DNA of 64,000 bases from an uncultured Acidobacteriaceae bacterium (lineage in GTDB: Bacteria > Acidobacteriota > Terriglobia > Terriglobales > Acidobacteriaceae): NCBI GenBank assembly GCA_963781245.1, contig CAWAFB010000026.1:17304-81303 (forward strand), written 5' to 3'. Numbering within the stretch: the first letter of the stretch is position 1; every line of letters begins with the position of its first letter. The notes beneath the pieces were generated by a model. It did no database searches. It was not told where the DNA came from and saw nothing but the letters and a program-made list of their open reading frames with translations. Below are positions 1-64,000 of the stretch, piece after piece. The position numbers and the translations under genes are program-made.

Positions 1-571
1 TCAGGGCATCGGGAAAGTAATGCATGAATTTCGGACCTTTGTCGAAGAAGGCTGTATCGTACTCGTCTCCCTCGATGATGAAGGGCTGTCCCTCTGACAA
101 CTGAAAGCTGGTCCCGAAATTCTCCGCAACCCCGCCGATCAGAAACGAGGGCCGCAGTAGGGAGTCTTTCCTGCCGGCAACCTCGTAGATCCACGCCAGC
201 ATGCTCGTCGTGGTTGTCTTGCCGTGTGTTCCTGCAACGACCAGCGACTCCCGTCCTGACAGAAACTCTTCATGAATCACCTGCGCGAGCGATGTGAAGG
301 GAATCTTCTCATCGAGCACATATTCAAGCTCGACATTGTTGCGCGACATCGCATTACCGACGATCACAAGGCCGGGTCGCGGATCGAGATTTTTCTCGGA
401 AAATGGCTCCGCGATGGGGATGTTCAGACTGCGCAGCAAGTCCGACATGGGTGGATATGCGGCCTGGTCTGAACCTGTAACCCGATGCCCCTTCAACTGC
501 AACAGTCCCGCGAGCGACGCCATGGCTGTACCGCAGATTCCAATGAGGTGAATATGTTTTTTCTCTCGCAT
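1..571 (-). CDS. mpl: UDP-N-acetylmuramate:L-alanyl-gamma-D-glutamyl-meso-diaminopimelate ligase (Mpl), N-terminal part; the 3' end runs off the window
   Basis: Manual minus-strand translation from the ATG (complement of 569-571) gives MREKKHIHLIGICGTAMASLAGLLQLKGHRVTGSDQAAYPPMSDLL...VAGTHGKTTTTSM...EGDEYDTAFFDK. This is colinear with the Mpl N-terminus. It is absent from the ORF track because the window edge truncates it. Confidence 0.85.
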   Translation of the reverse strand, partial: MREKKHIHLIGICGTAMASLAGLLQLKGHRVTGSDQAAYPPMSDLLRSLNIPIAEPFSEKNLDPRPGLVIVGNAMSRNNVELEYVLDEKIPFTSLAQVIHEEFLSGRESLVVAGTHGKTTTTSMLAWIYEVAGRKDSLLRPSFLIGGVAENFGTSFQLSEGQPFIIEGDEYDTAFFDKGPKFMHYFPDAL

Positions 572-577
572 CTCTTT

Positions 578-1528
578 TCAGACCAGCACCGCTGGCTCCA
601 GATAACGAAGAACCGGTTCATCCTCCAGAATTAATTCCGCCTCAATCCCCAGGGGCAGCGTGACATTGCCACGCGACACATGTCCGGAGCGCAGTCCGGT
701 CGCAATCGGGCCCTCGAACCAATCGAAGACGCGAAGGATCACTTCGTCCAGCAATTCCGGGGTGGCGCCCGGTGAGACGCACTCCAGCATCTCGCCGAAA
801 ATCAAGCCGGTGACACCATCGAACTTTCCCGCCAGCAGCATTTGCCTCAACATTCGGTCGATCTGGTAAGGCTTGGCGGCTACATCTTCGATGAAGAGCA
901 GCTTGCCCTCGGTCTGAGCCGCGAAGCGCGTGCCCAGGGCGAACGTCAGGATGCTCAGGCATCCTCCGTAGACCGCGCCTTGTGCGCGACCGGGTTTGAG
1001 AATGCGCAGACCTTCGTCCGCGCCCGCAACCGCCGATCCACCGCTCAGCGTGGCTTCAAAACTGGCCTCGTGCACTCCGCCTTCCCGGTAAAAGTCCGCC
1101 GCTACCATGGGCCCGTGAAATCCCACCAGTCCAAGCTGATCAAGCAGCCACGTCTGCATCGTTGTCAAATCGCTGTAGGCAAAAAGAGGCTTCGGATTGT
1201 CGCGAACCAAATCCAAATCCAGGTCCTCGAGCAGATAGTTTGATCCGTAACCGCCGCGGGTACAAAACACGGCTCGTACTACCGGATCGGCGAAGGCCCG
1301 GTGAAGATCGTCCAGCCGAACGGCAACCGTTCCGGAAAAGAATGGAGGTTCCTTGCCCAGGGCATTGGCACCGACAGCCGGATCGAATCCGCGTCTGCGC
1401 AGCGCTGCCAGGCCGAGTTGAATGCGCTCCGGCTTTGCATTACTGGCAGGCGCAACAACCGACACCCGCGCGCCGGGAGATACCGCGTATGGCTTGAGCA
1501 AACTCTTCACCATGCCTCGCCGATGCAA
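578..1528 (-). CDS. ldcA: LD-carboxypeptidase (muramoyltetrapeptide carboxypeptidase, peptidase S66)
   Basis: 316-aa ORF with an S66-like layout (VAPAS..., FCTRGGYGSNYLL, AYSDLT). It lies adjacent to mpl, its murein-recycling partner. Confidence 0.8.
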   Translation of the reverse strand: MHRRGMVKSLLKPYAVSPGARVSVVAPASNAKPERIQLGLAALRRRGFDPAVGANALGKEPPFFSGTVAVRLDDLHRAFADPVVRAVFCTRGGYGSNYLLEDLDLDLVRDNPKPLFAYSDLTTMQTWLLDQLGLVGFHGPMVAADFYREGGVHEASFEATLSGGSAVAGADEGLRILKPGRAQGAVYGGCLSILTFALGTRFAAQTEGKLLFIEDVAAKPYQIDRMLRQMLLAGKFDGVTGLIFGEMLECVSPGATPELLDEVILRVFDWFEGPIATGLRSGHVSRGNVTLPLGIEAELILEDEPVLRYLEPAVLV

Positions 1529-2313
1529 ACCAGTTCGGCGGGGCCGGTCAGCGTTATCTCTGAACCGTGGCCTGACCAGTCAACCCGTTGCTCGCCGCCA
1601 GGCGCGCGCACCAGAAGGTGTGCATTGCCCCCGCGCCGCGCGATCGTCGCTGCAGCCGTCGCGCAGGTTCCCGTTCCGGATGACGTCGTCGGGCCTACGC
1701 CGCGCTCGAAGATGCGTATTTCAATGCTGTTCGTATCGATAACGTTTACAAATTCGACATTTGTCTGGCCGGGGAACTCCGGGTGTGGGCAAATCTCATA
1801 TCCCAGGACCTGCCACGGACGCCCATGCACGCGAAACAATCCATCCTCAACAAAAATCACGAAATGAGGATTGCCCGTCGAGACCTCGACTCCTGAAACC
1901 GCCGTTCCGTCGCGCAGTACGATCTGTTTGTCGCGCACCACTGGAACACCCATCCCCGCAGCGAATTCAAACCTGGTTCTCTCAGCGCGCATCAGGCCGG
2001 AACTACGCACGCCCGCATCTGTCTCCAGGACGACGCTTTCTCCCACAGGCACCTGCTTCTGATGCGCGATCCATGCGGCAACGCAGCGCGTACCGTTACC
2101 TGAAATCTCCGCTATCGAACCGTCCGCGTTTACCAGGCGAATGCGTCCCGAACGGTCTCCCGTCCATTCCAGGAACTCGACCCCATCCGCTCCGACGCCA
2201 GTGTTGCGCGCACAGAGACGGGCTGCTAGCTCGGGGTCGCACTTGTCCTCAACGATCAGGAAATCGTTACCGCAGGCGTGGGCCTTTACGAACCGCTTCA
2301 TTCTTCTTTCCAC
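1507..2313 (-). CDS. dapF: diaminopimelate epimerase
   Basis: KAHACGNDFLIVE N-terminal motif, a second Cys region (GTGTCATAA), and about 265 aa in length. Confidence 0.85.
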   Translation of the reverse strand: MERRMKRFVKAHACGNDFLIVEDKCDPELAARLCARNTGVGADGVEFLEWTGDRSGRIRLVNADGSIAEISGNGTRCVAAWIAHQKQVPVGESVVLETDAGVRSSGLMRAERTRFEFAAGMGVPVVRDKQIVLRDGTAVSGVEVSTGNPHFVIFVEDGLFRVHGRPWQVLGYEICPHPEFPGQTNVEFVNVIDTNSIEIRIFERGVGPTTSSGTGTCATAAATIARRGGNAHLLVRAPGGEQRVDWSGHGSEITLTGPAELVCIGEAW

Positions 2314-2319
2314 GAAAGA

Positions 2320-3993
2320 TCATTTTGGAGTGATGCTACCACCCGCCGAGTGCCGGTCAGAACTGTAAATACGCACGCAGGGTTGACCAGTCGAGCACAC
2401 GATATTGATCAATGTCAGGCCCTCGGGTTTCGCGGCTACAGCTTTCGCAACAGGGTCTCCGTCCGTCGTAACCACAAAATCCGCCGCCTTTGCGGGATCT
2501 TTGAGCGCCGGCAGCCACTGGTAGTAATCCGTCTCATTGATGGTGTGCTTGAGGGCGATACCGGCCCGCTGAAAGGCTCCGATGTGGTCGGACGTGTAGG
2601 CCAGAATCGTGCTGTTCTGTGGCAGCAACTGCAACGCATGGGCATAGGCTACCTCAAAGGGAATGCGGGTGTGGGAATTTGCAATGGCTTCGTCCAGCAC
2701 CAGAGGCTTGGCTCGCAACAGCACCGCATTGTTGGCAACAATGAGCAGAGCCACCACGGCCGGTATCCCGCGAGCTACTGTCGGCCGGTAACGTGCACTC
2801 CAGTCCGATACGCAGGCCACTAGAAAACCGAGCGATAGCGCGAAGATCGGTAGCATTTCCATGCCGTAGCGGGTGTTGTACCAGGAGTGCGGCCACCACA
2901 GAGGGATGAAGATCGGAACCGACCCATAGGCGACCGAGTAGGCATAAAAAGGCAGCGGAACCCACAGTAGCAGCGGCGTAAATCCATCGCGGGCGCGCCA
3001 TCGAACCGCTGCGCCCACGCTTCCCGCAATCGACAAAATCAGCAACAAGTTGGCAAAACGGAGCAGCGTCGCGCCCATTTCTGCAGCCTTCAGAAAATAG
3101 AGAGCAGCCACCGGCATGCTATGCCAGCCTGGATAATGCGGAGCGCCCGGTGTTGCAGTCCGCTCTTCGATTGCCTTCGCAGAGTACGGGCCACGCATGA
3201 AGTCGAGCGGATCACCGAACTGGCGCGCACAGTATGCCATCCAGATGATCGGCGCAACCGCCAGCATGACCGTAAAGAGAACAAAGGCGCCGCCCGCCAA
3301 TGTATTCCATCGACTCCTCCGTACCGTTTTCACGAAAGCAATGAGCCATGCCAGGGAGGTAAAGATCCATCCGTCGTAGCGGGTAAAAACCGCAGCAACC
3401 AGGACGATTCCAGCGGAGACTAGCAACTTCGCTGCGCGGCCCATTTCATCTGTCTGCAGAGCCCTTCCGTATTCAACGATGAGCAGGACTGCCCAGATCA
3501 TTTCCGTCAGGAACAGCGGTTCGTTCATCGCTGTCGTCTGCATATAGAGCAAACCGGGATTCAGGGCGAAGAACAGCGCGGCAACCAGGGCGCTCCCCGG
3601 CTGAACCCAGAGACGCGCGAGACGATAGATGCCGGCGGCTCCAAATACGTATGCCCCCATCGAGGGAAACGCGCCAGCCACCCCCGACTGCCACCATTCC
3701 AGGCGCGCGACAAATGGAACCAGCAGCAGGTGGGGCAGCGGGAGCCAAACCGAACCGAGCTGCGTCAATCCAGGATTGAGGGAGTCGATGATTCGCCGCG
3801 CGATGTGGAGATGCGCAACTGCGTCTCCATAGAGCAGCATGATGCCACGCGAATAGCTGAATGAAAGCGCAAAGAGCGAAACCAGCAAAGCGCTCCAGGC
3901 GACAATGAAGGTCTCACCGCGCAGCTTGAGTCTCTGCGTTTCAGCGTCAGTCAAGATGTGAGAGTTCGCGGAAGAGCGCAAAGCGTTCGTCAA
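2320..3993 (-). CDS. polytopic membrane protein, GT-C fold glycosyltransferase-like (PMT/ArnT-like)
   Basis: 557 aa with many predicted TM helices and an N-terminal YGDAxAH-type loop. The family assignment is tentative. Confidence 0.5.
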   Translation of the reverse strand: MTNALRSSANSHILTDAETQRLKLRGETFIVAWSALLVSLFALSFSYSRGIMLLYGDAVAHLHIARRIIDSLNPGLTQLGSVWLPLPHLLLVPFVARLEWWQSGVAGAFPSMGAYVFGAAGIYRLARLWVQPGSALVAALFFALNPGLLYMQTTAMNEPLFLTEMIWAVLLIVEYGRALQTDEMGRAAKLLVSAGIVLVAAVFTRYDGWIFTSLAWLIAFVKTVRRSRWNTLAGGAFVLFTVMLAVAPIIWMAYCARQFGDPLDFMRGPYSAKAIEERTATPGAPHYPGWHSMPVAALYFLKAAEMGATLLRFANLLLILSIAGSVGAAVRWRARDGFTPLLLWVPLPFYAYSVAYGSVPIFIPLWWPHSWYNTRYGMEMLPIFALSLGFLVACVSDWSARYRPTVARGIPAVVALLIVANNAVLLRAKPLVLDEAIANSHTRIPFEVAYAHALQLLPQNSTILAYTSDHIGAFQRAGIALKHTINETDYYQWLPALKDPAKAADFVVTTDGDPVAKAVAAKPEGLTLINIVCSTGQPCVRIYSSDRHSAGGSITPK

Positions 3994-4882
3994 TCTCCAT
4001 CGGATCGAGCTGTTGCAGGCGTTCGGTGCCGAAGCGCTCCACGGCGAACGAGCCCATCACCCCGCCATAAAACATCGCCTTCTTGAAGACCGCCGGGGTC
4101 AGTTCCTTCTGCGAAGCGAGATAGCCGAAGAAGCCGCCTGCGAACGAGTCGCCCGCGCCCGTTGGATCGACGACCTCGGCCAGAGGCAGCGCCGGAGCAC
4201 GGAAGGGCAGCAACGTCCGGCGGCCATCGCCCTCGAACGAGCGATGGCTGAAGAACGCGGTCGCTCCGAATTCGCCGTGCTTCACGATCAGACTCTTTGG
4301 CCCCATGGCAAGAATCTTTTCCGCCGCCTGAACCAGGTTCGCGTCTTTCGCCAGCAGTTTTGCTTCGCCATCGTTGATCAGCAATCCGTCCAGGCCATGG
4401 AGAACGCGCTCCAGGTTTCCGCGATGATCGTTGATCCAGTAGTTCATCGTGTCACCGCAGACCAGCTTTGCCTTGGGCATTTTGCTGCGTACGTCGGCCT
4501 GCAGTACCGGATCGATGTTGGCCAGAAAGAGATACTCGCTGTCCTGGTATTCGGCGGGAATTTTCGGGGTGAACCTTTGAAAGACGTTAAGTTCGGTGGT
4601 TAGCGTCTGAGCTTCATTCAGATTTCTCAGGTAAGAACCGCTCCAGAAGAAGCTCTTGCCGGTCGTGTGCTCGATGCCGCGCGTATCGATGCCGCGCCGG
4701 GTCAGGATGGCTTCGTGCTCCCTGGTGAAGTCTTCTCCGACGACGGCAATCACGCGCACGTCGGTAAAGTAGCTGGCAGCGAGCGCAAAATGAGTGGCCG
4801 CTCCGCCGACGCAGCGTTCCGCGCGTCCGGAGGGTGTCTCAATGGTGTCGAACGCAACACTGCCTACGACTAGAATCGCCAT
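3947..4882 (-). CDS. PfkB-family carbohydrate/nucleoside kinase
   Basis: N-terminal VVGSVAFD and C-terminal DPTGAGDSFAGGF motifs typical of the ribokinase/PfkB family. Confidence 0.8.
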   Translation of the reverse strand: MAILVVGSVAFDTIETPSGRAERCVGGAATHFALAASYFTDVRVIAVVGEDFTREHEAILTRRGIDTRGIEHTTGKSFFWSGSYLRNLNEAQTLTTELNVFQRFTPKIPAEYQDSEYLFLANIDPVLQADVRSKMPKAKLVCGDTMNYWINDHRGNLERVLHGLDGLLINDGEAKLLAKDANLVQAAEKILAMGPKSLIVKHGEFGATAFFSHRSFEGDGRRTLLPFRAPALPLAEVVDPTGAGDSFAGGFFGYLASQKELTPAVFKKAMFYGGVMGSFAVERFGTERLQQLDPMEIDERFALFRELSHLD

Positions 4883-4885
4883 CCA

Positions 4886-5764
4886 CTATCCTTTCGCGGT
4901 TACGTTCAGATATTTGCCGATCAGCAGATCCAGCCGCTCTCGGGTGGCCTCAGGGATCGCAGCGGGACTCGTGAGAATCGCATACTTTAGAGCGGATGCG
5001 CAGGCGCAGCTTCTTTCCTTGGGCATCGCTGCCACTGCGGCCTTGACCACCTTGCAGGCGTTGGCGGCGTTCTGATTCAAGACCGCGACAATCTGATCGA
5101 CGGTCACGTCATCGTGTCCCTCGTGCCAGCAGTCGTAATCGGTCACCATGGCCACGGTCGCGTAGCAGATCTCAGCTTCGCGAGCCAACTTGGCTTCCTG
5201 GAGGTTGGTCATACCGATCACGTCCGCACCCCATGTGCGATACAGATTAGATTCGGCCCGAGTTGAGAACTGCGGTCCCTCCATGCAGATATAGGTTCCG
5301 CCGGATTTGCCGACCAGTCCTTCGGACTCGCAAGCCCCAACCAGACTCTGCGCAACGACCGCGCAGACGGGGTCGCCGAATGCCACGTGGCCGACAATGC
5401 CGTCACCGAAGAAGGTTGAGACGCGCTCCGTAGTCCGGTCGATGAACTGGTCAGGAATGACGAAGTCGGTGGGCTTGTGCTCTTCCTTGAGCGACCCGAC
5501 AGCGGAAACGGAGAGTATCCGCTCCACTCCGAGCTTCTTGAATGCGTAAATGTTGGCGCGAAAGTTCAGCTCTGAGGGGAGCAGCTTGTGCCCTCTGCCG
5601 TGCCGCGCCAGAAAAGCGACCTCGCGCCCCTCAAGTTCGCCCAGGACAAGAGCATCGCTTGGCTCGCCGAAAGGGGTCCCCACGTGCACCTCGCGCACAG
5701 AGGTGAGTCCGGGCATGGCATACAGGCCACTGCCCCCGATTATTCCAATTTCTGCCTGTTGCAA
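4886..5764 (-). CDS. mtnP: S-methyl-5'-thioadenosine phosphorylase
   Basis: IGIIGGSGLY...FLARHGRGH...NIYAFKKLGV...GMT motifs characteristic of MTAP. Confidence 0.85.
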   Translation of the reverse strand: MQQAEIGIIGGSGLYAMPGLTSVREVHVGTPFGEPSDALVLGELEGREVAFLARHGRGHKLLPSELNFRANIYAFKKLGVERILSVSAVGSLKEEHKPTDFVIPDQFIDRTTERVSTFFGDGIVGHVAFGDPVCAVVAQSLVGACESEGLVGKSGGTYICMEGPQFSTRAESNLYRTWGADVIGMTNLQEAKLAREAEICYATVAMVTDYDCWHEGHDDVTVDQIVAVLNQNAANACKVVKAAVAAMPKERSCACASALKYAILTSPAAIPEATRERLDLLIGKYLNVTAKG

Positions 5765-5813
5765 TCTTTTCTCCGACTGAAGCTTCGCAAATGAATGAGA
5801 AGATGCAGAAACC

Positions 5814-7379
5814 TCAGTATAAACGGGCTGCGCTGTGCGGAATTGCCGCGCGCATCAGTCCGCACCCGGCGAAGAAGTTCACCATGCCGCCAGTCAGGGC
5901 GTGGCTGGGCTGTGCGAGAGCAATCGCCTGGTTCTGATCATTGCCCTGCTGCGCGCCCATCATCAGGAATTCAAGCTTACGGGCCAGCGTCAGATCGAAG
6001 CTCTCGCTCACGAAGACGGACCTGCCACTTGTCGAGATGAGCACTGGGCCTTCGTTTGTCTTGAAAACCTGCTCGCTTTCGTCGGACTCGGCCTGTGCGT
6101 CCCGCTTCACCCCGGAGTACTGTTTTCCCAGCTCGTCGGCATACATTCCCGCGAAGGCTGCGGCTGCTTCCGGCGACTTCCACTGCGACAAATAAAGCAG
6201 GGATATAGAGGAAGTCGAACTCTTGTCGGGTGCATTCTTTTTCTGCACCGCGTAGTAGACGCCGCCAGCCCATGCCTGGGTCAGGGCGGCGGCGGTCTGT
6301 GGTCCTCCAAACAACTCGGCCAGGATGCGCACATCAAGTTGGCCCATTACTCCAATATCGTAAGGCGAATAGTCCGCATCAAGCAGAGGATGCACATCCG
6401 GCATCTTTAGCAGTGGAACCTTGACTCGCGCTTCGTAAGCGCGGGGATTCATGATCTCGAAGCTGGTCGCCGGTGGACGATCGAGCACGTCGCCGAAGGC
6501 TCCGCCCGGACCCTTGTCCTGTAGCAGATCCACTTCAAACTTCAAGCCCTCGCGATACGGAAACAGCAACGCCTCCTGCAGGAGTAGCGGCGCTCTTTCC
6601 AATACAGGAGAATCGGCGTCCACGCGCTGCTCATCGGCTTTGGACTTCACCAGATCTGGCTGGGTCATCACGCTTTGACCCATTGGCTTGAGGCTATAGT
6701 CAACGAGCACGGCCATCGCCTGGCCCTCGAGCACCGCTTCCCGCGCCGTGTCCTGCTCGTCCGTCGCGATGTGCTGATTATCTTCGGCTACATTGTGCGA
6801 TAGGTCGTCGTTGCTCTGGTCTTCCCACTTATCCAGGTTCACTCGCTGGTCTTGCAGGGCGTGCGTTAACTCGTGTGCCAGAACAGGCTTTTGAGTATCT
6901 GGCTCGATCCAGTCGAGCAGGTTCACGGTCTTAGTCTTGCTGTCGTAGTAACCGGCGATCTGCTCCTTCAGCAGGCTCACAAGAAAGGGCTGGAGATGAA
7001 AATCCTGATCGATGAGGCCGAATTTCTTCAGCACGATCTCGGAGCGCTCCATGCGCTTCGCGTCCTTGTCGTCCTTCATCTTGTCGACCAGATATTTCTC
7101 GACTGCATCGCGAGAGGTCAGGCGCCGCTTGACTTTGCTTTTGATTGCCAGCTTTGAGTCGTCAGAAGCGAACTGCATAATGGTGTCGACGGATGCGAAG
7201 AGCTCCTTCGCCTGCGTCTGCGTCATGCGAAGTTCCGGTTTTGGCGCTTCTTGCTCCTGTTGCTGAGGCGTCTGCTGGCCTCGCAGAGAGACGGCAGCCG
7301 CTATTGTCACCGCCAGAATGCCGGTTGCACGCAATCTTCCAATCAATCCCATTCCTGTCCCTTCAACCTTTGCCCTCAC
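5814..7379 (-). CDS. secreted zinc-metalloprotease-like protein (HExxH)
   Basis: Signal-peptide-like N-terminus (the true start is probably an internal Met, MGLIGRL...). HELTHALQD motif. No closer family recognised. Confidence 0.5.
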   Translation of the reverse strand: MRAKVEGTGMGLIGRLRATGILAVTIAAAVSLRGQQTPQQQEQEAPKPELRMTQTQAKELFASVDTIMQFASDDSKLAIKSKVKRRLTSRDAVEKYLVDKMKDDKDAKRMERSEIVLKKFGLIDQDFHLQPFLVSLLKEQIAGYYDSKTKTVNLLDWIEPDTQKPVLAHELTHALQDQRVNLDKWEDQSNDDLSHNVAEDNQHIATDEQDTAREAVLEGQAMAVLVDYSLKPMGQSVMTQPDLVKSKADEQRVDADSPVLERAPLLLQEALLFPYREGLKFEVDLLQDKGPGGAFGDVLDRPPATSFEIMNPRAYEARVKVPLLKMPDVHPLLDADYSPYDIGVMGQLDVRILAELFGGPQTAAALTQAWAGGVYYAVQKKNAPDKSSTSSISLLYLSQWKSPEAAAAFAGMYADELGKQYSGVKRDAQAESDESEQVFKTNEGPVLISTSGRSVFVSESFDLTLARKLEFLMMGAQQGNDQNQAIALAQPSHALTGGMVNFFAGCGLMRAAIPHSAARLY

Positions 7380-7412
7380 CGCGAGGCTATAATTTTCTAA
7401 GAGCCATTACCA

Positions 7413-8531
7413 ATGAGCGCGGTTCCCCAACTCGCTTCCGCACCGCCAAGTCCAGCCGCTGCAACGTCGTTGGCTGCCTACCTTGTTGCCGGCAAGCCCG
7501 ACCTGCAGTTGGTGCCCTATCGGGGTGTTCTCACTCCCGGAGCTTTCTCCGAATACAGCAGCGAGCTGACTGCTCTGACCGGATCGGCGGGGATCTACGA
7601 TCTCGGCTACATGGCCTTTCTGCGCGTCAGCGGAAACGACCGCGTACGCTGGCTCAACGGGATGGTTACGAATACCGTCCAAGCGCTCGAAGAAGGCCAC
7701 TCCAATTACAGTTTCCTGCTTAATGCCCAAGGCCGAATCCTCGGCGATGCAACGATTTACCACTTTTCCGACCACCTGCTCCTAAAAACCGATCGCAGTC
7801 AGACCGGCCAGCTTGCCGCCCACCTCGACCACTTCATCATTATGGACGAGGTGGAACTGCATGAGTTAGACGCATCCACGACCGTCCTTGGCATCGCGGG
7901 TCCGCAATCGGGGGAGATTCTCCGTGCACTCGGCCTCACACCACCCACACAGGATGCCCTGGCCCGGTCCGAGATCGACGGAACCGCAGTGACCGTGACC
8001 CATGCTTACAGTCCGGTAGTTCCGCGTTTCGAACTCTGGGTACCTGTGGCATCACTGCCGTCGATTTGGTCAGCTCTCACCGCTGCAGGGGCTGTTCCCT
8101 GTGGGGTCAACTCCATCGAGGCCCTCCGCGTCCTCTCTGCGATTCCGCTCTATGGTGTGGACATTCAGGAACGCCATCTTGCTCAGGAGACCGCACAGGC
8201 ACGCGCGCTCAATTTCAATAAGGGCTGCTATCTTGGCCAGGAGATTGTCGAGCGCATCCGCTCCCGGGCGACAATTCACCGTACGCTACGCCAGTTCTCG
8301 CTGACCGGGACTGCACCGGCGCTGGAACCCGGGCAGACGGTCCCGTTGAATGCGGAGGGAACGGAAAGAAATCCGGTCGGAGAGCTCAGCAGCGTTGCTC
8401 ACTACCAGCTGCCCGGTTTCACCGGGACCCTTGCTCTCGGTTTTATCCGCACCGAGGTGCTGGAGCGCAAAGCACACATTTCCTGCGGTGATGGCACAGC
8501 AGCACCGCTGGATGCACCGCCGACCATCTAA
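7413..8531 (+). CDS. ygfZ: YgfZ/GcvT-family folate-binding protein
   Basis: Aminomethyltransferase-like fold sequence and the YgfZ signature KGCYLGQE. Confidence 0.7.
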   Translation: MSAVPQLASAPPSPAAATSLAAYLVAGKPDLQLVPYRGVLTPGAFSEYSSELTALTGSAGIYDLGYMAFLRVSGNDRVRWLNGMVTNTVQALEEGHSNYSFLLNAQGRILGDATIYHFSDHLLLKTDRSQTGQLAAHLDHFIIMDEVELHELDASTTVLGIAGPQSGEILRALGLTPPTQDALARSEIDGTAVTVTHAYSPVVPRFELWVPVASLPSIWSALTAAGAVPCGVNSIEALRVLSAIPLYGVDIQERHLAQETAQARALNFNKGCYLGQEIVERIRSRATIHRTLRQFSLTGTAPALEPGQTVPLNAEGTERNPVGELSSVAHYQLPGFTGTLALGFIRTEVLERKAHISCGDGTAAPLDAPPTI

Positions 8532-8534
8532 GAC

Positions 8535-9170
8535 TTGAAGGAACCTCTCATGGCAGAAGAAAAGCCCTCTTTTACCGTCTCCGATCGCCGCAAGTTCACG
8601 CTCGAAGGCGAACTGCGCGATGAAGCTGCACCATCCTCGGAAACCAGTCAGGCCTCAACTCCCGACGCGCCGTTTACGCCTGCGGCGGCTCCCGCTGTGC
8701 CGGCACCCGGGCCGCGCCTCGTCACTCCGCCCACTACACCAGCAACCGGAACTGCTGCGCTGGACGAGGAAGAGCCTCTTCCCGAGCCAACAGCCGAGGA
8801 ATCCGCCGAGCAACACTCCGCGTACCAAGCGTCTTCCCAGCACCTCGACTCGATGCTGCGCCAGGCGAATCCGGGAATGGGCCCGTCGGCTGAGGTCACC
8901 ATGGAGCACGTCATTCAGTCGATCTACATCTCGGCCATCATGGCCATGGGTGCCGCAACCGAACCTGGCCAGAAGCCCCGCATCGATATCGTGGGTGCCC
9001 GCCAGAGTGTAGACATGCTGGGCGTGCTACAGGAGAAAACCAAGGGAAATCTCACCGAAAAAGAACAGCGCCTGTTACAGAATGCCCTCTTCGAGCTGCG
9101 CATGATGTTCCTCGAGATCACCAACGCCATCACCCAGCAGGCGCAGAATCCGCCCAAGGGGAAGAAGTAG
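8535..9170 (+). CDS. DUF1844-like protein with a Pro/Ala-rich N-terminal region
   Basis: C-terminal block MLGVLQEKTKGNLTEKEQRLLQNALFELRMMF resembles DUF1844. The low-complexity middle region is P/A/T-rich. Confidence 0.55.
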   Translation: MKEPLMAEEKPSFTVSDRRKFTLEGELRDEAAPSSETSQASTPDAPFTPAAAPAVPAPGPRLVTPPTTPATGTAALDEEEPLPEPTAEESAEQHSAYQASSQHLDSMLRQANPGMGPSAEVTMEHVIQSIYISAIMAMGAATEPGQKPRIDIVGARQSVDMLGVLQEKTKGNLTEKEQRLLQNALFELRMMFLEITNAITQQAQNPPKGKK

Positions 9171-9174
9171 GCGC

Positions 9175-9963
9175 TTGCAGGCAGAGATCGTCATCCTCGG
9201 CAGCGGAACCTCAATGGGCGTCCCTACGCTGGGATGCGAATGCCAGGTCTGCACTTCAGACGACCCGCACAATCAGCGCGGCCGCCCATCCATTGCCGTC
9301 CAGTGGCAAGATGACACTGCCGGGCAGACGGTCGTTATCGACACCGGCCCGGACTTTCGCAGTCAGGCCCTGCGCGAAAAAATCCGGCACGTGGATGCTG
9401 TCTTCTACACACACGCCCACGCCGACCACATTCTCGGCTTTGATGATTTACGGCCGCTGAGTTTTCGCCATCCCGGCGGCCTCCCGCTCTACGGAGACGA
9501 AACCACCGCATCCGTGCTTGAGCGCATTTTCGAATACACCTTTTCGCCGCATGCGAAGTACCCTACACGCGCACGGGTTAACCTGCTCCGCCTCAACGAT
9601 CGCGAGTCCGCGGAGGTCGCCGGCGTCAGGTTTCAACGGGTACCCCTGCTGCATGGCGATCTCTCGGTGGGTGGCTTTCGTTTCGGATCAGCCGCCTATC
9701 TCACCGACATGAGCAGCATCCCTGAGAGCAGTCTCCCCTTGCTTGAAGACCTCGACGTGCTCATCATCGATGCCCTGCGCAAACAACCGCATCCCAGCCA
9801 TGCCAATATCGACCAGGCCCTTGCCTGGACTGAACGGGTCGCACCACGCCGCGCCTTCTTCACACATATGTCCCACGAGCTTGATCACTCCGAGACGGAA
9901 AACGAGCTCCCGCCGCACGTGCGACTGGCATACGACGGGTTGCGGATTCCTTTCGAGATCTAG
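9175..9963 (+). CDS. MBL-fold metallo-hydrolase (PhnP-like)
   Basis: HAHADH metal-binding motif; 262 aa. Confidence 0.75.
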   Translation: MQAEIVILGSGTSMGVPTLGCECQVCTSDDPHNQRGRPSIAVQWQDDTAGQTVVIDTGPDFRSQALREKIRHVDAVFYTHAHADHILGFDDLRPLSFRHPGGLPLYGDETTASVLERIFEYTFSPHAKYPTRARVNLLRLNDRESAEVAGVRFQRVPLLHGDLSVGGFRFGSAAYLTDMSSIPESSLPLLEDLDVLIIDALRKQPHPSHANIDQALAWTERVAPRRAFFTHMSHELDHSETENELPPHVRLAYDGLRIPFEI

Positions 9964-9966
9964 ACC

Positions 9967-10923
9967 ATGCAAGTCATCTCTTCTCTCGAATCGATACCGG
10001 CAGCCCTAACCCGCACGGTTCTTGCTATCGGCAACTTCGACGGCATGCATCGCGGACATCAGACCATTCTGCGGGAGGTCCGCGAGCGGGCCCGTCTGCT
10101 CGACGCGCAGTCCGCGGCGGTGACCTTCGATCCGCACCCGATGCGGGTTCTCCGGCCGGATCAGGCGCCCCGGCTCATCACGCCGCTGCCCCAGCGGCTG
10201 GACCTGCTCGCGCAGACGGGGATCGACTTCGCTATGGTCATTCCCTTCACCGAGCAGTTCTCCCAGCTTTCGGCGCACGAATTCGCCGACGGCGTTCTGC
10301 GGCAGTCATTGCACGCGATCGAGGTTCATGAGGGCGACAATTTCCGCTTCGGCCATGGCGCCCGGGCGGGCACAGCGCAGCTTATACAACTAGGACATCA
10401 GCTCGGTTTTGACGTGGCTGCGCACCCTGCTCTCAGCATTCGCGGAATCGCCGTTTCCAGTTCACAAATACGGCAACGGATCGCCGCCGGGGATGTTTCG
10501 TGTGCCCGCGTGCTGCTGGGGCGGACATTTTCGATCCGGTCGACGCCGGCCCGGGGCCGGGGCGTCGGCACACGCCTCACCGTGCCGACCATCAATCTCG
10601 CGCCGTACAACGAACTTGTGCCCGCCAATGGCGTCTACATCACTCGCATCACGATTGGATCGGGGCTGAACAGGGAAACGTTCGACGCAGTCACGAACGC
10701 GGGCAATCGTCCTACGTTTGGGGAGGACTCCTATGCAATCGAGTCGCATCTGCTCGACTTTCGTCCGCTTGATCTTACCGAGGAGACACCGATCGAGCTC
10801 TGCTTCCTGGTCCGTATCCGGGCGGAGCGGCGCTTCGACTCACCGGAAGCCTTGAAGGCGCAAATTCTTAAGGACGTAGCTTACGCGCGGCGCTACCTGC
10901 GCCTTGCTCACGCGATTTCATGA
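9967..10923 (+). CDS. ribF: bifunctional riboflavin kinase / FMN adenylyltransferase
   Basis: IGNFDGMHRGHQ N-terminal motif and a C-terminal riboflavin-kinase-like region; 318 aa. Confidence 0.85.
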   Translation: MQVISSLESIPAALTRTVLAIGNFDGMHRGHQTILREVRERARLLDAQSAAVTFDPHPMRVLRPDQAPRLITPLPQRLDLLAQTGIDFAMVIPFTEQFSQLSAHEFADGVLRQSLHAIEVHEGDNFRFGHGARAGTAQLIQLGHQLGFDVAAHPALSIRGIAVSSSQIRQRIAAGDVSCARVLLGRTFSIRSTPARGRGVGTRLTVPTINLAPYNELVPANGVYITRITIGSGLNRETFDAVTNAGNRPTFGEDSYAIESHLLDFRPLDLTEETPIELCFLVRIRAERRFDSPEALKAQILKDVAYARRYLRLAHAIS

Positions 10924-11086
10924 GCCGGGGTGTGCCCCCCTGATCCTGTAGTTTGTTATTCATTCATTCTGTTGGGGTTAGCGGAATGTACTTTGTAACT
11001 CATTCATATCAGGGTCTTTACCTGTAACTGATTGTTGTCGCTTGACTTACGGCTGCAACACCGCTCAGCAGAGCTGTCAGAATGGG

Positions 11087-11120
11087 AAAGGCCCGGTCTA
11101 GTGGCGACCGGGCCTTTTTC
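11087..11120 (+). terminator. rho-independent terminator-like hairpin
   Basis: AAAGGCCCGGTC-tagtggc-GACCGGGCCTTT followed by TTTTC. It lies between the convergent ribF and glutaredoxin genes. Confidence 0.7.
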
Positions 11121-11171
11121 AATTCCTATTTCTTTTCTATTTTAGCGGTCTCCGCGTAATTCTCGGCCAAC

Positions 11172-11402
11172 TCAACCGGCGAGAAGTGTTTCGAGCCGAT
11201 CTGGATCGAAGCCGATAATCACTTCGTCGCCGACCACGATGGTCGGGGTCGACCGGCTGTTCAGTTCCATAAGCTCGCGCAGCGCTACCGGATCCGCCTG
11301 GACGTCTTTGTATTCGAAAGGCACTTCATGCACCTGTAAAAATAACTTTGCCGCGTAGCAGGGCGGGCATCCTGGCTGGCTATATAACAACACACGTTTC
11401 AT
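11172..11402 (-). CDS. glutaredoxin-family protein (CPPC)
   Basis: 76 aa with an N-terminal YSQPGCPPC active site and thioredoxin-fold length. Confidence 0.8.
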   Translation of the reverse strand: MKRVLLYSQPGCPPCYAAKLFLQVHEVPFEYKDVQADPVALRELMELNSRSTPTIVVGDEVIIGFDPDRLETLLAG

Positions 11403-11663
11403 ATCTATTTAGATTAACAACTATTTACGGAAGATTCATTACCCGGAACGGGGCAGCTCGATTATTGCAAGATGCTTTCCCGCGCCGATCGTCGATGCTG
11501 CCACTGGAATTGGCGGGAAAACGCCCATTGCTGATCAGCAGAGTCCGGTTTCGGACACACCCAACTGATTGAGACCTACCATTCCTCTTTCGCCTCAATG
11601 ACATGCGGACGGGAACCGCGTGGCCTCACGCATGCGTAGACAATCTATGGGAGTATTCCGTCG

Positions 11664-14090
11664 ATGATCCTCTATAACCTGCGCCACGCCTTCCGCCAGC
11701 TTGTCCGCCTGCCCGGCTTCAGCATCACTGCCATCATCACGCTTGCGCTCGGCATCGGAGCCAATACCGCCATCTTCAGCGTGGTGAATGCCGTGCTCCG
11801 GCACCCGGCCGGTGTCGACCATCCGGAGCGCGTCGCGGTCATGAACGTGTACTACAAGCAGCTGGCGCTGGATGTCCCCTTTATCTCTGTTCCCGATTAC
11901 GCCGATACTGCCTCGCTCAAGATTGTTGTCGAGGCGGCGGCGATGGAGCGGGCGATCGGCTTCAACACAGAGCACGACGCGAGGGTGGAACATGTGACGG
12001 GCGCGCAGGTTGGCTCGCAGTGGTTCCAGATCTTCGGCGCGCGGCCGATCCTGGGCCGCACCTTCACCGCAGAGGAAGATCAGCCCAATGCCGGCCCGGT
12101 CGCTGTGATCAGCTACGGCCTTTGGCAGCGCGTCTTCGGTGGAAGTCGTGATGTCGTCGGCCAGACGCTGATGCTCGATCAGAAGGCGTATCAGGTGATC
12201 GGCGTGATGCGCAGCGATTTCGACTGGCCGCGCCGCAACGATGTGTGGACACCGATCGCGCTCGCCCCAAAAGACTTCGCAGCAGACCAGCGTTATAACG
12301 AAAACTATCAGACCTTTATTCGTCTCCGTCCCGGCACGACTATCGCCCAGGTCAACGCCGGAATTAACGGGAAAGTCCGCGAGCAGATTCGCATCGAAGG
12401 GGCAGGCTCTTTCGGAAACAGCGCGGGCTGGTCCTTCTACGCCTCGCAGCTGACGCAATTCGCCGCTGGCCCACTGCGCAAGCCCCTCTATGTCCTCTTT
12501 GGGGTGGTCGCACTCGTTCTGCTTATCGCTTCCGCCAACGTTGCGGGACTCTTCCTTGCGCGCACCGCGGCTCGCACCCGCGAATTCGCCATCCGCACCG
12601 CACTGGGCGCAAACGCATCTGCCATTGTCGGCCAGTTGCTCACCGAAACCATGCTTCTTGCCGGTGCTGCGACCCTCATCGGCATTGCTGCCGGACCAAT
12701 TTTCGGCCGCATCCTGCTCTGGCTGATACCGCACAGCCTCGCCGAAGGGTATGAGGTCCACATGGACCCCGCGGTCCTTGCCTTCACCGCATGCGCCGGC
12801 CTCCTCACGTCGCTCATTGCCGGGATCGGGCCGTCGCTTCGCCTGCTGCGCCAGCATGAGTCGCTCGATCTGCACGAAGGCGGACGCAACGCGACGACGT
12901 CGGTTGAAAAACAACGGCTGCGCAGCGCGTTCGTCATCGGAGAAGTTGCGCTTGCCTGTTTGCTGCTCACCGGCACCGGCCTCTTCCTTTTCAGTCTTCG
13001 CGCGCTTCAGCAGGTCGATCCGGGGTTCAACCCGCATGGCGTCCTCGACGCTTCCGTCTTTTACTCAGGCGATAGTTTCAAGAAGGACGAGGCACAGCAG
13101 GCCACTTTTCTCAACACCGTTATCGACAATCTGTCATCCCAACCCGGAGTCCGCGCGGCGGCTGCGGTTAATCCGCTGCCCTTCGACCCAACGAATGGCG
13201 GATCGAGTTCCTTCCAGATCGTCGGGCGCCCGCTCGCTCCGAACGATCCCGGCCCTCACAGCAATATCACCCTTGCATCGCCCGGCTACCTGAAGGTGAT
13301 GCAGATTCCCCTCATCGCCGGGCGCTGGATATCCCCGGACGACCGGAGCAACACGGAGCCGGTAGTCGTGATCGACAGCCGGCTCGCCCACAAATTCTGG
13401 CCCGATCAGAGTCCCCTGGGACAGCACCTTGCGGGCGGAGGACCCAAGGCCGCCCTGATCATCGGGGTGGTCTCCACAATCCGTAACAGCTCGCTGGAGC
13501 AGGACACCAGTGACGGCATGCGTTACTACCCCTTGACGCAAGCCAAAGATGTCCGTGCTGATTTTCTCGTCCGCACCGACGGCGATTCCAGCGCTCTGGC
13601 TTCAGTCATGCAGCGAGCCGTGACGGCAGCCGACAGCACACAGACGGTTACTGACATCCTGCCGATTGAATCTCTCGTTTCCGGATCGCTGGCCGGCCGC
13701 CGACTGATCGTTGATATGCTGGCTGCCTTCGCCGGCCTTGCCTTGTTGCTGGCCGTCGTTGGCATTTACGGACTGATCAGCTATGTCACCAGCCAGCGAA
13801 CGGTTGAGGTTGGCCTGCGCATGGCTGTGGGCGCCCAGCGCACTGATGTCGTTTTTCTTGTTCTCAGGGGCGCGCTGGCATGGGTAATCACCGGCCTCGC
13901 CATTGGAGCCGTCCTGTCGATCGTCGCTGACCGATTACTGCGCCAGTCCTTCGCGTCCTTCGGCTCGGGAGTCGTTGAATCACTCGCCCTCTCGGTTCTT
14001 TCCCTGCTGGTTGTGGGAGTGCTCGCGGCCTTCCTGCCCGCGCTGCGCGCCGCGTCTATCCAGCCGATCAAGGCTTTACGGAATGAGTGA
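11664..14090 (+). CDS. ADOP-family duplicated MacB/FtsX-like ABC permease (no adjacent ATPase)
   Basis: 808 aa with two MacB_PCD/FtsX-like halves and an N-terminus [34 protein letters not shown] typical of acidobacterial duplicated orphan permeases. Confidence 0.8.
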
Positions 14091-14204
14091 GGCCGTGGCA
14101 TCTCAATAAGGAAAGCCGGTCAAATTAGGAAAACCGCTGAGCGCATTGCCGCTCATGTACACTCATCGGCGAAGTTGTGACTCCCCGCCGGAGAAGATTG
14201 ATCC

Positions 14205-16196
14205 ATGACCCGTATGCGTCTTGCCATAGTAACTCTGCTCGTTGTGCCGACTTTGGCTTTCGCCGCCAGTGTAGCTACGGCTTCGGGACCTGGGGCTTCG
14301 GGTAGCGCAGATTCGGGTCCTCAGGCTCGCACACCCACCGATCCCGCCAGCGTCGGCTCCGCGCAGCAAGCGGGTGCCGGCCCGATTGACATCAAGGATC
14401 TGCTTGGCACCGTGCGTCTCGCCGGCGCCGCCTGGTCGCCCGACGGCAAGCAAATCGTCTATACCGGCAATGCTTCCGGGCGGTTCAACGTCTGGCTCAT
14501 GCATGCCGATGGCTCAGGAGCTCATCAACTCGCCCAGTCCGACGACGCTCAGTTCGGCCCGATCTGGGTGAAGGACGGCAGCGGAATTATCTTCGAGCAG
14601 GATCAGGGCGGGAATGAGATGTATGACCTCTACTTCGTTGCCGCCTCGGGAGGCGCGCCGGAAAATCTCACCAATACCGCGCAGACCAACGAAACCAATC
14701 CCCACTTTTCTCCCGACGGCAAGCTGATCGCTTTTCTGACCAAGGAGAAGAAAGAACCCTCGACGAATCTCGCCATCATGGACTGGTCCACCCGCAAAGT
14801 TCGCCAACTCACACACGAGCAGAACCCCAAACTCAGCTGGAGAATGGTTGCGTGGAGTCCCGACCAGCGTTTTCTGTATGCCGACCGCGGCGATCTGCAC
14901 GAAGACTCCAGCATCTACCAGGTCAATGTCGAAACCGGCGAGTCGGTCGAGCTGACTCCGCACCAGGGCAGAGTTCTGATTTTGGCCTCCGACATCTCTC
15001 CCGATGGCAAGACTCTCCTGATCGGCTCAAATGAAAAGGGCGGATTCGATAACGTCGCGCTGCTCGACATCGCCTCACGTAAGAAGACCTGGATCACCGA
15101 TACGCAATGGGAAGCGTCTCCGGGCGGCTTTTCTCCCAGCGGCGACCGTCTCACATATTCGCTCAACGCCGATGGGCGCACCTCTATTCAGTTTGTCGAC
15201 GCGAAGACCCTGAAGCCGGTATCCACCAACATTCCCGAAGGCCTGAACTTCGAAGTCGGCGATCCTTCGCCGTTCTCCTCGACCGGAAATTTTCTCTTCT
15301 CCCACCAGGACTCCACCCATGCGCCCAACCTCTACGTTCTCGCCGGTAACGGGGCAGCGCCGGAGCAGATTACGCACGTTGAAAGCGCGTCGCTTCGTAC
15401 TGCTGTTCTGCCGCAGTCGCAAATCGTCCACTATCGCAGCTTCGACGGTAAGATCATCTCCGCTTTCCTCTCCATGCCATTCAACCTCAAACGCGACGGA
15501 ACCAATCCTCTGATCGTTCTGCCGCATGGCGGGCCTACAGGTCAGACCGTCGACAGCTTCTCGCCGCGCATCATCGCGCTGGTTTCGCGGGGGTATATCG
15601 TCGTTGCGCCCAACGTACGCGGATCGACCGGCTACGGAGCCGACTTCGAGCGGGCCAATTATCAGGACCTGGGCGATGGAGATCTGCAGGATGAGGTCTA
15701 CGCGGTCAAATTCATGAAGGAGACCGGTTACGTAGACACTAAGAAGATCGGCATCACTGGCGGCTCGTACGGCGGCTTCATGACGCTCATGGCAATCGGT
15801 AAGGCGCCTGATGTCTGGGCGGCTGCCGTTGAGGAATACGGCATCATCGACTGGTACACCATGCTGAAACATTCTGATCCTTATCTACAGGAGTACGAGA
15901 AGTCGCTCCTCGGCGATCCGGAAAAGGATCGCGACAAATACGAGGCCGCCTCGCCCATCAAGTACCTGCACAACGAACGGGCTCCTTTGCTGGTGCTGCA
16001 GGGGGAAAATGACATCCGCGTTCCCCGTGAGGAAGCCGCGCAGGTGGTCGACACTCTCAAGAAGGACGGCCGCACGATCGATGTCGTTTATTACCCGCAG
16101 GAGGGGCACGGATTCATTAAGCGCGAAGACCAGATTGACGAAATCACCCGCATGATCGAATGGTTCGACAAATACCTGAAAGCGCCTGCCGCCTAG
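14205..16196 (+). CDS. S9-family serine peptidase with an N-terminal TolB-like beta-propeller
   Basis: Signal peptide, PD40-like repeats (WSPDGK, FSPDGK, ISPDGK), and a GGSYGG nucleophile motif in the C-terminal alpha/beta-hydrolase part. Confidence 0.8.
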   Translation: MTRMRLAIVTLLVVPTLAFAASVATASGPGASGSADSGPQARTPTDPASVGSAQQAGAGPIDIKDLLGTVRLAGAAWSPDGKQIVYTGNASGRFNVWLMHADGSGAHQLAQSDDAQFGPIWVKDGSGIIFEQDQGGNEMYDLYFVAASGGAPENLTNTAQTNETNPHFSPDGKLIAFLTKEKKEPSTNLAIMDWSTRKVRQLTHEQNPKLSWRMVAWSPDQRFLYADRGDLHEDSSIYQVNVETGESVELTPHQGRVLILASDISPDGKTLLIGSNEKGGFDNVALLDIASRKKTWITDTQWEASPGGFSPSGDRLTYSLNADGRTSIQFVDAKTLKPVSTNIPEGLNFEVGDPSPFSSTGNFLFSHQDSTHAPNLYVLAGNGAAPEQITHVESASLRTAVLPQSQIVHYRSFDGKIISAFLSMPFNLKRDGTNPLIVLPHGGPTGQTVDSFSPRIIALVSRGYIVVAPNVRGSTGYGADFERANYQDLGDGDLQDEVYAVKFMKETGYVDTKKIGITGGSYGGFMTLMAIGKAPDVWAAAVEEYGIIDWYTMLKHSDPYLQEYEKSLLGDPEKDRDKYEAASPIKYLHNERAPLLVLQGENDIRVPREEAAQVVDTLKKDGRTIDVVYYPQEGHGFIKREDQIDEITRMIEWFDKYLKAPAA

Positions 16197-16211
16197 CTAA
16201 AACCGGCGTAC

Positions 16212-17177
16212 TTACTGCGTCTGCGAGTTTGCCGCACGGCTGAACCGCTCCGACATGTGGCGGATCTTCTCAACCAACTCCGGTGGCTCGCTGACTTCGA
16301 AGTCCACGCCGAACATGCCGAGATATCCGGCCAGCATTTCGATCGTGTAGGCGCCGATATGCACCCGGCACCGTTTCTCGTCGACCGCCTCTAAGGTGCC
16401 GAGCGTGCAGGGAACGAATTCTGCCATGCGCTCGATTGGCGCATGCAATATGACGCTCGTCCGATGCGGATACTGCTCATACGAGATTCCGCGCGTGACG
16501 TAAGCCGCGATGTCCTCCGCAGGCAGCTTCCGCGTAACAAAGCGCAAACCGGAAAGCGCAGGCTTATCGATGCGATCTACACGGAACGTCCGCCAGTCTT
16601 TGCGGGCGGCGTCCCACGCCACCAGGTACCAGCGACGGCCAAAGCTCACCAGGCGATGCGGTTCGACCTGTCGGTCGCCCGGCTCGCCTTTCTTCCCGTG
16701 ATACCTGAAGCGCAGACCGTCGTTGTCGCGGCATGCGCCGGCCATCAGGGAGAGAGTTGCCGCGTCGACCGTAGGCCCGGCATTTGCCACCGGCACGATA
16801 AACGAGTGCAGTGCTTTGATCCGCCGTTGCAGTCGTGACGGCAGCACCTGTTCCAGCTTCGCGAGTGCCCGGACCGACGATTCCTCAATGCCGGTCACTC
16901 CGCCGCTCGCTGCGGTTCGCAGCCCCACCGCTACGGCGACCGCCTCTTCGTCGTCCAGCAGCAAGGGAGGAAGTGTCGCGCCGGCGCCAAGCTGGTAACC
17001 GCCCGATGTCCCCGACGTCGAATGCACGGGATAGCCAAGATGCCGCAGCCGGTCCACATCGCGTCGCAAAGTGCGCGAAGTGACCTCCAGCCGGTCAACC
17101 AGTTCAGCGCCGGACCAGTAGCGTCGCGCCTGGAAGAGCGAGAGCAGACGGAGCAGTCGGGCCGAGGTCTCAAGCAT
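16212..17177 (-). CDS. YafY-family transcriptional regulator (HTH + WYL domain)
   Basis: N-terminal RLLRLLSLFQARRYWSGAELVDRLEVTSRTLRRDVDRLRHLGYPV and a central WYLVAWD motif. Confidence 0.8.
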   Translation of the reverse strand: MLETSARLLRLLSLFQARRYWSGAELVDRLEVTSRTLRRDVDRLRHLGYPVHSTSGTSGGYQLGAGATLPPLLLDDEEAVAVAVGLRTAASGGVTGIEESSVRALAKLEQVLPSRLQRRIKALHSFIVPVANAGPTVDAATLSLMAGACRDNDGLRFRYHGKKGEPGDRQVEPHRLVSFGRRWYLVAWDAARKDWRTFRVDRIDKPALSGLRFVTRKLPAEDIAAYVTRGISYEQYPHRTSVILHAPIERMAEFVPCTLGTLEAVDEKRCRVHIGAYTIEMLAGYLGMFGVDFEVSEPPELVEKIRHMSERFSRAANSQTQ

Positions 17178-17644
17178 GGATTAAGTCTGCCACATCTTGC
17201 GGACTGGAGCTGTCCGCAAACTGTGCCATCATCTTCTGGTAGCAGTCCAAAGATAAACGCCGCCCCGCGCTGCCCCGCTGTTGGTGAAAGAGGAGAGAGC
17301 CCGTGATGAACCTCACCACGCCGCAACCCGAGGGCAGCACCAGCATCGGCGATACCCACCTCGAACTCATTGCAGCGTGCCTCCCCGGCAATGCAGTGAC
17401 GGCCCACTGGGCGTGTGGCTTGCCTCTATCGTTTGTGCAGGAGATGGCGGGTCTCCGGCTGGCGCAGCATGATCAGACGGCAAAGGCTTACACTTCTTCT
17501 GAGTTGGCTTCGAGCTTCGTCGATCCGAACACTGGCACCAAATAGCCATTCGGACGCACCTTGGCGGCTGCTATCATTCTCCCATCGCCCTTTCGGCCCC
17601 CGCCTGACCTCCCCGTCTGATTCAGCCATATCTGAGACTCGTTC

Positions 17645-19615
17645 ATGCTCGTTTTGCTGCCACTCGTGTCCTTTGGCCTGCTTGTCGAAGCATTCAGGCG
17701 TCGACAACTAGTCTGGAGAAGGTCGCTCCTCTACGCCTCGATCCCGTGGGCACTCTTCACAGCATTTATCACTGAGGGCCTCAGCGCTGTCCACTGGCTC
17801 ACAAGGGCGTGCCTGGCTGTATCGTGGCTGGTGTTTGCCCTGGCATCCGTAGCATGGCTGCTTTCGGCTGGACGCACGTCGCAGCGGGCAACCGGTCCGT
17901 TCAACCCGTCCGACCTGTCCGTCTCCCGCTTCGATCTAACAGACCGGCTCGCTTTGGGATTCATCATCCTGCTGACCTCGCTCATCGGGCTGACCGCGAT
18001 TGTCTCCGCCCCCAATACGTGGGATGCGATGGAGTATCACCTGCCCCGTGTCATAGCGTGGATCTCCAATCGCGGCGTGCAGCTTTATCCAACCATCGAT
18101 CGCGGCCAGTTGAGCATGCCTCCTCTTGCCGAATACATCGTGCTGCACCTCGACCTCCTGTACGGGTCAGACCGGCTGGTGAATCTTGTGCAGTGGTTCG
18201 CATATGTGGGCTGCATCCTCTGCGTGTCTCTCATCGTTGAGGAGCTCGGCGGGAGCCGTCGCGCGCAAATCCTCGGCGCGGCTCTGACGGCAGCCCTGCC
18301 CACCGCTGTTCTCGGAGCCTCCGGGACCAAGAACGATCAAGTGCTGGCCTACTGGATTGCGCTCGCCGTGTATTTCCTTCTCCGGTGGAGAACCCGCCAG
18401 GATTGGGCGCATACCCTCGCGCTCGGCTCAACGCTGAGTCTGGCCGTGTTTACCAAGGGAACGGCCTATGCCTATCTTCCCTGCCTGGTTATTGCCTGCG
18501 CGCTCACGTGGAGCAGGGAGGCGATCCGCCGCTTCGTTCTTCGCCTGCCTGTCTTCGCGCTGCTATGCGTCGTTGTGAGCGGACCGCTCTGGGTGCGCAA
18601 CCATACGTTTAGTGGTTCCATTCTTGGGCTGCCCTACTTCGATGGCTCGGGAAGCATTCAGGGACGAATGTTCGCCAACGCTCACATCACGCCACCGCGA
18701 ACGCTTGCCAGTGTGGCGCGATATCTTGCGCTGAACGTCGCTACCCCCAGTTCGCACCTAAACGATCTGCTGACCCGGATCTTTTCCCGCTTCATGCTGG
18801 CCCTCGGCGTCAATCCTAGTGATCCCGGGCAGATATTCTGTTCGCAGAACGGCAACTGCATTCCCTTTTCGGTTCACTTCGAGCCCAAGTACGAGTACTA
18901 CAGCGGCAATCAACTACAACTGTTCCTGTTCCTGCTGGCTGGCGTTCTCTATCTCGTAAATTTCAGAAAGATGCGCCCGGCGGCTGGCTGGTTTGCACTG
19001 GGCTTCGTCGGGTCGTTCACGATGTACTCGGCGATGCTCCGCTGGTCGCCCTGGAGCGCTCGATACCAGTTGCCGCTGTTCGTTGTTGCAGGTGGGTTCA
19101 TCGCCGTTGTGCTGTCACAGATTCTGCCTCGGCGCGCTTTGGCGACGGTCCTTTTTATCCCTCTAATAATTGCGCTGCCTTTGGCGCTGATGAACGAGGC
19201 GCGCCCACTGCTAAAACTTCACCCGCGGGGCCTGGGGATTCTGGCTATGCAGCGGGATCAGACTTACTTCCTGGACCGCCATCAGGACAAGACCGATTCC
19301 TTCATCGCGGCATCGAAGGCGACGGCCTCGCTGCGCTGCCGCTCAATCGGGCTCGATGCCAAACTGCTGCACTTCGACTACGCGGTGTTTGCTCTCATAA
19401 GCGAAGACAAGCAGCCTCGAACTTTCTCGTATGTTGCCGTTGACAACTCGACCGAGAAGTTCAGGTCAGCACAAGTGCCTCCACCCTGCGCAATCGTCTG
19501 CCTTGGTTGCGCGCACGTTGCGCAGAAGTGGGAACTTTATCAGGGCCAGGGATTTCAGGGAGATATCTTTGGAGATGTCGTCGTCTTCCACGAGCCTGAC
19601 GACCCGCTGAAGTGA
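17645..19615 (+). CDS. polytopic membrane protein, GT-C/PMT_2-like glycosyltransferase candidate
   Basis: 656 aa with more than 10 predicted TM helices. Function is tentative. Confidence 0.4.
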   Translation: MLVLLPLVSFGLLVEAFRRRQLVWRRSLLYASIPWALFTAFITEGLSAVHWLTRACLAVSWLVFALASVAWLLSAGRTSQRATGPFNPSDLSVSRFDLTDRLALGFIILLTSLIGLTAIVSAPNTWDAMEYHLPRVIAWISNRGVQLYPTIDRGQLSMPPLAEYIVLHLDLLYGSDRLVNLVQWFAYVGCILCVSLIVEELGGSRRAQILGAALTAALPTAVLGASGTKNDQVLAYWIALAVYFLLRWRTRQDWAHTLALGSTLSLAVFTKGTAYAYLPCLVIACALTWSREAIRRFVLRLPVFALLCVVVSGPLWVRNHTFSGSILGLPYFDGSGSIQGRMFANAHITPPRTLASVARYLALNVATPSSHLNDLLTRIFSRFMLALGVNPSDPGQIFCSQNGNCIPFSVHFEPKYEYYSGNQLQLFLFLLAGVLYLVNFRKMRPAAGWFALGFVGSFTMYSAMLRWSPWSARYQLPLFVVAGGFIAVVLSQILPRRALATVLFIPLIIALPLALMNEARPLLKLHPRGLGILAMQRDQTYFLDRHQDKTDSFIAASKATASLRCRSIGLDAKLLHFDYAVFALISEDKQPRTFSYVAVDNSTEKFRSAQVPPPCAIVCLGCAHVAQKWELYQGQGFQGDIFGDVVVFHEPDDPLK

Positions 19616-19742
19616 GCACGCGCTAGAACTTTCGATTGACCCGCACCCGCAACTTTCGACTCAAGACTTTCCCACCCCTCCGCCCTTAGTGTCGCTACGA
19701 TGCTCCATTCATATTCGCTGAGAGAGCACGCAACAGTTTCAC

Positions 19743-22700
19743 TTGAGGCCGTCGACGGAGGAAGTTGTGAGCAAGCTTGTTTCAAGCAGAAGCGCCTACG
19801 CGCTTTTCTGCGTTCTAATGCTACTTCTCACCCCTGGATCTAATGCGCAACAACTGGCTTCTGCAAGAATCATCGGGGTTGTTATCGATCCCTCGGGGAA
19901 GGTCGTTCAGCATGCAACCGTCACCATCACAAATTTAGCGCAGGGCACGGCTCGAAGCTTGGATACGCAGGAGGATGGATCGTTCTCCTTCACGACTCTC
20001 GATGCTGCCAAGTATCGGCTCACGGTCACTCCTCCCACCGGATTCGCTGCCTACGAGCAGGACGTGACCGTCAACGTGGGGCAGGATCTCAGTGTTCCAG
20101 TAAAGCTTGAAGTGGCTACGAGCCAGACCAAACTGGAGATCGTAGCCGATACACCTCCTGCGGTGAATACAACAACGTCCGCACTCGGCGGCGTTATCAA
20201 TGCTCGCCAGATTTCAACCCTTCCCCTCAATGGCCGCAACTATCTGGAACTCTCGTTGCTGGTTCCGGGCAACGCGCCCGCACCCAACTTCGATCCCACG
20301 AAAGAGAACACAGTCGTCATCTCGACGGCCGGTCAGGTTGGCCGCGGCGGCAACGTGACCATCGACGGCGCGGACAACAATGACGACGCAGTCGGTGGCT
20401 CGCTGGTTAACATTCCGGAAGATGCCGTACAGGAGTTTCAGATCGCCACTAATCGCTTCTCGGCAGAGCTGGGGCGCTCAGGTTCTGCTGTAACCAACGT
20501 GGTTACAAAACAAGGAACCAACCAGATTCACGGCGATGTCGCCATGTATGAACGCGACAATGTTCTGCAGGGATTGCCCGCGACCTACGATCCGAGCATC
20601 GGGACTACACCGCCATTTCACCGCCAGCAATATGCAGCGGATATCGGCGGCCCGTTCCGGCAGGACAAGGCATGGTGGTTTGTGGCCGTCGAGGATCGCC
20701 AGCAGCTCGGTGCGGACCTGGTCGGCGTGCGCAACACCACCACGGATACCATCGGCCGGACTTTCGCCACTGCACCTCTGCATGACTTTCTGGCGACGAC
20801 ACGGCTCGACTGGCAGCCGACTGAACGCGACCGCATAGGCTTCCGTTTTTCAATGCAGCTAGAAGATGACCTCAGCCAGAGCGAGCTTGATCGCGCTCTC
20901 GGCACGGCCAGCTACCGCCAAACTGCCGAGAATCACCTCTTGGGCTTGATCGGCGACTGGGTGCACACCTTCACGCCTACGCTGATCAATCGCATGAGCT
21001 TCGCCGACAACAACTTCCTCAACATTACCAATCCCATCGTGACGGGACCGCAGATTACATATCCCGACCTTGACGATGGTGCAACCTATCGCATTCCGCA
21101 AGCGACGCGGCAATTCCGGCTGCAGGGGGATGACACGCTCACGTGGTCTCACCTCAAACAAACCTGGAGCTTTGGAGCCGAGGTTCAGTCCATCGACGCC
21201 GACTTCTATCTGCCTGTTTTCATCCAGGGCAATATTCAGACCGTCGAGGACTTTCCCGACTTCGATCGCAACGGTGACGGCGTAGTCAACGACAACGACC
21301 TGCTCTTCGCTGTAGGGCTGCGCAGCTCAACACCCACCATTCCGCTCAACCTGCCGAATTGCGACAATTATCATCTGGCCTTTTTCGCGCAGAACGACTG
21401 GAAGGTCCTTCCCAACCTCGTGCTCAATCTTGGTTTGCGCTGGGAGATGGATACCGACCTCAACAACCTGAGCTGGTATCCGCAGCGCAATCCGATTGTT
21501 GACTCCTTCTATCAGGGAAACCGTCACCGCTGGTGGAACAACTGGGGTCCGCGTATCGGTTTCAATTATTCCTTTAATCCCGATCTCAGCGTTCACGGCG
21601 GCTATGGCATCTATTACGATCGCATCACGCTTGAGATCATGTCGCTTGAAAAGGGTTTCGACGGACGCGCGCTTGCGCTCGACGTAACTGCTGGCAACGC
21701 GGTCACTAATCCTGACGGCACGCCGGTCTATCTGAACCCGAATGGCACGTTCGTGCCAGGAGCTCCCGAAGTCCTCTCAAGCCCGTTCAGTGGATTTCTC
21801 TTCGCCGGAGCCGGATCTACCGGTATCGACATCATCAGCAATCGCCTGCGCAATCCCATGGTGCAGCAGACAAACCTGGGCATTGAGACGCAAATACACC
21901 GCAGCCTGACGCTTAAAGTAGACGGCGTGCACAACTACGGTACACGCTTCATCATCGGCGATCCAGTGGGTTCGGTCTACAATCCGCAGACAGGCGGACC
22001 GGACGAGGTGACCAATCTCGAATCCGCGGTCGGGACCAAATACGACGCACTTTGGGTCGCCGCGCGGCAACTCTTCGGAAAATATGGCGAGTTTGATGCT
22101 GCTTACACATTGTCGAAGGCCTTCAACTACGCCAACGACGACCAGATTCCCTTTGAGTATTCACCCATCGATCCAAACAACCTGCAGCTCGAATACGGCC
22201 CACCGCCCAATGATCAGCGTCATCGCCTGGTGATGAGCGGAATTGCCAATCTGCCTTACAAGTTCCAATTCTCTCCGGTCTGGACCATTGCTTCCGGAGT
22301 TCCGATGGATATCCTTCTTCCCGATGGAAGCGAGCGTGTTCCGACCATGCAACGCAACGCCGGAGGACGCGAATTTCATAACGCGCAGCAATTGAATGCG
22401 TTCATCGCCCGCACCAACGCAGGCGGCGGAGTGTATGAAGCCAGTGCCAATAGCTACGTCATCCTGCCGCAGGTGAGCAACCACGCGCACTTTGACGACA
22501 GCTTCAATGCGCTCGACTTCCGCCTCAGCCGCAACATTCACCTTGGAGAACGCTACAACCTTAACCTTATCGGCGAGGCCTTTAACATCTTCAACGTGAC
22601 CAATATTCTCGGCGTCAGCAATCTGAACTACTCGGGGTTTACGAATACTTTGTCGCCGGATAGCGGCAATCCCAGCTACTCTTCAAGCTTCGGCCAGGCG

Positions 22701-22775
22701 GTTTCAACAGCGGGCGGCGTCTTCGGATCGGGCGGTCCGCGGGCATTCCAATTCGCAGCACGATTTAGTTTTTAA
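19743..22775 (+). CDS. TonB-dependent receptor with an N-terminal carboxypeptidase-regulatory-like domain
   Basis: About 1000 aa. Likely start is GTG 19767, preceded by GGAGGA. Signal peptide, an Ig-like CarboxypepD_reg segment (IIGVVIDPSGKVVQHATVTITN), a plug, and a C-terminal aromatic residue (F). Confidence 0.8.
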   Translation: MRPSTEEVVSKLVSSRSAYALFCVLMLLLTPGSNAQQLASARIIGVVIDPSGKVVQHATVTITNLAQGTARSLDTQEDGSFSFTTLDAAKYRLTVTPPTGFAAYEQDVTVNVGQDLSVPVKLEVATSQTKLEIVADTPPAVNTTTSALGGVINARQISTLPLNGRNYLELSLLVPGNAPAPNFDPTKENTVVISTAGQVGRGGNVTIDGADNNDDAVGGSLVNIPEDAVQEFQIATNRFSAELGRSGSAVTNVVTKQGTNQIHGDVAMYERDNVLQGLPATYDPSIGTTPPFHRQQYAADIGGPFRQDKAWWFVAVEDRQQLGADLVGVRNTTTDTIGRTFATAPLHDFLATTRLDWQPTERDRIGFRFSMQLEDDLSQSELDRALGTASYRQTAENHLLGLIGDWVHTFTPTLINRMSFADNNFLNITNPIVTGPQITYPDLDDGATYRIPQATRQFRLQGDDTLTWSHLKQTWSFGAEVQSIDADFYLPVFIQGNIQTVEDFPDFDRNGDGVVNDNDLLFAVGLRSSTPTIPLNLPNCDNYHLAFFAQNDWKVLPNLVLNLGLRWEMDTDLNNLSWYPQRNPIVDSFYQGNRHRWWNNWGPRIGFNYSFNPDLSVHGGYGIYYDRITLEIMSLEKGFDGRALALDVTAGNAVTNPDGTPVYLNPNGTFVPGAPEVLSSPFSGFLFAGAGSTGIDIISNRLRNPMVQQTNLGIETQIHRSLTLKVDGVHNYGTRFIIGDPVGSVYNPQTGGPDEVTNLESAVGTKYDALWVAARQLFGKYGEFDAAYTLSKAFNYANDDQIPFEYSPIDPNNLQLEYGPPPNDQRHRLVMSGIANLPYKFQFSPVWTIASGVPMDILLPDGSERVPTMQRNAGGREFHNAQQLNAFIARTNAGGGVYEASANSYVILPQVSNHAHFDDSFNALDFRLSRNIHLGERYNLNLIGEAFNIFNVTNILGVSNLNYSGFTNTLSPDSGNPSYSSSFGQAVSTAGGVFGSGGPRAFQFAARFSF

Positions 22776-23417
22776 ATGATGCAGGGATGCGCTCTTTCGC
22801 CAAGGAGCGCATCCGACGTTCTGATCTTCCTTGGAGTCAACGCAATGCCACATATCCCCTTCGAGCCCGGCGTGCCTGGCATTCGCGGCCCCATGGTATT
22901 CCGCCCTGAGACCGCAAAACCACTTCGTCAACTCGCGGAAATTCTGCTGCGGTCCGAGAGTACGCTCTCACCGGGCGAGCGCGAATTGATTGCCACATAT
23001 GTCTCCGCGCTCAACGACTGTCACTACTGCCAGACCGTTCATGGGTATACCGCGGCCGCACATCTCAATGGCAACGAGGCCCTTGTGGATTTCGCTAAGC
23101 ATAATCCCGAAGAAGCAGCTATTTCGGAAAAACTCAAAGCCCTTCTTGCGATTGCGGCAAAGGTTCAACAGAGCGGCAAACTGGTGACGCAGGAAGACGT
23201 AGATCGCGCACGCACGCTCGGTGCCACCGACCTCGAGATTCACGACACGGTTCTGATCGCGGCCGCGTTCTGCATGTACAACCGCTACGTGGACGGCCTT
23301 GCTACGTGGGCACCAGAGCAGGATTATATCTACAGAAATATGGCGAACCGTGTCGTTACCCTCGGCTATACGCAGCCCGGATGGGAAACGCCGTTTACCG
23401 AAGAACAGGCTTTATGA
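22776..23417 (+). CDS. carboxymuconolactone decarboxylase/AhpD-like peroxidase-related protein
   Basis: LNDCHYCQTVHG CxxC-type motif. The probable true start is ATG 22845, preceded by GGAG. Confidence 0.7.
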   Translation: MMQGCALSPRSASDVLIFLGVNAMPHIPFEPGVPGIRGPMVFRPETAKPLRQLAEILLRSESTLSPGERELIATYVSALNDCHYCQTVHGYTAAAHLNGNEALVDFAKHNPEEAAISEKLKALLAIAAKVQQSGKLVTQEDVDRARTLGATDLEIHDTVLIAAAFCMYNRYVDGLATWAPEQDYIYRNMANRVVTLGYTQPGWETPFTEEQAL

Positions 23418-24034
23418 CCCGCCCGGAATACGCGCTGCTCGCGGAACTGCGGCCCACAGCTGCTGGTCGCATCGAGACTCACATTCCGATAGTCGACGAA
23501 GCAGATTCCACCGGGGAAACCGCCGCAGCCTACCAGTATTTCCGAGACCAGACCGGCCGGCAGGATGTACCCGGAATCCTGAAATGCTTTAGCTCCAACC
23601 CGGCGTTTGTTCGCCAGATGGTCGATATCTCCTCGACGTTGCTTTTTGCCGACGGCCATCTCTCGCGGCAGCAGAAGGAGATGATCGCAACCTACATCTC
23701 GAAGCTGAACGCCTGCCCGTATTGCCTCGATAGTCACGGATTCTTCCTGCTGGTGCATGGCGCACCAGAAGGAGTCGCGCAGAAGGTGATTGCCGGCGAG
23801 ATCGATGACGCCGCGATCAGCCATGCCGAGCGCCAACTATTGCTCTATGTCGGAAAAGTGAACAGCGAATCCTTCAAGGCTACGAAAGACGACGTGCAGC
23901 AGCTCCGCGACTTCGGCTGGACCAACGAGCAGATCGCCGAAGCCGTGCACGTCGCCGCAATGATGGGCCTCTGCAACCGAGTGGCGAATGCATTCGGTCT
24001 GCCCGCGCAGGGGTTTCTCGACCTCAGGCATTAG
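23414..24034 (+). CDS. carboxymuconolactone decarboxylase/AhpD-like protein (paralog of the preceding gene)
   Basis: LNACPYCLDSHG motif. ATG 23414 overlaps the upstream stop (ATGA). The ORF-track start at 23306 is probably too far upstream. Confidence 0.65.
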   Translation: MTRPEYALLAELRPTAAGRIETHIPIVDEADSTGETAAAYQYFRDQTGRQDVPGILKCFSSNPAFVRQMVDISSTLLFADGHLSRQQKEMIATYISKLNACPYCLDSHGFFLLVHGAPEGVAQKVIAGEIDDAAISHAERQLLLYVGKVNSESFKATKDDVQQLRDFGWTNEQIAEAVHVAAMMGLCNRVANAFGLPAQGFLDLRH

Positions 24035-24040
24035 CTGAAA

Positions 24041-24793
24041 TCATCGTCCGTCGCGCAGACGGGACGCCAGCCGGTCCGGCAGTCCTGCCTGCACGATTGA
24101 GGACTGGGCCAGCCGAACATCATAAGGAACGCGGAAGAACGTCACCGTCATCTGTGCGTCGTCATAAATCGCAAACGCTGCCCGCCAGTCTCCGTCGCGT
24201 GGCTGGCCCACCGATCCCGGATTGACCAGATAGCGGATCTGGTCGCGCAGCTTCAGCTCAAACTCCTCCGGCTCAGTGTGCGAGTGATACCGGGGAGTCA
24301 ATCGGAACCATTCGTGGCCATTCGTCGCAAATCCGCCCTGCAGGTGCGTATGGCCAAAGAAGTTGATGCGCGTCTCGGCCTCATGCAGCGGAGCCCATGC
24401 GTCGCGCAGGGTCATCACGTACTCATCTTCATCGAGCAGCGAGCCGTGGACGCAGCTCACCTGCGGACCGTCGGGCATGATTGGTCCGGCAGGAATGTGT
24501 TTTAACCAGTCGGTATGTTCGGCCGAGAGCACGTTCCGCGTCCAGCGGGCTGCGCGCCCAGCAATCGGATTGAAATCCTCCAAACCCGTGAGGCCGCTGC
24601 AGGCGCGATCATGATTGCCGCGCACAAACACATGGCCCAGTTCGCGCACCCGATCGATGACCTCATTGGGATTGGCTCCATAGCCGACGACATCGCCCAG
24701 ATTCCAGACCACATCGTGGTCCGGAGCCACAGACAGTACGGAATCCAGAGCCTGCAGGTTGGAGTGGATATCGGAAAGGATCAGAGCTCGCAT
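24041..24793 (-). CDS. metallophosphoesterase-family protein
   Basis: ILSDIHSN, GDVVGYG, GNHD and GHTH motifs. Confidence 0.8.
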   Translation of the reverse strand: MRALILSDIHSNLQALDSVLSVAPDHDVVWNLGDVVGYGANPNEVIDRVRELGHVFVRGNHDRACSGLTGLEDFNPIAGRAARWTRNVLSAEHTDWLKHIPAGPIMPDGPQVSCVHGSLLDEDEYVMTLRDAWAPLHEAETRINFFGHTHLQGGFATNGHEWFRLTPRYHSHTEPEEFELKLRDQIRYLVNPGSVGQPRDGDWRAAFAIYDDAQMTVTFFRVPYDVRLAQSSIVQAGLPDRLASRLRDGR

Positions 24794-24876
24794 GGATAAA
24801 ATGCCAAATCAGCCACCAAAAAGGCCACTTATCAATCTAGTCCTACTCCGTATGGATGCAAAGAGCCGACTGCGTG

Positions 24877-25761
24877 TCAATTCAGGCCATCCACGCGCGC
24901 CCAATGTCCCGGCGAGCATTCCCGCAACGACAACGGGGTTGTGTCTACTGCCCTGTCCAGCACCGCCAGAGGCTTGGCGATGTCAGTCGACATCGTCGGC
25001 ACCGCGCCCAGCAGGGCCTTCGTGTACGCATGGACAGGATCGCGAAAGATTGCCTCGCGCGACGCCTCTTCGAGCAACAGTCCATGCCGCATAACTGCCA
25101 CACGATCAGCCACCTGAGACACCACCGCAAGATCATGCGAGATAAACAGCATCGCCAACCCAAACCTTTGCCGCAGGCTGGCCAGCAATTCGAGAATCTG
25201 CTGCTGAACCGTTACATCGAGGGCCGTCGTAGGCTCGTCGGCAATCAGCAGTCGCGGCCGGTTGGCGATAGCCATGGCGATCAGGATGCGTTGCCGCTGC
25301 CCACCCGAAAACTGGTGCGGATAATCTTTGTAACGTCGCGCCGGATCGTTCAGGGCCACGGCCTGCATGGCCGTCAATACCGCTTCACGCACCTGCCTTC
25401 GCGACATCTCCGGATTGTGCACGCGAATCGCTTCGGCAATCTGCTCCCCAACCGGCATGACGGGGTTCAGGGCCGTCATCGGTTCCTGAAAGATCATGGC
25501 GATGTCGCGCCCGCGCAGTTTGCGCATAGCCTCGGAGCCAATCGTCAGCAGGTTCACGCCATCGAATCGGATCGCCCCTTCGACTCGCGCCGCTGCATCC
25601 ACCAGCCGCAATATTGCCAACGCTGTCACCGACTTGCCTGAGCCCGACTCGCCCACCAGCCCCAGCACCTGTCCCTGCTGCACACGCAGGCTCAGGTCGC
25701 GAACGGCCTCGGTTGCGCCAAAACGAATGGTTAAACGATCAATTTCCAGCAGAACAGCCAC
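24877..25761 (-). CDS. ABC transporter ATP-binding protein (DppD/OppD-like), no adjacent permease
   Basis: Walker A GESGSGKS, signature FSGGQRQR, and Walker [13 protein letters not shown]. Confidence 0.85.
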
Positions 25762-25816
25762 GCGCTCATGCTACCGGAGAGTCGCGCCGAAATCACTTCA
25801 CCATTCCGACACCGAA

Positions 25817-25861
25817 TGGTGGGCCCGGAGGGATTCGAACCCCCAACCAAAGGATTATGAG
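25817..25861 (-). pseudogene. tRNA(CAT) 3' half: anticodon loop, 3' anticodon stem, variable loop, T arm, 3' acceptor and CCA, with no 5' half
   Basis: The reverse complement reads CTCATAA-TCCTT-TGGTT-GGGGG-TTCGAAT-CCCTC-CGGGCCC-A-CCA. The sequence 5' of the loop is not tRNA-like. Confidence 0.75.
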
Positions 25862-26010
25862 TTCTCGGGCATCTCTGTAAATCTATGATAATAAAAGGAA
25901 TGCGAGCGTAATCGAGCGTAGGTCTAAGTAATTGAGCGACCGTAGTTTAAAGCAGTTTGGTGTAATTGAGGAAAACTGACGAGTGTACCGGCACTGTACC
26001 TTTAACCCAC
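25862..26010. repeat. arm-type repeat (P arm), homologous to 42172-42320
   Basis: Roughly 75% identity by eye over about 150 bp directly abutting the ATTATGAG core. It contains GAGCGTAAT-like iterations and GGTACAG-N-CGGTACAC. Confidence 0.7.
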
Positions 26011-26663
26011 AGAGGTGCTTCCTCATAATTCGCACCAGGCAAAGAGCGCATTTCACCATTGGAAAAGCATGAGAGTCGAAAAGCAACTCGGCCGACTCGA
26101 TTTGCAAGTTGCTCGGATACATGCTGGGTCGCCATCGCCGCCCACGGCCGTGTTAGCTGGGGCCGCGTCTGGTCGTGAATAACAGCACAAGCGCTAACCG
26201 CATTGGTCTCCGTCTCACTCAAAGCGGCGCAATCATTAGGACTCGAAGCGTCGTTCTAGTTGCTCCCCGCATAGCGGTCGAGCTTCCCGATCTGAAAGTG
26301 AGTGTTCGGCATTTTCGATAGCCCCTGTCGCTGATGACAGTAGGCAGAATTCCCGTCATGCTTTAAAAATCGCATAGACGCTGAGTGGAAGAAGTTGTTT
26401 GCTTCAAGACATAAGGAGGCAAAGCACCTCTCAGCAAGGAGGTCGAACGAGCGAACGAGAGCTGCGAAGCATCCTCGACAATTCGACCACATGATCTGGG
26501 TCAACAGGCGGCCAATATCTGCGCATAAATCGACAAGTTGAGCAGATTTTTGGACTCGACCGGTCGAAGCTATGCGGCAAGACTGACCACGATTTATTTC
26601 GTAGGGAACTTGCCGATCGGTACCGCGCGAACGATCTTGAAGTGATGCAGGCTAACCGGCCCA

Positions 26664-29600
26664 TTGAGTTTAAGGAGACCACTCTCCGGTCAGGTGAGCC
26701 TCACGACATGCTTTCGACGAAATTTCCTCTCTACGATGTCGCAGGAGCCCTGTATGCCGTTGCCAGAAATCTCTATTGACAGATCCGACCGCAAACGTGC
26801 CCACGATCAGCGTCGGGCAAGCGAGCAGCTATTTCGCTCCATTTTTGAGGACGCGCAAATCGGTATCACCTTCTACAAGATCGACACAAAGGAAATCTTT
26901 CCTAACCGGGCGATGCAGGAGATGCTAGGTCGCACCGAACAAGAATTAAGCCGCCTGGAGCAATGGGACGAAATTACTCCCCCGGATGATCGTGTCGCCT
27001 GCGCCGCAAGATATACCGAACTCATCCAGGGGAAGCGCGAAAGGGACGAATGGGAACAGCGCTTAATTCGTAAAGATGGCAGCATCGCACTTACGAGCGT
27101 CAGATTTACCTTGCTTCGGGATGCCGCGGGCAGACCACAGTATGTAGCCTCCTTGCAGGAAGACATCACGGAACGCAAACGAGCTCTTGAAGAACGCGAC
27201 CGTGTCATGCGCCAAATGGAGATGTTGCTGGAATCGACCGGGCAAGGCATTTATGGGATCGACCTGCAGGGAAACTGCACCTTCACCAACCGAGCGTGTT
27301 GCGAAATGCTTGGCTACCAGGCGGAGGTGTTGTTAGGCCGGAACATGCATGATTTGGTTCATCACCACAAATCAGACGGTTCGCTCTACCCGGTCGTCCA
27401 ATGTCCCATCTTTCGGTCATTTCAGAAAGGCGAAGGGTGCCGCGTGGACGCCGAAGTAATGTGGCGGCGGGACGGCACTGCGATCCCTGTCGAGTATTCG
27501 TCTTTCCCCATTCTTGATGATGAAAAGATCACTGGTGCCGTTGTTACGTTTGTTGATATCACCGAGCGAAAAGAGGCTGAGGAGAAGCTACGAGCAAGCG
27601 AGCAGCTTTTTCGTTCGGTCTTCGAAGGCGCTCAGGTCGGGATCGGCGTCTTCAAGATCCAATCTAAAGAACATTTCTCCAATCGCGCTCTCCACGAAAT
27701 GCTCGACTACAGCGGAGAAGAGCTTAGCCGACTGGACCAATGGGACAATATCGTTCATTCCGACGAACGTGTTTCCGGAGCAGAGCGATACGCCGCTCTT
27801 GTTGAGGGCAAGCGAGACAAGGACGAATATCAACAGCGTTTCATCCGGCGTGACGGCAATCTTGTTCTTGGCAACATGAGATGCCAGTTGCTCCGGGACG
27901 CGGCTGGGAAGCCGCAATGCGTTGTCGCCCTCACAGAAGACATTACAGAGCGTACAGCAGCAGAGGAGCTCCTTCGAAAGCGGGAAGAAGAGTTGCGCCG
28001 GGCCAATTTCCTGGCGGAAACCGCATTGGACCTTACAAAGGCCGGCTATTGGCACGTGCCGCTCGACGGCTCCGGATTGTTCAATTCTTCACCACGCAGG
28101 GATGCGATTTTTGGCGATATTCCCCGTCCGGATTTTCGGTATCCGCTCGAAGAGCAGTTCGCCCACACAAAAGAGGCTGATGAAGTTGTAGCCGCAGCGG
28201 CGCGGGAGGCCTTCAATGCCGCAGTGGAGGGCAAAATTGAGAAGTACAACACAATCTACGCCTACAAACGGCCTGTCGATGGACGAGTTATCTGGATCCA
28301 TGCTTTGGGCCATGTTGTAGAGGATGCGACAGGAAAACCTACCGACATTTATGGCGTGTCGCAAGACATCACCGAGTTCAAGCGTTTGGAAGCGGAGCTG
28401 TTAAGTGCGAAGGAAGCAGCCGAAATGGCCACGAAGGTCAAGTCCGAGTTCCTGGCCAACATGAGTCACGAAATCCGAACACCCATGAACGCAATTCTGG
28501 GGATGACATATCTGGCGCTAAGAACGGAGTTGACTCCCAAACAGCGCGACTATCTGAGCAAGACGAAGGCTGCAGCGGAGGGCCTGCTTGGCATCATCAA
28601 TGACATTTTGGACTTCTCGAAGATCGAGGCAGGCAAGCTCACGATGGAGCATACAGACTTCTGCCTAGACACTGTTCTCGAGCATTTGTCCACCGTGGTC
28701 AGTCCGAAAATTTGTGAAAAGAACCTAGAGTTCCTGATTGACGAACAGCATGACCTTCCTGCCCTCTTAGTTGGCGATCAGCTCCGACTCGGTCAGGTGC
28801 TCATCAATCTTGTAAACAATGCCGTCAAATTTACAGAGCGCGGCGAAATCGTGGTAACTGTCAAGCTTGAGGAGCAGCTTTCAGATCGAGTCGAGTTGAA
28901 GTTTGAAGTTCGTGACAGCGGCATTGGCATGACGCCAGAACAAAGCGCGCGTCTCTTCCAGGCCTTCAGCCAGGCCGATACTTCAACGACGAGAAAGTAC
29001 GGTGGCACGGGTCTGGGGCTTTCTATCTCGAAGCGGTTGGTGGAGATGATGGAGGGCAACATCTGGGTGGAAAGTGAGTATGGCTACGGGAGCACCTTTT
29101 GCTTTACTGCGTGGTTCGGCATTAGGGCCGCTGAAACGCGGCCGAAGAGATTACCTCCGGGTCTGGTGGGCATCCGAGCCTTGGTCGTGGATGACAATGC
29201 TATGGCAAGGGACATCCTCGCACATGCGCTGAGGCAGTTCTTGCCCAGGGTCGATTGCGTCTCCTCGGGCGATGATGCCCTTCGAATACTGGCCAGCGCT
29301 GATGAGCAGGACCCCTTTCAACTCATCCTGATGGACTGGCAAATGCCTGGTCTCGACGGTTTGGAGGCGAGCCGCGCCATCAAGAGGGAAGGCCGTCTGA
29401 GGAACGTACCGAAAATCGTAATGATCACTGCGTTTGATCGGGAAGAAATCCGTGCGCAGGCGGAGGAGTTGAGGATTGAAGCCCTAATCCAGAAGCCCGT
29501 CAGCCAATCTATGCTGTTTGACACGTTGATGAATATCTTCGGCTCTGTCAGAGAAGAAAACTCCTTAAGCATGGTCAGCAGAGTCGATGTTCAATCCTAC

Positions 29601-30686
29601 GACGCCGGTGGGGTTCGCGTTCTCCTGGTCGAAGACAACGAGGTCAATCAGCAAATTGCGAAGGAGCTTTTCGAAAGTGTGGGAGCGAGTGTGACCATCG
29701 CCAACCACGGTGGCGAAGCTGTGAAACTCTTGACCGAGGGCGACCAGTCGGCCCCGTTCGACATCGTGTTTATGGACTTGCAGATGCCCGAAATGGATGG
29801 CTTTGCAGCAACAGGGATTCTGCGCGCCAGGCCGGAACTTCGGAATCTGCCCATCATCGCGATGACAGCGCATGCAATGACCGATGAAATCCAGCGCTGC
29901 TTGAATTCAGGCATGGATGATCATGTCGGGAAGCCCATCGATCCCGGCGCGTTATTCGCCACACTTGCACGTTGGACACGTCGACAGGAGCTTGAAGTTT
30001 CTGCTTTGCCTACGAAGCTCCCGAGGACGGTCGACGAAGTTATTCTCCCTGAATTAGAGGGTGTGGATGTGAGGAATGGTTTAGAGCGAGTCGCCGGCAA
30101 TAAGCGGCTGTATCGTGACTTGTTGACGCAATTTGTGCAGACGCACCAGCAGGATGATGAGCGGATCGCAACTGCAATTGAAAGCGGGGAGTACGCTCTG
30201 GCAGAGCGATTGGCGCATTCCTTAAAGGGCGTCGCGGGAAATATAGGAATCAAGTCTGTTTTCTCTTCCGCTGTGAAGCTGGAAATTGCAATACGCGAGA
30301 GGAACGCCGCTCTCCTCGCCATGACCAAAGAGTTTGGCGCGGTTCTGAGTTGTCAAATTCGAGTCATGCAAGAAGCTTTGAAGAGCATCACCCCTGCCGA
30401 GCCAGCACGAGACCCAGCTCAGGTTGCCGATCCCGCTGCTGTATCGTCGGCCGTTGCACACCTTCGTGAGTTGCTGCAGGCAAGCGACGCTGATGCGTTG
30501 GAATCATACTTAGTCTTGGTTGAATTGTTGCAGAGCACTTCCAGCACATCGCGATTGAATAGCCTCGGTGCAGCGATCAATCGATTTGATTTTGACGTTG
30601 CGTTGATTGAATTGGATGGAATCGCTAGTGAAAAGGCACAGATTGGGGAGAATGCTGCCGCTGCTCGGCAGGCGAGACCCAATTGA
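26664..30686 (+). CDS. hybrid sensor histidine kinase / response regulator (multiple PAS, HisKA, HATPase_c, 2 REC, Hpt)
   Basis: 1340 aa. H-box FLANMSHEIRTPMNAI, G-boxes DSGIGM and GGTGLGLSI, two receiver domains (VVDDN..., LVEDNEVNQ), and C-terminal Hpt HSLKGVAGNIG. The true start is possibly ATG 26736. Confidence 0.85.
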   Translation: MSLRRPLSGQVSLTTCFRRNFLSTMSQEPCMPLPEISIDRSDRKRAHDQRRASEQLFRSIFEDAQIGITFYKIDTKEIFPNRAMQEMLGRTEQELSRLEQWDEITPPDDRVACAARYTELIQGKRERDEWEQRLIRKDGSIALTSVRFTLLRDAAGRPQYVASLQEDITERKRALEERDRVMRQMEMLLESTGQGIYGIDLQGNCTFTNRACCEMLGYQAEVLLGRNMHDLVHHHKSDGSLYPVVQCPIFRSFQKGEGCRVDAEVMWRRDGTAIPVEYSSFPILDDEKITGAVVTFVDITERKEAEEKLRASEQLFRSVFEGAQVGIGVFKIQSKEHFSNRALHEMLDYSGEELSRLDQWDNIVHSDERVSGAERYAALVEGKRDKDEYQQRFIRRDGNLVLGNMRCQLLRDAAGKPQCVVALTEDITERTAAEELLRKREEELRRANFLAETALDLTKAGYWHVPLDGSGLFNSSPRRDAIFGDIPRPDFRYPLEEQFAHTKEADEVVAAAAREAFNAAVEGKIEKYNTIYAYKRPVDGRVIWIHALGHVVEDATGKPTDIYGVSQDITEFKRLEAELLSAKEAAEMATKVKSEFLANMSHEIRTPMNAILGMTYLALRTELTPKQRDYLSKTKAAAEGLLGIINDILDFSKIEAGKLTMEHTDFCLDTVLEHLSTVVSPKICEKNLEFLIDEQHDLPALLVGDQLRLGQVLINLVNNAVKFTERGEIVVTVKLEEQLSDRVELKFEVRDSGIGMTPEQSARLFQAFSQADTSTTRKYGGTGLGLSISKRLVEMMEGNIWVESEYGYGSTFCFTAWFGIRAAETRPKRLPPGLVGIRALVVDDNAMARDILAHALRQFLPRVDCVSSGDDALRILASADEQDPFQLILMDWQMPGLDGLEASRAIKREGRLRNVPKIVMITAFDREEIRAQAEELRIEALIQKPVSQSMLFDTLMNIFGSVREENSLSMVSRVDVQSYDAGGVRVLLVEDNEVNQQIAKELFESVGASVTIANHGGEAVKLLTEGDQSAPFDIVFMDLQMPEMDGFAATGILRARPELRNLPIIAMTAHAMTDEIQRCLNSGMDDHVGKPIDPGALFATLARWTRRQELEVSALPTKLPRTVDEVILPELEGVDVRNGLERVAGNKRLYRDLLTQFVQTHQQDDERIATAIESGEYALAERLAHSLKGVAGNIGIKSVFSSAVKLEIAIRERNAALLAMTKEFGAVLSCQIRVMQEALKSITPAEPARDPAQVADPAAVSSAVAHLRELLQASDADALESYLVLVELLQSTSSTSRLNSLGAAINRFDFDVALIELDGIASEKAQIGENAAAARQARPN

Positions 30687-30767
30687 TTCGTTCATTCCGT
30701 AAGTCCGAATAGCTCCGAAGGATTATCAAAAGTGATCCGCACCTGTGCCCGCTAGCATTCTTGCCAC

Positions 30768-31094
30768 TTGGCGGTAGGAATCTCGCTTCGTAAAATCGAG
30801 GGATCGAATCACCACAAAGCAATTGAAAATACGAGGTCATGCGGGAGCGAAATGTCGGAACAAGAGCTGCAGGAAGAAATCGAGAGATTGCGAGCAGAGA
30901 ATGAAAAGCTCAAGAACAAGGGTGTGCGGGGACTGAACCTCAAGGTGAGCGAGAAGGGGGCCGTCTCGCTCTATGGTATAGGCCGCTTCCCGGTAACCTT
31001 ATATAAGGAGCAGTGGGCTAAGATCCTTGGCATGGCACGCGAGATCGAAGCCTTTATCTGCGAGAATGACCATCTGCTCAAGGCCAAAGAATAA
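30768..31094 (+). CDS. small coiled-coil hypothetical protein
   Basis: The likely start is ATG 30852, after GGGAG (MSEQELQEEIERLRAENEKLKNKG...). No family recognised. Confidence 0.4.
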   Translation: MAVGISLRKIEGSNHHKAIENTRSCGSEMSEQELQEEIERLRAENEKLKNKGVRGLNLKVSEKGAVSLYGIGRFPVTLYKEQWAKILGMAREIEAFICENDHLLKAKE

Positions 31095-31740
31095 AAATCC
31101 CGGCGTAGGGAGTTGGTCACAATCTGGAGCAGCCGCCAAAGAAGTACGAGAAATCACGCCCTGGATGACCACCTTCGCCCACAACAAGCGTGCACCGTCA
31201 ATGTCGACGCTCGCTGGTAGCCAGAACATCGATGCAAACTTGCGGCACACAGGCACGCTGCTTTTCAGCAGAACTACGCTGTTGAACTTAGGTGTATGCG
31301 GACCAGAGCACAAGTCCTTTTTTGTGTCAGCGATTACCAAAGGTTTCGCGGTGAGGCGCTCGGCGTTAGCTACAAACTCATGAAGGACACATTTTTACCA
31401 GGTAGAAACCCCGCTCAAGATTGCTGCCAACCGGTATTGTCATGCGCTACAATCCATGACGATCGAGGCAGCTTGACGGGCGGCGATCCCCCATAAATTC
31501 TCCGTTGTCTTCGGTGCTGTTCTGCGTGATGACTGTAACAATGCCAGAGAAGACCTGCCCAGTTCGGTTTTGTTCAAGGTCGCCGCTCCCTGATGGTCGG
31601 TCGACTTAAGTGGCTTGGCTTCGAAATACAGCATCTCTGGTTTTGCGTTGGCTGCTCGAAAAATAACTCGCTGACGAGACCCAAGATCTTTCCCGCGCAA
31701 GCATGCGGCAACTCGAACCGGAAGGTGTGGCAGGGGCGGC

Positions 31741-33969
31741 GTGAGCAAAGTGCAAGTCCAGGTGGATTGGAAACGGTCCGGCTGTTTCGGCGCCGGGGGA
31801 ATCCGCATATCCGTTGAGACTCTTATTCCTGTCGTTCTTCTGTGCCTGAGCGTCTTCCCGTCCGCTGCACAGACTAATTCCAAAAATGTGCTGGTACTCT
31901 TTACGCAATTCCATCGTGGCCCAAATCTGTGGCTGGATTCAATCGAATCCACAGCGCGCGCCCGCGTTCCTGGTGCAGTGAATTTTTTCAGTTCGTATCT
32001 CGAATATTCCCAATTAAATGACAGGGCTTATCTGGACAGCGAGGCTGAAACTTTGCACCGCGAATACCATGACGTGAAGTTCGATCTCGTAATTGCCGTT
32101 GCCTATCCAGCGCTTGAATTCGCGGTGCAGCACCGTGACAAAATTTTTCCGGGTGTGCCCATCGTCTTTACGTCAATTGACCCCGAATTGGAATTGAAAG
32201 GGCAGAAATGGCCTAGCGTGACGGGTTACGCAAGTCGTCTCGGTATTGGAGAGACGGTCGATCTGGCGCTTCGTCTTCATCCAGATACAAAGGCGGTCGC
32301 CGTTATCTCGCACGATTCGGGATTATGGTGGGCCGCCGCGCATTCCGCGCTTCTTCCTCATCAAGATAAGGTGAGGGAGATTGACATCATCGGACTGCCC
32401 AGTAGTCAGATGCTCGAGAGAGTTGCTTCGCTCCCACCCCATGCTGTGGTGGTATTTCAGGTTCTGATGAGCGAGTATGCTCAACCGGCAACCGGAATCT
32501 ATGACGCGGTGGAGGCAATCGCGATGCGCCTTCCGACCTATTCTCCCTTTATAAACCTAGCTCTGGGTCATGGCGGCATTGGTGGAGCTGACCGTGACAT
32601 CCCGAAAGAGGCCCGATTAACCGGGGAACTCGCTGGACGAGTGTTATCAGGCGAGCGCGCGGACGACATTCCCATTGTTAATGATTTCAATGTTCAGTTC
32701 GTTGTGGATTGGCGGGCGCTCCAGAGGTGGCATATTCCAGAGTCTGCTCTGCCGGCGGGCAGCGTGATTCTGTACAGACCCCCTTCGTTGTGGGAGAGCT
32801 ACCGAAGATACGTTATCGCCACCATCGTTGTGATTGCTGTCCTGCTGCTGTTGATCATCGGACTGCTGTGGGAGCGAGCGAGAAAGCGGAAGGCTGAAGC
32901 TGAGCTTCGCGAAAGCGAAAAGCGTTTCCGGGTGATGACGGATACGACGCCGTCACTGGTGTGGATGTGCGATCCGAAAGGAAAGATTACGTATCTGAAT
33001 GAGCGGCGGATCGCGTTTACGGGCCCTGGCTCGAATGCGGGGTACGGCGATAGCTGGGCTACGTATGTCCATCCGGATGATCTGAGAAACGTGAAGGATG
33101 GCATGTCACAGGGCTTGAAAGACCGCCAGCCGTTTTCGCGAGAGTACAGGCTGCGGCGGAGCGATGGCGTTTATCGGTGGATGTTCGACGTGGCGACACC
33201 CAGGGTGAATGGCGACGGGTCATTCGGCGGATTCATTGGTTCGGCGATTGATGTGACGGAGCAGAAGCTGGCCCAGCAGGCCCTCGAGCAGGTGAGCGGT
33301 CAACTGATCGAGGCACAGGAGAAGGAGCGCCGCCGTATCGCGAGAGATCTGCACGACGACATTTGCCAGCGGCTGGCGCTGCTGTCGATGGAGATTGAAC
33401 AGACGAATCGCAGCTCGAATGAATTATCAAAGCCCACGAAGACGAGCCTGGAGGAGATTCGCAGACATTGTTCGGAGATTGCGGGTGACGTTCAGTCGCT
33501 GTCGCATCAGCTGCACTCGTCGAAGCTGGATTATCTCGGGATTACGGCGGCGATCCGCGGCTTCTGCAATGAGTTTTCAAAACAGCACGGAGTCAGCGTG
33601 AAGTTCACAGACAGAGACGTGCCGAGGCCTCTGCCTAAAGATGTCTCGCTGTGCCTTTTCCGGGTTGCACAGGAGGCGCTGCATAACGCAGTCAAGTACA
33701 GCGGTATGAGCGAGTTCACCGTGGAATTGAGCGGCGTGGAGGATGCGGTCCACTTGGTGGTAAGCGATGCCGGTGCAGGCTTCGACGTGGAAGAGGCGCG
33801 GAAGAGGCGCGGACTGGGGCTGCTGAGCATGCAGGAGCGCGTGCACCTGGTACAGGGGACGTTCTCCGTTGAATCGCAACCGGGAGAGGGAACGAGGATT
33901 CTCGCGCTAGTGCCGGTCGCCGGCGTCGCAGTTAGTGCGGGAGATCATCAAGTCCTGAATGTGAGATAG
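31741..33969 (+). CDS. sensor histidine kinase (periplasmic ABC-substrate-binding-like domain, TM, PAS, HisKA_3, HATPase_c)
   Basis: NarL-partner-type H-box RRIARDLHDDICQRL and C-terminal GLGLLSMQERV...GEGT. There is no adjacent response regulator. Confidence 0.8.
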   Translation: MSKVQVQVDWKRSGCFGAGGIRISVETLIPVVLLCLSVFPSAAQTNSKNVLVLFTQFHRGPNLWLDSIESTARARVPGAVNFFSSYLEYSQLNDRAYLDSEAETLHREYHDVKFDLVIAVAYPALEFAVQHRDKIFPGVPIVFTSIDPELELKGQKWPSVTGYASRLGIGETVDLALRLHPDTKAVAVISHDSGLWWAAAHSALLPHQDKVREIDIIGLPSSQMLERVASLPPHAVVVFQVLMSEYAQPATGIYDAVEAIAMRLPTYSPFINLALGHGGIGGADRDIPKEARLTGELAGRVLSGERADDIPIVNDFNVQFVVDWRALQRWHIPESALPAGSVILYRPPSLWESYRRYVIATIVVIAVLLLLIIGLLWERARKRKAEAELRESEKRFRVMTDTTPSLVWMCDPKGKITYLNERRIAFTGPGSNAGYGDSWATYVHPDDLRNVKDGMSQGLKDRQPFSREYRLRRSDGVYRWMFDVATPRVNGDGSFGGFIGSAIDVTEQKLAQQALEQVSGQLIEAQEKERRRIARDLHDDICQRLALLSMEIEQTNRSSNELSKPTKTSLEEIRRHCSEIAGDVQSLSHQLHSSKLDYLGITAAIRGFCNEFSKQHGVSVKFTDRDVPRPLPKDVSLCLFRVAQEALHNAVKYSGMSEFTVELSGVEDAVHLVVSDAGAGFDVEEARKRRGLGLLSMQERVHLVQGTFSVESQPGEGTRILALVPVAGVAVSAGDHQVLNVR

Positions 33970-34492
33970 CCTGCGATGGCCAGGTGAGGATTGAAACAAA
34001 GCTCCTCGCAAATTATTTAACAACTATTGGTCGCCGCTTCTTTCGACAGCCACGCCGCCGTGTAACTAGCGTCTCGAGTCTAGCGAACACGGTCGACCTT
34101 GGCTGGTACGCTCGCGTTACGACCTGAGCAGGGAATGGTCCACTCGCACGTGCGCCGAAGGCCATGACTGGCACGGTCTTGCGCACTGCAAGCAGCACGA
34201 CGTAGTCTGGTCTGCTTCGCCGGCCGCGTCAACCATCACCGCGGCACCAAGCACATATAAGTCAGGCACTAGGCACAAAATTAGGCACGGTCCGTCTTGT
34301 TGGCTACAAGGCCGTATTTTTCCGCAATTCTGGAGCCTGCGCTTTACGACCACTGCATCCCTGCCCGGAGGCGGATCGCGCTCGGATCGTGCGAAGGGTT
34401 CATCAGCCCAAAAGCAAACTTCTCGGCCTCTTCCTGGGTCGGCCTGTGGGTGGACAGGACCTCTTCACCAGAAATGGCATCGACGACGATGA

Positions 34493-34768
34493 ACGGTTTG
34501 GGGCTCAGGCATAAGCGAGAAGGTCGTCTGGTGGGTCGTGCGTCAGTATGCCAAGACCGCCGCCATTGAAAAACTTTCCCCTCATGATCTTCGTCGCACC
34601 TGTGCCAGGCTTTGCCATTCAACCAGGGGCGAGTTGGAACAGATCCAGTTTCTGCTTGGCCATCGATCGGTAGAGACAACGGAACGATACCTTGGCTCGA
34701 GGCAGAGAATCGTACATGCAGTCAATGACAAGCTCGGTATCGAGCCGGATGGCGGCTCTGGCTGAGCG
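34493..34768 (+). pseudogene. tyrosine recombinase/integrase, C-terminal fragment only
   Basis: The open frame from 34493 encodes ...VVWWVVRQYAKTAAIEKLSPHDLRRTCARLCH...LLGHRSVETTERYLG (box II with catalytic Tyr). About 250 N-terminal residues are missing. Confidence 0.75.
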
Positions 34769-34859
34769 ATATACCGCAATCGGGACTCATTTTCTCGGAT
34801 AAGGGTTCGATCCCCGCTGCCATGATCTTGTTCAAGATCACAAAAATTTACTGCGAATC

Positions 34860-35075
34860 TCATTTCAGCCGAATTTTTGGAACGCGCTCGGGATAATCCG
34901 ATATGATCCCATCGGCGCCGAAATCGATGGCGCGGCGGATCAGTCTGGGTTCATTGACGGTATAGATCAATACCTCAAGGCCAGCGTCATGAAGCGTAGC
35001 GATGAACTCGGCGGTTGCGTTCGAGTCGCGTGCGAATGCTGCTCCCGAAAGGGGGACGCGCTCCATCAGCGCCAT
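34860..35075 (-). pseudogene. glycerophosphodiester phosphodiesterase-like C-terminal fragment
   Basis: ...HDAGLEVLIYTVNEPRLIRRAIDFGADGIISDYPE resembles a GDPD C-terminus. The frame is open only to about 35175, so the N-terminal catalytic part is absent. Confidence 0.55.
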
Positions 35076-35399
35076 GGTTCTGTGACGTTCGGTCGCGGGT
35101 TGTTTGATCGCGCCGACAAAAGTATCCGAAAACGGGGAGCCACTGGCCTTCGCCTTATTAAATGTGTAGGCAGCCTACCCCTTCGATCGGCGATAAAGAT
35201 CGAGGACTAATGCGTCGCAGAGGAGGGCGAAGCTCTAGCCCGTTATTCTCGTGCTAACTGGCAAATCTGCCAGTTTCCTCCTCCACGGCAAAGGCTTAAG
35301 TTTACATCTCGTAAAACGTCGTTGTGCATGGCGGACAGGAGTTTGTGCGCGCCGAGCCCAGTAATTCGGTGAAGTAGGGTTTTTAAGGAGGAAAGCATT

Positions 35400-36824
35400 A
35401 TGGACGGCGTCGCACGAGCAAAGCGGAGTCTCTCCCTTGGTCTGAGCATCCTTCTGGTCTTCACCGTCGGCCCCGGAGCCGCTCCCAGCATGGCATATCA
35501 GAGTGCGGCAACGGCGCCGGCAGGCGGCACAACCGCCAGCTATCCCGGTCAGGGTGTGCCGGCGACTGCCGATGAGCTGCAGAGCCTGGTTGCGCCGATC
35601 GCTCTCTATCCGGATGCGTTGGTAGCACAGATTCTCAGTGCGGCAACTTTCCCCGACCAGGTGGCCATCGCCAGCTATTGGGTACAGCAGAACAAGACAC
35701 TTACCGGAAGCGCTCTCACGACGGCGGTTGATAAGCAAACCTGGGATCCCAGTGTCAAAGCGCTCACGGAGTTTCCATCCGTCCTCAACAACATGGCTCA
35801 GAACCTCTCGTGGACCTCGCAGTTGGGTGAGGACTACCACAATCAGCAGGCCGACGTGATGACGGCGATCCAAACCTTGCGCGCGAAGGCGAAGGCCGCG
35901 GGCAATCTGAAGTCCGGCGACCAGATCACTGTTGTTCAGCAGTCGCCGCAGACCATCGTCATCCAGCCGACCAATCCGCAGATTGTGTATGTCCCGCAGT
36001 ACAACCCTGCCGTTATTTACGGCACACCCTACGTCGTCCCCAACTACTCGACCGCTGACGTCGTGGCCGCAGGCGTACTTTCGTTCGGGGTCGGAATGGC
36101 CGTTGGAGCCATGATGAGCGGGGGGTGCTGTGGTTGGGGATATAGCAGCTGGAACTGCAATTGGTACGGTGGCGGCGCGTACTACCACGGCGGAGCCTAC
36201 TACGGGAACGACGCCTGGCATGGCGGCTACTACGGTTCAAGTGCTTCCGCCTATGGCCCATACGGGAGCGCCCATGCCTCCTCTGGCTATAACCCCGCCA
36301 CCGGGACCTATGCACGCGGGGCATCCACTTCAACAGCCTACGGCACCCAGAAGGTAGGGCAAGCCTATAACCCGAGCACCGGAGCTTACGCCCAAACCCA
36401 TCAGACTTCTACCTATGGCGCGCAATATGGAAGCTCGTACGCCTCGAAGGACGGCACGTCGGTGAACTCCGCGCATTACTCGGACGCCAACGGAACGGTT
36501 GCCGGCGCCTCGACCTCCAATGGGAACAGGTATGCGACTGCGAACGGCAACGCCTACAAGAACACCGGGAGCGGCTGGCAGAAGGCGGGTTCCGGTTCCG
36601 GTTCTGATGCCGCTCACGGTTGGGGAGGCAGTAGTGGAGGCTGGGACTCGCAATCTCATAGTGGCGGCTCGTCGGCATTCAGTGGCTGGGGCGGCCATTC
36701 TGGCGACTCCGGCGGTGGTGGCTGGGGCTCGCGGGCCTCAAGCTCGCAGGGCTGGCGCAGCCGTGGCGGCGGCGGCGGATGGGGCGGCGGTGGATTTCAT
36801 GGTGGTGGAGGATTCAGGCGGTAG
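35400..36824 (+). CDS. DUF3300-like exported protein with a long Gly/Tyr/Ser-rich C-terminal tail
   Basis: LVAPIALYPDALVAQILSAATFPDQV...WDPSVKALTEFPSVL block. The last 230 aa or so are low complexity and end in GGGGFHGGGGFRR. Confidence 0.7.
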   Translation: MDGVARAKRSLSLGLSILLVFTVGPGAAPSMAYQSAATAPAGGTTASYPGQGVPATADELQSLVAPIALYPDALVAQILSAATFPDQVAIASYWVQQNKTLTGSALTTAVDKQTWDPSVKALTEFPSVLNNMAQNLSWTSQLGEDYHNQQADVMTAIQTLRAKAKAAGNLKSGDQITVVQQSPQTIVIQPTNPQIVYVPQYNPAVIYGTPYVVPNYSTADVVAAGVLSFGVGMAVGAMMSGGCCGWGYSSWNCNWYGGGAYYHGGAYYGNDAWHGGYYGSSASAYGPYGSAHASSGYNPATGTYARGASTSTAYGTQKVGQAYNPSTGAYAQTHQTSTYGAQYGSSYASKDGTSVNSAHYSDANGTVAGASTSNGNRYATANGNAYKNTGSGWQKAGSGSGSDAAHGWGGSSGGWDSQSHSGGSSAFSGWGGHSGDSGGGGWGSRASSSQGWRSRGGGGGWGGGGFHGGGGFRR

Positions 36825-36845
36825 GTTTCAAGGCCGGGGAAGCCA

Positions 36846-37832
36846 ATGAACAGCCATCGGAGAATCAAAATGTTCGACACAGTACGCAATCGCGCCGGTT
36901 TTGCCTCGTCCTTCCTTACCCTGACTCTCGGTTTCGGGTTGCTGTTTTCTCTCACCGCCTGCAACAAAAAGGAGAATCCTGAGTCCGCCCAGGCCGCGCC
37001 CAAGACCTTTGCTTCGCCGGATGACGCCGGCAAGGCGCTCGCAGATGCCGCGAAATCGCAGAATCAGGATGCAATGCTGACAATCTTCGGTCCGGGATCG
37101 GCAGCGACTGTTTCCACTGGCAATCCCGCGGAAGACAAAGCTGCGCTGAATGGATTCGCCCAGGACTACCAGGTAATGAACCGGTGGCGGAAGCTGGCCG
37201 ATGGCAGCGAATTGCTGCTGGTGGGCGCCGAAAACCAGGCATTTCCCATTCCCCTGATGAAGAACGCCGCCGGCCAGTGGTATTTCGATGCGGCAGCCGG
37301 GAAAGAGGAAATCCTGGCGCGTCGCGTAGGCCGCGACGAACTCGCCGCCATCGATGTCTGCGCCGCACTGGCCGACTCCCAGACTCAGTACTTTTCCCAA
37401 AAGCACGGTGGCGTCAAACAATACGCGCAAAAATTCATCAGCGATCCAGGCCAGCAGAACGGCTTGTACTGGGAGTCTCCGCAGGGCTCTCCTCGCAGTC
37501 CGCTCGGGCCGCTGGTGGCGTTCGCGACAGAAGAGGGATTCACCGTCAAACCTGACGGCGCCCAGCCCTTCTATGGCTATTACTTCCGGCGGCTGGACAA
37601 TCAGGGTGCCGCAGCCAAAGGCGGCGCAAAGTCGTATGTCATTAATGGAAAGATGACGGGTGGATTTGCCTACGTTGCCTACCCGGCGAAGTACGACGAT
37701 ACGGGTATTAAGACGTTCATCATCAATCAGGACGGCGTGGTCTACGCCAAAGACCTTGGCAAGGATACCGAGAATCTGGCGAAGGCGATGACTGACTTCA
37801 ATCCCGACGACACCTGGACCGCATTGAAGTAG
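36846..37832 (+). CDS. DUF2950-like exported protein
   Basis: Signal/lipobox-like N-terminus (LTAC) and FAYVAYPAKYDDTGIKTFIINQDGVVYAKDLG near the C-terminus. This family typically pairs with DUF3300. Confidence 0.65.
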   Translation: MNSHRRIKMFDTVRNRAGFASSFLTLTLGFGLLFSLTACNKKENPESAQAAPKTFASPDDAGKALADAAKSQNQDAMLTIFGPGSAATVSTGNPAEDKAALNGFAQDYQVMNRWRKLADGSELLLVGAENQAFPIPLMKNAAGQWYFDAAAGKEEILARRVGRDELAAIDVCAALADSQTQYFSQKHGGVKQYAQKFISDPGQQNGLYWESPQGSPRSPLGPLVAFATEEGFTVKPDGAQPFYGYYFRRLDNQGAAAKGGAKSYVINGKMTGGFAYVAYPAKYDDTGIKTFIINQDGVVYAKDLGKDTENLAKAMTDFNPDDTWTALK

Positions 37833-38090
37833 AAGTTGAACAAGGGATGCCGCTGATCTAAAGGAACCTACAATGCCTTGCGCGAACCAAGTTGGGTTTA
37901 ATTGCTCAGCGTGACTAACTCCTGCTCCTTGGCAATGCGACGATCCGCCATCGTCATGGGTCCGGGCGGTCCCCTTGTGGATTAGCGTTTGAGCCCCGTT
38001 TCCTGTCTCAATGAGCAAGTCTCGCCTGACTCAGGTCCGTCGCTAGATTGCCTCCGGCAGCGTTCCTGCTGAAGAACAACTATCGACTCG

Positions 38091-38813
38091 TTACTTCGGA
38101 GCCTTTGGCGGGCAGTGCGCATCGTAGGTCGCCTGCATGCGTCTCAGCTTGAGAACGCCATAGAACACGATAATCACCATGACAAGAACCAGGAACCCGG
38201 CGAATCTTCTTTCCCATTCATACTCGCCCTCGCGGTTGGCAATGTAGCTGGCCGTGATTAAGCAGAGAATGCCGCCGTTGATGATCCAGTTCACCAACTT
38301 GGGCAAGATGAAGTGCACGGTGCCAAAGCCGGCAAGTTGGTACAGCATGAACGGCAGGGTCGCTACCATCGGCAGGAGATCGGAAGCACCCAGCGCGACA
38401 GGGATAGCGCCGGGCGCCATGTCATGCAGCAGCCTGCTGTGCGCGAGTTCATGGAAGAGCGCCGGCACGGCACACAAGAAAGGCACCACGGCAAGCAGTT
38501 CGAGCACCAGCGCCCCGCTCCAGGCACCGACCTTAGACGAAGAATCGGCACCCGCACCCGATGATTCCGCGCCGATGTACAGGCCTCCGACGATGGCGGC
38601 GGCACTAGACAGCATCAGCAGTTCCACCGTGATGCCAAAACTCGCCGGTTCCCCCGCCTTGATCAGCAGCAGGGCCATGAACCCGGGGAGATAGAACATC
38701 ACGCGTACCAGTCGGGCCCAAACCCGCGCGTCGCGCTCGGGCGGCAGAATTGGGAGCGCGATTCCGTCGATTCCGATCGTTGCTCTCTCTTTAGACATTT
38801 CAGCTTCCTTCAA
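38091..38813 (-). CDS. multi-pass membrane protein with an HELAH motif (possible intramembrane metalloprotease)
   Basis: 240 aa, about 6 hydrophobic segments, and HExxH (FHELAHSRLLHD) next to a TM segment. No family recognised. Confidence 0.45.
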   Translation of the reverse strand: MKEAEMSKERATIGIDGIALPILPPERDARVWARLVRVMFYLPGFMALLLIKAGEPASFGITVELLMLSSAAAIVGGLYIGAESSGAGADSSSKVGAWSGALVLELLAVVPFLCAVPALFHELAHSRLLHDMAPGAIPVALGASDLLPMVATLPFMLYQLAGFGTVHFILPKLVNWIINGGILCLITASYIANREGEYEWERRFAGFLVLVMVIIVFYGVLKLRRMQATYDAHCPPKAPK

Positions 38814-39464
38814 GCGCGAAAGACGTGGATTCTAATCCCGGCCTCGCAATTGCAGCAAGCATATTGCTACTTAGCATGATCAGTATTTCGATATTTTGCA
38901 GATTCTGGGCGGATCTGAAAGAAGGGTCGTCAACACGGGGACATATATGGGTGATCCCTCTAGCCTCGGGTGGTGTGGCTCTCTCTGTCGTACGGGGCAG
39001 GCGCGGTCAGCGCCAAGGGTTCGAGCCACCCTCGGTTCCGGTATCTGAAAGCGGGAATGGCGTGTCCGCGAAAGGCACGAGGCGGCCGAGTTCCTCGGGA
39101 CTATGCTCCTAGTAATTTTTCTCGCGCCGCCTGTCACTTATGCCAGTTCCAGAAAACCGAACGGACGCATAGGCTCGCGTCACGATGTCTGGTTCTTCGC
39201 CTTACGTTCATCCGGACTCAATTGACGGTACACCGCTCACCTCGCGATGAATGGACAGTGGCTGCTCTTTCAGAGTCACTACGACTCGGGTTGATGACCA
39301 GATCCCTGAGAGGAACAGATGGTCCACTTGATGCGCTTCCTAATAGTGATGGCTTCCGTGATCTCGTTATTTGTCCTGAGTCCGCGGCAAGCAGAAAGAA
39401 TGTCGCGACGCGCATTGAAGGGCACTGCTAGTCCGCAAGCCGGCAGTGCTGCTCAAAAAGAAAG

Positions 39465-39980
39465 GTGACGATCATGAGAACGAAAATTGCGCTGTGCGCA
39501 ATGCTGGTTTGCCTCACGTTCACGATTGCCTTCGGGCAACAGGTTTCAGTCAACTACGACCACAGCCAGAGCTTCGCGCCGTATCACACGTACGCCTTTG
39601 AAAACAATGACCCGAATCAAATTGCCAACTCTATCCTCGCGCAGGCAGCGTTGAGCGATGTCAATGCCGCACTTCAGGGCAAAGGCCTGAGCAAGGTTGA
39701 ACTATCTGCCAATCCCGACCTGGTCCTGCTCGTGAGCGGAGGGCTCAGACAGCAGACCTCCTATAGTGCCTGGGGTATGCGGGGCTTTGGCGGCGGCATG
39801 GGCGGAATCAGCCCCGAGCAAAATGTCGAGGGAACACTGATCGTCAGCCTCTATGACGCGAAGCAGAAGACGCTGGTCTGGCGCGGGATAGGTCAGAATA
39901 CTTTGGGCAACAACGGCAATAAGAACCAGCAGATGGTAGATAAAGCCGTGCAGAAGATGTTCAAGCAGTGGCCAAAGTGA
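39465..39980 (+). CDS. DUF4136-like lipoprotein
   Basis: Signal peptide (the start is more likely ATG 39474). ...VNYDHSQSFAPYHTYAF...GTLIVSLYDAKQKTLVWRG pattern. Confidence 0.6.
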   Translation: MTIMRTKIALCAMLVCLTFTIAFGQQVSVNYDHSQSFAPYHTYAFENNDPNQIANSILAQAALSDVNAALQGKGLSKVELSANPDLVLLVSGGLRQQTSYSAWGMRGFGGGMGGISPEQNVEGTLIVSLYDAKQKTLVWRGIGQNTLGNNGNKNQQMVDKAVQKMFKQWPK

Positions 39981-40010
39981 GCAGAACATCGACGGGTGGA
40001 GACCTGGCAG

Positions 40011-40386
40011 ATGACAGCAAGAGTCCTGGCCGCGCTGTCGGCTGCCCTTGAGGTGGCGACTGGAGTTGCCTTGATCCGCCAATCCTGACCTTGTAGCCCG
40101 TGTGCTTTTAGGTGTGGGTATAACGGGTGGCGGCATTGAGGTTGGTCGTGTAGGCGGCTTCGCGCTGATTTCCCTGGGACTGGCATGTTGGCCGAGAGGG
40201 AGCGACGCAGGCGTCCAGGTCATTTGGGTTCTGCTCACCTACAACCTGCTCGCCGCGCTTTACCATGGCTATCTCAGAATTGGCGGGAGTTTCGTCAACT
40301 ATCTGCTATGGCCGGCTTTTGCACTTCATGCCTTGCTGGCGCTTCTGCTGACGCGCCCGGCATTGAGAGTCGGCAGGAGTAGCTAA
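40011..40386 (+). pseudogene. small hydrophobic membrane protein interrupted by an apparent +1 frameshift near 40075-40086
   Basis: ATG 40011 encodes MTARVLAALSAALEVATGVALI and then stops at 40086. The +1 frame continues ANPDLVARVLLGVGITGGGIEVGRVGGFALISLGLACWP... to 40386. Confidence 0.4.
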
Positions 40387-40450
40387 TGTCCAGTCCGGGC
40401 TGCCAAAGGCAATTGGCTAAATGTAGTTATCGATCGAAAGGAACACGGTC

Positions 40451-41377
40451 ATGAGGGAAACAAGGATTCGAAGAATCACATTATTCGCGACAGCCTCACT
40501 GGCGGCGATCCTGCTGCTTGCTGGCACGGCTGTTGCCCAAAGCAACCAGATCCAGGGAGTGATCAATGGGCGCAATGGCGCCACCATGACCGTTCAGACT
40601 CAAGACATGGGAAACGTGGTCGTCGTTCTCACACTCGACACCGAGGTGGAAGACGTATCGGGCCTATTCCATGCTCGCAGGAAGCAAATGGGACTGACCG
40701 TTCTGGAGCCCGGTCTCCAGGTACAGGTACAGGGGAATTACAACGCCCAGAATCAGTTGGTAGCGAACACCGTCAAGTTCAATGGCAAGAACCTGCAGGC
40801 CGCTACCGACATTCAGGCCGGCGTGGCTCCGGTGGAGCAGCAGACGCAGCAACAGCAACAGGAACTGGCCCAACAACAGGCGAAGCTGCAGCAGCAACAG
40901 GCGCAACTGACGGCGGAGCAGCAACAGCAAGCGGCCAACGAGGCGAAGATCGCCGCCAACAAGGCCGCCATCGCCGCCGTCAACAAACGCTTTGGCGAGT
41001 TGGCTGATTACAACATCTGGGGTGAGGCCACGGTTTACTTCGGCAACGGCAAGGTCACGGTTGACCCGCAATATGACGGCCAATTGCTGGCACTGTGCCA
41101 GAAGGCCATGGCCGTCACCGGCTATGTGATTCAGGTAAAAGGCTACGCATCCGCCGTTGGCTCTGCGGCTTTGAACCAGAAGCTGAGCCAGGAGCGGGCT
41201 GCCAACGTCACCGAGTTTCTGGAGCAGCAGGGCCAGATTCCATTGACCAATATCCTGGCTCCTGGCGCGATGGGCACCAGTAGGCAGGTCGCCCCCGACA
41301 CTACGGCAGAAGGTCAAGCGGAGAATCGGCGCGTCGTGGTCAGGATTCTGCAGAACAAGGGCATAGCGGGAACGTAA
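40451..41377 (+). CDS. OmpA-family protein with an N-terminal DUF5666-like beta domain and a Gln-rich coiled coil
   Basis: C-terminal OmpA/MotB-like block (VKGYASAVGSAALNQKLSQERAANV...NRRVVVRIL). The central stretch QQTQQQQQELAQQQAKLQQQQAQLTAEQQQQ is Gln-rich. Confidence 0.75.
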   Translation: MRETRIRRITLFATASLAAILLLAGTAVAQSNQIQGVINGRNGATMTVQTQDMGNVVVVLTLDTEVEDVSGLFHARRKQMGLTVLEPGLQVQVQGNYNAQNQLVANTVKFNGKNLQAATDIQAGVAPVEQQTQQQQQELAQQQAKLQQQQAQLTAEQQQQAANEAKIAANKAAIAAVNKRFGELADYNIWGEATVYFGNGKVTVDPQYDGQLLALCQKAMAVTGYVIQVKGYASAVGSAALNQKLSQERAANVTEFLEQQGQIPLTNILAPGAMGTSRQVAPDTTAEGQAENRRVVVRILQNKGIAGT

Positions 41378-41961
41378 CAGTCACGTCGTCGCTAACCCTC
41401 GCGTGTTTACGGTGATCCGTGAAGCGAGCGTAGCTTCGTAGCGAGTCCTCGATGACGGTCGGTTTCGATCGGATAGTCACGAATTGGTCACGGTTGCCGC
41501 GTTCCAGGGGCGGCACAGCCGACGGGGCGCTCAATGGCAATCACGAGGCACAACTTTGGGTACACCTACGAATGCTTCCGGCATTGCTGGCAACATGCCC
41601 CGGGAGAGTCATTGCCAGTTGAATCCAGAGTTGAACAAGGTGGATCTTCACCAGGCTGGAGGATTCCATGCGTTTCACTGGGCTAGTTGCTCTTGCTCTT
41701 CTGCGGACCTTGCCCAAAAGATAGGCCGCGCGAGGGTCGCTCAGGCGGTGCTTTTCATTTGGGGCTGAAAAGATGGCGGTTGGAGCGTTATCTACAGGCG
41801 CCACCCGGAACGCACGACCAGGCTACCTCATTGGGAACAGGCCCTAACTGAACCACCTTGATGTTCCGAGTTCGCAATTGTTAAGTCAAGGGTCTGAACA
41901 GTAGCCTGCCATCGTCGGACGAAAACTGAGGACTGGCTCTGACCTGACTACAGCATGGTGG

Positions 41962-41989
41962 CGATTCGGGGCTGTACCGCCTGCGCACC
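41962..41989. repeat. conserved 28-nt block distal to the island-borne tRNA (paired with 62068-62095)
   Basis: CGATTCGGGGCTGTACCGCCTGCGCACC versus CGACTCGGCGCTGTACCGCCTGTGCACC (24 of 28 identical). It contains the GGTACAG motif also found in the P arms. Confidence 0.6.
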
Positions 41990-42009
41990 TTATATATGGG
42001 AGCCCGCCC

Positions 42010-42086
42010 TGGTGGGCCCACCAGGACTCGAACCTGGAACCAAAGCATTATGAGTGCTCTGCTCTAACCGATTGAGCTATAGGCCC
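42010..42086 (-). tRNA. tRNA with anticodon CAT (Met or, more likely, lysidine-type Ile2)
   Basis: Manual fold: GGGCCTA-TA-GCTC-AATCGGTTA-GAGC-A-GAGCA-CTCATAA-TGCTT-TGGTT-CCAGG-TTCGAGT-CCTGG-TGGGCCC-A-CCA (77 nt, CCA encoded). C4-G69/C5-G68 and the UGGUU variable loop resemble tRNA-Ile2. Confidence 0.85.
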
Positions 42087-42171
42087 TTATAACCGAAACG
42101 GCCAGTTGACCGTAATCGAGCGTAAGGAAGCGTAGTCTACTCAAGTTTAGCGCAAATAAGCGAATTATGAG

Positions 42172-42320
42172 TTTCTGTCCCTCGCTGTAAGTCTATGAAA
42201 ATAAAGCCAAGCCGAGCGTAATTAAGCGTAGCCCTAAGTAGTTGAGCGACCGTAATTTAGAGCAATTTATCCAAACAGGGAAAGGCTGATGAGTGTACCG
42301 CTGCTGTACCTGCAAGTTTC
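42172..42320. repeat. arm-type repeat (P arm), homologous to 25862-26010
   Basis: It directly follows the core at 42164-42171. Same order of motifs as the copy at site A (CTGTAAGTCTATGAAAATAAAG, GAGCGTAAT iterations, GGTACAGCAGCGGTACAC on the minus strand). Confidence 0.7.
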
Positions 42321-42367
42321 ATGAATGCGGTAGTTTTCTACCGCAAATGCAGTAAGATAATACTGCA

Positions 42368-42919
42368 ATGATTTCTCTACGCTCTGAGCTGCGGCGTAAG
42401 CTTCTGACGTATTTCTACACGAATCGTTCAGCGCGTGTGTATGTCCGTCAGTTAGCGAGTGCTTTGGGCGTGGATTCAACCAATCTGTCACGCGAACTGG
42501 CACGGCTGGAGCGGGAAGGGCTCTTGCGGTCTGAGATTGAGGGCAGGCAACGCTATTACAGCATCAACTCACAGTATCCCCATCTGAAAGCTGTCTTTTC
42601 ACTTCTTCAGGGAACGATAGGCATTGTGCCAACACTCGCAACGGCCTTACATCGCGTGGAAGGCATCGAAAAGGCATACCTCTATGGTTCTTTCGCCAAG
42701 AACGAGGCCGATGCGTCCAGCGATATTGACCTGCTAATCGTGGGATATCCCGATGCGATCAGACTGGCAGCGGAAGTCTCCCGCCTGGAGAAAATACTTC
42801 ATCGGGAAGTTAGCTACACGACACTCAAGCCACAGGAACTGAAAAGAAAGCTTACGGCGCATGACCCGTTTCTTACAGATGTCTGGCAAGGAAAGCGAAT
42901 CGAGCTAATCGGCCAATGA
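42368..42919 (+). CDS. winged-HTH (ArsR-like) + nucleotidyltransferase-domain protein (MNT-like)
   Basis: N-terminal VRQLASALGVDSTNLSRELARLEREGLL, followed by the NTase motif YLYGSFAKNEADASSDIDLLIV. Confidence 0.7.
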   Translation: MISLRSELRRKLLTYFYTNRSARVYVRQLASALGVDSTNLSRELARLEREGLLRSEIEGRQRYYSINSQYPHLKAVFSLLQGTIGIVPTLATALHRVEGIEKAYLYGSFAKNEADASSDIDLLIVGYPDAIRLAAEVSRLEKILHREVSYTTLKPQELKRKLTAHDPFLTDVWQGKRIELIGQ

Positions 42920-42947
42920 ACACGAAGGCTGTCCCTCATTGGTTTTT
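42913..42947 (+). terminator. terminator-like hairpin overlapping the stop codon of the NTase gene
   Basis: CCAATGA-(16 nt)-TCATTGG followed by TTTTT. Confidence 0.55.
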
Positions 42948-42982
42948 CAGAGTTCAGGTTGTGTTGTCGGCAACCCGGACAT

Positions 42983-43840
42983 GTGCGCTGAGCAGCACAC
43001 TGTTCAGGAGGGTTGAAGTCCCTCTGGCGCTCAAATGAGGGGCGCCATATCCAAAAGCGGGGTTCGTAGCCTCGCTGGCCGGAGAGAGTGGAAGGTATGA
43101 AGACGTCTAAACGGGCACGAAGGCGAAAGCTGGATATAGCCAAGACTGATCTAGAGCCACCGCTTTGCAGTAGTCCGGAGGGCAGGGTGTCCACCGCGAG
43201 GTGGAATCTGAAGGGCATGAGGAGAAGTACCGGGCCGTAATCGATGGGGAAACCCAAGATGAACCGGTCGGCCAAAGGTGGGGCAAGGTCGAGTCTGCAT
43301 GTCTGAGACGAAGGCGTTCTCATTCACCCACCGCACCAAGGTGATTGCGGGCGGCACGGTAGGGAAGAACAGTGTGTGACCTCAGGAGAACTGACGGAGT
43401 CCCCGGGTGGCACCGGGGTAAGCAGACCTATAAGCGCAAGCGAAATGGCGAGCGACGCTCGGTCAGTAGTCGGACGGCTGAATAGTACCTCAAGCATGGC
43501 GAAAGTCATGTGACCGGGCGACCGGCGACGGAAGTGGGTCGGGGAAGGCAGCCGGCGAAGGCGGTTGGGAAGAGAAAGCCAGGCAGTGAGTAAGGACGGA
43601 AAGGTGGATCAGTTCCATGAGTGAAATACCCGTACATTTCCGCCCGAGAATACTGTCGGACTGGATTGATCCGACGGATGCGAAGAAGGTCCACTCATTA
43701 ACGAGTACCGTTAGTACCTTGATTGCATCTCGGAAGGGTGAGCCTTCGTGAAAGCTGCATGCGGGAAAACCGCACGTGCAGTTTGAGCGGCGGACGGTGG
43801 CCAGCCTCGGGGCAGCTCGATGCGCCACCTCCGACCCGAC
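42983..43840 (+). mobile_element. ORF-less group II intron-like ribozyme, copy 1 (about 858 nt)
   Basis: 5' GTGCG. Domain V is at 43752-43784 (AAGCTGCATGCGGGAAAACCGCACGTGCAGTTT, with an AGC triad position, GAAA-type loop and CGCAC bulge region). Domain VI has a bulged A at 43834, 7 nt from the 3' end ...CCGAC. There is no RT-sized ORF in any frame. Confidence 0.8.
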
Positions 43841-43957
43841 TACACCCGTTTTGGGGTAACTTCCGGGTGGACGGTTAACTGCCCAGAACCCGGTCGATGA
43901 GCGACTTGGCGATAAATCGCTCGCCGAGAACTCGCGCGACGACGGGCCTTCGAGCCC

Positions 43958-44745
43958 TCAAGCAACCTTTGGTTTCCAGCCCATCCAATCCAGTAGCCAG
44001 CGCCACGTCGCTACCTGCGTGTGCTCGGTCGGGGGCGGCAACAAGCTGCCCTTAGGGAACACAATCGGTTTTCCGCGATAGGTATTGGCCAGTTGTTTGA
44101 AGGTCCGGCCCTGCTCTTTCACGCGGCCGTCGTTGGTCAGGAGCCCCAGGTTGTACTCCAAAGGAGGGAAGAAACAAAACTTGGAATCAAGATCGTGCGT
44201 GTCCCAATAGCTGAACCAGCTCACGCCCTCATCGATCGCCGCCAGCACCGCTTTTTCGAGCCACGCGGCTTGATCCTTCTCGGAGAGTTCCTGAATACAG
44301 GTGTTGAACTCGCCTGCCCACACCGGTTTCTGCTGCGTCCCGGCATAGGAACGAATCAGCGCAGCCGTCACCGCCAGCAGCCGGACGCTCGGCGGATCCA
44401 TCGCGCCTCCGTACTTCATCGCGCCGGTCCAGTAGGGATAACTGCATTACCGGGAAACGAGCGGCGGCCAGCGCTTGCGGTGAAAACGCGACGGGAAGAG
44501 ATTGCCCCGTCGGCGTGATCGATTGGTCTTCGTACCACGAGTTAATCACTCCATTCACGTGGACGCGCCCGGGAAGAACCCCACCCGTGAGCGCGAACAT
44601 CCGCGCTTGGACTTCCTCGACAGCCGCCATTGCGTATGAATCGGCCGCTCTTCCTTCGCTTTTGCCGCATGCCGACAGATCACATCTGGATAATACTGCC
44701 CTCCAGGAGATTGCCTGAACAAAAGCGCTTCCTTTGCCCACACCC
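43958..44745 (-). pseudogene. glycoside-hydrolase-like (TIM-barrel) gene, apparently frameshifted
   Basis: The C-terminal ORF 43958-44419 contains ...VWAGEFN...WFSYWDTHD. The upstream part continues in another frame (ORF 44229-44882: ...AVEEVQARMFALTGGVLPGRVHVNGVINSWYEDQ...). The upper boundary is approximate. Confidence 0.4.
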
Positions 44746-44779
44746 TGCATCCATTCAGGACGCTGTATCAGGTTTAAGC

Positions 44780-46243
44780 ATGAAGATGCCAACAAGAAGA
44801 GAGTTCTTCCGACGAGCCGCGCAATCCGCGACGGCGGCGGTGATCGCCAGCAGTTACAGCTGCGCAGCGACACAGAGCACAACGCATCGCGTAACCCCTG
44901 GCGGTGGAAAGCCGCTCCTCGAACTGCAGCAGCGATTTGTTGATTTGCGTTTCGGCATGTTCGTGCATTTCAACATGGCCACCTTTCAGGACCGCGAATG
45001 GGGCGATCCAACATCGCCACCCGATTTGTTTCGTCCGACCGCGCTCGATACAGATCAATGGGCCGCTGCAGCGCGGTCGGCCAACATGAGCTGGGGCTGC
45101 CTGACAACGCGACATCACGATGGCTTCTGCATTTGGCCGACAAAGACCGAGGTAGCGAGCGTGGGGCAGACGTCGCGTTCGATAGATGTAGTGCGCGCCT
45201 ATGTGAATTCGTTCCGCAGGGCCGGTCTGCGGGTGGGGCTTTATTATTCGATCTTGTCACTGCGCGACGATATACGCCACTTCAACATAACTCCTGCCAA
45301 AGTAAGGTTGATCAAAAACCAGCTCACTGAGTTATTGACCAGCTACGGAGAGATCGACATCCTCATCACCGACGGATGGAATGCGCCGTGGAGCCGCATT
45401 ACGTATGAAGAGGTATCATTCGAGGAAATCTATGACCATATCAAGAACCTGCAGCCCAACTGCCTGCTCTGCGATCTCAACGCCAGTCAATATCCACCGG
45501 GCGGACTCTACTATTCCGATGTGAAGGCGTTTGAACAGAATGCCGGGCAGAAGGTTCCCGACGATAGCGATGTCCCGGCCTTGTCGTGCGTGACTCTTAC
45601 AGATGGGTGGTTCTGGAAACAGCGGGATGCGAATGGAAATCTCAAGCCGGTGGCGACCGTGGTAAACGAGTGGCTTGAGCCGCTGAATCGCAGACACTGC
45701 AACCTGATTCTGAATGCTCCTCCAACTCGGGAAGGCCGCCTCGCACCCAATGTTGTGAGCTGCTTGGAAGAGATCGGCAAAGCGTGGAAGCATCCAGGCC
45801 CAATGGCAAAACTTCGTGAGCACGTCGTGATCACAACGCGGAACCTGGCGACTGGCAAGACTATTCACGCCAATTCCTACCCCGACACCGTGGGACCGGA
45901 TGAGGCAAACGATGGAGATTTCCGCACGAGCTGGCATCTGGAAGAAGGGCAGACCTCAGGCTGGCTGGAAGTCGATCTGAAAAGGCAGGAGACCTTTAAC
46001 GTCGTCTCACTGGTGGAGCCTGTCGGAGCTTCGAACGACTATCCGGAGAGTCGCATCCGCAGTTATCGTTTCCAGCGCTGGGACGGTGCGAGATGGATCA
46101 CTCTTACAGGCGGCGAAACACCCGCACCGACAACAATCCTCCGCATTCCGCGAGTTTCATCGCAGAAGGTCCGGCTCTTGTTGGGGAGCAGCAAAGAGAT
46201 GCCCCATATTGCCGAGATTGGCGCGTATAACGAGCCTGTCTAA
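44780..46243 (+). CDS. alpha-L-fucosidase (GH29) with a C-terminal F5/8 type C (discoidin)-like domain
   Basis: Tat-like signal MKMPTRREFFRR from ATG 44780. FGMFVHFN...TTRHHDGFCIWPT is GH29-like. The C-terminal 130 aa or so look like a carbohydrate-binding module. Confidence 0.8.
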   Translation: MKMPTRREFFRRAAQSATAAVIASSYSCAATQSTTHRVTPGGGKPLLELQQRFVDLRFGMFVHFNMATFQDREWGDPTSPPDLFRPTALDTDQWAAAARSANMSWGCLTTRHHDGFCIWPTKTEVASVGQTSRSIDVVRAYVNSFRRAGLRVGLYYSILSLRDDIRHFNITPAKVRLIKNQLTELLTSYGEIDILITDGWNAPWSRITYEEVSFEEIYDHIKNLQPNCLLCDLNASQYPPGGLYYSDVKAFEQNAGQKVPDDSDVPALSCVTLTDGWFWKQRDANGNLKPVATVVNEWLEPLNRRHCNLILNAPPTREGRLAPNVVSCLEEIGKAWKHPGPMAKLREHVVITTRNLATGKTIHANSYPDTVGPDEANDGDFRTSWHLEEGQTSGWLEVDLKRQETFNVVSLVEPVGASNDYPESRIRSYRFQRWDGARWITLTGGETPAPTTILRIPRVSSQKVRLLLGSSKEMPHIAEIGAYNEPV

Positions 46244-46339
46244 TTCAATTGGCGTAAATGAATTCGTCCGGGATCCCTCGTCGATGGCCGTTCATTTTTC
46301 CATGTCAAGTCGCCTACCTCCACAGTAAGCGCGCACTAG

Positions 46340-48622
46340 TTACGAAAGCCGGAGAACGGTGACTCCTTCAAATGGCACCTGAACCTCGACAGTGCCGTTC
46401 TGGATGGTCTGCACCTGATTGTCATAAATGTTCGTCGCTATCTTATAGCGGCGCGACGGTACCCGAATGCCTGCAGCCTGATCAGTGATCTGGTCATTGA
46501 AGACAATCAGCAGGGTGCCGCTTTCCGCCTCGATCAGCCGCGGGCGGACCTTTTCCGACACAACTGTGCTTCGGGCCGCCTGATTCACGATTGCCTTGAC
46601 CAGATCGATTCCCGCCTGGGAGCCAGCCTCGATGCTCGCCCCGAGGTTCGTTCCGACATAGTAGACCAGCCCTTTTCCCACCTTCTTGGTCGCCGCAACG
46701 GGAGTCGATTCATACGTCGCGATTACTTTTGCTGAGGAAACTGTGATTGGAGTGAGGAAGGTATGGGCCTTGATTTGGACGGCGACTGGTTCTGTAAACG
46801 AGAGGTGACCTTCTACATAAACGCGGTCAGATTGGGGCACATCCTCCGCTTTGGGATTGTCCTTTCCATCCTCCTGCATCATGTACAGGCTCTCCTTCTC
46901 ACGATAGCCAAAGGCATCGGCGAGGCCGAACGCTGGGACGATCGGGTTGTAGACCATGTGCTCGTCGTAGGACGCGAACCCGGTTTCTAAAAGAAGTGTT
47001 CCTCCGTCCTCAACGAACTGGCGCAAGTGATCGCAGGTATCCTTTTTGCCGATGAGGTGCCAGGGCGCAATGATGACCTTATATTTGCCGCTATTGCTGA
47101 GGCTCTGAGGCTCGATAAAATCCACGAGCACATCACTGTTCCACAAAGCCTTGTAGTAGCCGGCAAAAGACATGGTCGATGCGTCCTCTTTGCCGCTCAT
47201 CGCGAAGGTCAGAAGGGCATTGTCGATGTCCACAACAACGGCGACTTCGGGACCAGGTTTGTAATCCTTGATGATCTCCCACTGCGTCTGAATGAGCTTG
47301 TGGTCCTGAGCGGCTTCAAGTATGCGCTCGCTTGCTGAGCCATCGCGTTCAACCAGGCCGAAGCCGGTTGATTCCGTTCCTGTGGCTTCGGTCAAGTAGC
47401 ACCAATAAATAATGCCTTTCCCACCCATCGCCACCAGCATCCAGTTCCAAAGACGGATATCTCGTGGCCGCATTTGCGGGCTGCGACGAATCCCACTGCT
47501 CCCATGTCCGCCCTGCAGTTCTGTGATCCAGAATGGCTTGCCTGCCGCGGCAGCGCGAGTCAATTCAATCTGCGCGGCGCTGAAATAAATCGGAGTTCCC
47601 AGCCATCGGGGAAAACATGAAAGCCCCCAATATTCCATTAGCTCAGCCAGACGCCAGGGATTAATCGCCTGAATAGCAAGCGGGATAATCGCGGCCTGGC
47701 TGAAGACATGGCTTTCGAGGATACTGCGAGTGTCTACGGAACGAAGTGTCTTGACGCGGAATCGCATCTCTTCCGTGCTTCTTTCGATCATGAAGCGCCG
47801 CCAGTCTACCCAATCGATGTAGGAGCCTGGTCCGCGCGGCGGATCGATGACCTCCCAGCTTGGGTAGCGGCGCACCCATGACTCGCTTAGTTTCTCAAGG
47901 GTGCCATAACGTCTTTTCAGCCAGTTCTGGAAAGATGCGATCGTCTTATCGCAATAGCAATAGAGCTTTTGATCCGTTGAGGTATTGAACTCGCGTCCCC
48001 CGGCAGGCTCGAGCTGCGGCTCATTCCAGACATCGTAAGCATACATTGATGAATGCTTTGAAACTACCTTCCCCAGCTCCAGAAGAAATCTCTCCGCGGC
48101 TTCTTTCACAGGAGCCCAGTCCATACATAAGCTCGGCCATCCGCCGCTCATATTTTTCCCGACAGTCTGGAGGCGCTGGGGTGAACCGAGGGCGTCAACG
48201 AAGCGCGATTCCGGATGCGCGGCCTCAAGCCAGTAGGGCGCCTCTTCGATGACAGCGCCCATCAGGACCTTCAGGCCCAATTGATCGCAGTCGTTGAGCA
48301 CTTCTTCGATTTCCGTGAAATCGAATTTTCCCGGTTCCGGATTGAGATACACCCAAGAACAGTAAACGCGAACGATGTTGAATTTGTACTCGTTGGCGAT
48401 TGCCTTCAACATCTCATGGCGTAGTGCACGTGGAGGATTCGGGGGCCGGAAAAATTCAGTACCGTAAATGAATTCGGGCGGCACCCGTGTCGCTCGCGAA
48501 CCATGTGAAGCTTGAGCCCACGCCGGCTCAGGTCCGGCCAAAATACTGAGGCTTCCCCAGTTGGCAACGATTAAGCCCGTGGCGGTTTGAATGAAAGCTC
48601 TTCGCGACAAGTCTTTCAGCAT
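46340..48622 (-). CDS. GH42-like beta-galactosidase
   Basis: Tat-like signal (SRRAFIQ). N-terminal TIM-barrel block NIVRVYCSWVYLNPEPGKFDF...LKVLMG and a WNEP-type acid/base region. Confidence 0.7.
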   Translation of the reverse strand: MLKDLSRRAFIQTATGLIVANWGSLSILAGPEPAWAQASHGSRATRVPPEFIYGTEFFRPPNPPRALRHEMLKAIANEYKFNIVRVYCSWVYLNPEPGKFDFTEIEEVLNDCDQLGLKVLMGAVIEEAPYWLEAAHPESRFVDALGSPQRLQTVGKNMSGGWPSLCMDWAPVKEAAERFLLELGKVVSKHSSMYAYDVWNEPQLEPAGGREFNTSTDQKLYCYCDKTIASFQNWLKRRYGTLEKLSESWVRRYPSWEVIDPPRGPGSYIDWVDWRRFMIERSTEEMRFRVKTLRSVDTRSILESHVFSQAAIIPLAIQAINPWRLAELMEYWGLSCFPRWLGTPIYFSAAQIELTRAAAAGKPFWITELQGGHGSSGIRRSPQMRPRDIRLWNWMLVAMGGKGIIYWCYLTEATGTESTGFGLVERDGSASERILEAAQDHKLIQTQWEIIKDYKPGPEVAVVVDIDNALLTFAMSGKEDASTMSFAGYYKALWNSDVLVDFIEPQSLSNSGKYKVIIAPWHLIGKKDTCDHLRQFVEDGGTLLLETGFASYDEHMVYNPIVPAFGLADAFGYREKESLYMMQEDGKDNPKAEDVPQSDRVYVEGHLSFTEPVAVQIKAHTFLTPITVSSAKVIATYESTPVAATKKVGKGLVYYVGTNLGASIEAGSQAGIDLVKAIVNQAARSTVVSEKVRPRLIEAESGTLLIVFNDQITDQAAGIRVPSRRYKIATNIYDNQVQTIQNGTVEVQVPFEGVTVLRLS

Positions 48623-48707
48623 TAACGTCCTTCTCCTGTGCGGCTGGCTGATGCCGCGTCGTTCGAACTACTTAGTCTCGTTCGCAGCTAACATTGATCC
48701 TTTTCGA

Positions 48708-50027
48708 TTACGGGTGCAGGGCCGCTTGTACTTTCCGGTCACTCAGTTGATTAAGCGTGTCGGCTTTGTTAGAGCTGAACTGACGGCCCAGTTGCGCGAA
48801 AAGTAGCTTTGCTTCATCCCCCTTTCCGACAGCGACGTATGCACGTGCCAGCAAATAGGTGGCGTTTCTGGCGTCGCGCTCGGGATTGGGCTCGAGTTCG
48901 CGCGCAATCTTCAAATCGACGATCGCATCTTGCGGACGGCCCACTTCCATTAGCCGTTCACCGCGTAGAACCCTTGCCGAAGCCGAAGTCGGATTCAGCT
49001 GGATTGCCCGGTCAAGTTCTGAAAGAACTATCGCGGGATCTGACCCATCGATCCGAACCAGGCACTCTGCCAATAAATAATGAAGATCGGAATCAACAAT
49101 TCCCGATCTTATTGCATTCCTCAATACCTGTACGGCTTCTTTAAACCTCGATCGTCGATAATCCGCCAGAGCTATGAAGAATGGAGGGTCGACATCCCGG
49201 GGCGAAAGTTTCGCAGCAGAAGCGAAATCACGATATGCAACCTCTATTTTGTTCTGGGAGAGTTCAATCGACCCGCGCATTGCGAGCGCTTCCGCGTTCT
49301 GGGGCAGAGCGGAAACGGCCTTATCTGCAACTTGTGCGGCCTTGTCTAGCTCTCCTGTGTCGACGAATAGTGTGATGAGATTGAAATAGGCATACGGACT
49401 CGAAGCATTCTGTCGAAGATTCTCAGCCATAACAATGTAGGCGTCCTGGTATCTCCCAAGCTTCGAATACGAGACGCCCAGCAGGTCCGCGCATTCGGCG
49501 TCGAATATCGCTTTCGAGCGGAGCGCGATGAGAGTATCGATAGACGTTTGATACTGCCCTAGTTCAAACTCCGTCAGGGCGATTGCATATCCATGTGTCA
49601 GCCGGTTCGGGACATCGGATTGAACTGACTTAAACAACTTGAGAGCGTTAGGAAGGTCACGCGCTTTGCCGTAGAGCCAACCGACATTGAATCGCTGAAT
49701 CGGTGACAGCTGTGGACAGTCTTCGAGACTTCGAAGAAGATCTTTCGCGCCTTGATAGTCCTTTCTCTCGAGGAGGGATTCCACTTGGGCAAAAGCCTTA
49801 TCGGCGACACATGGCTTCTCCACCTGGGATGCGCGGCTCAGACAAGGCACAAAAAAGCACAGTGCACCCATTAGCAACAATGCAAGGCCTCGAGACTCGT
49901 GAGTGCGCGGCATTGGACGTATCATCGGCTGAGTGCTTGTCACCAGGATGTCCCGTTTCCGGTTCGTTTCATGCCATTTCCCTCTGCACCGATGATCCAT
50001 ACGGGATGTGGAGCGACGCAGTGGCAT
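48708..50027 (-). CDS. TPR-repeat protein
   Basis: Multiple 34-residue repeats. A signal-like segment follows an internal Met (MIRPMPRTHESRGLALLLMGALCFF), so the true start is probably downstream of the ORF-track start. Confidence 0.65.
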   Translation of the reverse strand: MPLRRSTSRMDHRCRGKWHETNRKRDILVTSTQPMIRPMPRTHESRGLALLLMGALCFFVPCLSRASQVEKPCVADKAFAQVESLLERKDYQGAKDLLRSLEDCPQLSPIQRFNVGWLYGKARDLPNALKLFKSVQSDVPNRLTHGYAIALTEFELGQYQTSIDTLIALRSKAIFDAECADLLGVSYSKLGRYQDAYIVMAENLRQNASSPYAYFNLITLFVDTGELDKAAQVADKAVSALPQNAEALAMRGSIELSQNKIEVAYRDFASAAKLSPRDVDPPFFIALADYRRSRFKEAVQVLRNAIRSGIVDSDLHYLLAECLVRIDGSDPAIVLSELDRAIQLNPTSASARVLRGERLMEVGRPQDAIVDLKIARELEPNPERDARNATYLLARAYVAVGKGDEAKLLFAQLGRQFSSNKADTLNQLSDRKVQAALHP

Positions 50028-50046
50028 CTGCGCCGCTCCGCTTCCC

Positions 50047-53000
50047 CTAGAACAACACCTTCAGTCCAAATTGGATTTGACGGGCGGAAGCGCTGGTCGA
50101 TGTGATGCTCCCAAACGCCGACGACTGAACGTTATTGTTTGGCAATCCAAGCTGAGTTCGATTGAACAGGTTGAAGAATTCGGACTTGAACTGAACCGTC
50201 AGACGCTCGATTGTGAAGTCTTTGCGCGCATTGAAGTCTACGTTGAGGTAGCCAGGACCCACGAGGTCGTTTCTTCGCTCATTTCCGAACGTGAATGGAG
50301 CAGGAACTGTGAACTCTTGCGGGTTAAGCCACTCTTGTCGCGTCTTGGGAGCGCTGCCAGGCGCGTTTGGAATTCGCTCAGCTCTCTGCGGTCCACCGCC
50401 AGTGTTCGCAACATCGCCTCCGGCCATTGCGCTGAAAGGCAACCCCGAGTCCGCCGTAAAAATGCCGCCAATATTCCAGCCGCCAAGGACCGTATTTACA
50501 ACTCGATTTGCATTTGCCAAGTAGCGTTTCCCATTCCCGACCGGCAGCGCATACGAAGCCGCGAATGAAAACATCTGCGTCCTGTTGTAGTCGGATGGCC
50601 CGTAGTCCTGAGCCAGGTCGTAGAAATTGGTAAGAGTATCGGCTTGTGGGTCCGATGCCAAATCCATCGACTTGCCGTACGAGTAAGAGAGCAGGTAATA
50701 GAGCCCGCCTGCGAGTTCCTGCTTCAGCTTTACCTGGAGACCGTTGTAGTTTCCAGTTCCTTCGTTGTAGTCCCAGGGGACGGGTCCACCATATTGTGGA
50801 TATGGCTGTCGCGCAGAGATCGGGCCCGGCCCCGGCACGGTAGCGCTGTTTCCGTACGGTTGTAGAAATTCGTGTCTGCTTCCCGAAGCGACATAGTGGA
50901 CGCCGAGGACGAGTGTCCTTGTCAGTTGCTGTTCCACGCCGAGATTCCATTCCATGGAGTACGGAATATATGGATGTGGACTACCGCCGAAGCTAGCCAG
51001 CGGTTTGTTGGGATCGAGGAAGCTTGATGCGGGCGGAAGGGTATTGATAAACACAGACGGATATCCATTATCCTGATTGCTGATCGTGGTATAGATACCG
51101 GTCGGCCAAGAGAGGCGTATGTCTGATTGCTGCTCAATCAGCGTGTTGTTATGGTCGTCGATAATCACGAACGCGCCTTGAATGGCAGTTCGGTTCTCCG
51201 GTTGGTAAACAAAACCGAATCGAGGTTGCCATCCGTTCGTCTGGGGATAGTAATAGCTGCTAGGCCCGACAGCCTTCGGAAAGAGCGGCAAGACAGGGCC
51301 CGTGACATGGAAAATTCCTGTGAGCATGTCCAGACCCGAATTGATCTTGGAAAAGGTTGGCGGCGAGATGTAGTCGTAACGAAGACCGAAGGAGAGCACC
51401 AGATTCTTCAAAATGCGCCACTGATCCTGGGCGTAGATTCCGTACCAATTGATGTGTTGGTTTTCAGACGTATCACCGACCCAGGGAGTGTAGCTGTCCG
51501 GAGTACCGATGAGTAGGCTGGCCGGACCGTACCCTGTTCCGCTCTGCGAGCCGTCCGCAGAGGTCCCATTTGTGGTGAAGTTCATGGTGTATTGCCAACC
51601 GTCATCGAAGCTATGGATGTGGTAATACATACCTCCGACACCGATCGTGTGCTTTCCCTTGATCTTTGAAAGATCTGCGTGATAATCGCTGTTCTGTTGC
51701 GGACCTACGGGGGCCGCAAATTGACTCACTCCGGTATACCCGTTTGCGACTCCGATTCCAGGACCAAGAGGCAGGTCGTTCTTCACCGGGGCCGTCTCGG
51801 TGAAGTTCAGGGCATTAAGGAAGTCTGTGCCGGCAGGCTCATCGAAGATGGTGAAGGAAGTTTCGGTATATCCATAGCGCAGGTTGAGAATCGTATTTGG
51901 GCTAAAGATATGTGTGTATCCGCCGGCAAATGCCCGCGAATAGTTCGATTTATTCCCCACATAGCCGGGAAAACCCTCCGGACTTATCAAATTATTGTTC
52001 GACCGGTTGAACCGGAAGAACACTGTGTTGTTCGCGTTAAACTCGTGGTCGATGCGAACACCTACCTGATCTGCCTTTGTTGATGTGTTTCCGTTGAACG
52101 CGTAATTCGGAAGAGCTCCTGGCGCAACATTCAGGTTGGGCGCCGGATAGTACTTATTGAGAATGGCCAGTGCTGCCTGGTTGATCTGGTTTTGGGGAAT
52201 CGTGTTGTTCGGGTAGGGATTCCGGATGATCTTCGCAGGGTTTTGGGGATCCACAGTAGTCGAATACGGGTCGTAGATCTCATTCGCAAATTCCGGACGC
52301 CCTAGATCATCATTGCCGGTTGCGGTCGTTCCCAACACAGCCGAGAAGTCTCCGTTGCGCATAGCGTCGGTAAGCGTAGCCGACAAGTATGACTGTGTCT
52401 GCTCAGAACGAAAACCCTCCCAATATCCGGAAAAGAAGGTGTGATTCTTGATTATTGGACCACCAAAGAACACCCCGTATTGATTCTGCTTATATGGCGT
52501 TTCCGTAGTGGCCGGATAGGTCTTGGCGTCCAGTACGTTGTTGCGGATAAACTCATACACTGCTCCATGAAAGTCATTGGTTCCGGAGCGCGTAACGAGA
52601 TTGATGTTCGCGCCAGAACTGATCGCGAACTGGGCATCCGTGATGTGGGATTGGACGTTGAACTCCTGAATCGCGTCCGGTGGCGGGCTGATGGCAAAGG
52701 TATTCGTGAAGAGCGCGTTGTTCAGCACCCCGTCCATCGTGTAGTTATTTTGCTGCGGCCGTTGTCCATCGACCGACGGACTAACCGACCCGGCTCCAAG
52801 CGTCACGGTGAACGCCCCCTGCTGTCCGCCCTGAATGAGGGGAACGGCTCCAGGGGTGAGAAGTGTCAGCTGGTTGAATTGGCGCCCGTTCAGAGGCAGA
52901 TCTACGATAGCAGAATGACCAACGACTTCTGCCTGGGTGGCAGAAGTCGTATTGATTTGCGTAACATCCGCATTCACCTGAACAGTCTGCGTAGAAGCCG

Positions 53001-53346
53001 AAATCGACATTCTGAAATTCAATGCTTCGCTTTGGTTGACCTCGAGATGGACATTGTCCAGCTTTTGGGTTGCAAACCCCTCCTTGCTTACCGAGACGTT
53101 GTAGACACCGGGTTGCAATTCCGGCACCGAATAGTAGCCACTATTGTCGGTGACTGCCTTTCTCTGCACGCCGGTGGCCTGATTCGTCAGTTCCACCCGG
53201 GCGTCTGGCATCACTGCGCCAGACGAGTCGGTGATTGTACCGGTGATGAGGCCAGACGTTGTTTGACCACGAACCCACCCTGCAAATAGCAGTGCAAGAA
53301 TTCCGACCTGGAACGCGACAACGAACAACCTCTTCGACATACACAT
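50047..53346 (-). CDS. TonB-dependent receptor with a CarboxypepD_reg-like N-terminal domain
   Basis: 1099 aa. Signal peptide, ITGTITDSSGAVMPDARVELTNQATG Ig-like domain, a plug, and a beta-barrel ending ...QFGLKVLF. Confidence 0.85.
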   Translation of the reverse strand: MCMSKRLFVVAFQVGILALLFAGWVRGQTTSGLITGTITDSSGAVMPDARVELTNQATGVQRKAVTDNSGYYSVPELQPGVYNVSVSKEGFATQKLDNVHLEVNQSEALNFRMSISASTQTVQVNADVTQINTTSATQAEVVGHSAIVDLPLNGRQFNQLTLLTPGAVPLIQGGQQGAFTVTLGAGSVSPSVDGQRPQQNNYTMDGVLNNALFTNTFAISPPPDAIQEFNVQSHITDAQFAISSGANINLVTRSGTNDFHGAVYEFIRNNVLDAKTYPATTETPYKQNQYGVFFGGPIIKNHTFFSGYWEGFRSEQTQSYLSATLTDAMRNGDFSAVLGTTATGNDDLGRPEFANEIYDPYSTTVDPQNPAKIIRNPYPNNTIPQNQINQAALAILNKYYPAPNLNVAPGALPNYAFNGNTSTKADQVGVRIDHEFNANNTVFFRFNRSNNNLISPEGFPGYVGNKSNYSRAFAGGYTHIFSPNTILNLRYGYTETSFTIFDEPAGTDFLNALNFTETAPVKNDLPLGPGIGVANGYTGVSQFAAPVGPQQNSDYHADLSKIKGKHTIGVGGMYYHIHSFDDGWQYTMNFTTNGTSADGSQSGTGYGPASLLIGTPDSYTPWVGDTSENQHINWYGIYAQDQWRILKNLVLSFGLRYDYISPPTFSKINSGLDMLTGIFHVTGPVLPLFPKAVGPSSYYYPQTNGWQPRFGFVYQPENRTAIQGAFVIIDDHNNTLIEQQSDIRLSWPTGIYTTISNQDNGYPSVFINTLPPASSFLDPNKPLASFGGSPHPYIPYSMEWNLGVEQQLTRTLVLGVHYVASGSRHEFLQPYGNSATVPGPGPISARQPYPQYGGPVPWDYNEGTGNYNGLQVKLKQELAGGLYYLLSYSYGKSMDLASDPQADTLTNFYDLAQDYGPSDYNRTQMFSFAASYALPVGNGKRYLANANRVVNTVLGGWNIGGIFTADSGLPFSAMAGGDVANTGGGPQRAERIPNAPGSAPKTRQEWLNPQEFTVPAPFTFGNERRNDLVGPGYLNVDFNARKDFTIERLTVQFKSEFFNLFNRTQLGLPNNNVQSSAFGSITSTSASARQIQFGLKVLF

Positions 53347-53498
53347 GCCCCCAATTGAAGCGAGATTGAGATCTAGACAAGCAACATGATTTCCTGCTTG
53401 CTTCCACGCAGCACGGGGTCATGAACCAACAACTGTCAAATTTGGGCGGCGATGTTTTGAACTCGACACGTAAGCATCCTCCGCAGCCCATGGGGGTT

Positions 53499-53512
53499 GG
53501 AAGCACTTAAAC
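53499..53512. promoter_or_regulatory. putative operator GGAAGCACTTAAAC (site 1)
   Basis: One of four copies of AAG[C/T][A/G]CTT(AAA). It lies about 155 bp upstream of the TonB receptor start. Confidence 0.45.
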
Positions 53513-53624
53513 GATGAGCAAACTAGATCATAAAACCACAGAATGTCAAGATATATTTTTTAACATTTTTTAAATCAATAGGTTACTGTCATCAAATCTT
53601 GGCCCCGGCAAAAACTTTAGTATT

Positions 53625-53638
53625 AGAAGTACTTAAAC
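53625..53638. promoter_or_regulatory. putative operator AGAAGTACTTAAAC (site 2)
   Basis: Perfect palindrome AAGTACTT. It differs from site 1 (126 bp away) at 2 of 14 positions. Confidence 0.45.
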
Positions 53639-53818
53639 TTATAAAGCGACCAAATACTATCTTCCCCCAAACGCCAACTATGGAGACACTCTGAGAACAA
53701 CGCGCGAAGAGTGCCGGGCGTGATTCGCGCAGAACAGCTCCCTTCTCAGAGGACGGAGCGGGGCCGCGGCAAATCCTGATCGCGTTTACACTGAGCCTGA
53801 CTATGGGAATCAGGCGTT

Positions 53819-54142
53819 TCAGTCGACGTGAAATACTTCTTCCATCTCTGCCCACCACTCGCCCTCATTCCGGGTAGGCAGGGGATCTTGCATAGGGCCC
53901 ATAATTGCCCACCATTCCTGGGTTTTCTGGTCGGCGGCCATCTTTGCCCAATCCTTCTTAACGTCCGCTCCGTGATATTCGAAATATCCGAATAAGACTC
54001 CGTCCTTTAAGAAGACGGAGTAGTTGCGAATATTGCACTCCGAGATCTTGCTCAGCACTTCCGGCCACACAGCTGCGTGATACCTCTTGTACTCGTCTAC
54101 GCACCCCGGCTTGAGACGGATCATGGTGCCGAATCGTTGCAT
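53819..54142 (-). CDS. L-rhamnose mutarotase-family protein (RhaM/DUF718; a deoxy-hexose mutarotase)
   Basis: 107 aa: MIRLKPGCVDEYKRYHAAVWPEV...IRNYSVFL...FGYFEY...W. Confidence 0.8.
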   Translation of the reverse strand: MQRFGTMIRLKPGCVDEYKRYHAAVWPEVLSKISECNIRNYSVFLKDGVLFGYFEYHGADVKKDWAKMAADQKTQEWWAIMGPMQDPLPTRNEGEWWAEMEEVFHVD

Positions 54143-54201
54143 ATCGAACTCCTTTGAAACGGAGCCATGCTACATCTCGATCTTGTGCGGAGCAAGTAGA
54201 T

Positions 54202-54215
54202 CTCAAGTGCTTGGA
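54202..54215. promoter_or_regulatory. putative operator CTCAAGTGCTTGGA (site 3)
   Basis: It lies in the divergent rhaM-like/GntR intergenic region. Its 11-mer CTCAAGTGCTT is repeated in inverted orientation at site 4. Confidence 0.45.
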
Positions 54216-54261
54216 TTTTTCTTGACACTGCGGGGGGCGGTATTTAGGATGACGCTTCACG

Positions 54262-54276
54262 ATTTAAGCACTTGAG
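54262..54276. promoter_or_regulatory. putative operator ATTTAAGCACTTGAG (site 4)
   Basis: The reverse complement is CTCAAGTGCTTAAAT. It ends 3 nt before the GntR start codon (54279). Confidence 0.45.
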
Positions 54277-54278
54277 TT

Positions 54279-54962
54279 ATGCCCGCTCCTTCCGCACTTG
54301 CGTCCAATGGCCTCGTCAAGAAGACTCTGGCCGAAAAGTTATTGGCAGAAATCATGAATGGAACTCTGTCGCCCGGCACACGCATTGTCGAAGTTACCTG
54401 GGCACAACATTTTGGCGTGGCAGGGGGAACAATCCGCGAGGCAATCAATCTTCTTGAGCGGGACGGCTTCGTCACCAAGGAAGGTGGTCGCAGCGCTCGC
54501 GTGATCAATCTGACCGAAAAAGATGTTGTCCAGCTTTACCAAATGCGCAGCGCGATTGAGGGCCTTGCAGCAAATCTCGCAGCACAAGCGCAGCCAGATT
54601 TCTCAAATCTACAGTCCATCGTAGAGGGCATGCGGCGTGCTGCCAAGGCAAAGAGCGCTGCGAACTTGCTCGATTGGGATCTGAAGTTTCATCTGGAGCT
54701 TTGCAGTCTTTCCGGCAATAAACACCTTTTCGACTATGCCCAACGCATGCTGACGCCGTTTTTCGCTTTTGTCCGGCTGCGGATAATTTCAGGAGGGCAA
54801 GGCACATCGGTGTGGGACAAAGACCTTGAATCACATCAACGGATCGTTGATTTGCTCCGCGAGGGTGATGGGGAGATGGCAGAGCAATACGTAAAGAAGG
54901 CTATGGTTCGATTTGCGAAAACTGCATACGACAACTGGGTTGCACATGGAAAAAGAGCTTGA
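54279..54962 (+). CDS. GntR-family transcriptional regulator (FadR/FCD subfamily)
   Basis: N-terminal wHTH (LAEKLLAEIMNGTLSPGTRIVEVTWAQHFGVAGGTIREAINLLERDGFV) plus an all-helical C-terminal domain. Confidence 0.8.
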   Translation: MPAPSALASNGLVKKTLAEKLLAEIMNGTLSPGTRIVEVTWAQHFGVAGGTIREAINLLERDGFVTKEGGRSARVINLTEKDVVQLYQMRSAIEGLAANLAAQAQPDFSNLQSIVEGMRRAAKAKSAANLLDWDLKFHLELCSLSGNKHLFDYAQRMLTPFFAFVRLRIISGGQGTSVWDKDLESHQRIVDLLREGDGEMAEQYVKKAMVRFAKTAYDNWVAHGKRA

Positions 54963-55713
54963 TGGGAAGGTAATTATTCTGACTGGCGGGGCGAGCGGGA
55001 TTGGTCGCGAATGTGCCATTGCCTATGCGCGTGAAGGGGCGACGGTGGCGATCCTTGACCGCAATTTCGAAGAGGCTAAGGACGCGGCGAAAGAAATTGG
55101 CAATAGCAGTACCGCTTATCACGCCGATGTTTCGGACGGAGGGGCAATCCAAACCGCGATTACCGCAGTACTGAAGGATTTCGGACGTCTCGATGCTGTG
55201 CACAACAATGCCGGAATTGTGGGACCATCCTGCGCGCTGCACTATACTACCGAGGCCGAGTGGGACGATCTTCAATGTACAAACCTGAAATCTGTTTACT
55301 GGACGACGAAGTATGCGTTTCAGTCTCTGGTCGAATCCAAGGGCGCAATTCTTAATACGGCCAGCATGGTCGGACTCCTAGGTCAACAGAACCACGCAGC
55401 CTACGTTGCGACCAAGGGTGGGATGATTTCGCTTACCAAGGCGATGGCGGCTGATTACGCAAAGTATCACATCAGGGTGAATGCGGTCTGTCCTGCGGGC
55501 GCATGGACGCCGATGCTGGAGCAGTGGGCCGCAGACCAGCCCAATCCGGCTGGCATACGCCAGTATCTCGATGACATCCATCTTCTCGGCTATTGTCCGC
55601 GCGGCGATGTTATTGCCGATGCAGCCACTTTTCTACTTTCATCCAAGGCCCGATTTATCACTGGATGCATCTTGCCGGTGAGCGGCGGCGCTGAGCTTGG
55701 TTACAGACGTTAA
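54946..55713 (+). CDS. SDR-family oxidoreductase (candidate L-fucose or 2-keto-3-deoxy-L-fuconate dehydrogenase)
   Basis: TGGASGIG Rossmann motif from ATG 54946 and a YxxxK motif (YVATKGG). The substrate is inferred from context only. Confidence 0.75.
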   Translation: MEKELDGKVIILTGGASGIGRECAIAYAREGATVAILDRNFEEAKDAAKEIGNSSTAYHADVSDGGAIQTAITAVLKDFGRLDAVHNNAGIVGPSCALHYTTEAEWDDLQCTNLKSVYWTTKYAFQSLVESKGAILNTASMVGLLGQQNHAAYVATKGGMISLTKAMAADYAKYHIRVNAVCPAGAWTPMLEQWAADQPNPAGIRQYLDDIHLLGYCPRGDVIADAATFLLSSKARFITGCILPVSGGAELGYRR

Positions 55714-55725
55714 CTGGAATGGGAC

Positions 55726-56973
55726 ATGCCTGACTACACAATTCAATCCATCTCAACGTATGATGCTCGGTTTGTCTTGCCTCCGGGTGCTGGTACAGAC
55801 TCGATTCACGCAACTTCCGAATACTGCCTGGCAATGACATTGTTGTCGACGCAGGACGGTCCCCGGGGATCAGGTTTCGTCCTGACGCTCGGCGACGGCA
55901 ATATCCTGGTTTGCAAAGCAATCGAGATGCTGGCGAAACCTCTTAAGGGCATGTCCATCGAAGCCGTAATGGCCGACTTCGGAAATATATCCCGAAGCAT
56001 CGCGGATCACGCTGCACTACGCTGGCTCGGACCTCACAAGGGTGTTGTGCAATTGGCATTGGCGTCCATAACCAACGCGTGCTTCGATCTGTGGGCAAAG
56101 AGCCGAGGCGTACCCCTCTGGAAGCTGTTGCTTGATCTCAAACCGGAGGAACTCGTCCAAGTCCTGGACCTGAGTTATCTCGAAGAGATACTCAGCGAAG
56201 CAAAGGCTCTCTCGATGTTGCGTGAGCAGCTTCCCAGCCGCACACAACGGGAAGTCATCTTAAAGTGTGGCTATCCCGGCTATGACACATCCGTGGGCTG
56301 GATGGACTACGACGATAAAAAGGTCACGGAATTGACAAAGAAGGCTCTGGATCAGGGATTCTCCGCATTCAAATTGAAGGTCGGTTCGCGGGAAGAAAGT
56401 CGAGATCTGCGGCGTGCAGCGATGCTGCGCAACCTGATTGGAGAAGAGAGCACGTTGATGTTCGATGCCAACCAGCACTGGCCTCTTACTGACGCCCTTC
56501 GTATCTGTGGAGAACTGGCGAATTTCCGTCCCCACTGGATCGAAGAGCCGACCCATCCCGATGACATACACGCTCACGTGGAATTATCTCGTGCGGTGAG
56601 CCCAATCAAGATTGCGGCCGGAGAACACATCGCAAACCGTGTTCTGTTCAAGAACTTTATGCAGGCAAAGGCGTTATCGTTCATCCAGGTGGATTGCACC
56701 AGGGTCGCAGGCGTCAGTGAGTTCCTGACTGTCAGTTTCCTTGCGAAGATCTTCGATCTTCCTGTGGTCCCGCACGTTGGCGACATGGGACAAATGCATC
56801 AGCACCTGGTTCTCTTCAACCATATCGGGCTGGGGCTCAAAGCAGAGTTCCTCGAGTACATTCCTCACCTTCGGACTCACTTTATCCATCCAGCGCAAGT
56901 GAAGGATGGTGTCTATCAGATCCCCCAGGAACCTGGCGCCTCGGCGGATCTGAAGGTGCTGTCTTACGCTTAG
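55726..56973 (+). CDS. fucD: enolase-superfamily dehydratase, L-fuconate dehydratase-like
   Basis: 415 aa, mandelate racemase/muconate-lactonizing family layout (FKLKVG, MFDANQ, WIEEP). The N-terminus resembles FucD-type enzymes. Specificity is inferred. Confidence 0.6.
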   Translation: MPDYTIQSISTYDARFVLPPGAGTDSIHATSEYCLAMTLLSTQDGPRGSGFVLTLGDGNILVCKAIEMLAKPLKGMSIEAVMADFGNISRSIADHAALRWLGPHKGVVQLALASITNACFDLWAKSRGVPLWKLLLDLKPEELVQVLDLSYLEEILSEAKALSMLREQLPSRTQREVILKCGYPGYDTSVGWMDYDDKKVTELTKKALDQGFSAFKLKVGSREESRDLRRAAMLRNLIGEESTLMFDANQHWPLTDALRICGELANFRPHWIEEPTHPDDIHAHVELSRAVSPIKIAAGEHIANRVLFKNFMQAKALSFIQVDCTRVAGVSEFLTVSFLAKIFDLPVVPHVGDMGQMHQHLVLFNHIGLGLKAEFLEYIPHLRTHFIHPAQVKDGVYQIPQEPGASADLKVLSYA

Positions 56974-57046
56974 CTGGCTCAGCAATCTGCTGTGCGTCCG
57001 CGGTCTTCGCAGAGCAGACCACTTCTAGCGATCTCGGATCCTTTTT

Positions 57047-57892
57047 ATGGGTAATGCTTGCGTTGATGCACACCAGCACTTGTGGCGCTATCTTGCTCCG
57101 GGGCCTGCCTGGATGGCAGATGGCATGGAGGGCTTGCGCCGAAATTTTCTGCTGGATGACCTCCGGGCGGTAACCGCAGACTCAGGTGTCACTAGCACGA
57201 TCGTTGTTGAGACTGAAAGGACCACGGAAGAGACAGTATGGCTCAGCCAACTTGCTGCAGAGAGCGAGTTGATTTGTGGTGTTGTGGGGTGGGTGCCTCT
57301 AACAACTCCAGCAGCTGAGTCACAGCTGGAACGAATAGCTAGTCTCCCAAAACTGAAAGCAGTACGTCATCCGATTCATGATGAATCGGATGATCAGTTC
57401 GTCTTGCGAAACGACTTCAACCGCAGCATCGCAGCATTGAGGCGGTTTGATCTCAGGTACGACATTCTGATCTTTGAGCAACATCTTCCCCAAACGATTC
57501 GATTTGTGGATCGGCATCCGAGGCAAGTGTTCATTCTCGACCACGCTGCCAAACCGCGCATTCGCGATGCCGTACTTTCCCCATGGAAAGAGAACATGCG
57601 AGAACTTGCTCGAAGACCGAATGTTTACTGCAAGATTTCCGGCATGGTGACAGAGGCGGACTGGAAAACTTGGTCTGATGCAAGCCTTTCTCCATATATC
57701 GAAACCGTTTTGCAGGCTTTCACTCCGAAACGCGTCATGTTCGGTTCGGACTGGCCTGTCGTGACTCTGGCCTCTTCATATAAACGATGGATCGGCACCG
57801 TGCGAACTGCGATAGAGCAACTGTCAGCGACAGAAAGAGAGTGGATTCTCGCGAAGACGGCCATCGAAGCCTACGGTCTCTCGCTGACCTAG
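57047..57892 (+). CDS. amidohydrolase_2-family protein (L-fucono-lactonase-like)
   Basis: An N-terminal DAHQHLW metal motif, 281 aa, and a fucose-pathway context. Confidence 0.65.
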   Translation: MGNACVDAHQHLWRYLAPGPAWMADGMEGLRRNFLLDDLRAVTADSGVTSTIVVETERTTEETVWLSQLAAESELICGVVGWVPLTTPAAESQLERIASLPKLKAVRHPIHDESDDQFVLRNDFNRSIAALRRFDLRYDILIFEQHLPQTIRFVDRHPRQVFILDHAAKPRIRDAVLSPWKENMRELARRPNVYCKISGMVTEADWKTWSDASLSPYIETVLQAFTPKRVMFGSDWPVVTLASSYKRWIGTVRTAIEQLSATEREWILAKTAIEAYGLSLT

Positions 57893-57971
57893 ATCGCAAC
57901 GACCGCACGATCGAAATTGCTAAGAATCCGATCCATCACAAATACGCAATGGTAATAAAAGACAACCCAAT

Positions 57972-59057
57972 ATGACTCCGACAATCGAAAACCCGAGTTG
58001 GGGAGAAAAAAGAGACGGTGCGCACGTGGGTTCAATTGCGGATAACTCCGCGGTAGATCTCTACACGCTGAAGGATGAAGGCATCGAGGTGGAAGTCATC
58101 AGCTATGGTGCCCGCATCGTCTCCATTCGCACACCGGATCTATACGGGAAGATAGCAAATGTGGTTCTCGGCTATTCTCACCTGGGAAGCTATATTGCTG
58201 ACCAGGCGTCCTATCTTGGAGCGGCTGTAAGGCGTTACGCGAACCGCATCGCTTCTGGTCGATTCTCAATCGGGCGATCACAGTTATCAAGCCTCAACGA
58301 ACAACCACGGCAATATACATTGCATGGTGGAATATCCGGATTCGACCGTCGGGTCTGGTCAGCGCAGCCGTTCTCCTCCGGAGTAGATCTGGCACTTGAA
58401 AGTGAGCACGGCGACCAGGGCTTCCCGGGAAATCTGAGAGTCCGTGTCCGCTATTCGATTTTGCCCAACGCCCTTCGCATCGACTATTTCTCTTCAACCG
58501 ACCAAACAACCGTAGTCAACCTGACGAATCACACCTATTTCAATCTCTCGGCGTGCAGCGATACGACGATCCTTGAGGACAAACTGACGATTGCGGCGGA
58601 CCAGTTTACTCCGATTGATTCACTCTTGATCCCCACTGGAAAGCTGTGTCCCGTGGAGGGTACGCCTTTTGATTTTCACTCTCCGAGCGTGATCGGTGCA
58701 CGGATTGATAGCGATCACGAGCAATTGAAGTTTGCAGACGGGTACGATCACAACTTCGTCTTGAATGGGTCACGCGGTGAATTGAGAACTGTGGCGCGTC
58801 TCAGCAATCCACGAAGCGGTCGTACCGTTACCGTTTCCACTACGGAACCGGGACTGCACCTCTACACCGGCAATTTCTTGGACGGCACTCGGTACGGCGA
58901 AGCCCAGGAGGGACACCGAAGACGCTCCGGGCTCTGCATGGAGACACAGCATTTCCCGGATTCACCCCATCATCCGAATTTTCCTTCAACAGAGTTACAT
59001 CCGGGACAAGCGGGACGCAGCACGACGCTCTTTGAATTTTCAGCGATACGCCAATGA
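57972..59057 (+). CDS. galM: aldose 1-epimerase (galactose mutarotase family)
   Basis: 361 aa with NLTNHTYFNL, HGG and a C-terminal ...LCMETQHFPDSPH motif set. Confidence 0.75.
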   Translation: MTPTIENPSWGEKRDGAHVGSIADNSAVDLYTLKDEGIEVEVISYGARIVSIRTPDLYGKIANVVLGYSHLGSYIADQASYLGAAVRRYANRIASGRFSIGRSQLSSLNEQPRQYTLHGGISGFDRRVWSAQPFSSGVDLALESEHGDQGFPGNLRVRVRYSILPNALRIDYFSSTDQTTVVNLTNHTYFNLSACSDTTILEDKLTIAADQFTPIDSLLIPTGKLCPVEGTPFDFHSPSVIGARIDSDHEQLKFADGYDHNFVLNGSRGELRTVARLSNPRSGRTVTVSTTEPGLHLYTGNFLDGTRYGEAQEGHRRRSGLCMETQHFPDSPHHPNFPSTELHPGQAGRSTTLFEFSAIRQ

Positions 59058-61450
59058 GAGCAATCATCGCAGCAACGCTAGTAATCGGAGCCACTTTCTC
59101 TCCTTACGCAGGGTTGGCGCAGAGTGCCAGCAAGTACACTTCCGCTTCGAGCGCGACTAGTGACTGGCCGGCATATGGAGGTCAGCTCACGAATCAGCAT
59201 TATTCGAGCCTTACCCAGATCAATCGCAGTAATGTGAAGAGGCTGAAGGTGGCTTGGATGTATGACACCGGCGAGGAGGGTGGACTCGAGACAAATCCCT
59301 TGATCGTCGGAGACACACTTTATGCATATACACCCGCCCAAAAAGTGATTGCTCTAGACGCGGTGACGGGAAGATTGTTGTGGAAGTTTGATGCAGGTAT
59401 CAAGGCGGAACAACCTGCGCGCGGAGTGGCTTATTGGACCGACGGAAAAGAGGGCAGGATTTTCGCAGGGTTAATGAACTACCTCTATGCGCTCGATCCG
59501 AAAACTGGCAAACCAATTCCTTCGTTTGGCGATGAAGGAAGAGTCGACCTCAGAAAGAATCTGCGGGGCGATTACCAGCTTCAGTCGATTGCGCTTACCA
59601 CTCCAGGCATCGTGTACAAGGATCTCATCATCGTAGGCGGCGAGATGCCGGAGACACTTCCAGCTCCGCCTGGCGATATCCGTGCGTTCGATGTCCACAC
59701 TGGTGCGCTTCGCTGGAGCTTTCATACGATTCCGCATCCCGGCGAGTATGGGTATGAAACGTGGCCTTCGAACGCATGGAAGACATCTGGCGCTGCCAAT
59801 AATTGGGCCGGCATGTCAGTCGATATGGAGCGTGGGATTGTGTATGTCCCAACGGGTTCGGCATCGTTCGATTTCTATGGAGGCGACAGGATAGGTGACG
59901 ATCTCTTTGCGGATACATTGTTGGCGCTCGATGCCTCTAGCGGAAAGCGACTCTGGCATTTCCAGGATGTACATCACGACATTTGGGATCGAGATTTTCC
60001 GTCAGCTCCAACCCTTTTGACAGTGACTCATCACGGAAAGCGCGTGGACGCCGTCGCACAAACCACCAAGACTGGCTACCTTTATCTCTTCGATCGCGTG
60101 ACCGGTGAGCCGTTGTTTCCGATCGAAGAACACAGTTATCCAGCAAGCACCGTTCCCGGAGAAGTCGCGTCGCCAACACAACCTAGACCGGTCAAGCCTG
60201 CTCCATATGCCCGGCAATCGCTCACCGAAGACATGTTGACCAATCGAACGCCTGAAGCACATGCGTGGGCGGTCGATAAATTCCGCAGCTTTCGTAGCGA
60301 CGGTTTGTTTGTCCCATTTGGATTGGACAAACAGACCGTCATATTTCCTGGATTCGACGGCGGAGCGGAGTGGGGCGGTCCTGCAGTCGATCGAAAAACA
60401 GGCGTTGTTTACGTCAACGCCAATGAAATGGCCTGGACAGGAGGACTAATAGCGGACAAACGTGCCCGCACCGCGGGAGAGATGATTTATCGGAGTCAGT
60501 GCGGTGTCTGTCATGGAGTTGATAGAAGCGGATCACCGCCGGCCTTCCCATCGCTGATCGGAATCAGCAAGAAGCTTACCGAAACAGAAATTATCGCAAT
60601 TATCCATCAAGGAAAAGGGAGAATGCCGACCTTCCCTAACCTGACAGCCTCCCAACTGATGAGTTTGCTGCAGTTTCTGCACGACGAGCCTGCTGCCTCC
60701 GGTAGAACTCAGCCGGCGAGCGACAAGCAAGAGATGGTTTCGGTCGCGGCAGACTCTGCCAAGACCGACCCAAAAGGGGCAGAGGTCTACCAGGAGCACT
60801 GTGCAATCTGTCATGGCGAACATATGGAAGGAATCACTCCATCTTTCCCCACGCTGATAGGTGCCGGTCAACGCTTGGCCAAAGACCAGGTCGTGACGCT
60901 CATTCACCAGGGAAAAGGAAGGATGCCGGCCTTCCCGAAATTACACTCGGAAGAACTGGATTCTCTGCTGCGCTATCTGAAAATCTCAGATTCGCTGGAA
61001 ATCCCCGGTTCTGATGAACCACAATATAGTTTTACCGGCTATCGCAAATTTCTGGATCCCGATCATTTTCCCGCCATCGCTCCGCCATGGGGCACGCTCA
61101 GCGCAATTGATCTCAATACTGGGAACTACTTGTGGAAGATTCCGCTGGGTGAGTATCCGGCCCTCGCGGCAAAAGGCATGAAGAATACAGGGTCAGAGAA
61201 TTACGGTGGCCCCATCGTGACAGCTGGTGGGTTGGTTTTCATTGGTGCCACTCTTTACGACAACAAATTCCACGCCTTCGACAGCCATAACGGAAAGCTG
61301 TTGTGGGAAGCCCAGCTTCCCTACGCTGGGCGCGCAACTCCGGCGACATTCATGATCCAGGGAAAGCAGTACATTGTTATCGCAACCGGTGGTGGCAGAT
61401 ATCAGATCGCTCCGGCTAGGGGAGTTTATGTCGCATTCTCGTTGCCCTGA
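59054..61450 (+). CDS. PQQ-dependent dehydrogenase beta-propeller with two internal c-type cytochrome domains
   Basis: Signal peptide, propeller sequence with W-motifs, and two CxxCH sites (CGVCHG, CAICHG) followed by GKGRMP(T/A)FP repeats. The start ATG overlaps the galM stop (ATGA). Confidence 0.7.
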   Translation: MRAIIAATLVIGATFSPYAGLAQSASKYTSASSATSDWPAYGGQLTNQHYSSLTQINRSNVKRLKVAWMYDTGEEGGLETNPLIVGDTLYAYTPAQKVIALDAVTGRLLWKFDAGIKAEQPARGVAYWTDGKEGRIFAGLMNYLYALDPKTGKPIPSFGDEGRVDLRKNLRGDYQLQSIALTTPGIVYKDLIIVGGEMPETLPAPPGDIRAFDVHTGALRWSFHTIPHPGEYGYETWPSNAWKTSGAANNWAGMSVDMERGIVYVPTGSASFDFYGGDRIGDDLFADTLLALDASSGKRLWHFQDVHHDIWDRDFPSAPTLLTVTHHGKRVDAVAQTTKTGYLYLFDRVTGEPLFPIEEHSYPASTVPGEVASPTQPRPVKPAPYARQSLTEDMLTNRTPEAHAWAVDKFRSFRSDGLFVPFGLDKQTVIFPGFDGGAEWGGPAVDRKTGVVYVNANEMAWTGGLIADKRARTAGEMIYRSQCGVCHGVDRSGSPPAFPSLIGISKKLTETEIIAIIHQGKGRMPTFPNLTASQLMSLLQFLHDEPAASGRTQPASDKQEMVSVAADSAKTDPKGAEVYQEHCAICHGEHMEGITPSFPTLIGAGQRLAKDQVVTLIHQGKGRMPAFPKLHSEELDSLLRYLKISDSLEIPGSDEPQYSFTGYRKFLDPDHFPAIAPPWGTLSAIDLNTGNYLWKIPLGEYPALAAKGMKNTGSENYGGPIVTAGGLVFIGATLYDNKFHAFDSHNGKLLWEAQLPYAGRATPATFMIQGKQYIVIATGGGRYQIAPARGVYVAFSLP

Positions 61451-61552
61451 TCTCGGGTATCGAAGCGCGGAGCAAAATTTTCGGGATGGAACTCAGGGTG
61501 TAGGAGTCGATGAAACTATGCCATCTATCTACGACACGGCGCTCAATGTTGA

Positions 61553-61828
61553 ATGCGCACATTCGCTCGTTTGTCGATGAGGCAAACCTGGGCTGCCGAA
61601 TATGGACCAAAGGGGGTCCGCGTGAACACAGTGAGTCCAGGACCCACACGCACGGAGGGTACGGAGGCGATGGGCGAGGGTCTCGAACAGCTAGCCGCCC
61701 AGGCGCCCGCGGGACGTCCGGCAACAGCCGATGAAATTGCAGAAGCAATTGTCTTCCTGGCGACAGACCGCGCCAGCTTCATTCACGGCGCAAAACTCGC
61801 CGTGGATGGAGGGCGCACCGCCATCTGA
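61553..61828 (+). pseudogene. SDR-family oxidoreductase, C-terminal third only
   Basis: ...TWAAEYGPKGVRVNTVSPGPTRT...ADEIAEAIVFLATDRASFIHGAKLAVDGG. The Rossmann and catalytic regions are missing, and only about 100 nt separate it from the upstream gene. Confidence 0.65.
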
Positions 61829-62067
61829 ATAAATCCGGCAACTCAGCCGCTTTCAATCGCCCAATTCTGCTCGCCGGTCTCACCTGTGCGTTAGAACCAA
61901 GGCTAAGGTTTGGGCAGAGGTCGTGGGTTTGATATGGGTTCGATAACGGTTCCCGATCGTTCCTTACAGCGCCAAAAGAAGCCATCTGTTTTCGCTGTTA
62001 CGGTCATCCGCGGGTTACGCGGGTGACCCCATCCAATCGCAAATCAGAAGCCAATTAGGGGCCTGCA

Positions 62068-62095
62068 CGACTCGGCGCTGTACCGCCTGTGCACC
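62068..62095. repeat. conserved 28-nt block distal to the island-borne tRNA (paired with 41962-41989)
   Basis: See 41962-41989. Confidence 0.6.
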
Positions 62096-62129
62096 CAAAA
62101 TAGGTTGGATAAACGTGGAAATGGTGATT

Positions 62130-62206
62130 TGGTGGGCCTACCAGGACTCGAACCTGGAACCAAAGCATTATGAGTGCTCTGCTCTAACCGATTGAGCTAT
62201 AGGCCC
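62130..62206 (-). tRNA. tRNA with anticodon CAT (Met or lysidine-type Ile2), second copy
   Basis: Identical to 42010-42086 except for one base (62139 T versus 42019 C). That change turns the 6:67 pair from G-U to A-U. Confidence 0.85.
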
Positions 62207-62284
62207 TTACCGCTCGGCAATACTAAACGAGCCGAACTTAGAGTAAAGGACCGTAATCAACAGTAATTGAGCGTAATTTAGAGA

Positions 62285-62322
62285 TTATGAGTCCCCTGCT
62301 CTGACCATTGAGCTACAGGCCT
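62285..62322 (-). pseudogene. tRNA(CAT) 5' half: acceptor 5' strand, D arm, 5' anticodon stem and loop, with no 3' half
   Basis: The reverse complement reads AGGCCTG-TA-GCTC-AATGGTCA-GAGC-A-GGGGA-CTCATAA, and then non-tRNA sequence follows. Confidence 0.7.
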
Positions 62323-62325
62323 TCA

Positions 62326-62703
62326 ATGACTTATTGCAACCGCAGATTTGATTGTAGCGAATTGCAGCGGGTCCTTGGCGAATCCCTGCGTCCGGTTTCG
62401 GAAGCTTACCTGCACGGGCGTTTAGTACTTCGAGTCGCTGAAATGCACGTTCCACAGCTTCAGGGGAAGGATGCACGTACGCTGGCTCACAGTGACGCTA
62501 CTGTGGCCTGCGATCTTCATAGTTGTAAATGCTTCGGCACCTGCCTCTCCTAGCCGGGTGAGCATTGTGTGTCGTAAAGAATGCAGTACAAACTCTTTCG
62601 AGAAGCGATAAACACGTTTCCCTCTGACCGTGGTATGGGCGACCTTTGCATGCATATGATCGAGCGATGTCACAAGGAATAGTCGGCTTCGAATGATGCT
62701 CAC
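62326..62703 (-). pseudogene. tyrosine integrase remnant: N-terminally truncated and frameshifted at the catalytic Tyr codon
   Basis: ...FVLHSLRHTMLTRLGEAGAEAFTTMKIAGHSSVTVSQR, then a frame change. Restoring one T near 62479 gives QRYVHPSPEAVERAFQRLE. The downstream frame reads into the tRNA half. Confidence 0.75.
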
Positions 62704-62952
62704 CTGCGGTCTGAGCGCTCAGTCACTGAGAGGGAGGTGGGGTCAAATCTCTGTGGAGTTTCAACCTTTAGACCGTTCTGGCGTGAAATTTGTGCTTCCC
62801 TCAAAAAAGATTTTTTAAGGTGGCGGTGAAGAAGTCGCCAGGTTCAACTGACGCCTAGACGCGGAGCCACGCGCTCACAAATGCCCGCTCGGGGGCACGA
62901 CAGCAGAGCTGATTCAAAATGGTTGCCGTTAACGCAAGTCGGCTTAACGGAA

Positions 62953-63796
62953 GTGCGCGCTGAGCAGCACGTTGTTCAGGAGGGTTAAAGTCCCTCTGGC
63001 GCCCAAATGAGGGGCGCCATATCCAAAAGCGGGGTTCGTAGCCTCGCCGGCCGGAGAAAGTGGAAGGTATGGAGACGTCTAAACGGGCACGAAGGCGAAA
63101 GCTGGACACAGCCAAGACGGACCTGAAGCCGCCGCTTGTGGTACTCCGGAGGGCAGGGTGTCCACCGTGAGGTGGGATCCGAAGGGCATGAGGAGAAGTA
63201 CCGGGCCGTAATCGATGGGGAAACCCAAGATGAACCGGTCGGCCAAAGGTGGGACAAGGTCGAGTCTGCACTTCTGAGACGAAGGCGTTCTCATTCACCC
63301 ACCGCACCAAGGTGTTTGCGGACGGCACGGTACGGAAGAACAGCGTGTGACCTCAGGAGGACTGATCAAGTCTCCGGGTGGCAACCGGAGTAAGCAAGCC
63401 TATAAGCGTAAGCGAAGTGGTGAGTGATGCTCGGTCAGTAGTCGGACTGCCAAATATTACCTCAAGCGCGGCGAAAGCCGCGTGACCGAGTGATCGGCGG
63501 CTAGAGTGGGTCGGGGAAGGTGGCAGGCGAAGGCAGGAAGGAAGAGACGGGCAGTCAGCAGAGTAAGGATGATGAGGTGGATCAGTTCGCTTAGCGAAAA
63601 ACCCGTACATCATCGTCCGAGGATACTGAAGGCCCGACCCAACCGGACGGGTGAAACGAATGGCCCACTTGTTCGTTGCCTTTTCGTTGCATCTTGGAGT
63701 CCCGTGTCTTCGTGAAAGCCGTGTGCGGGAAAACTGCATGCACGGTTTGGGCGGCGGACGGAGGCCAGCGCGTAAGCGCGCCTCCTCCGACCCGAC
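62953..63796 (+). mobile_element. ORF-less group II intron-like ribozyme, copy 2 (about 844 nt)
   Basis: 5' GTGCG. Domain V is at 63716-63748 (AAGCCGTGTGCGGGAAAACTGCATGCACGGTTT). Domain VI ends ...CCGACCCGAC. It is roughly 85% identical to copy 1 by eye, except for a divergent domain IV stub. Confidence 0.8.
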
Positions 63797-64000
63797 AAAT
63801 GTCCGGATAGCAGGAGATCCTTCATGCGACATGACGGAATGCGCCGGGAATCGACGCCTGCTCGCGGCCGCAACAATTGAAGTGAGCTGGAGAGAAGAGC
63901 CCTTCGAAGAGTCCTGGCTTGAGTTCCTTCAGGAGCGCCACAACTTCAGATGTAGCCATCGCCGATGTATCCGCGCCAGTGCCTTTCATCCTTGTGCCTT

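Follow-up and report, generated by a model that had tools for sequence, protein, structure and literature searches.

Two ORF-less group II introns with intact-looking ribozymes in an uncultured Acidobacteriaceae bacterium, and their full-length relatives

ORF-less group II introns form a recognised, reputedly rare category in bacteria (PMC4424553; Simon et al. 2008, as cited in PMC8919778), and few are expected to have been overlooked (PMC4424553). The ORF-less TeI3 introns of Thermosynechococcus elongatus have been mobilised experimentally by intron-encoded proteins (IEPs) from other introns (Mohr, Ghanem & Lambowitz 2010, PMC2882425). In characterised introns the DIVa region is a binding site of the IEP (PMC2882425). 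The element described here, copy 1, occupies 42983-43840 on the plus strand of a 64-kb stretch of DNA (64,000 nt, the window) from an uncultured Acidobacteriaceae bacterium, and a second copy lies downstream of it in the window (Table 1). The features read from the sequence confirm that copy 1 is a genuine group II intron that is ORF-less and has an intact-looking ribozyme. A preliminary description had given its first bases as GTGCG and its length as about 858 nt, had recognised a domain V (DV) hairpin with AGC and a GAAA-type loop, and had placed a bulged A in domain VI (DVI) at 43834, 7 nt from the 3' end. All of these assignments hold, the DV loop being GAAAA.

Group II ribozymes are built from six helical domains around a central wheel. 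The introns begin with GUGYG and end with AY, their DV is about 34 nt long with an AGC catalytic triad and a 2-nt bulge, and in their DVI an adenosine bulges out 7-8 nt before the 3' splice site. The boundaries are GUGCG...AC in copy 1, which ends in ...CCGACCCGAC at 43840, and GCGCG...AC in copy 2. A43834 is unpaired and invariant in 31 of 31 aligned relatives, and the degenerate DV pattern used in the searches gave 0 matches in 100 shuffles. The Rfam covariance-model check proposed in the preliminary description was run, and both copies match DV/DVI and part of domain I (DI). In copy 1 the full RF00029 model (Intron_gpII, domains V-VI) aligns to 43750-43840 with 39.6 bits (E = 1e-5 in a local scan and 2.8e-4 over the whole window) and RF02001 (group-II-D1D4-3) aligns to 43190-43375 with 31.6 bits, so that copy 1 falls just short of both curated cut-offs (40 and 32 bits, respectively), by 0.4 bits each. 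Copy 2 is above the cut-off for RF00029 (43.7 bits) and below that for RF02001 (29.4 bits). The Rfam scan of the 64-kb window found a group II signal nowhere besides these two copies.

The best explanation of the architecture is that both copies are of an IIB-like type with a large domain I. The compact class IIC architecture does not describe an 858-nt element with a 398-nt DI, an RF02001 match and full-length parents of about 2030 nt. A PDB sequence search with the parent IEP gave the GsI-IIC RT as the nearest solved relative (1e-61), and the RNA itself is not IIC-like. DI includes an optional, well conserved module of 88 nt (43085-43172, GGUAUGGAGACGUCUAAACGGGCACGAAGGCGAAAGCUGG...). The two window copies have it, as do many relatives, while about 10 others, ORF-less and full-length alike, lack exactly this segment.

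Table 1. Features of the two intron copies. A slash marks the insertion point in target sites; column numbers refer to alignment A2.
Feature	Coordinates	Strand	Basis or remarks
Copy 1, complete ORF-less group II intron, 858 nt	42983-43840	+	Rfam matches; whole-length homology to full-length and ORF-less relatives; 176/182 consensus pairs
5' boundary of copy 1, GUGCG	42983-42987	+	Read from sequence; aligns with the 5' ends of all relatives
IBS1, copy 1 (CGGACAT), last 7 nt of 5' exon	42976-42982	+	7 contiguous bp with EBS1 43299-43305
Domain I	42988-43385	+	Compensatory changes in closing helices (columns 6-25 with 398-416); RF02001 match 43190-43375
EBS1, copy 1 (AUGUCUG)	43299-43305	+	Loop of hairpin 43288-43315; pairing and co-variation
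Domain II	43386-43471	+	Helices 17-18: both sides changed in 13/19 pairs
Domain III	43475-43554	+	Helices 22-26; closing helix 6/6 pairs changed on both sides
Domain IV	43555-43749	+	ORF-deletion scar, junction about 43702-43712; DIVa-like hairpin 43594-43645
In-frame IEP remnant, 44 codons	43617-43751	+	First ~28-32 codons joined to last ~12, original stop codon; ATG at 43617
Domain V, catalytic hairpin, 33 nt	43752-43784	+	AGC 43753-43755; two-base AC bulge; GAAAA loop; full-model RF00029 alignment
Domain VI	43789-43836	+	Unpaired branch-point A 43834, seventh base from 3' end
Flanking exons, copy 1			5' ...CCGGACAU, then 3' UACACCC...
Target site, copy 1			GTCGGCAACCCGGACAT/TA
Copy 2, ORF-less group II intron, 842 nt	62955-63796	+	RF00029 43.7 bits; 181/182 consensus pairs
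IBS1, copy 2 (CGGAAGU)	62948-62954	+	7 contiguous bp with EBS1 63270-63276
EBS1, copy 2 (ACUUCUG)	63270-63276	+	Pairs with IBS1
Domain V, copy 2	63716-63748	+	
Domain VI, copy 2	63753-63792	+	Branch A 63790
Flanking exons, copy 2			5' ...CGGAAGU, then 3' AAAUGUC...
Target site, copy 2			GTCGGCTTAACGGAAGT/AA

The fold and its co-variation were analysed with RNAalifold on alignment A2, which holds 31 complete ORF-less sequences that are less than 97% identical to each other. The consensus comprises six domains. Of its 182 pairs, 86 show one or more compensatory double changes. The consensus fold was predicted from the same alignment that was used for the counts, which favours the fold, and the margin is nevertheless large: 97.7% of the cells form a standard pair, compared with 91.0% after shuffling (0 of 500 shuffles as high) and 41-44% with the partners slid by 1-3 columns, and 86 pairs changed on both sides compare with 38.4 after shuffling and 14-34 after sliding by 1-3 columns. 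Every domain contributes to the co-variation signal, and each closing helix has compensatory changes. The four variable pairs of the lower DV stem show 12, 4, 12 and 8 double changes among the 31 sequences. The DIVa-like hairpin surrounds the former start codon, and all 7 pairs of its main stem (helix 30) show changes on both sides; co-variation keeps this stem even in ORF-less copies whose ATG is gone. Selection on RNA structure, which the preliminary description had proposed from DV and DVI, is supported by all six domains; helices outside DV and DVI are maintained as well, and 176 of the 182 consensus pairs are formed in copy 1.

Relatives were found by scanning one genome per species for the degenerate DV pattern and comparing the matches with copy 1 by BLAST. 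Full-length relatives are about 2030 nt long (86% identity). Five of them (L062, L081, L084, L122 and L049) are 80-87% identical to copy 1 in the ribozyme parts (DI-III and DV-VI), and the first four are, according to their record titles, from Acidobacteriaceae, Terriglobales and related genomes. The full-length relatives have an extra 1.18-1.26 kb in domain IV (DIV), which encodes an RT/maturase. This IEP is about 430 aa long, has a YADD motif and a maturase region (RT+X), is without an endonuclease domain, and passes the NCBIfam model TIGR04416, "group II intron reverse transcriptase/maturase", with 385 bits against a cut-off of 300. The ORF-less relatives include L074 and L056 (Vicinamibacterales, 840 nt, 76% identical to copy 1) and L035. 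About 2 kb downstream of the full-length relative L062 there are two matches to the Acido-Lenti-1 sRNA above the Rfam cut-off (4123-4168 on the minus strand and 4280-4325 on the plus strand of that sequence).

Judged from its sequence, copy 1 descends by deletion from a mobile group II intron of the ordinary kind, since the start of the ORF (the ATG and about 28-32 codons) is joined in frame to the last 12 or so codons and the stop. Residues 1-32 of the L062 protein match 43617-43712 with 81% identity in a tblastn search. No Pfam domain was found in the 44-codon remnant, and the ORF remnant of copy 2 has decayed. Neither copy contains an RT/maturase ORF in any frame, as had been stated before for copy 1, where the ORF check and tblastn find the 44-codon remnant only. 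Across the 64-kb window, tblastn with the family RT/maturase detected nothing besides the 32-residue N-terminal remnant in copy 1.

Each copy carries an EBS1 that pairs over 7 bp with the IBS1 in its own 5' exon, and the paired sequences differ between the copies. The EBS1 loop (43297-43305 in copy 1) reads GCAUGUCUG in copy 1 and GCACUUCUG in copy 2, and one pair of the hairpin stem (A2 columns 322/336) is CG in 16 and UA in 15 sequences. Over the 31 sequences the run of contiguous pairs counted from exon position -1 averages 6.0, compared with 3.9 when the exons are permuted (0 of 2000 as high). Among 89 distinct members of the family the top three exon-intron pairs by mutual information join exon positions -3, -4 and -6 to 43301, 43302 and 43304, and 91-94% of these are Watson-Crick or GU. 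At least eight EBS1/IBS1 combinations occur among the ORF-less members. The copy 1 variant is found at one locus only. The EBS1 and target type of copy 2 are also found in the ORF-less L139, L162, L176, L201, L202 and L211 and in L184 and L245, which are full-length, have the 5' end GCGCG and contain open 432-aa ORFs. Members with the copy 2 EBS1 lie in unrelated flanks, which share no more than some 20 nt of target (consensus rTCGTCGGCAAaCCGGAAGT/). This dispersal and the EBS1/IBS1 match are signatures of retrohoming or retrotransposition by ORF-less copies on borrowed protein.

The targets share a conserved GTCGG motif at positions of about -17 to -12. For EBS2-IBS2, no intron position that co-varies with the exon was found among the 89 family members. 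Two EBS2 candidates, the hairpin loop 43006-43028 (GGGUUGAAG) and the AAUCGAU stretch at 43237-43246, were rejected, as they do not co-vary with the exon across relatives. The copy 1 site is occupied in three long-read assemblies (99.8-99.9% identity). It is also occupied in three short-read contigs, each of which ends a short way into the intron, and none of these six showed an empty site.

Copy 1 is located between convergent genes and starts 63 nt past the stop codon of a same-strand HTH and nucleotidyltransferase (MntA-like) gene. A scan for terminators and promoters around copy 1 gave nothing above background, and no terminator-like site was found between this gene and the intron. Neither copy interrupts a gene, and both are in non-coding DNA. 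Long antisense ORFs run across the introns (42814-43323, 43490-43828, 62855-63328 and 63353-63832, all on the minus strand), one of which is annotated as a 169-aa gene in public assemblies. They overlap a structured ribozyme; most likely they are spurious gene calls. The introns explain two "empty" intergenic stretches of 0.85 kb and the spurious ORFs called across them.

Several other features of the neighbourhood were recorded. A C-terminal fragment of a tyrosine (phage-type) integrase (62422-62703, minus strand) lies beside copy 2, between it and a tRNA-Met gene; it matches positions 121-161 of the 172 in the PF00589 profile with 24.5 bits, below the Pfam cut-off, and is probably a remnant of an integrated element. 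Two tRNA-Met(CAT) genes (42010-42086 and 62130-62206, both on the minus strand) are 20,120 nt apart and differ by one base. An intron copy lies 750-900 nt away from each of them, on the opposite strand, and nothing else between the two tRNA genes is repeated. A link between intron and tRNA-Met was rejected: outside the intron itself, no tRNA gene was found at any of 20 related loci, and the sole ARAGORN call (L175) is inside intron sequence. The proximity is treated as a coincidence or a feature of the source genome. Two of three long-read assemblies of the locus contain a DDE_3 transposase gene (373 aa) after a histidine-kinase gene (L001, 778-1899; L002, 773-1894). It would fall after window position 33969 and is absent from the window and from L003, which indicates an IS insertion polymorphism between strains.

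The features of the two copies are probably best explained by a non-autonomous intron for which a full-length relative's protein would provide splicing and mobilisation in trans. The preliminary description had suggested that an ORF-less intron with an intact core would need an RT/maturase acting in trans, and the Rfam matches, the six-domain fold, the EBS1-IBS1 pairing and the derivation by deletion from ORF-containing introns all point the same way. An ancestor of about 2 kb encoded the RT/maturase of about 430 aa in DIV, and a deletion spared the first 30 or so codons, the last 12 or so and the whole ribozyme. The RNA would be transcribed together with its surroundings, copy 1 lying 63 nt past the HTH-nucleotidyltransferase stop, and would fold into the six-domain ribozyme. 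Elsewhere in the cell a full-length relative would supply its protein, which would then bind the RNA, probably at the retained DIVa-like hairpin. Lariat splicing would proceed from the bulged A, and the ribonucleoprotein would reverse-splice into DNA sites that pair with the EBS1 loop, where the borrowed RT would copy the intron into DNA. Changes in EBS1 would redirect copies to new sites. Dependence on a protein in trans is suggested by the DIVa-like hairpin, which is kept by co-variation here and whose counterpart is an IEP site in characterised introns. The anatomy, the descent by deletion, the selection on structure, the EBS1/IBS1 co-variation and the dispersal to unrelated sites are read from the sequences; transcription, splicing and trans-mobilisation in the source genome are inferred.

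It is unlikely that the copies are instead dead relics, that is, ORF-less leftovers that no longer splice or move and are decaying neutrally. Both copies do lie in non-coding DNA, where a failure to splice would matter little, and no RT was found in the 64-kb window. The two copies are about 88% identical over their whole length, with similarity ending a few bases beyond the boundaries. The decayed ORF remnant of copy 2 is what neutral loss would leave, and identity between the copies is only 62% in DIV; it is 92% in DI, which means that decay is concentrated in the dispensable part of DIV, and the catalytic DV has been conserved, as have the branch A and the boundaries at either end. The consensus pairs tell the same story: seven are lost in one or other copy, as relics would lose them, against 15 that changed on both sides and are still paired (a further 12 changed on one side and are still paired), and 176 of 182 pairs are intact in copy 1 and 181 of 182 in copy 2. 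The 7-bp match of each EBS1 to its own flank is likewise hard to reconcile with relics. The non-consensus 5' end of copy 2, GCGCG, might be taken as a sign of decay, but it is common to at least eight ORF-less members and to full-length members with open ORFs and is therefore a trait of the lineage.

The sub-lineage with this 5' end comprises copy 2 (62955-62959) and L139, L147, L162, L165, L201, L211, L224, L184, L245 and L171. The change of U2 to C seems to be tolerated, since the sub-lineage includes full-length introns with open RT ORFs. Possibly the 5' splice site of copy 2-type introns is instead shifted 2 nt upstream (GUGCGCG), since the exon ends in ...GU.

The compensatory changes in DV and DVI between the copies, on which the preliminary description had laid weight, are real, and the pairs concerned stay paired. 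In DV they are 43756/43780 (UA to CG), 43758/43778 (CG to UA) and 43759/43777 (AU to GC), and in DVI 43798/43827 (UA to AU). They look like exchanged family alleles and not like changes that arose in place. Both copies are mosaics. Copy 1 is of L139 type in DI-DII and of L183/L062 type in DIII-DIV (43475-43749) and DVI (43789-43836), and its DV (43752-43784) is 100% identical to the L139 type. Copy 2 is of L139 type throughout, save for its DV (63716-63748), which is 100% identical to the L183 type. This looks like short-patch exchange of DV between intron copies, and the "compensatory changes" in DV would therefore be swapped alleles.

A ribozyme that splices alone or with a host factor and uses no IEP, as described for C.te.I1 of Clostridium tetani, is a very improbable alternative to a non-autonomous intron served in trans. 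One bacterial ORF-less intron does self-splice in an IEP-free genome (PMC4424553), and the intact ribozyme core and the lack of a nearby RT in the 64-kb window would suit such an intron; the dispersal of ORF-less copies to many unrelated sites with matched EBS1 requires reverse transcription, however, the DIVa-like hairpin is conserved by co-variation, and closely related IEP-encoding partners are abundant. Domestication of the ORF-less RNA as an RNA-guided nuclease or regulator is hardly credible: many ORF-less copies do combine a conserved core with a variable, guide-like EBS1, and HYERs are ORF-less group II RNAs with such an activity (Liu et al. 2024, as cited in bioRxiv 10.1101/2024.08.31.610620), but EBS1 matches the element's own flanking exon, which is the signature of insertion and not of guiding to a foreign target, conservation extends to DVI with its branch A and to the two splice boundaries, the RNA with its DI of about 400 nt is not of class IIC, the genomic neighbourhood is not conserved, and the co-option for another role that the preliminary description had allowed for is unsupported, the copies behaving like mobile introns.

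The preliminary description had also called ORF-less introns with a conserved core uncommon in bacteria. This agrees with the published view (PMC4424553), but within the present family ORF-less copies are numerous. A metagenome scan with a pattern that required DI, DIII and a short DIV matched at least 120 stretches. Among the first 120 matches 48 were ORF-less and the rest full-length, which is not the true ratio, as the pattern also caught about 68 full-length introns through TGAAAGC recurring inside the IEP ORF. The deletion junctions in A2 are of several types: one shared by copy 1 and L183, one shared by copy 2 and the majority (with the start codon lost), those of L195 and of L128 (which keeps a piece of the RT), and one in L074 and L056. 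In a neighbour-joining tree of DI the ORF state changes about 16 times, a number that recombination may inflate. From these sequences ORF loss looks recurrent in the family. The parent IEP family is very large: among the candidates scored, 5203 protein clusters reach E <= 1e-100, and none of the best 120 IEP clusters is on a contig longer than 1 Mb.

Most family members (EBS1 ACUAU, target ...GTCGGA N7 rTAGT/A) form twintrons: they sit within other group II introns, which are of different Rfam D1-D4 types, or within further copies of the family itself. Nesting is seen in the flanks of L206, L081, L062, L056 and L122, and also in L207, L199 and L224. L207 and L199 are inserted at exactly the same DII/DIII place in another family intron. 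At this DII/DIII boundary (43466-43486) copy 1 carries GTAGTCGGACGGCTGAATAGT/A and copy 2 CGGACTGCCAAATATT/A, a match to the canonical homing site of the family. L224 is an ORF-less intron of copy 2 type that sits inside domain IV of a full-length family member, both being on one DNA molecule. The window copies are from a branch with a changed EBS1 that has left the nested niche.

The most noteworthy by-product of the analysis is how large and diverse this family's ORF-less population is. Retargeting through EBS1 is frequent in the family. Dozens of distinct ORF-less members come from soil metagenomes, compared with the published rarity of such introns, and surveys based on ORFs would miss such a non-autonomous layer of retroelements. 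It would be a natural parallel to parasitism of the SINE/LINE type and to early steps proposed for the evolution of spliceosomal introns. It is conceivable, if quite improbable, that the ORF-less copies form a large and long-lived lineage of small programmable ribozymes, retargeted through one loop of 6-7 nt, some of which act without a dedicated IEP or are used by their hosts as RNA-guided agents that target DNA or RNA. If true, this lineage would be an IIB-type counterpart of the HYERs.

Compared with known systems, the copies are best read as members of a known category, ORF-less derivatives within an abundant family of soil retroelements. They resemble the TeI3 introns in nearly every respect, in that the ORF was deleted inside domain IV, with N- and C-terminal remnants on either side and an intact ribozyme, and in that there are lineages with different EBS, good EBS/IBS matches and insertions mostly outside genes (PMC2882425). 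Twintrons with ORF-containing relatives are a further likeness, as is dependence on the IEPs of related introns, which is predicted here from sequence. Unlike TeI3, whose host is a thermophilic cyanobacterium, the present family occurs, by the record titles of its relatives, in soil bacteria of Acidobacteriota type, and its parent IEP of about 430 aa is without an endonuclease domain. A single ancestral deletion accounts for the ORF-less introns of T. elongatus, whereas here the several junctions and the interleaved tree make ORF loss look recurrent.

In Methanosarcina acetivorans ORF-less and ORF-containing relatives also coexist, with habitual homing into group II introns and nesting (Dai & Zimmerly 2003, as cited in PMC4424553). 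That host is an archaeon, and the window copies, in contrast to the introns so described, are not nested and occupy ordinary intergenic DNA, following a change of EBS1. C.te.I1 of C. tetani is, like copy 1, an ORF-less group II intron of a bacterium, and its ribozyme works, as that of copy 1 would; it is a single copy in an IEP-free genome, self-splices and takes part in alternative splicing within a gene (PMC4424553, PMC3919590), whereas the window element, located outside genes, is one of a multi-copy family in which IEP-encoding partners abound. The HYER ribozymes share with it their origin as ORF-less group II derivatives whose catalytic core is conserved (Liu et al. 2024 Science, as cited in bioRxiv 10.1101/2024.08.31.610620). 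They are described there as compact RNAs of class IIC that recognise about 7 nt, act as hydrolytic endonucleases and hydrolyse DNA, whereas the window element has a large domain I, an EBS1 hairpin, a DVI with a branch point and intron-like boundaries.

Follow-up and report, generated by a model that had tools for sequence, protein, structure and literature searches.

The 64-kb window (the whole stretch of DNA that was analyzed), from a soil acidobacterium, probably represents a tandem pair of integrase-less remnants of site-specific elements that used tRNA-dependent integration, in which an island-borne tRNA(CAT) gene, here designated B, replaces a host tRNA(CAT) gene, A, that has been split. 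Read along the minus strand, the order is the A 5′ half, a core, a spacer, tRNA B, island 2, an arm, a core, a spacer, tRNA B′, island 1, an arm, a core, and the A 3′ half, the arrangement expected if two related circular elements, each having arm, core, spacer, and tRNA as its attP, had integrated at the anticodon loop of tRNA A. This interpretation draws on the split itself, the lack of a rebuilt tRNA, a recurring module, an associated integrase family, the complementarity between carrying a tRNA and splitting the target, and the isotype features of the tRNAs, all of which can be read from the DNA.

Host tRNA gene A and its intact relatives

The two halves of tRNA A are 36.4 kb apart, split at the anticodon loop; the 5′ half, the core, and the 3′ half, when joined, fold into a cloverleaf. 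The displaced 3′ half (25817-25853, minus strand; CCTTTGGTTGGGGGTTCGAATCCCTCCGGGCCCACCA) comprises the 3′ strand of the anticodon stem, the variable loop, the T arm, the 3′ strand of the acceptor stem, and CCA. It borders the chromosomal left flank and matches the 3′ halves of intact tRNA A in two related loci (L002 and L060). The orphaned 5′ half (62293-62322, minus strand) has lost one G of its 5′ GGG, resulting in an A1·C72 mismatch. No rebuilt tRNA was called at the 62268-62322 junction, for which the Rfam score was 24.4 bits, below the threshold of 29. The proposal in the initial annotation that the element destroys its tRNA target is therefore upheld: tRNA A is split, its two halves flank the islands, and the gene is not rebuilt.

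The nearest public sequence, L001 (ENA ERZ25039522 contig_23882), is about 99.7% identical to the window and has the same arrangement. Over 11.6 kb, about 28 substitutions and one 15-nt indel distinguish the two sequences, and these differences cluster in the att module around tRNA B (61923 and 62007-62289). The lost G in the 5′ half of the window, together with the mutated core of L001 (ACTGATAAT), may be taken as signs of relaxed constraint. The host halves in the window are still nearly intact; the disruption of tRNA A could be recent, and a need for B is presumed.

At the 5′ end of tRNA A ends int′ (62326-62703, minus strand), the decayed C-terminal remnant of an older tyrosine recombinase, with frameshifts at the catalytic Tyr and close to the stop codon. 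A TACAAT sequence within it (62351-62356) is the likely, predicted promoter of tRNA A. Homologues of int′ number more than 1,000, and all of the 120 best-scoring ones listed are no longer than 226 aa. In seven related loci (L002-L008), an intact type-A tRNA(CAT) of 74-76 nt begins 0-10 nt after the stop codon of the remnant. Since the remnant precedes an intact tRNA A in these relatives, the arrangement is evidently old and conserved on the chromosome, and the tRNA has since been split in the genome from which the window derives. The int′ gene was also considered as the integrase of the islands and rejected, given that it is of another family, is decayed, and stands before an intact tRNA in the seven other loci, all of which mark it as an older resident.

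More broadly, int′ belongs to a family of tyrosine-recombinase remnants that are short (97-226 aa), are truncated at the N terminus, and end in the tail PATISAT..AVSH; their stop codon abuts the 5′ end of tRNA-Ile2 in many Acidobacteria; besides the window copy, members were noted in L002-L008, L043, L065, L066, L078, L079, L081, and L083. A TACAAT box, about 30-45 nt ahead of the tRNA, is encoded by the conserved tail, and supplying the tRNA promoter may be the reason why the remnant persists; the remnant may also derive from an element that included the 5′ part of its target. In L002, the intact tRNA A is followed directly (10830-11000 of that locus) by a fragment ending like an integron-type integrase and then by an IS3-family transposase, suggesting that tRNA A is a busy integration site.

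Island-borne tRNAs B and B′

ARAGORN and Rfam identified exactly two complete tRNA(CAT) genes in the 64-kb window, both on the minus strand and both of the tRNA-Ile2 type: B′ (42010-42086; 71.9 bits in Rfam) and B (62130-62206; 74.2 bits, against a gathering score of 29). As the initial annotation had described, both are 77 nt long and differ by one base in the acceptor stem; the difference, 42019 C versus 62139 T on the plus strand, gives a U6·G67 pair in B′ and a U6-A67 pair in B. The C4-G69 and C5-G68 pairs and the UGGUU variable region that had been pointed out are likewise present in both genes. Identity between B and B′ is 98.7%, as compared to 57% for the spacers, which had rightly been called poorly conserved, and 51% for the sequences downstream. 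Over the whole modules of the two islands, identity outside the tRNA ranges from 51 to 75%, with one compensated base differing inside it. When the window is compared to L001, tRNA B shows no differences even though the surrounding module differs, with seven changes in the 206 nt flanking B within 62007-62289 versus roughly 0.2% elsewhere. The conservation of B amid diverging flanks, both between islands and relative to L001, suggests that this tRNA is under selection. Gene conversion could add to the identity of B and B′, though not to the conservation of B relative to L001.

A scan of viral contigs with the anticodon arm of B recovered only unrelated tRNAs of low-GC phages, none with the module. 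In 13 such contigs (L009-L021), a tRNA(CAT) has the anticodon arm and variable loop of B (GAGCA-CTCATAA-TGCTT-TGGTT), together with acceptor and T arms unlike those of B.

Isotype of tRNAs A and B

The gene for tRNA-Ile2, the tRNA in which TilS turns C34 into lysidine and which is charged with Ile, is reportedly single-copy as a rule, and essential. Both A and B have a CAT anticodon and are devoid of initiator features (no A11-U24). Their acceptor stems, GGGCCCG/CGGGCCC for A in the relatives and GGGCCTA/TAGGCCC for B, both contain G3-C70, C4-G69, and C5-G68. According to the 234-genome survey by Silva et al., G3 or C70 excludes tRNA-Met and tRNA-fMet and indicates tRNA-Ile(CAT), of which C4-G69 and C5-G68 are typical (PMC1635315). 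The resemblance to lysidine-type tRNA-Ile2 that was proposed initially fits these discriminators in both A and B. Assignment to elongator tRNA-Met, often a multicopy gene, so that the split would be harmless and the island copies ordinary duplicates, is quite improbable: the ARAGORN label is indeed tRNA-Met, since this program cannot separate the CAT types, but G3-C70 is a complete negative discriminator for tRNA-Met and tRNA-fMet, an argument that is strong and not final in that the survey is without Acidobacteria and identity rules vary between phyla (PMC1635315). A further locus, L043, has a B-like tRNA at the site of an integrase remnant, making A and B lineage variants of one tRNA species. 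Thus, A and B are most likely the same species, tRNA-Ile2, as predicted from the discriminator positions.

Cores, spacers, and putative arm-type sites

The 9-bp sequence ACTCATAAT occurs in five copies on the minus strand of the window, where 0.2 would be expected, and none of 100 shuffled sequences reached five. Two copies are the anticodon loops of B and B′, and the other three are the cores of the junctions: an attR-like junction between an arm and the host 3′ half (25854-25862), the center of an attP-like junction between island 2 and island 1 (42164-42172), and an attL-like junction between the host 5′ half and a spacer (62284-62292; this is the copy that is mutated in L001).

Between the cores and the tRNAs are spacer 2 (42087-42163, minus strand, leading to B′ and containing TTACGSTC repeats) and spacer 3 (62207-62283, minus strand, leading to B). 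The distance of exactly 77 nt reported by the initial annotation applies to both of these spacers but not beyond the window, given that 20 distinct related modules of other genomes have spacers of 75-77 nt, most commonly 76 nt. Judging from these modules, 77 nt is no universal constant; the length is near-constant across lineages, with the sequence free to vary. Derivation of the spacer from a decayed tRNA 3′ half plus intergenic DNA was rejected because alignment scores in the 20 modules were about those of shuffled sequences (z about 0); likeness to the anticodon-stem strand extends over the first ~9 nt only and is found in one lineage only.

On the other side of their cores lie the two P arms, arm 1 of island 1 (25863-26001, minus strand) and arm 2 of island 2 (42173-42311, minus strand), which are 139 nt long, 75% identical, and adjoin the cores that begin at 25854 and 42164, respectively. 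Arm 1 contains a GGTACA-N5-GGTACA pair at 25984-26000, a TTACGCTC site, and a TTTACA-N16-CATAAT element overlapping the core, and arm 2 contains the same pair at 42294-42310, two TTACGSTC sites, and CTTACA-N16-CATAAT. Similar pairs recur in the P′ arm-type blocks downstream of B′ (41962-41996, minus strand; GGTGCG-N5-GGTACAG at 41973-41989) and of B (62068-62102, minus strand; GGTGCA-N5-GGTACAG at 62079-62095); the integrase gene that follows this block in intact elements is missing after B′. Each tRNA in the window thus has a GGTACA pair after it, and each arm has a further one at its outer end. In related loci of both layouts described below, a GGTACA-N5-GGTACAGTG pair is found 55-60 nt before the start of the integrase gene, often with an inverted TGTACC after it. 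The TTACGSTC repeats are concentrated in the att modules, which account for seven of nine matches in the window. The presence of GGTACA pairs on both sides of the core is the pattern expected of arm-type sites, to which an integrase would presumably bind. The attP order for the family as a whole is GGTACA-N5-GGTACA, about 110 nt, ACTCATAAT, 75-77 nt, a complete tRNA-Ile2-type gene, 20-35 nt, a second GGTACA pair, and the integrase gene.

At attP-like junctions, arm and core together form a promoter-like site (TTTACA or CTTACA, 16 nt, CATAAT) pointing toward the spacer and the tRNA; at the junction with the host 5′ half, its −35 element is lost. The TACAAT at 62351-62356, which is conserved in the remnant tail of relatives, could provide read-through into B. 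Within the spacers of the window, no sigma-70 promoter candidate reached the scan threshold, and there was no convincing conserved one.

Island cargo

Island 1 (cargo at 26002-41961) encodes two PAS histidine kinases, DUF3300 and DUF4136 proteins, and an OmpA-like protein, as identified with Pfam. Its GC content is about 0.53-0.60, as compared to about 0.58-0.60 in the left flank, and is lowest (0.53-0.54) in the first 7 kb of the island. The cargo of island 2 (42312-62067) includes an HTH-nucleotidyltransferase, a group II intron lacking an ORF, a fucosidase, a GH42 enzyme, a TPR protein, a TonB-type outer membrane barrel, a GntR regulator, an enolase-family enzyme, an amidohydrolase, an aldose epimerase, and a PQQ dehydrogenase. 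None of the Pfam phage-structural families was found among the major island ORFs; the islands are non-phage, and their cargo consists of ordinary accessory metabolism and signaling genes. No integrase was detected in either island using Pfam on the large ORFs, an HMM search of all six-frame ORFs, or tblastn with the integrase of L027, a related locus described below. Mobility of the two island copies in the window is thus historical at best.

The HTH-nucleotidyltransferase (42368-42919, plus strand) adjoins arm 2. Its 183 aa include a MarR-type HTH at the N terminus and a nucleotidyltransferase domain (Polbeta / NTP_transf_2), it resembles MNT-type antitoxins, and no partner gene was noticed beside it. 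A repeat at 42966-43840 and 62938-63800, initially a candidate for an island backbone, proved to be two copies of an ORF-less group II intron with unrelated flanks. These copies are about 860 nt long (about 42983-43841 and about 62953-63805, both plus strand), are 70-92% identical along their length, and were recognized in Rfam by domain V (39.6 and 43.7 bits), with D1-D4 just under threshold. Each lies on the opposite strand from the tRNAs, with an att core 650-800 nt away.

The module and its integrase family in other genomes

When one genome per species was scanned with a 42-mer of B, 33 loci were obtained from about 30 Acidobacteriaceae or Terriglobales genomes. These fall into two classes: an ordinary 76-nt chromosomal gene with nothing upstream, and a 77-nt island type preceded by a CTCATAA core at a distance of about 77 nt, the latter at no fewer than 10 loci in 8 Acidobacteriaceae or Terriglobales genomes. 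What lies upstream of the core is an arm in L022 and L035 (which are on one contig), L023/L031, and L054, and elsewhere it is a host 5′ half. L024 and L027 have a half that looks intact, and L029 (isolate KBS 146), L030, L047, and L053 have one that is clearly degenerate; in each of the 8-kb loci fetched, no complete tRNA other than B matched the search pattern. That the orphaned half has decayed in several species speaks for a takeover by the island tRNA. In total, 20 distinct versions of the module (half-tRNA or arm, core, 75-77 nt, whole tRNA) were collected; the combination seen in the window, which the initial annotation had suggested looking for elsewhere, is found at island boundaries in many other genomes.

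Among the loci of the genome scan, only L027 keeps an intact integrase, a protein of about 350 aa the gene for which begins 80 nt after tRNA B; it matched no specific NCBIfam or Pfam family, only the generic PF00589. Using this integrase as a query, a metagenome scan returned more than 541 relatives with 72-87% identity, from which 80 loci were kept. In nearly all of these, the integrase gene is located 80-260 nt downstream of a tRNA and is co-oriented with it; the anticodon is CAT in most, with Leu or Lys tRNAs in the remainder. Sufficient upstream sequence was available for 46 CAT loci. In the majority (32), int comes after a plain intact tRNA and there is no split half upstream, i.e., a restoring layout, and 14 have a replacing layout: a 5′ half, ACTCATAAT, 75-77 nt of non-tRNA sequence, a complete tRNA, about 80 nt, and int. 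Carriage of a tRNA and splitting of the target thus go together without exception in this sample, with the target split by 14 of 14 elements that have their own tRNA and intact at 32 of 32 loci of elements that do not. An integrase accompanied by the same module is present in L027, L117, and 13 other loci and is absent from the islands of the window, in which the GGTACA pairs remain. In a rough neighbor-joining tree of the integrases, without support values, the replacing layout appears in at least 3-4 clades interleaved with the restoring layout.

The same integrase family also occurs behind tRNA-Leu(CAA/TAA) and tRNA-Lys(CTT), with anticodon loops ACTCAAAAT, ACTTAAAAT, and ACTCTTAAT (L071, L073, L077, L087-L089, L092-L096, L099-L101, L105-L111 including L110, L115, L116, L119, and L134). 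No replacing layout was seen at the tRNA-Leu or tRNA-Lys targets of these loci.

This complementarity, the fixed place of the tRNA inside attP in every lineage, the decay of host 5′ halves in several genomes that have B as the one pattern-matching tRNA per locus, and the occurrence of tRNA-Ile(CAT) in nearly all 234 bacterial genomes of the Silva et al. survey (PMC1635315) all weigh against B being accessory cargo, i.e., a gene for extra decoding or for countering tRNA-targeting defense in a host that kept another functional tRNA-Ile2 and for which the split was costless. That alternative is unlikely, even though the sequence searched comprised the 64-kb window and 20 kb of the near-identical contig, two B copies are present where one suffices, and tRNAs on mobile elements often serve other purposes (PMC10865867).

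One related locus, L117, is a complete element of 10.4 kb with its integrase, bounded by a host 5′ half at one end and by an arm, a core, and a host 3′ half at the other. Its cargo includes TrbL/VirB6, a T4SS protein, and MobC, indicating that it is of a conjugative rather than viral type. The existence of such an element bears on whether the modules of the window result from site-specific integration or from a chromosomal tRNA region that was duplicated or rearranged in the ordinary way. Islands without an integrase would be in keeping with the latter origin, but it would have to place its breakpoints exactly at a 9-bp core within the anticodon loop and to produce arms and P′ blocks with the paired sites that lie ahead of an integrase at more than 20 other loci, as well as islands with parts of somewhat lower GC content than the flank; it can be regarded as very improbable.

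Proposed integration mechanism

Under tRNA-dependent integration, the reading favored here, a tyrosine integrase would exchange strands within the 9 bp common to the core and the anticodon loop of host tRNA A. Because homology ends at the core, the host tRNA gene would be split: its 5′ half would then abut the spacer and tRNA of the element, and its 3′ half would end up at the opposite end of the insertion, here at a distance of 36.4 kb. Decoding would be taken over by tRNA B, which the element supplies and which is presumed to be expressed from a putative promoter, to be lysidine-modified, and to be needed by the host. A second related element would have recombined with one of the hybrid att sites, generating the attP-like middle junction, in a presumed order of island arrival. 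Both islands would later have lost their integrase genes, and the orphaned host halves would have begun to decay.

The junctions do not support the suggestion of the initial annotation that the next arrival targets an element already in place through its tRNA. Both B and B′ are whole and there are no orphan B halves, so that the second element is best explained as having used a flanking hybrid att site, consistent with the attP-like middle junction. Integration of the second island into the tRNA of the first was rejected on the anatomy of that junction (arm, core, spacer, tRNA).

A broader and tentative proposal, more apt to prove wrong than right, is that the tRNA-in-attP module acts as a one-way ratchet, swapping the host tRNA-Ile2 for a foreign one. 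The island would be locked in after loss of its integrase and the site would stay open to further arrivals, building integron-like arrays of integrase-less cargo islands that could be mobilized in trans, and the 75-77 bp between core and tRNA, kept in lineages with unrelated spacers, would reflect functional coupling. If so, once the host halves have decayed, excision would remove the only working copy, locking the island in. One possible form of coupling is that the core doubles as the −10 element of the TTTACA-N16-CATAAT promoter, driving the tRNA only in the attP or tandem configuration.

Implications

The replacing layout accounts for about 30% of the sampled tRNA-Ile2 sites and is associated with one conserved integrase family. 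Its range covers Acidobacteriota as well as lineages with D-loop sequences unlike the acidobacterial type, and its carriers include conjugative-type and cargo islands, not phages alone. The long-term outcome would be that the host tRNA-Ile2 gene decays and a horizontally acquired gene becomes the resident one, providing a route for tRNA gene turnover and a possible way for islands to become fixed. Programs for mapping islands that expect a restored tRNA would mis-map islands of this kind, and tRNA annotation would report the gene as tRNA-Met.

Comparison with known systems

The integration strategy, presented as unusual in the initial annotation, is unusual but not new. Experimental proof of tRNA-dependent lysogeny in actinobacteriophages was provided by Guerrero-Bustamante and Hatfull in 2024 (PMC10865867): the core is 8-17 bp, the tRNA is not rebuilt, and a cognate phage tRNA is required for viable lysogens. 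Examples include Fionnbharth and LeBron (tRNA-Lys), Gaia (tRNA-Leu), and OneUp and Mollymur (tRNA-Ile2-CAT), with cores of 9-10 bp in the phages targeting tRNA-Ile2-CAT (PMC10865867). The elements described here have in common with these phages an attB in a host tRNA gene, a short core (9 bp here), a tRNA that is not rebuilt, and an element tRNA of the same isotype (here a prediction). The phages have a tyrosine integrase with arm-type sites; here, such an integrase and candidate arm-type sites are seen together in intact relatives of the islands. In both systems, moreover, close relatives without a tRNA rebuild the target, and the trait is scattered over the integrase tree. Among the sequence-level features of tRNA-dependent integration, an attB overlapping a tRNA gene, a short core, and a matching isotype are all found here; a temperate phage is not. 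Unlike the actinobacteriophages, the present elements are non-phage, with metabolic and signaling genes in the islands of the window and conjugation genes in L117, and their hosts are Acidobacteriota and other bacterial groups, the latter judged by tRNA sequence type only. The tRNA is here located inside attP, 75-77 bp from the core and between the core and int, whereas in Fionnbharth it is elsewhere in the genome. The window in addition displays what appears to be the long-term outcome, namely integrase loss, tandem arrays, and decaying host halves. The authors of the phage study asked how frequent tRNA-dependent integration is beyond actinobacteriophages (PMC10865867); this locus and its relatives suggest that it is widespread.

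Replacement of a host tRNA has also been recorded in Sinorhizobium meliloti, in which tRNA-Leu(UAG) was replaced by prophage-related sequences according to a bioinformatic analysis (PMC11476347), and for the Lj965 prophage of Lactobacillus johnsonii (as cited in PMC10865867). As these sources present them, such cases share with the present one an inactivated host tRNA, substitution by an element tRNA of the same isoacceptor type, and an incoming tRNA that resembles those of other taxa. They are bioinformatic cases involving prophages, and the fixed attP-tRNA geometry and the family-wide survey noted here do not figure in the accounts available of them.

With canonical genomic islands as described in the Islander model (PMC4383910), the elements share a tyrosine integrase in their intact members, a tRNA target, an anticodon-loop crossover, a displaced fragment at the far end, and tandem arrays. 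In contrast, canonical islands restore their target by means of a carried fragment (PMC4383910), whereas the present elements leave the target unrestored and bring a separate, complete gene. The strategy is thus a known one, here in a non-phage version, in another phylum, and with the tRNA built into attP.
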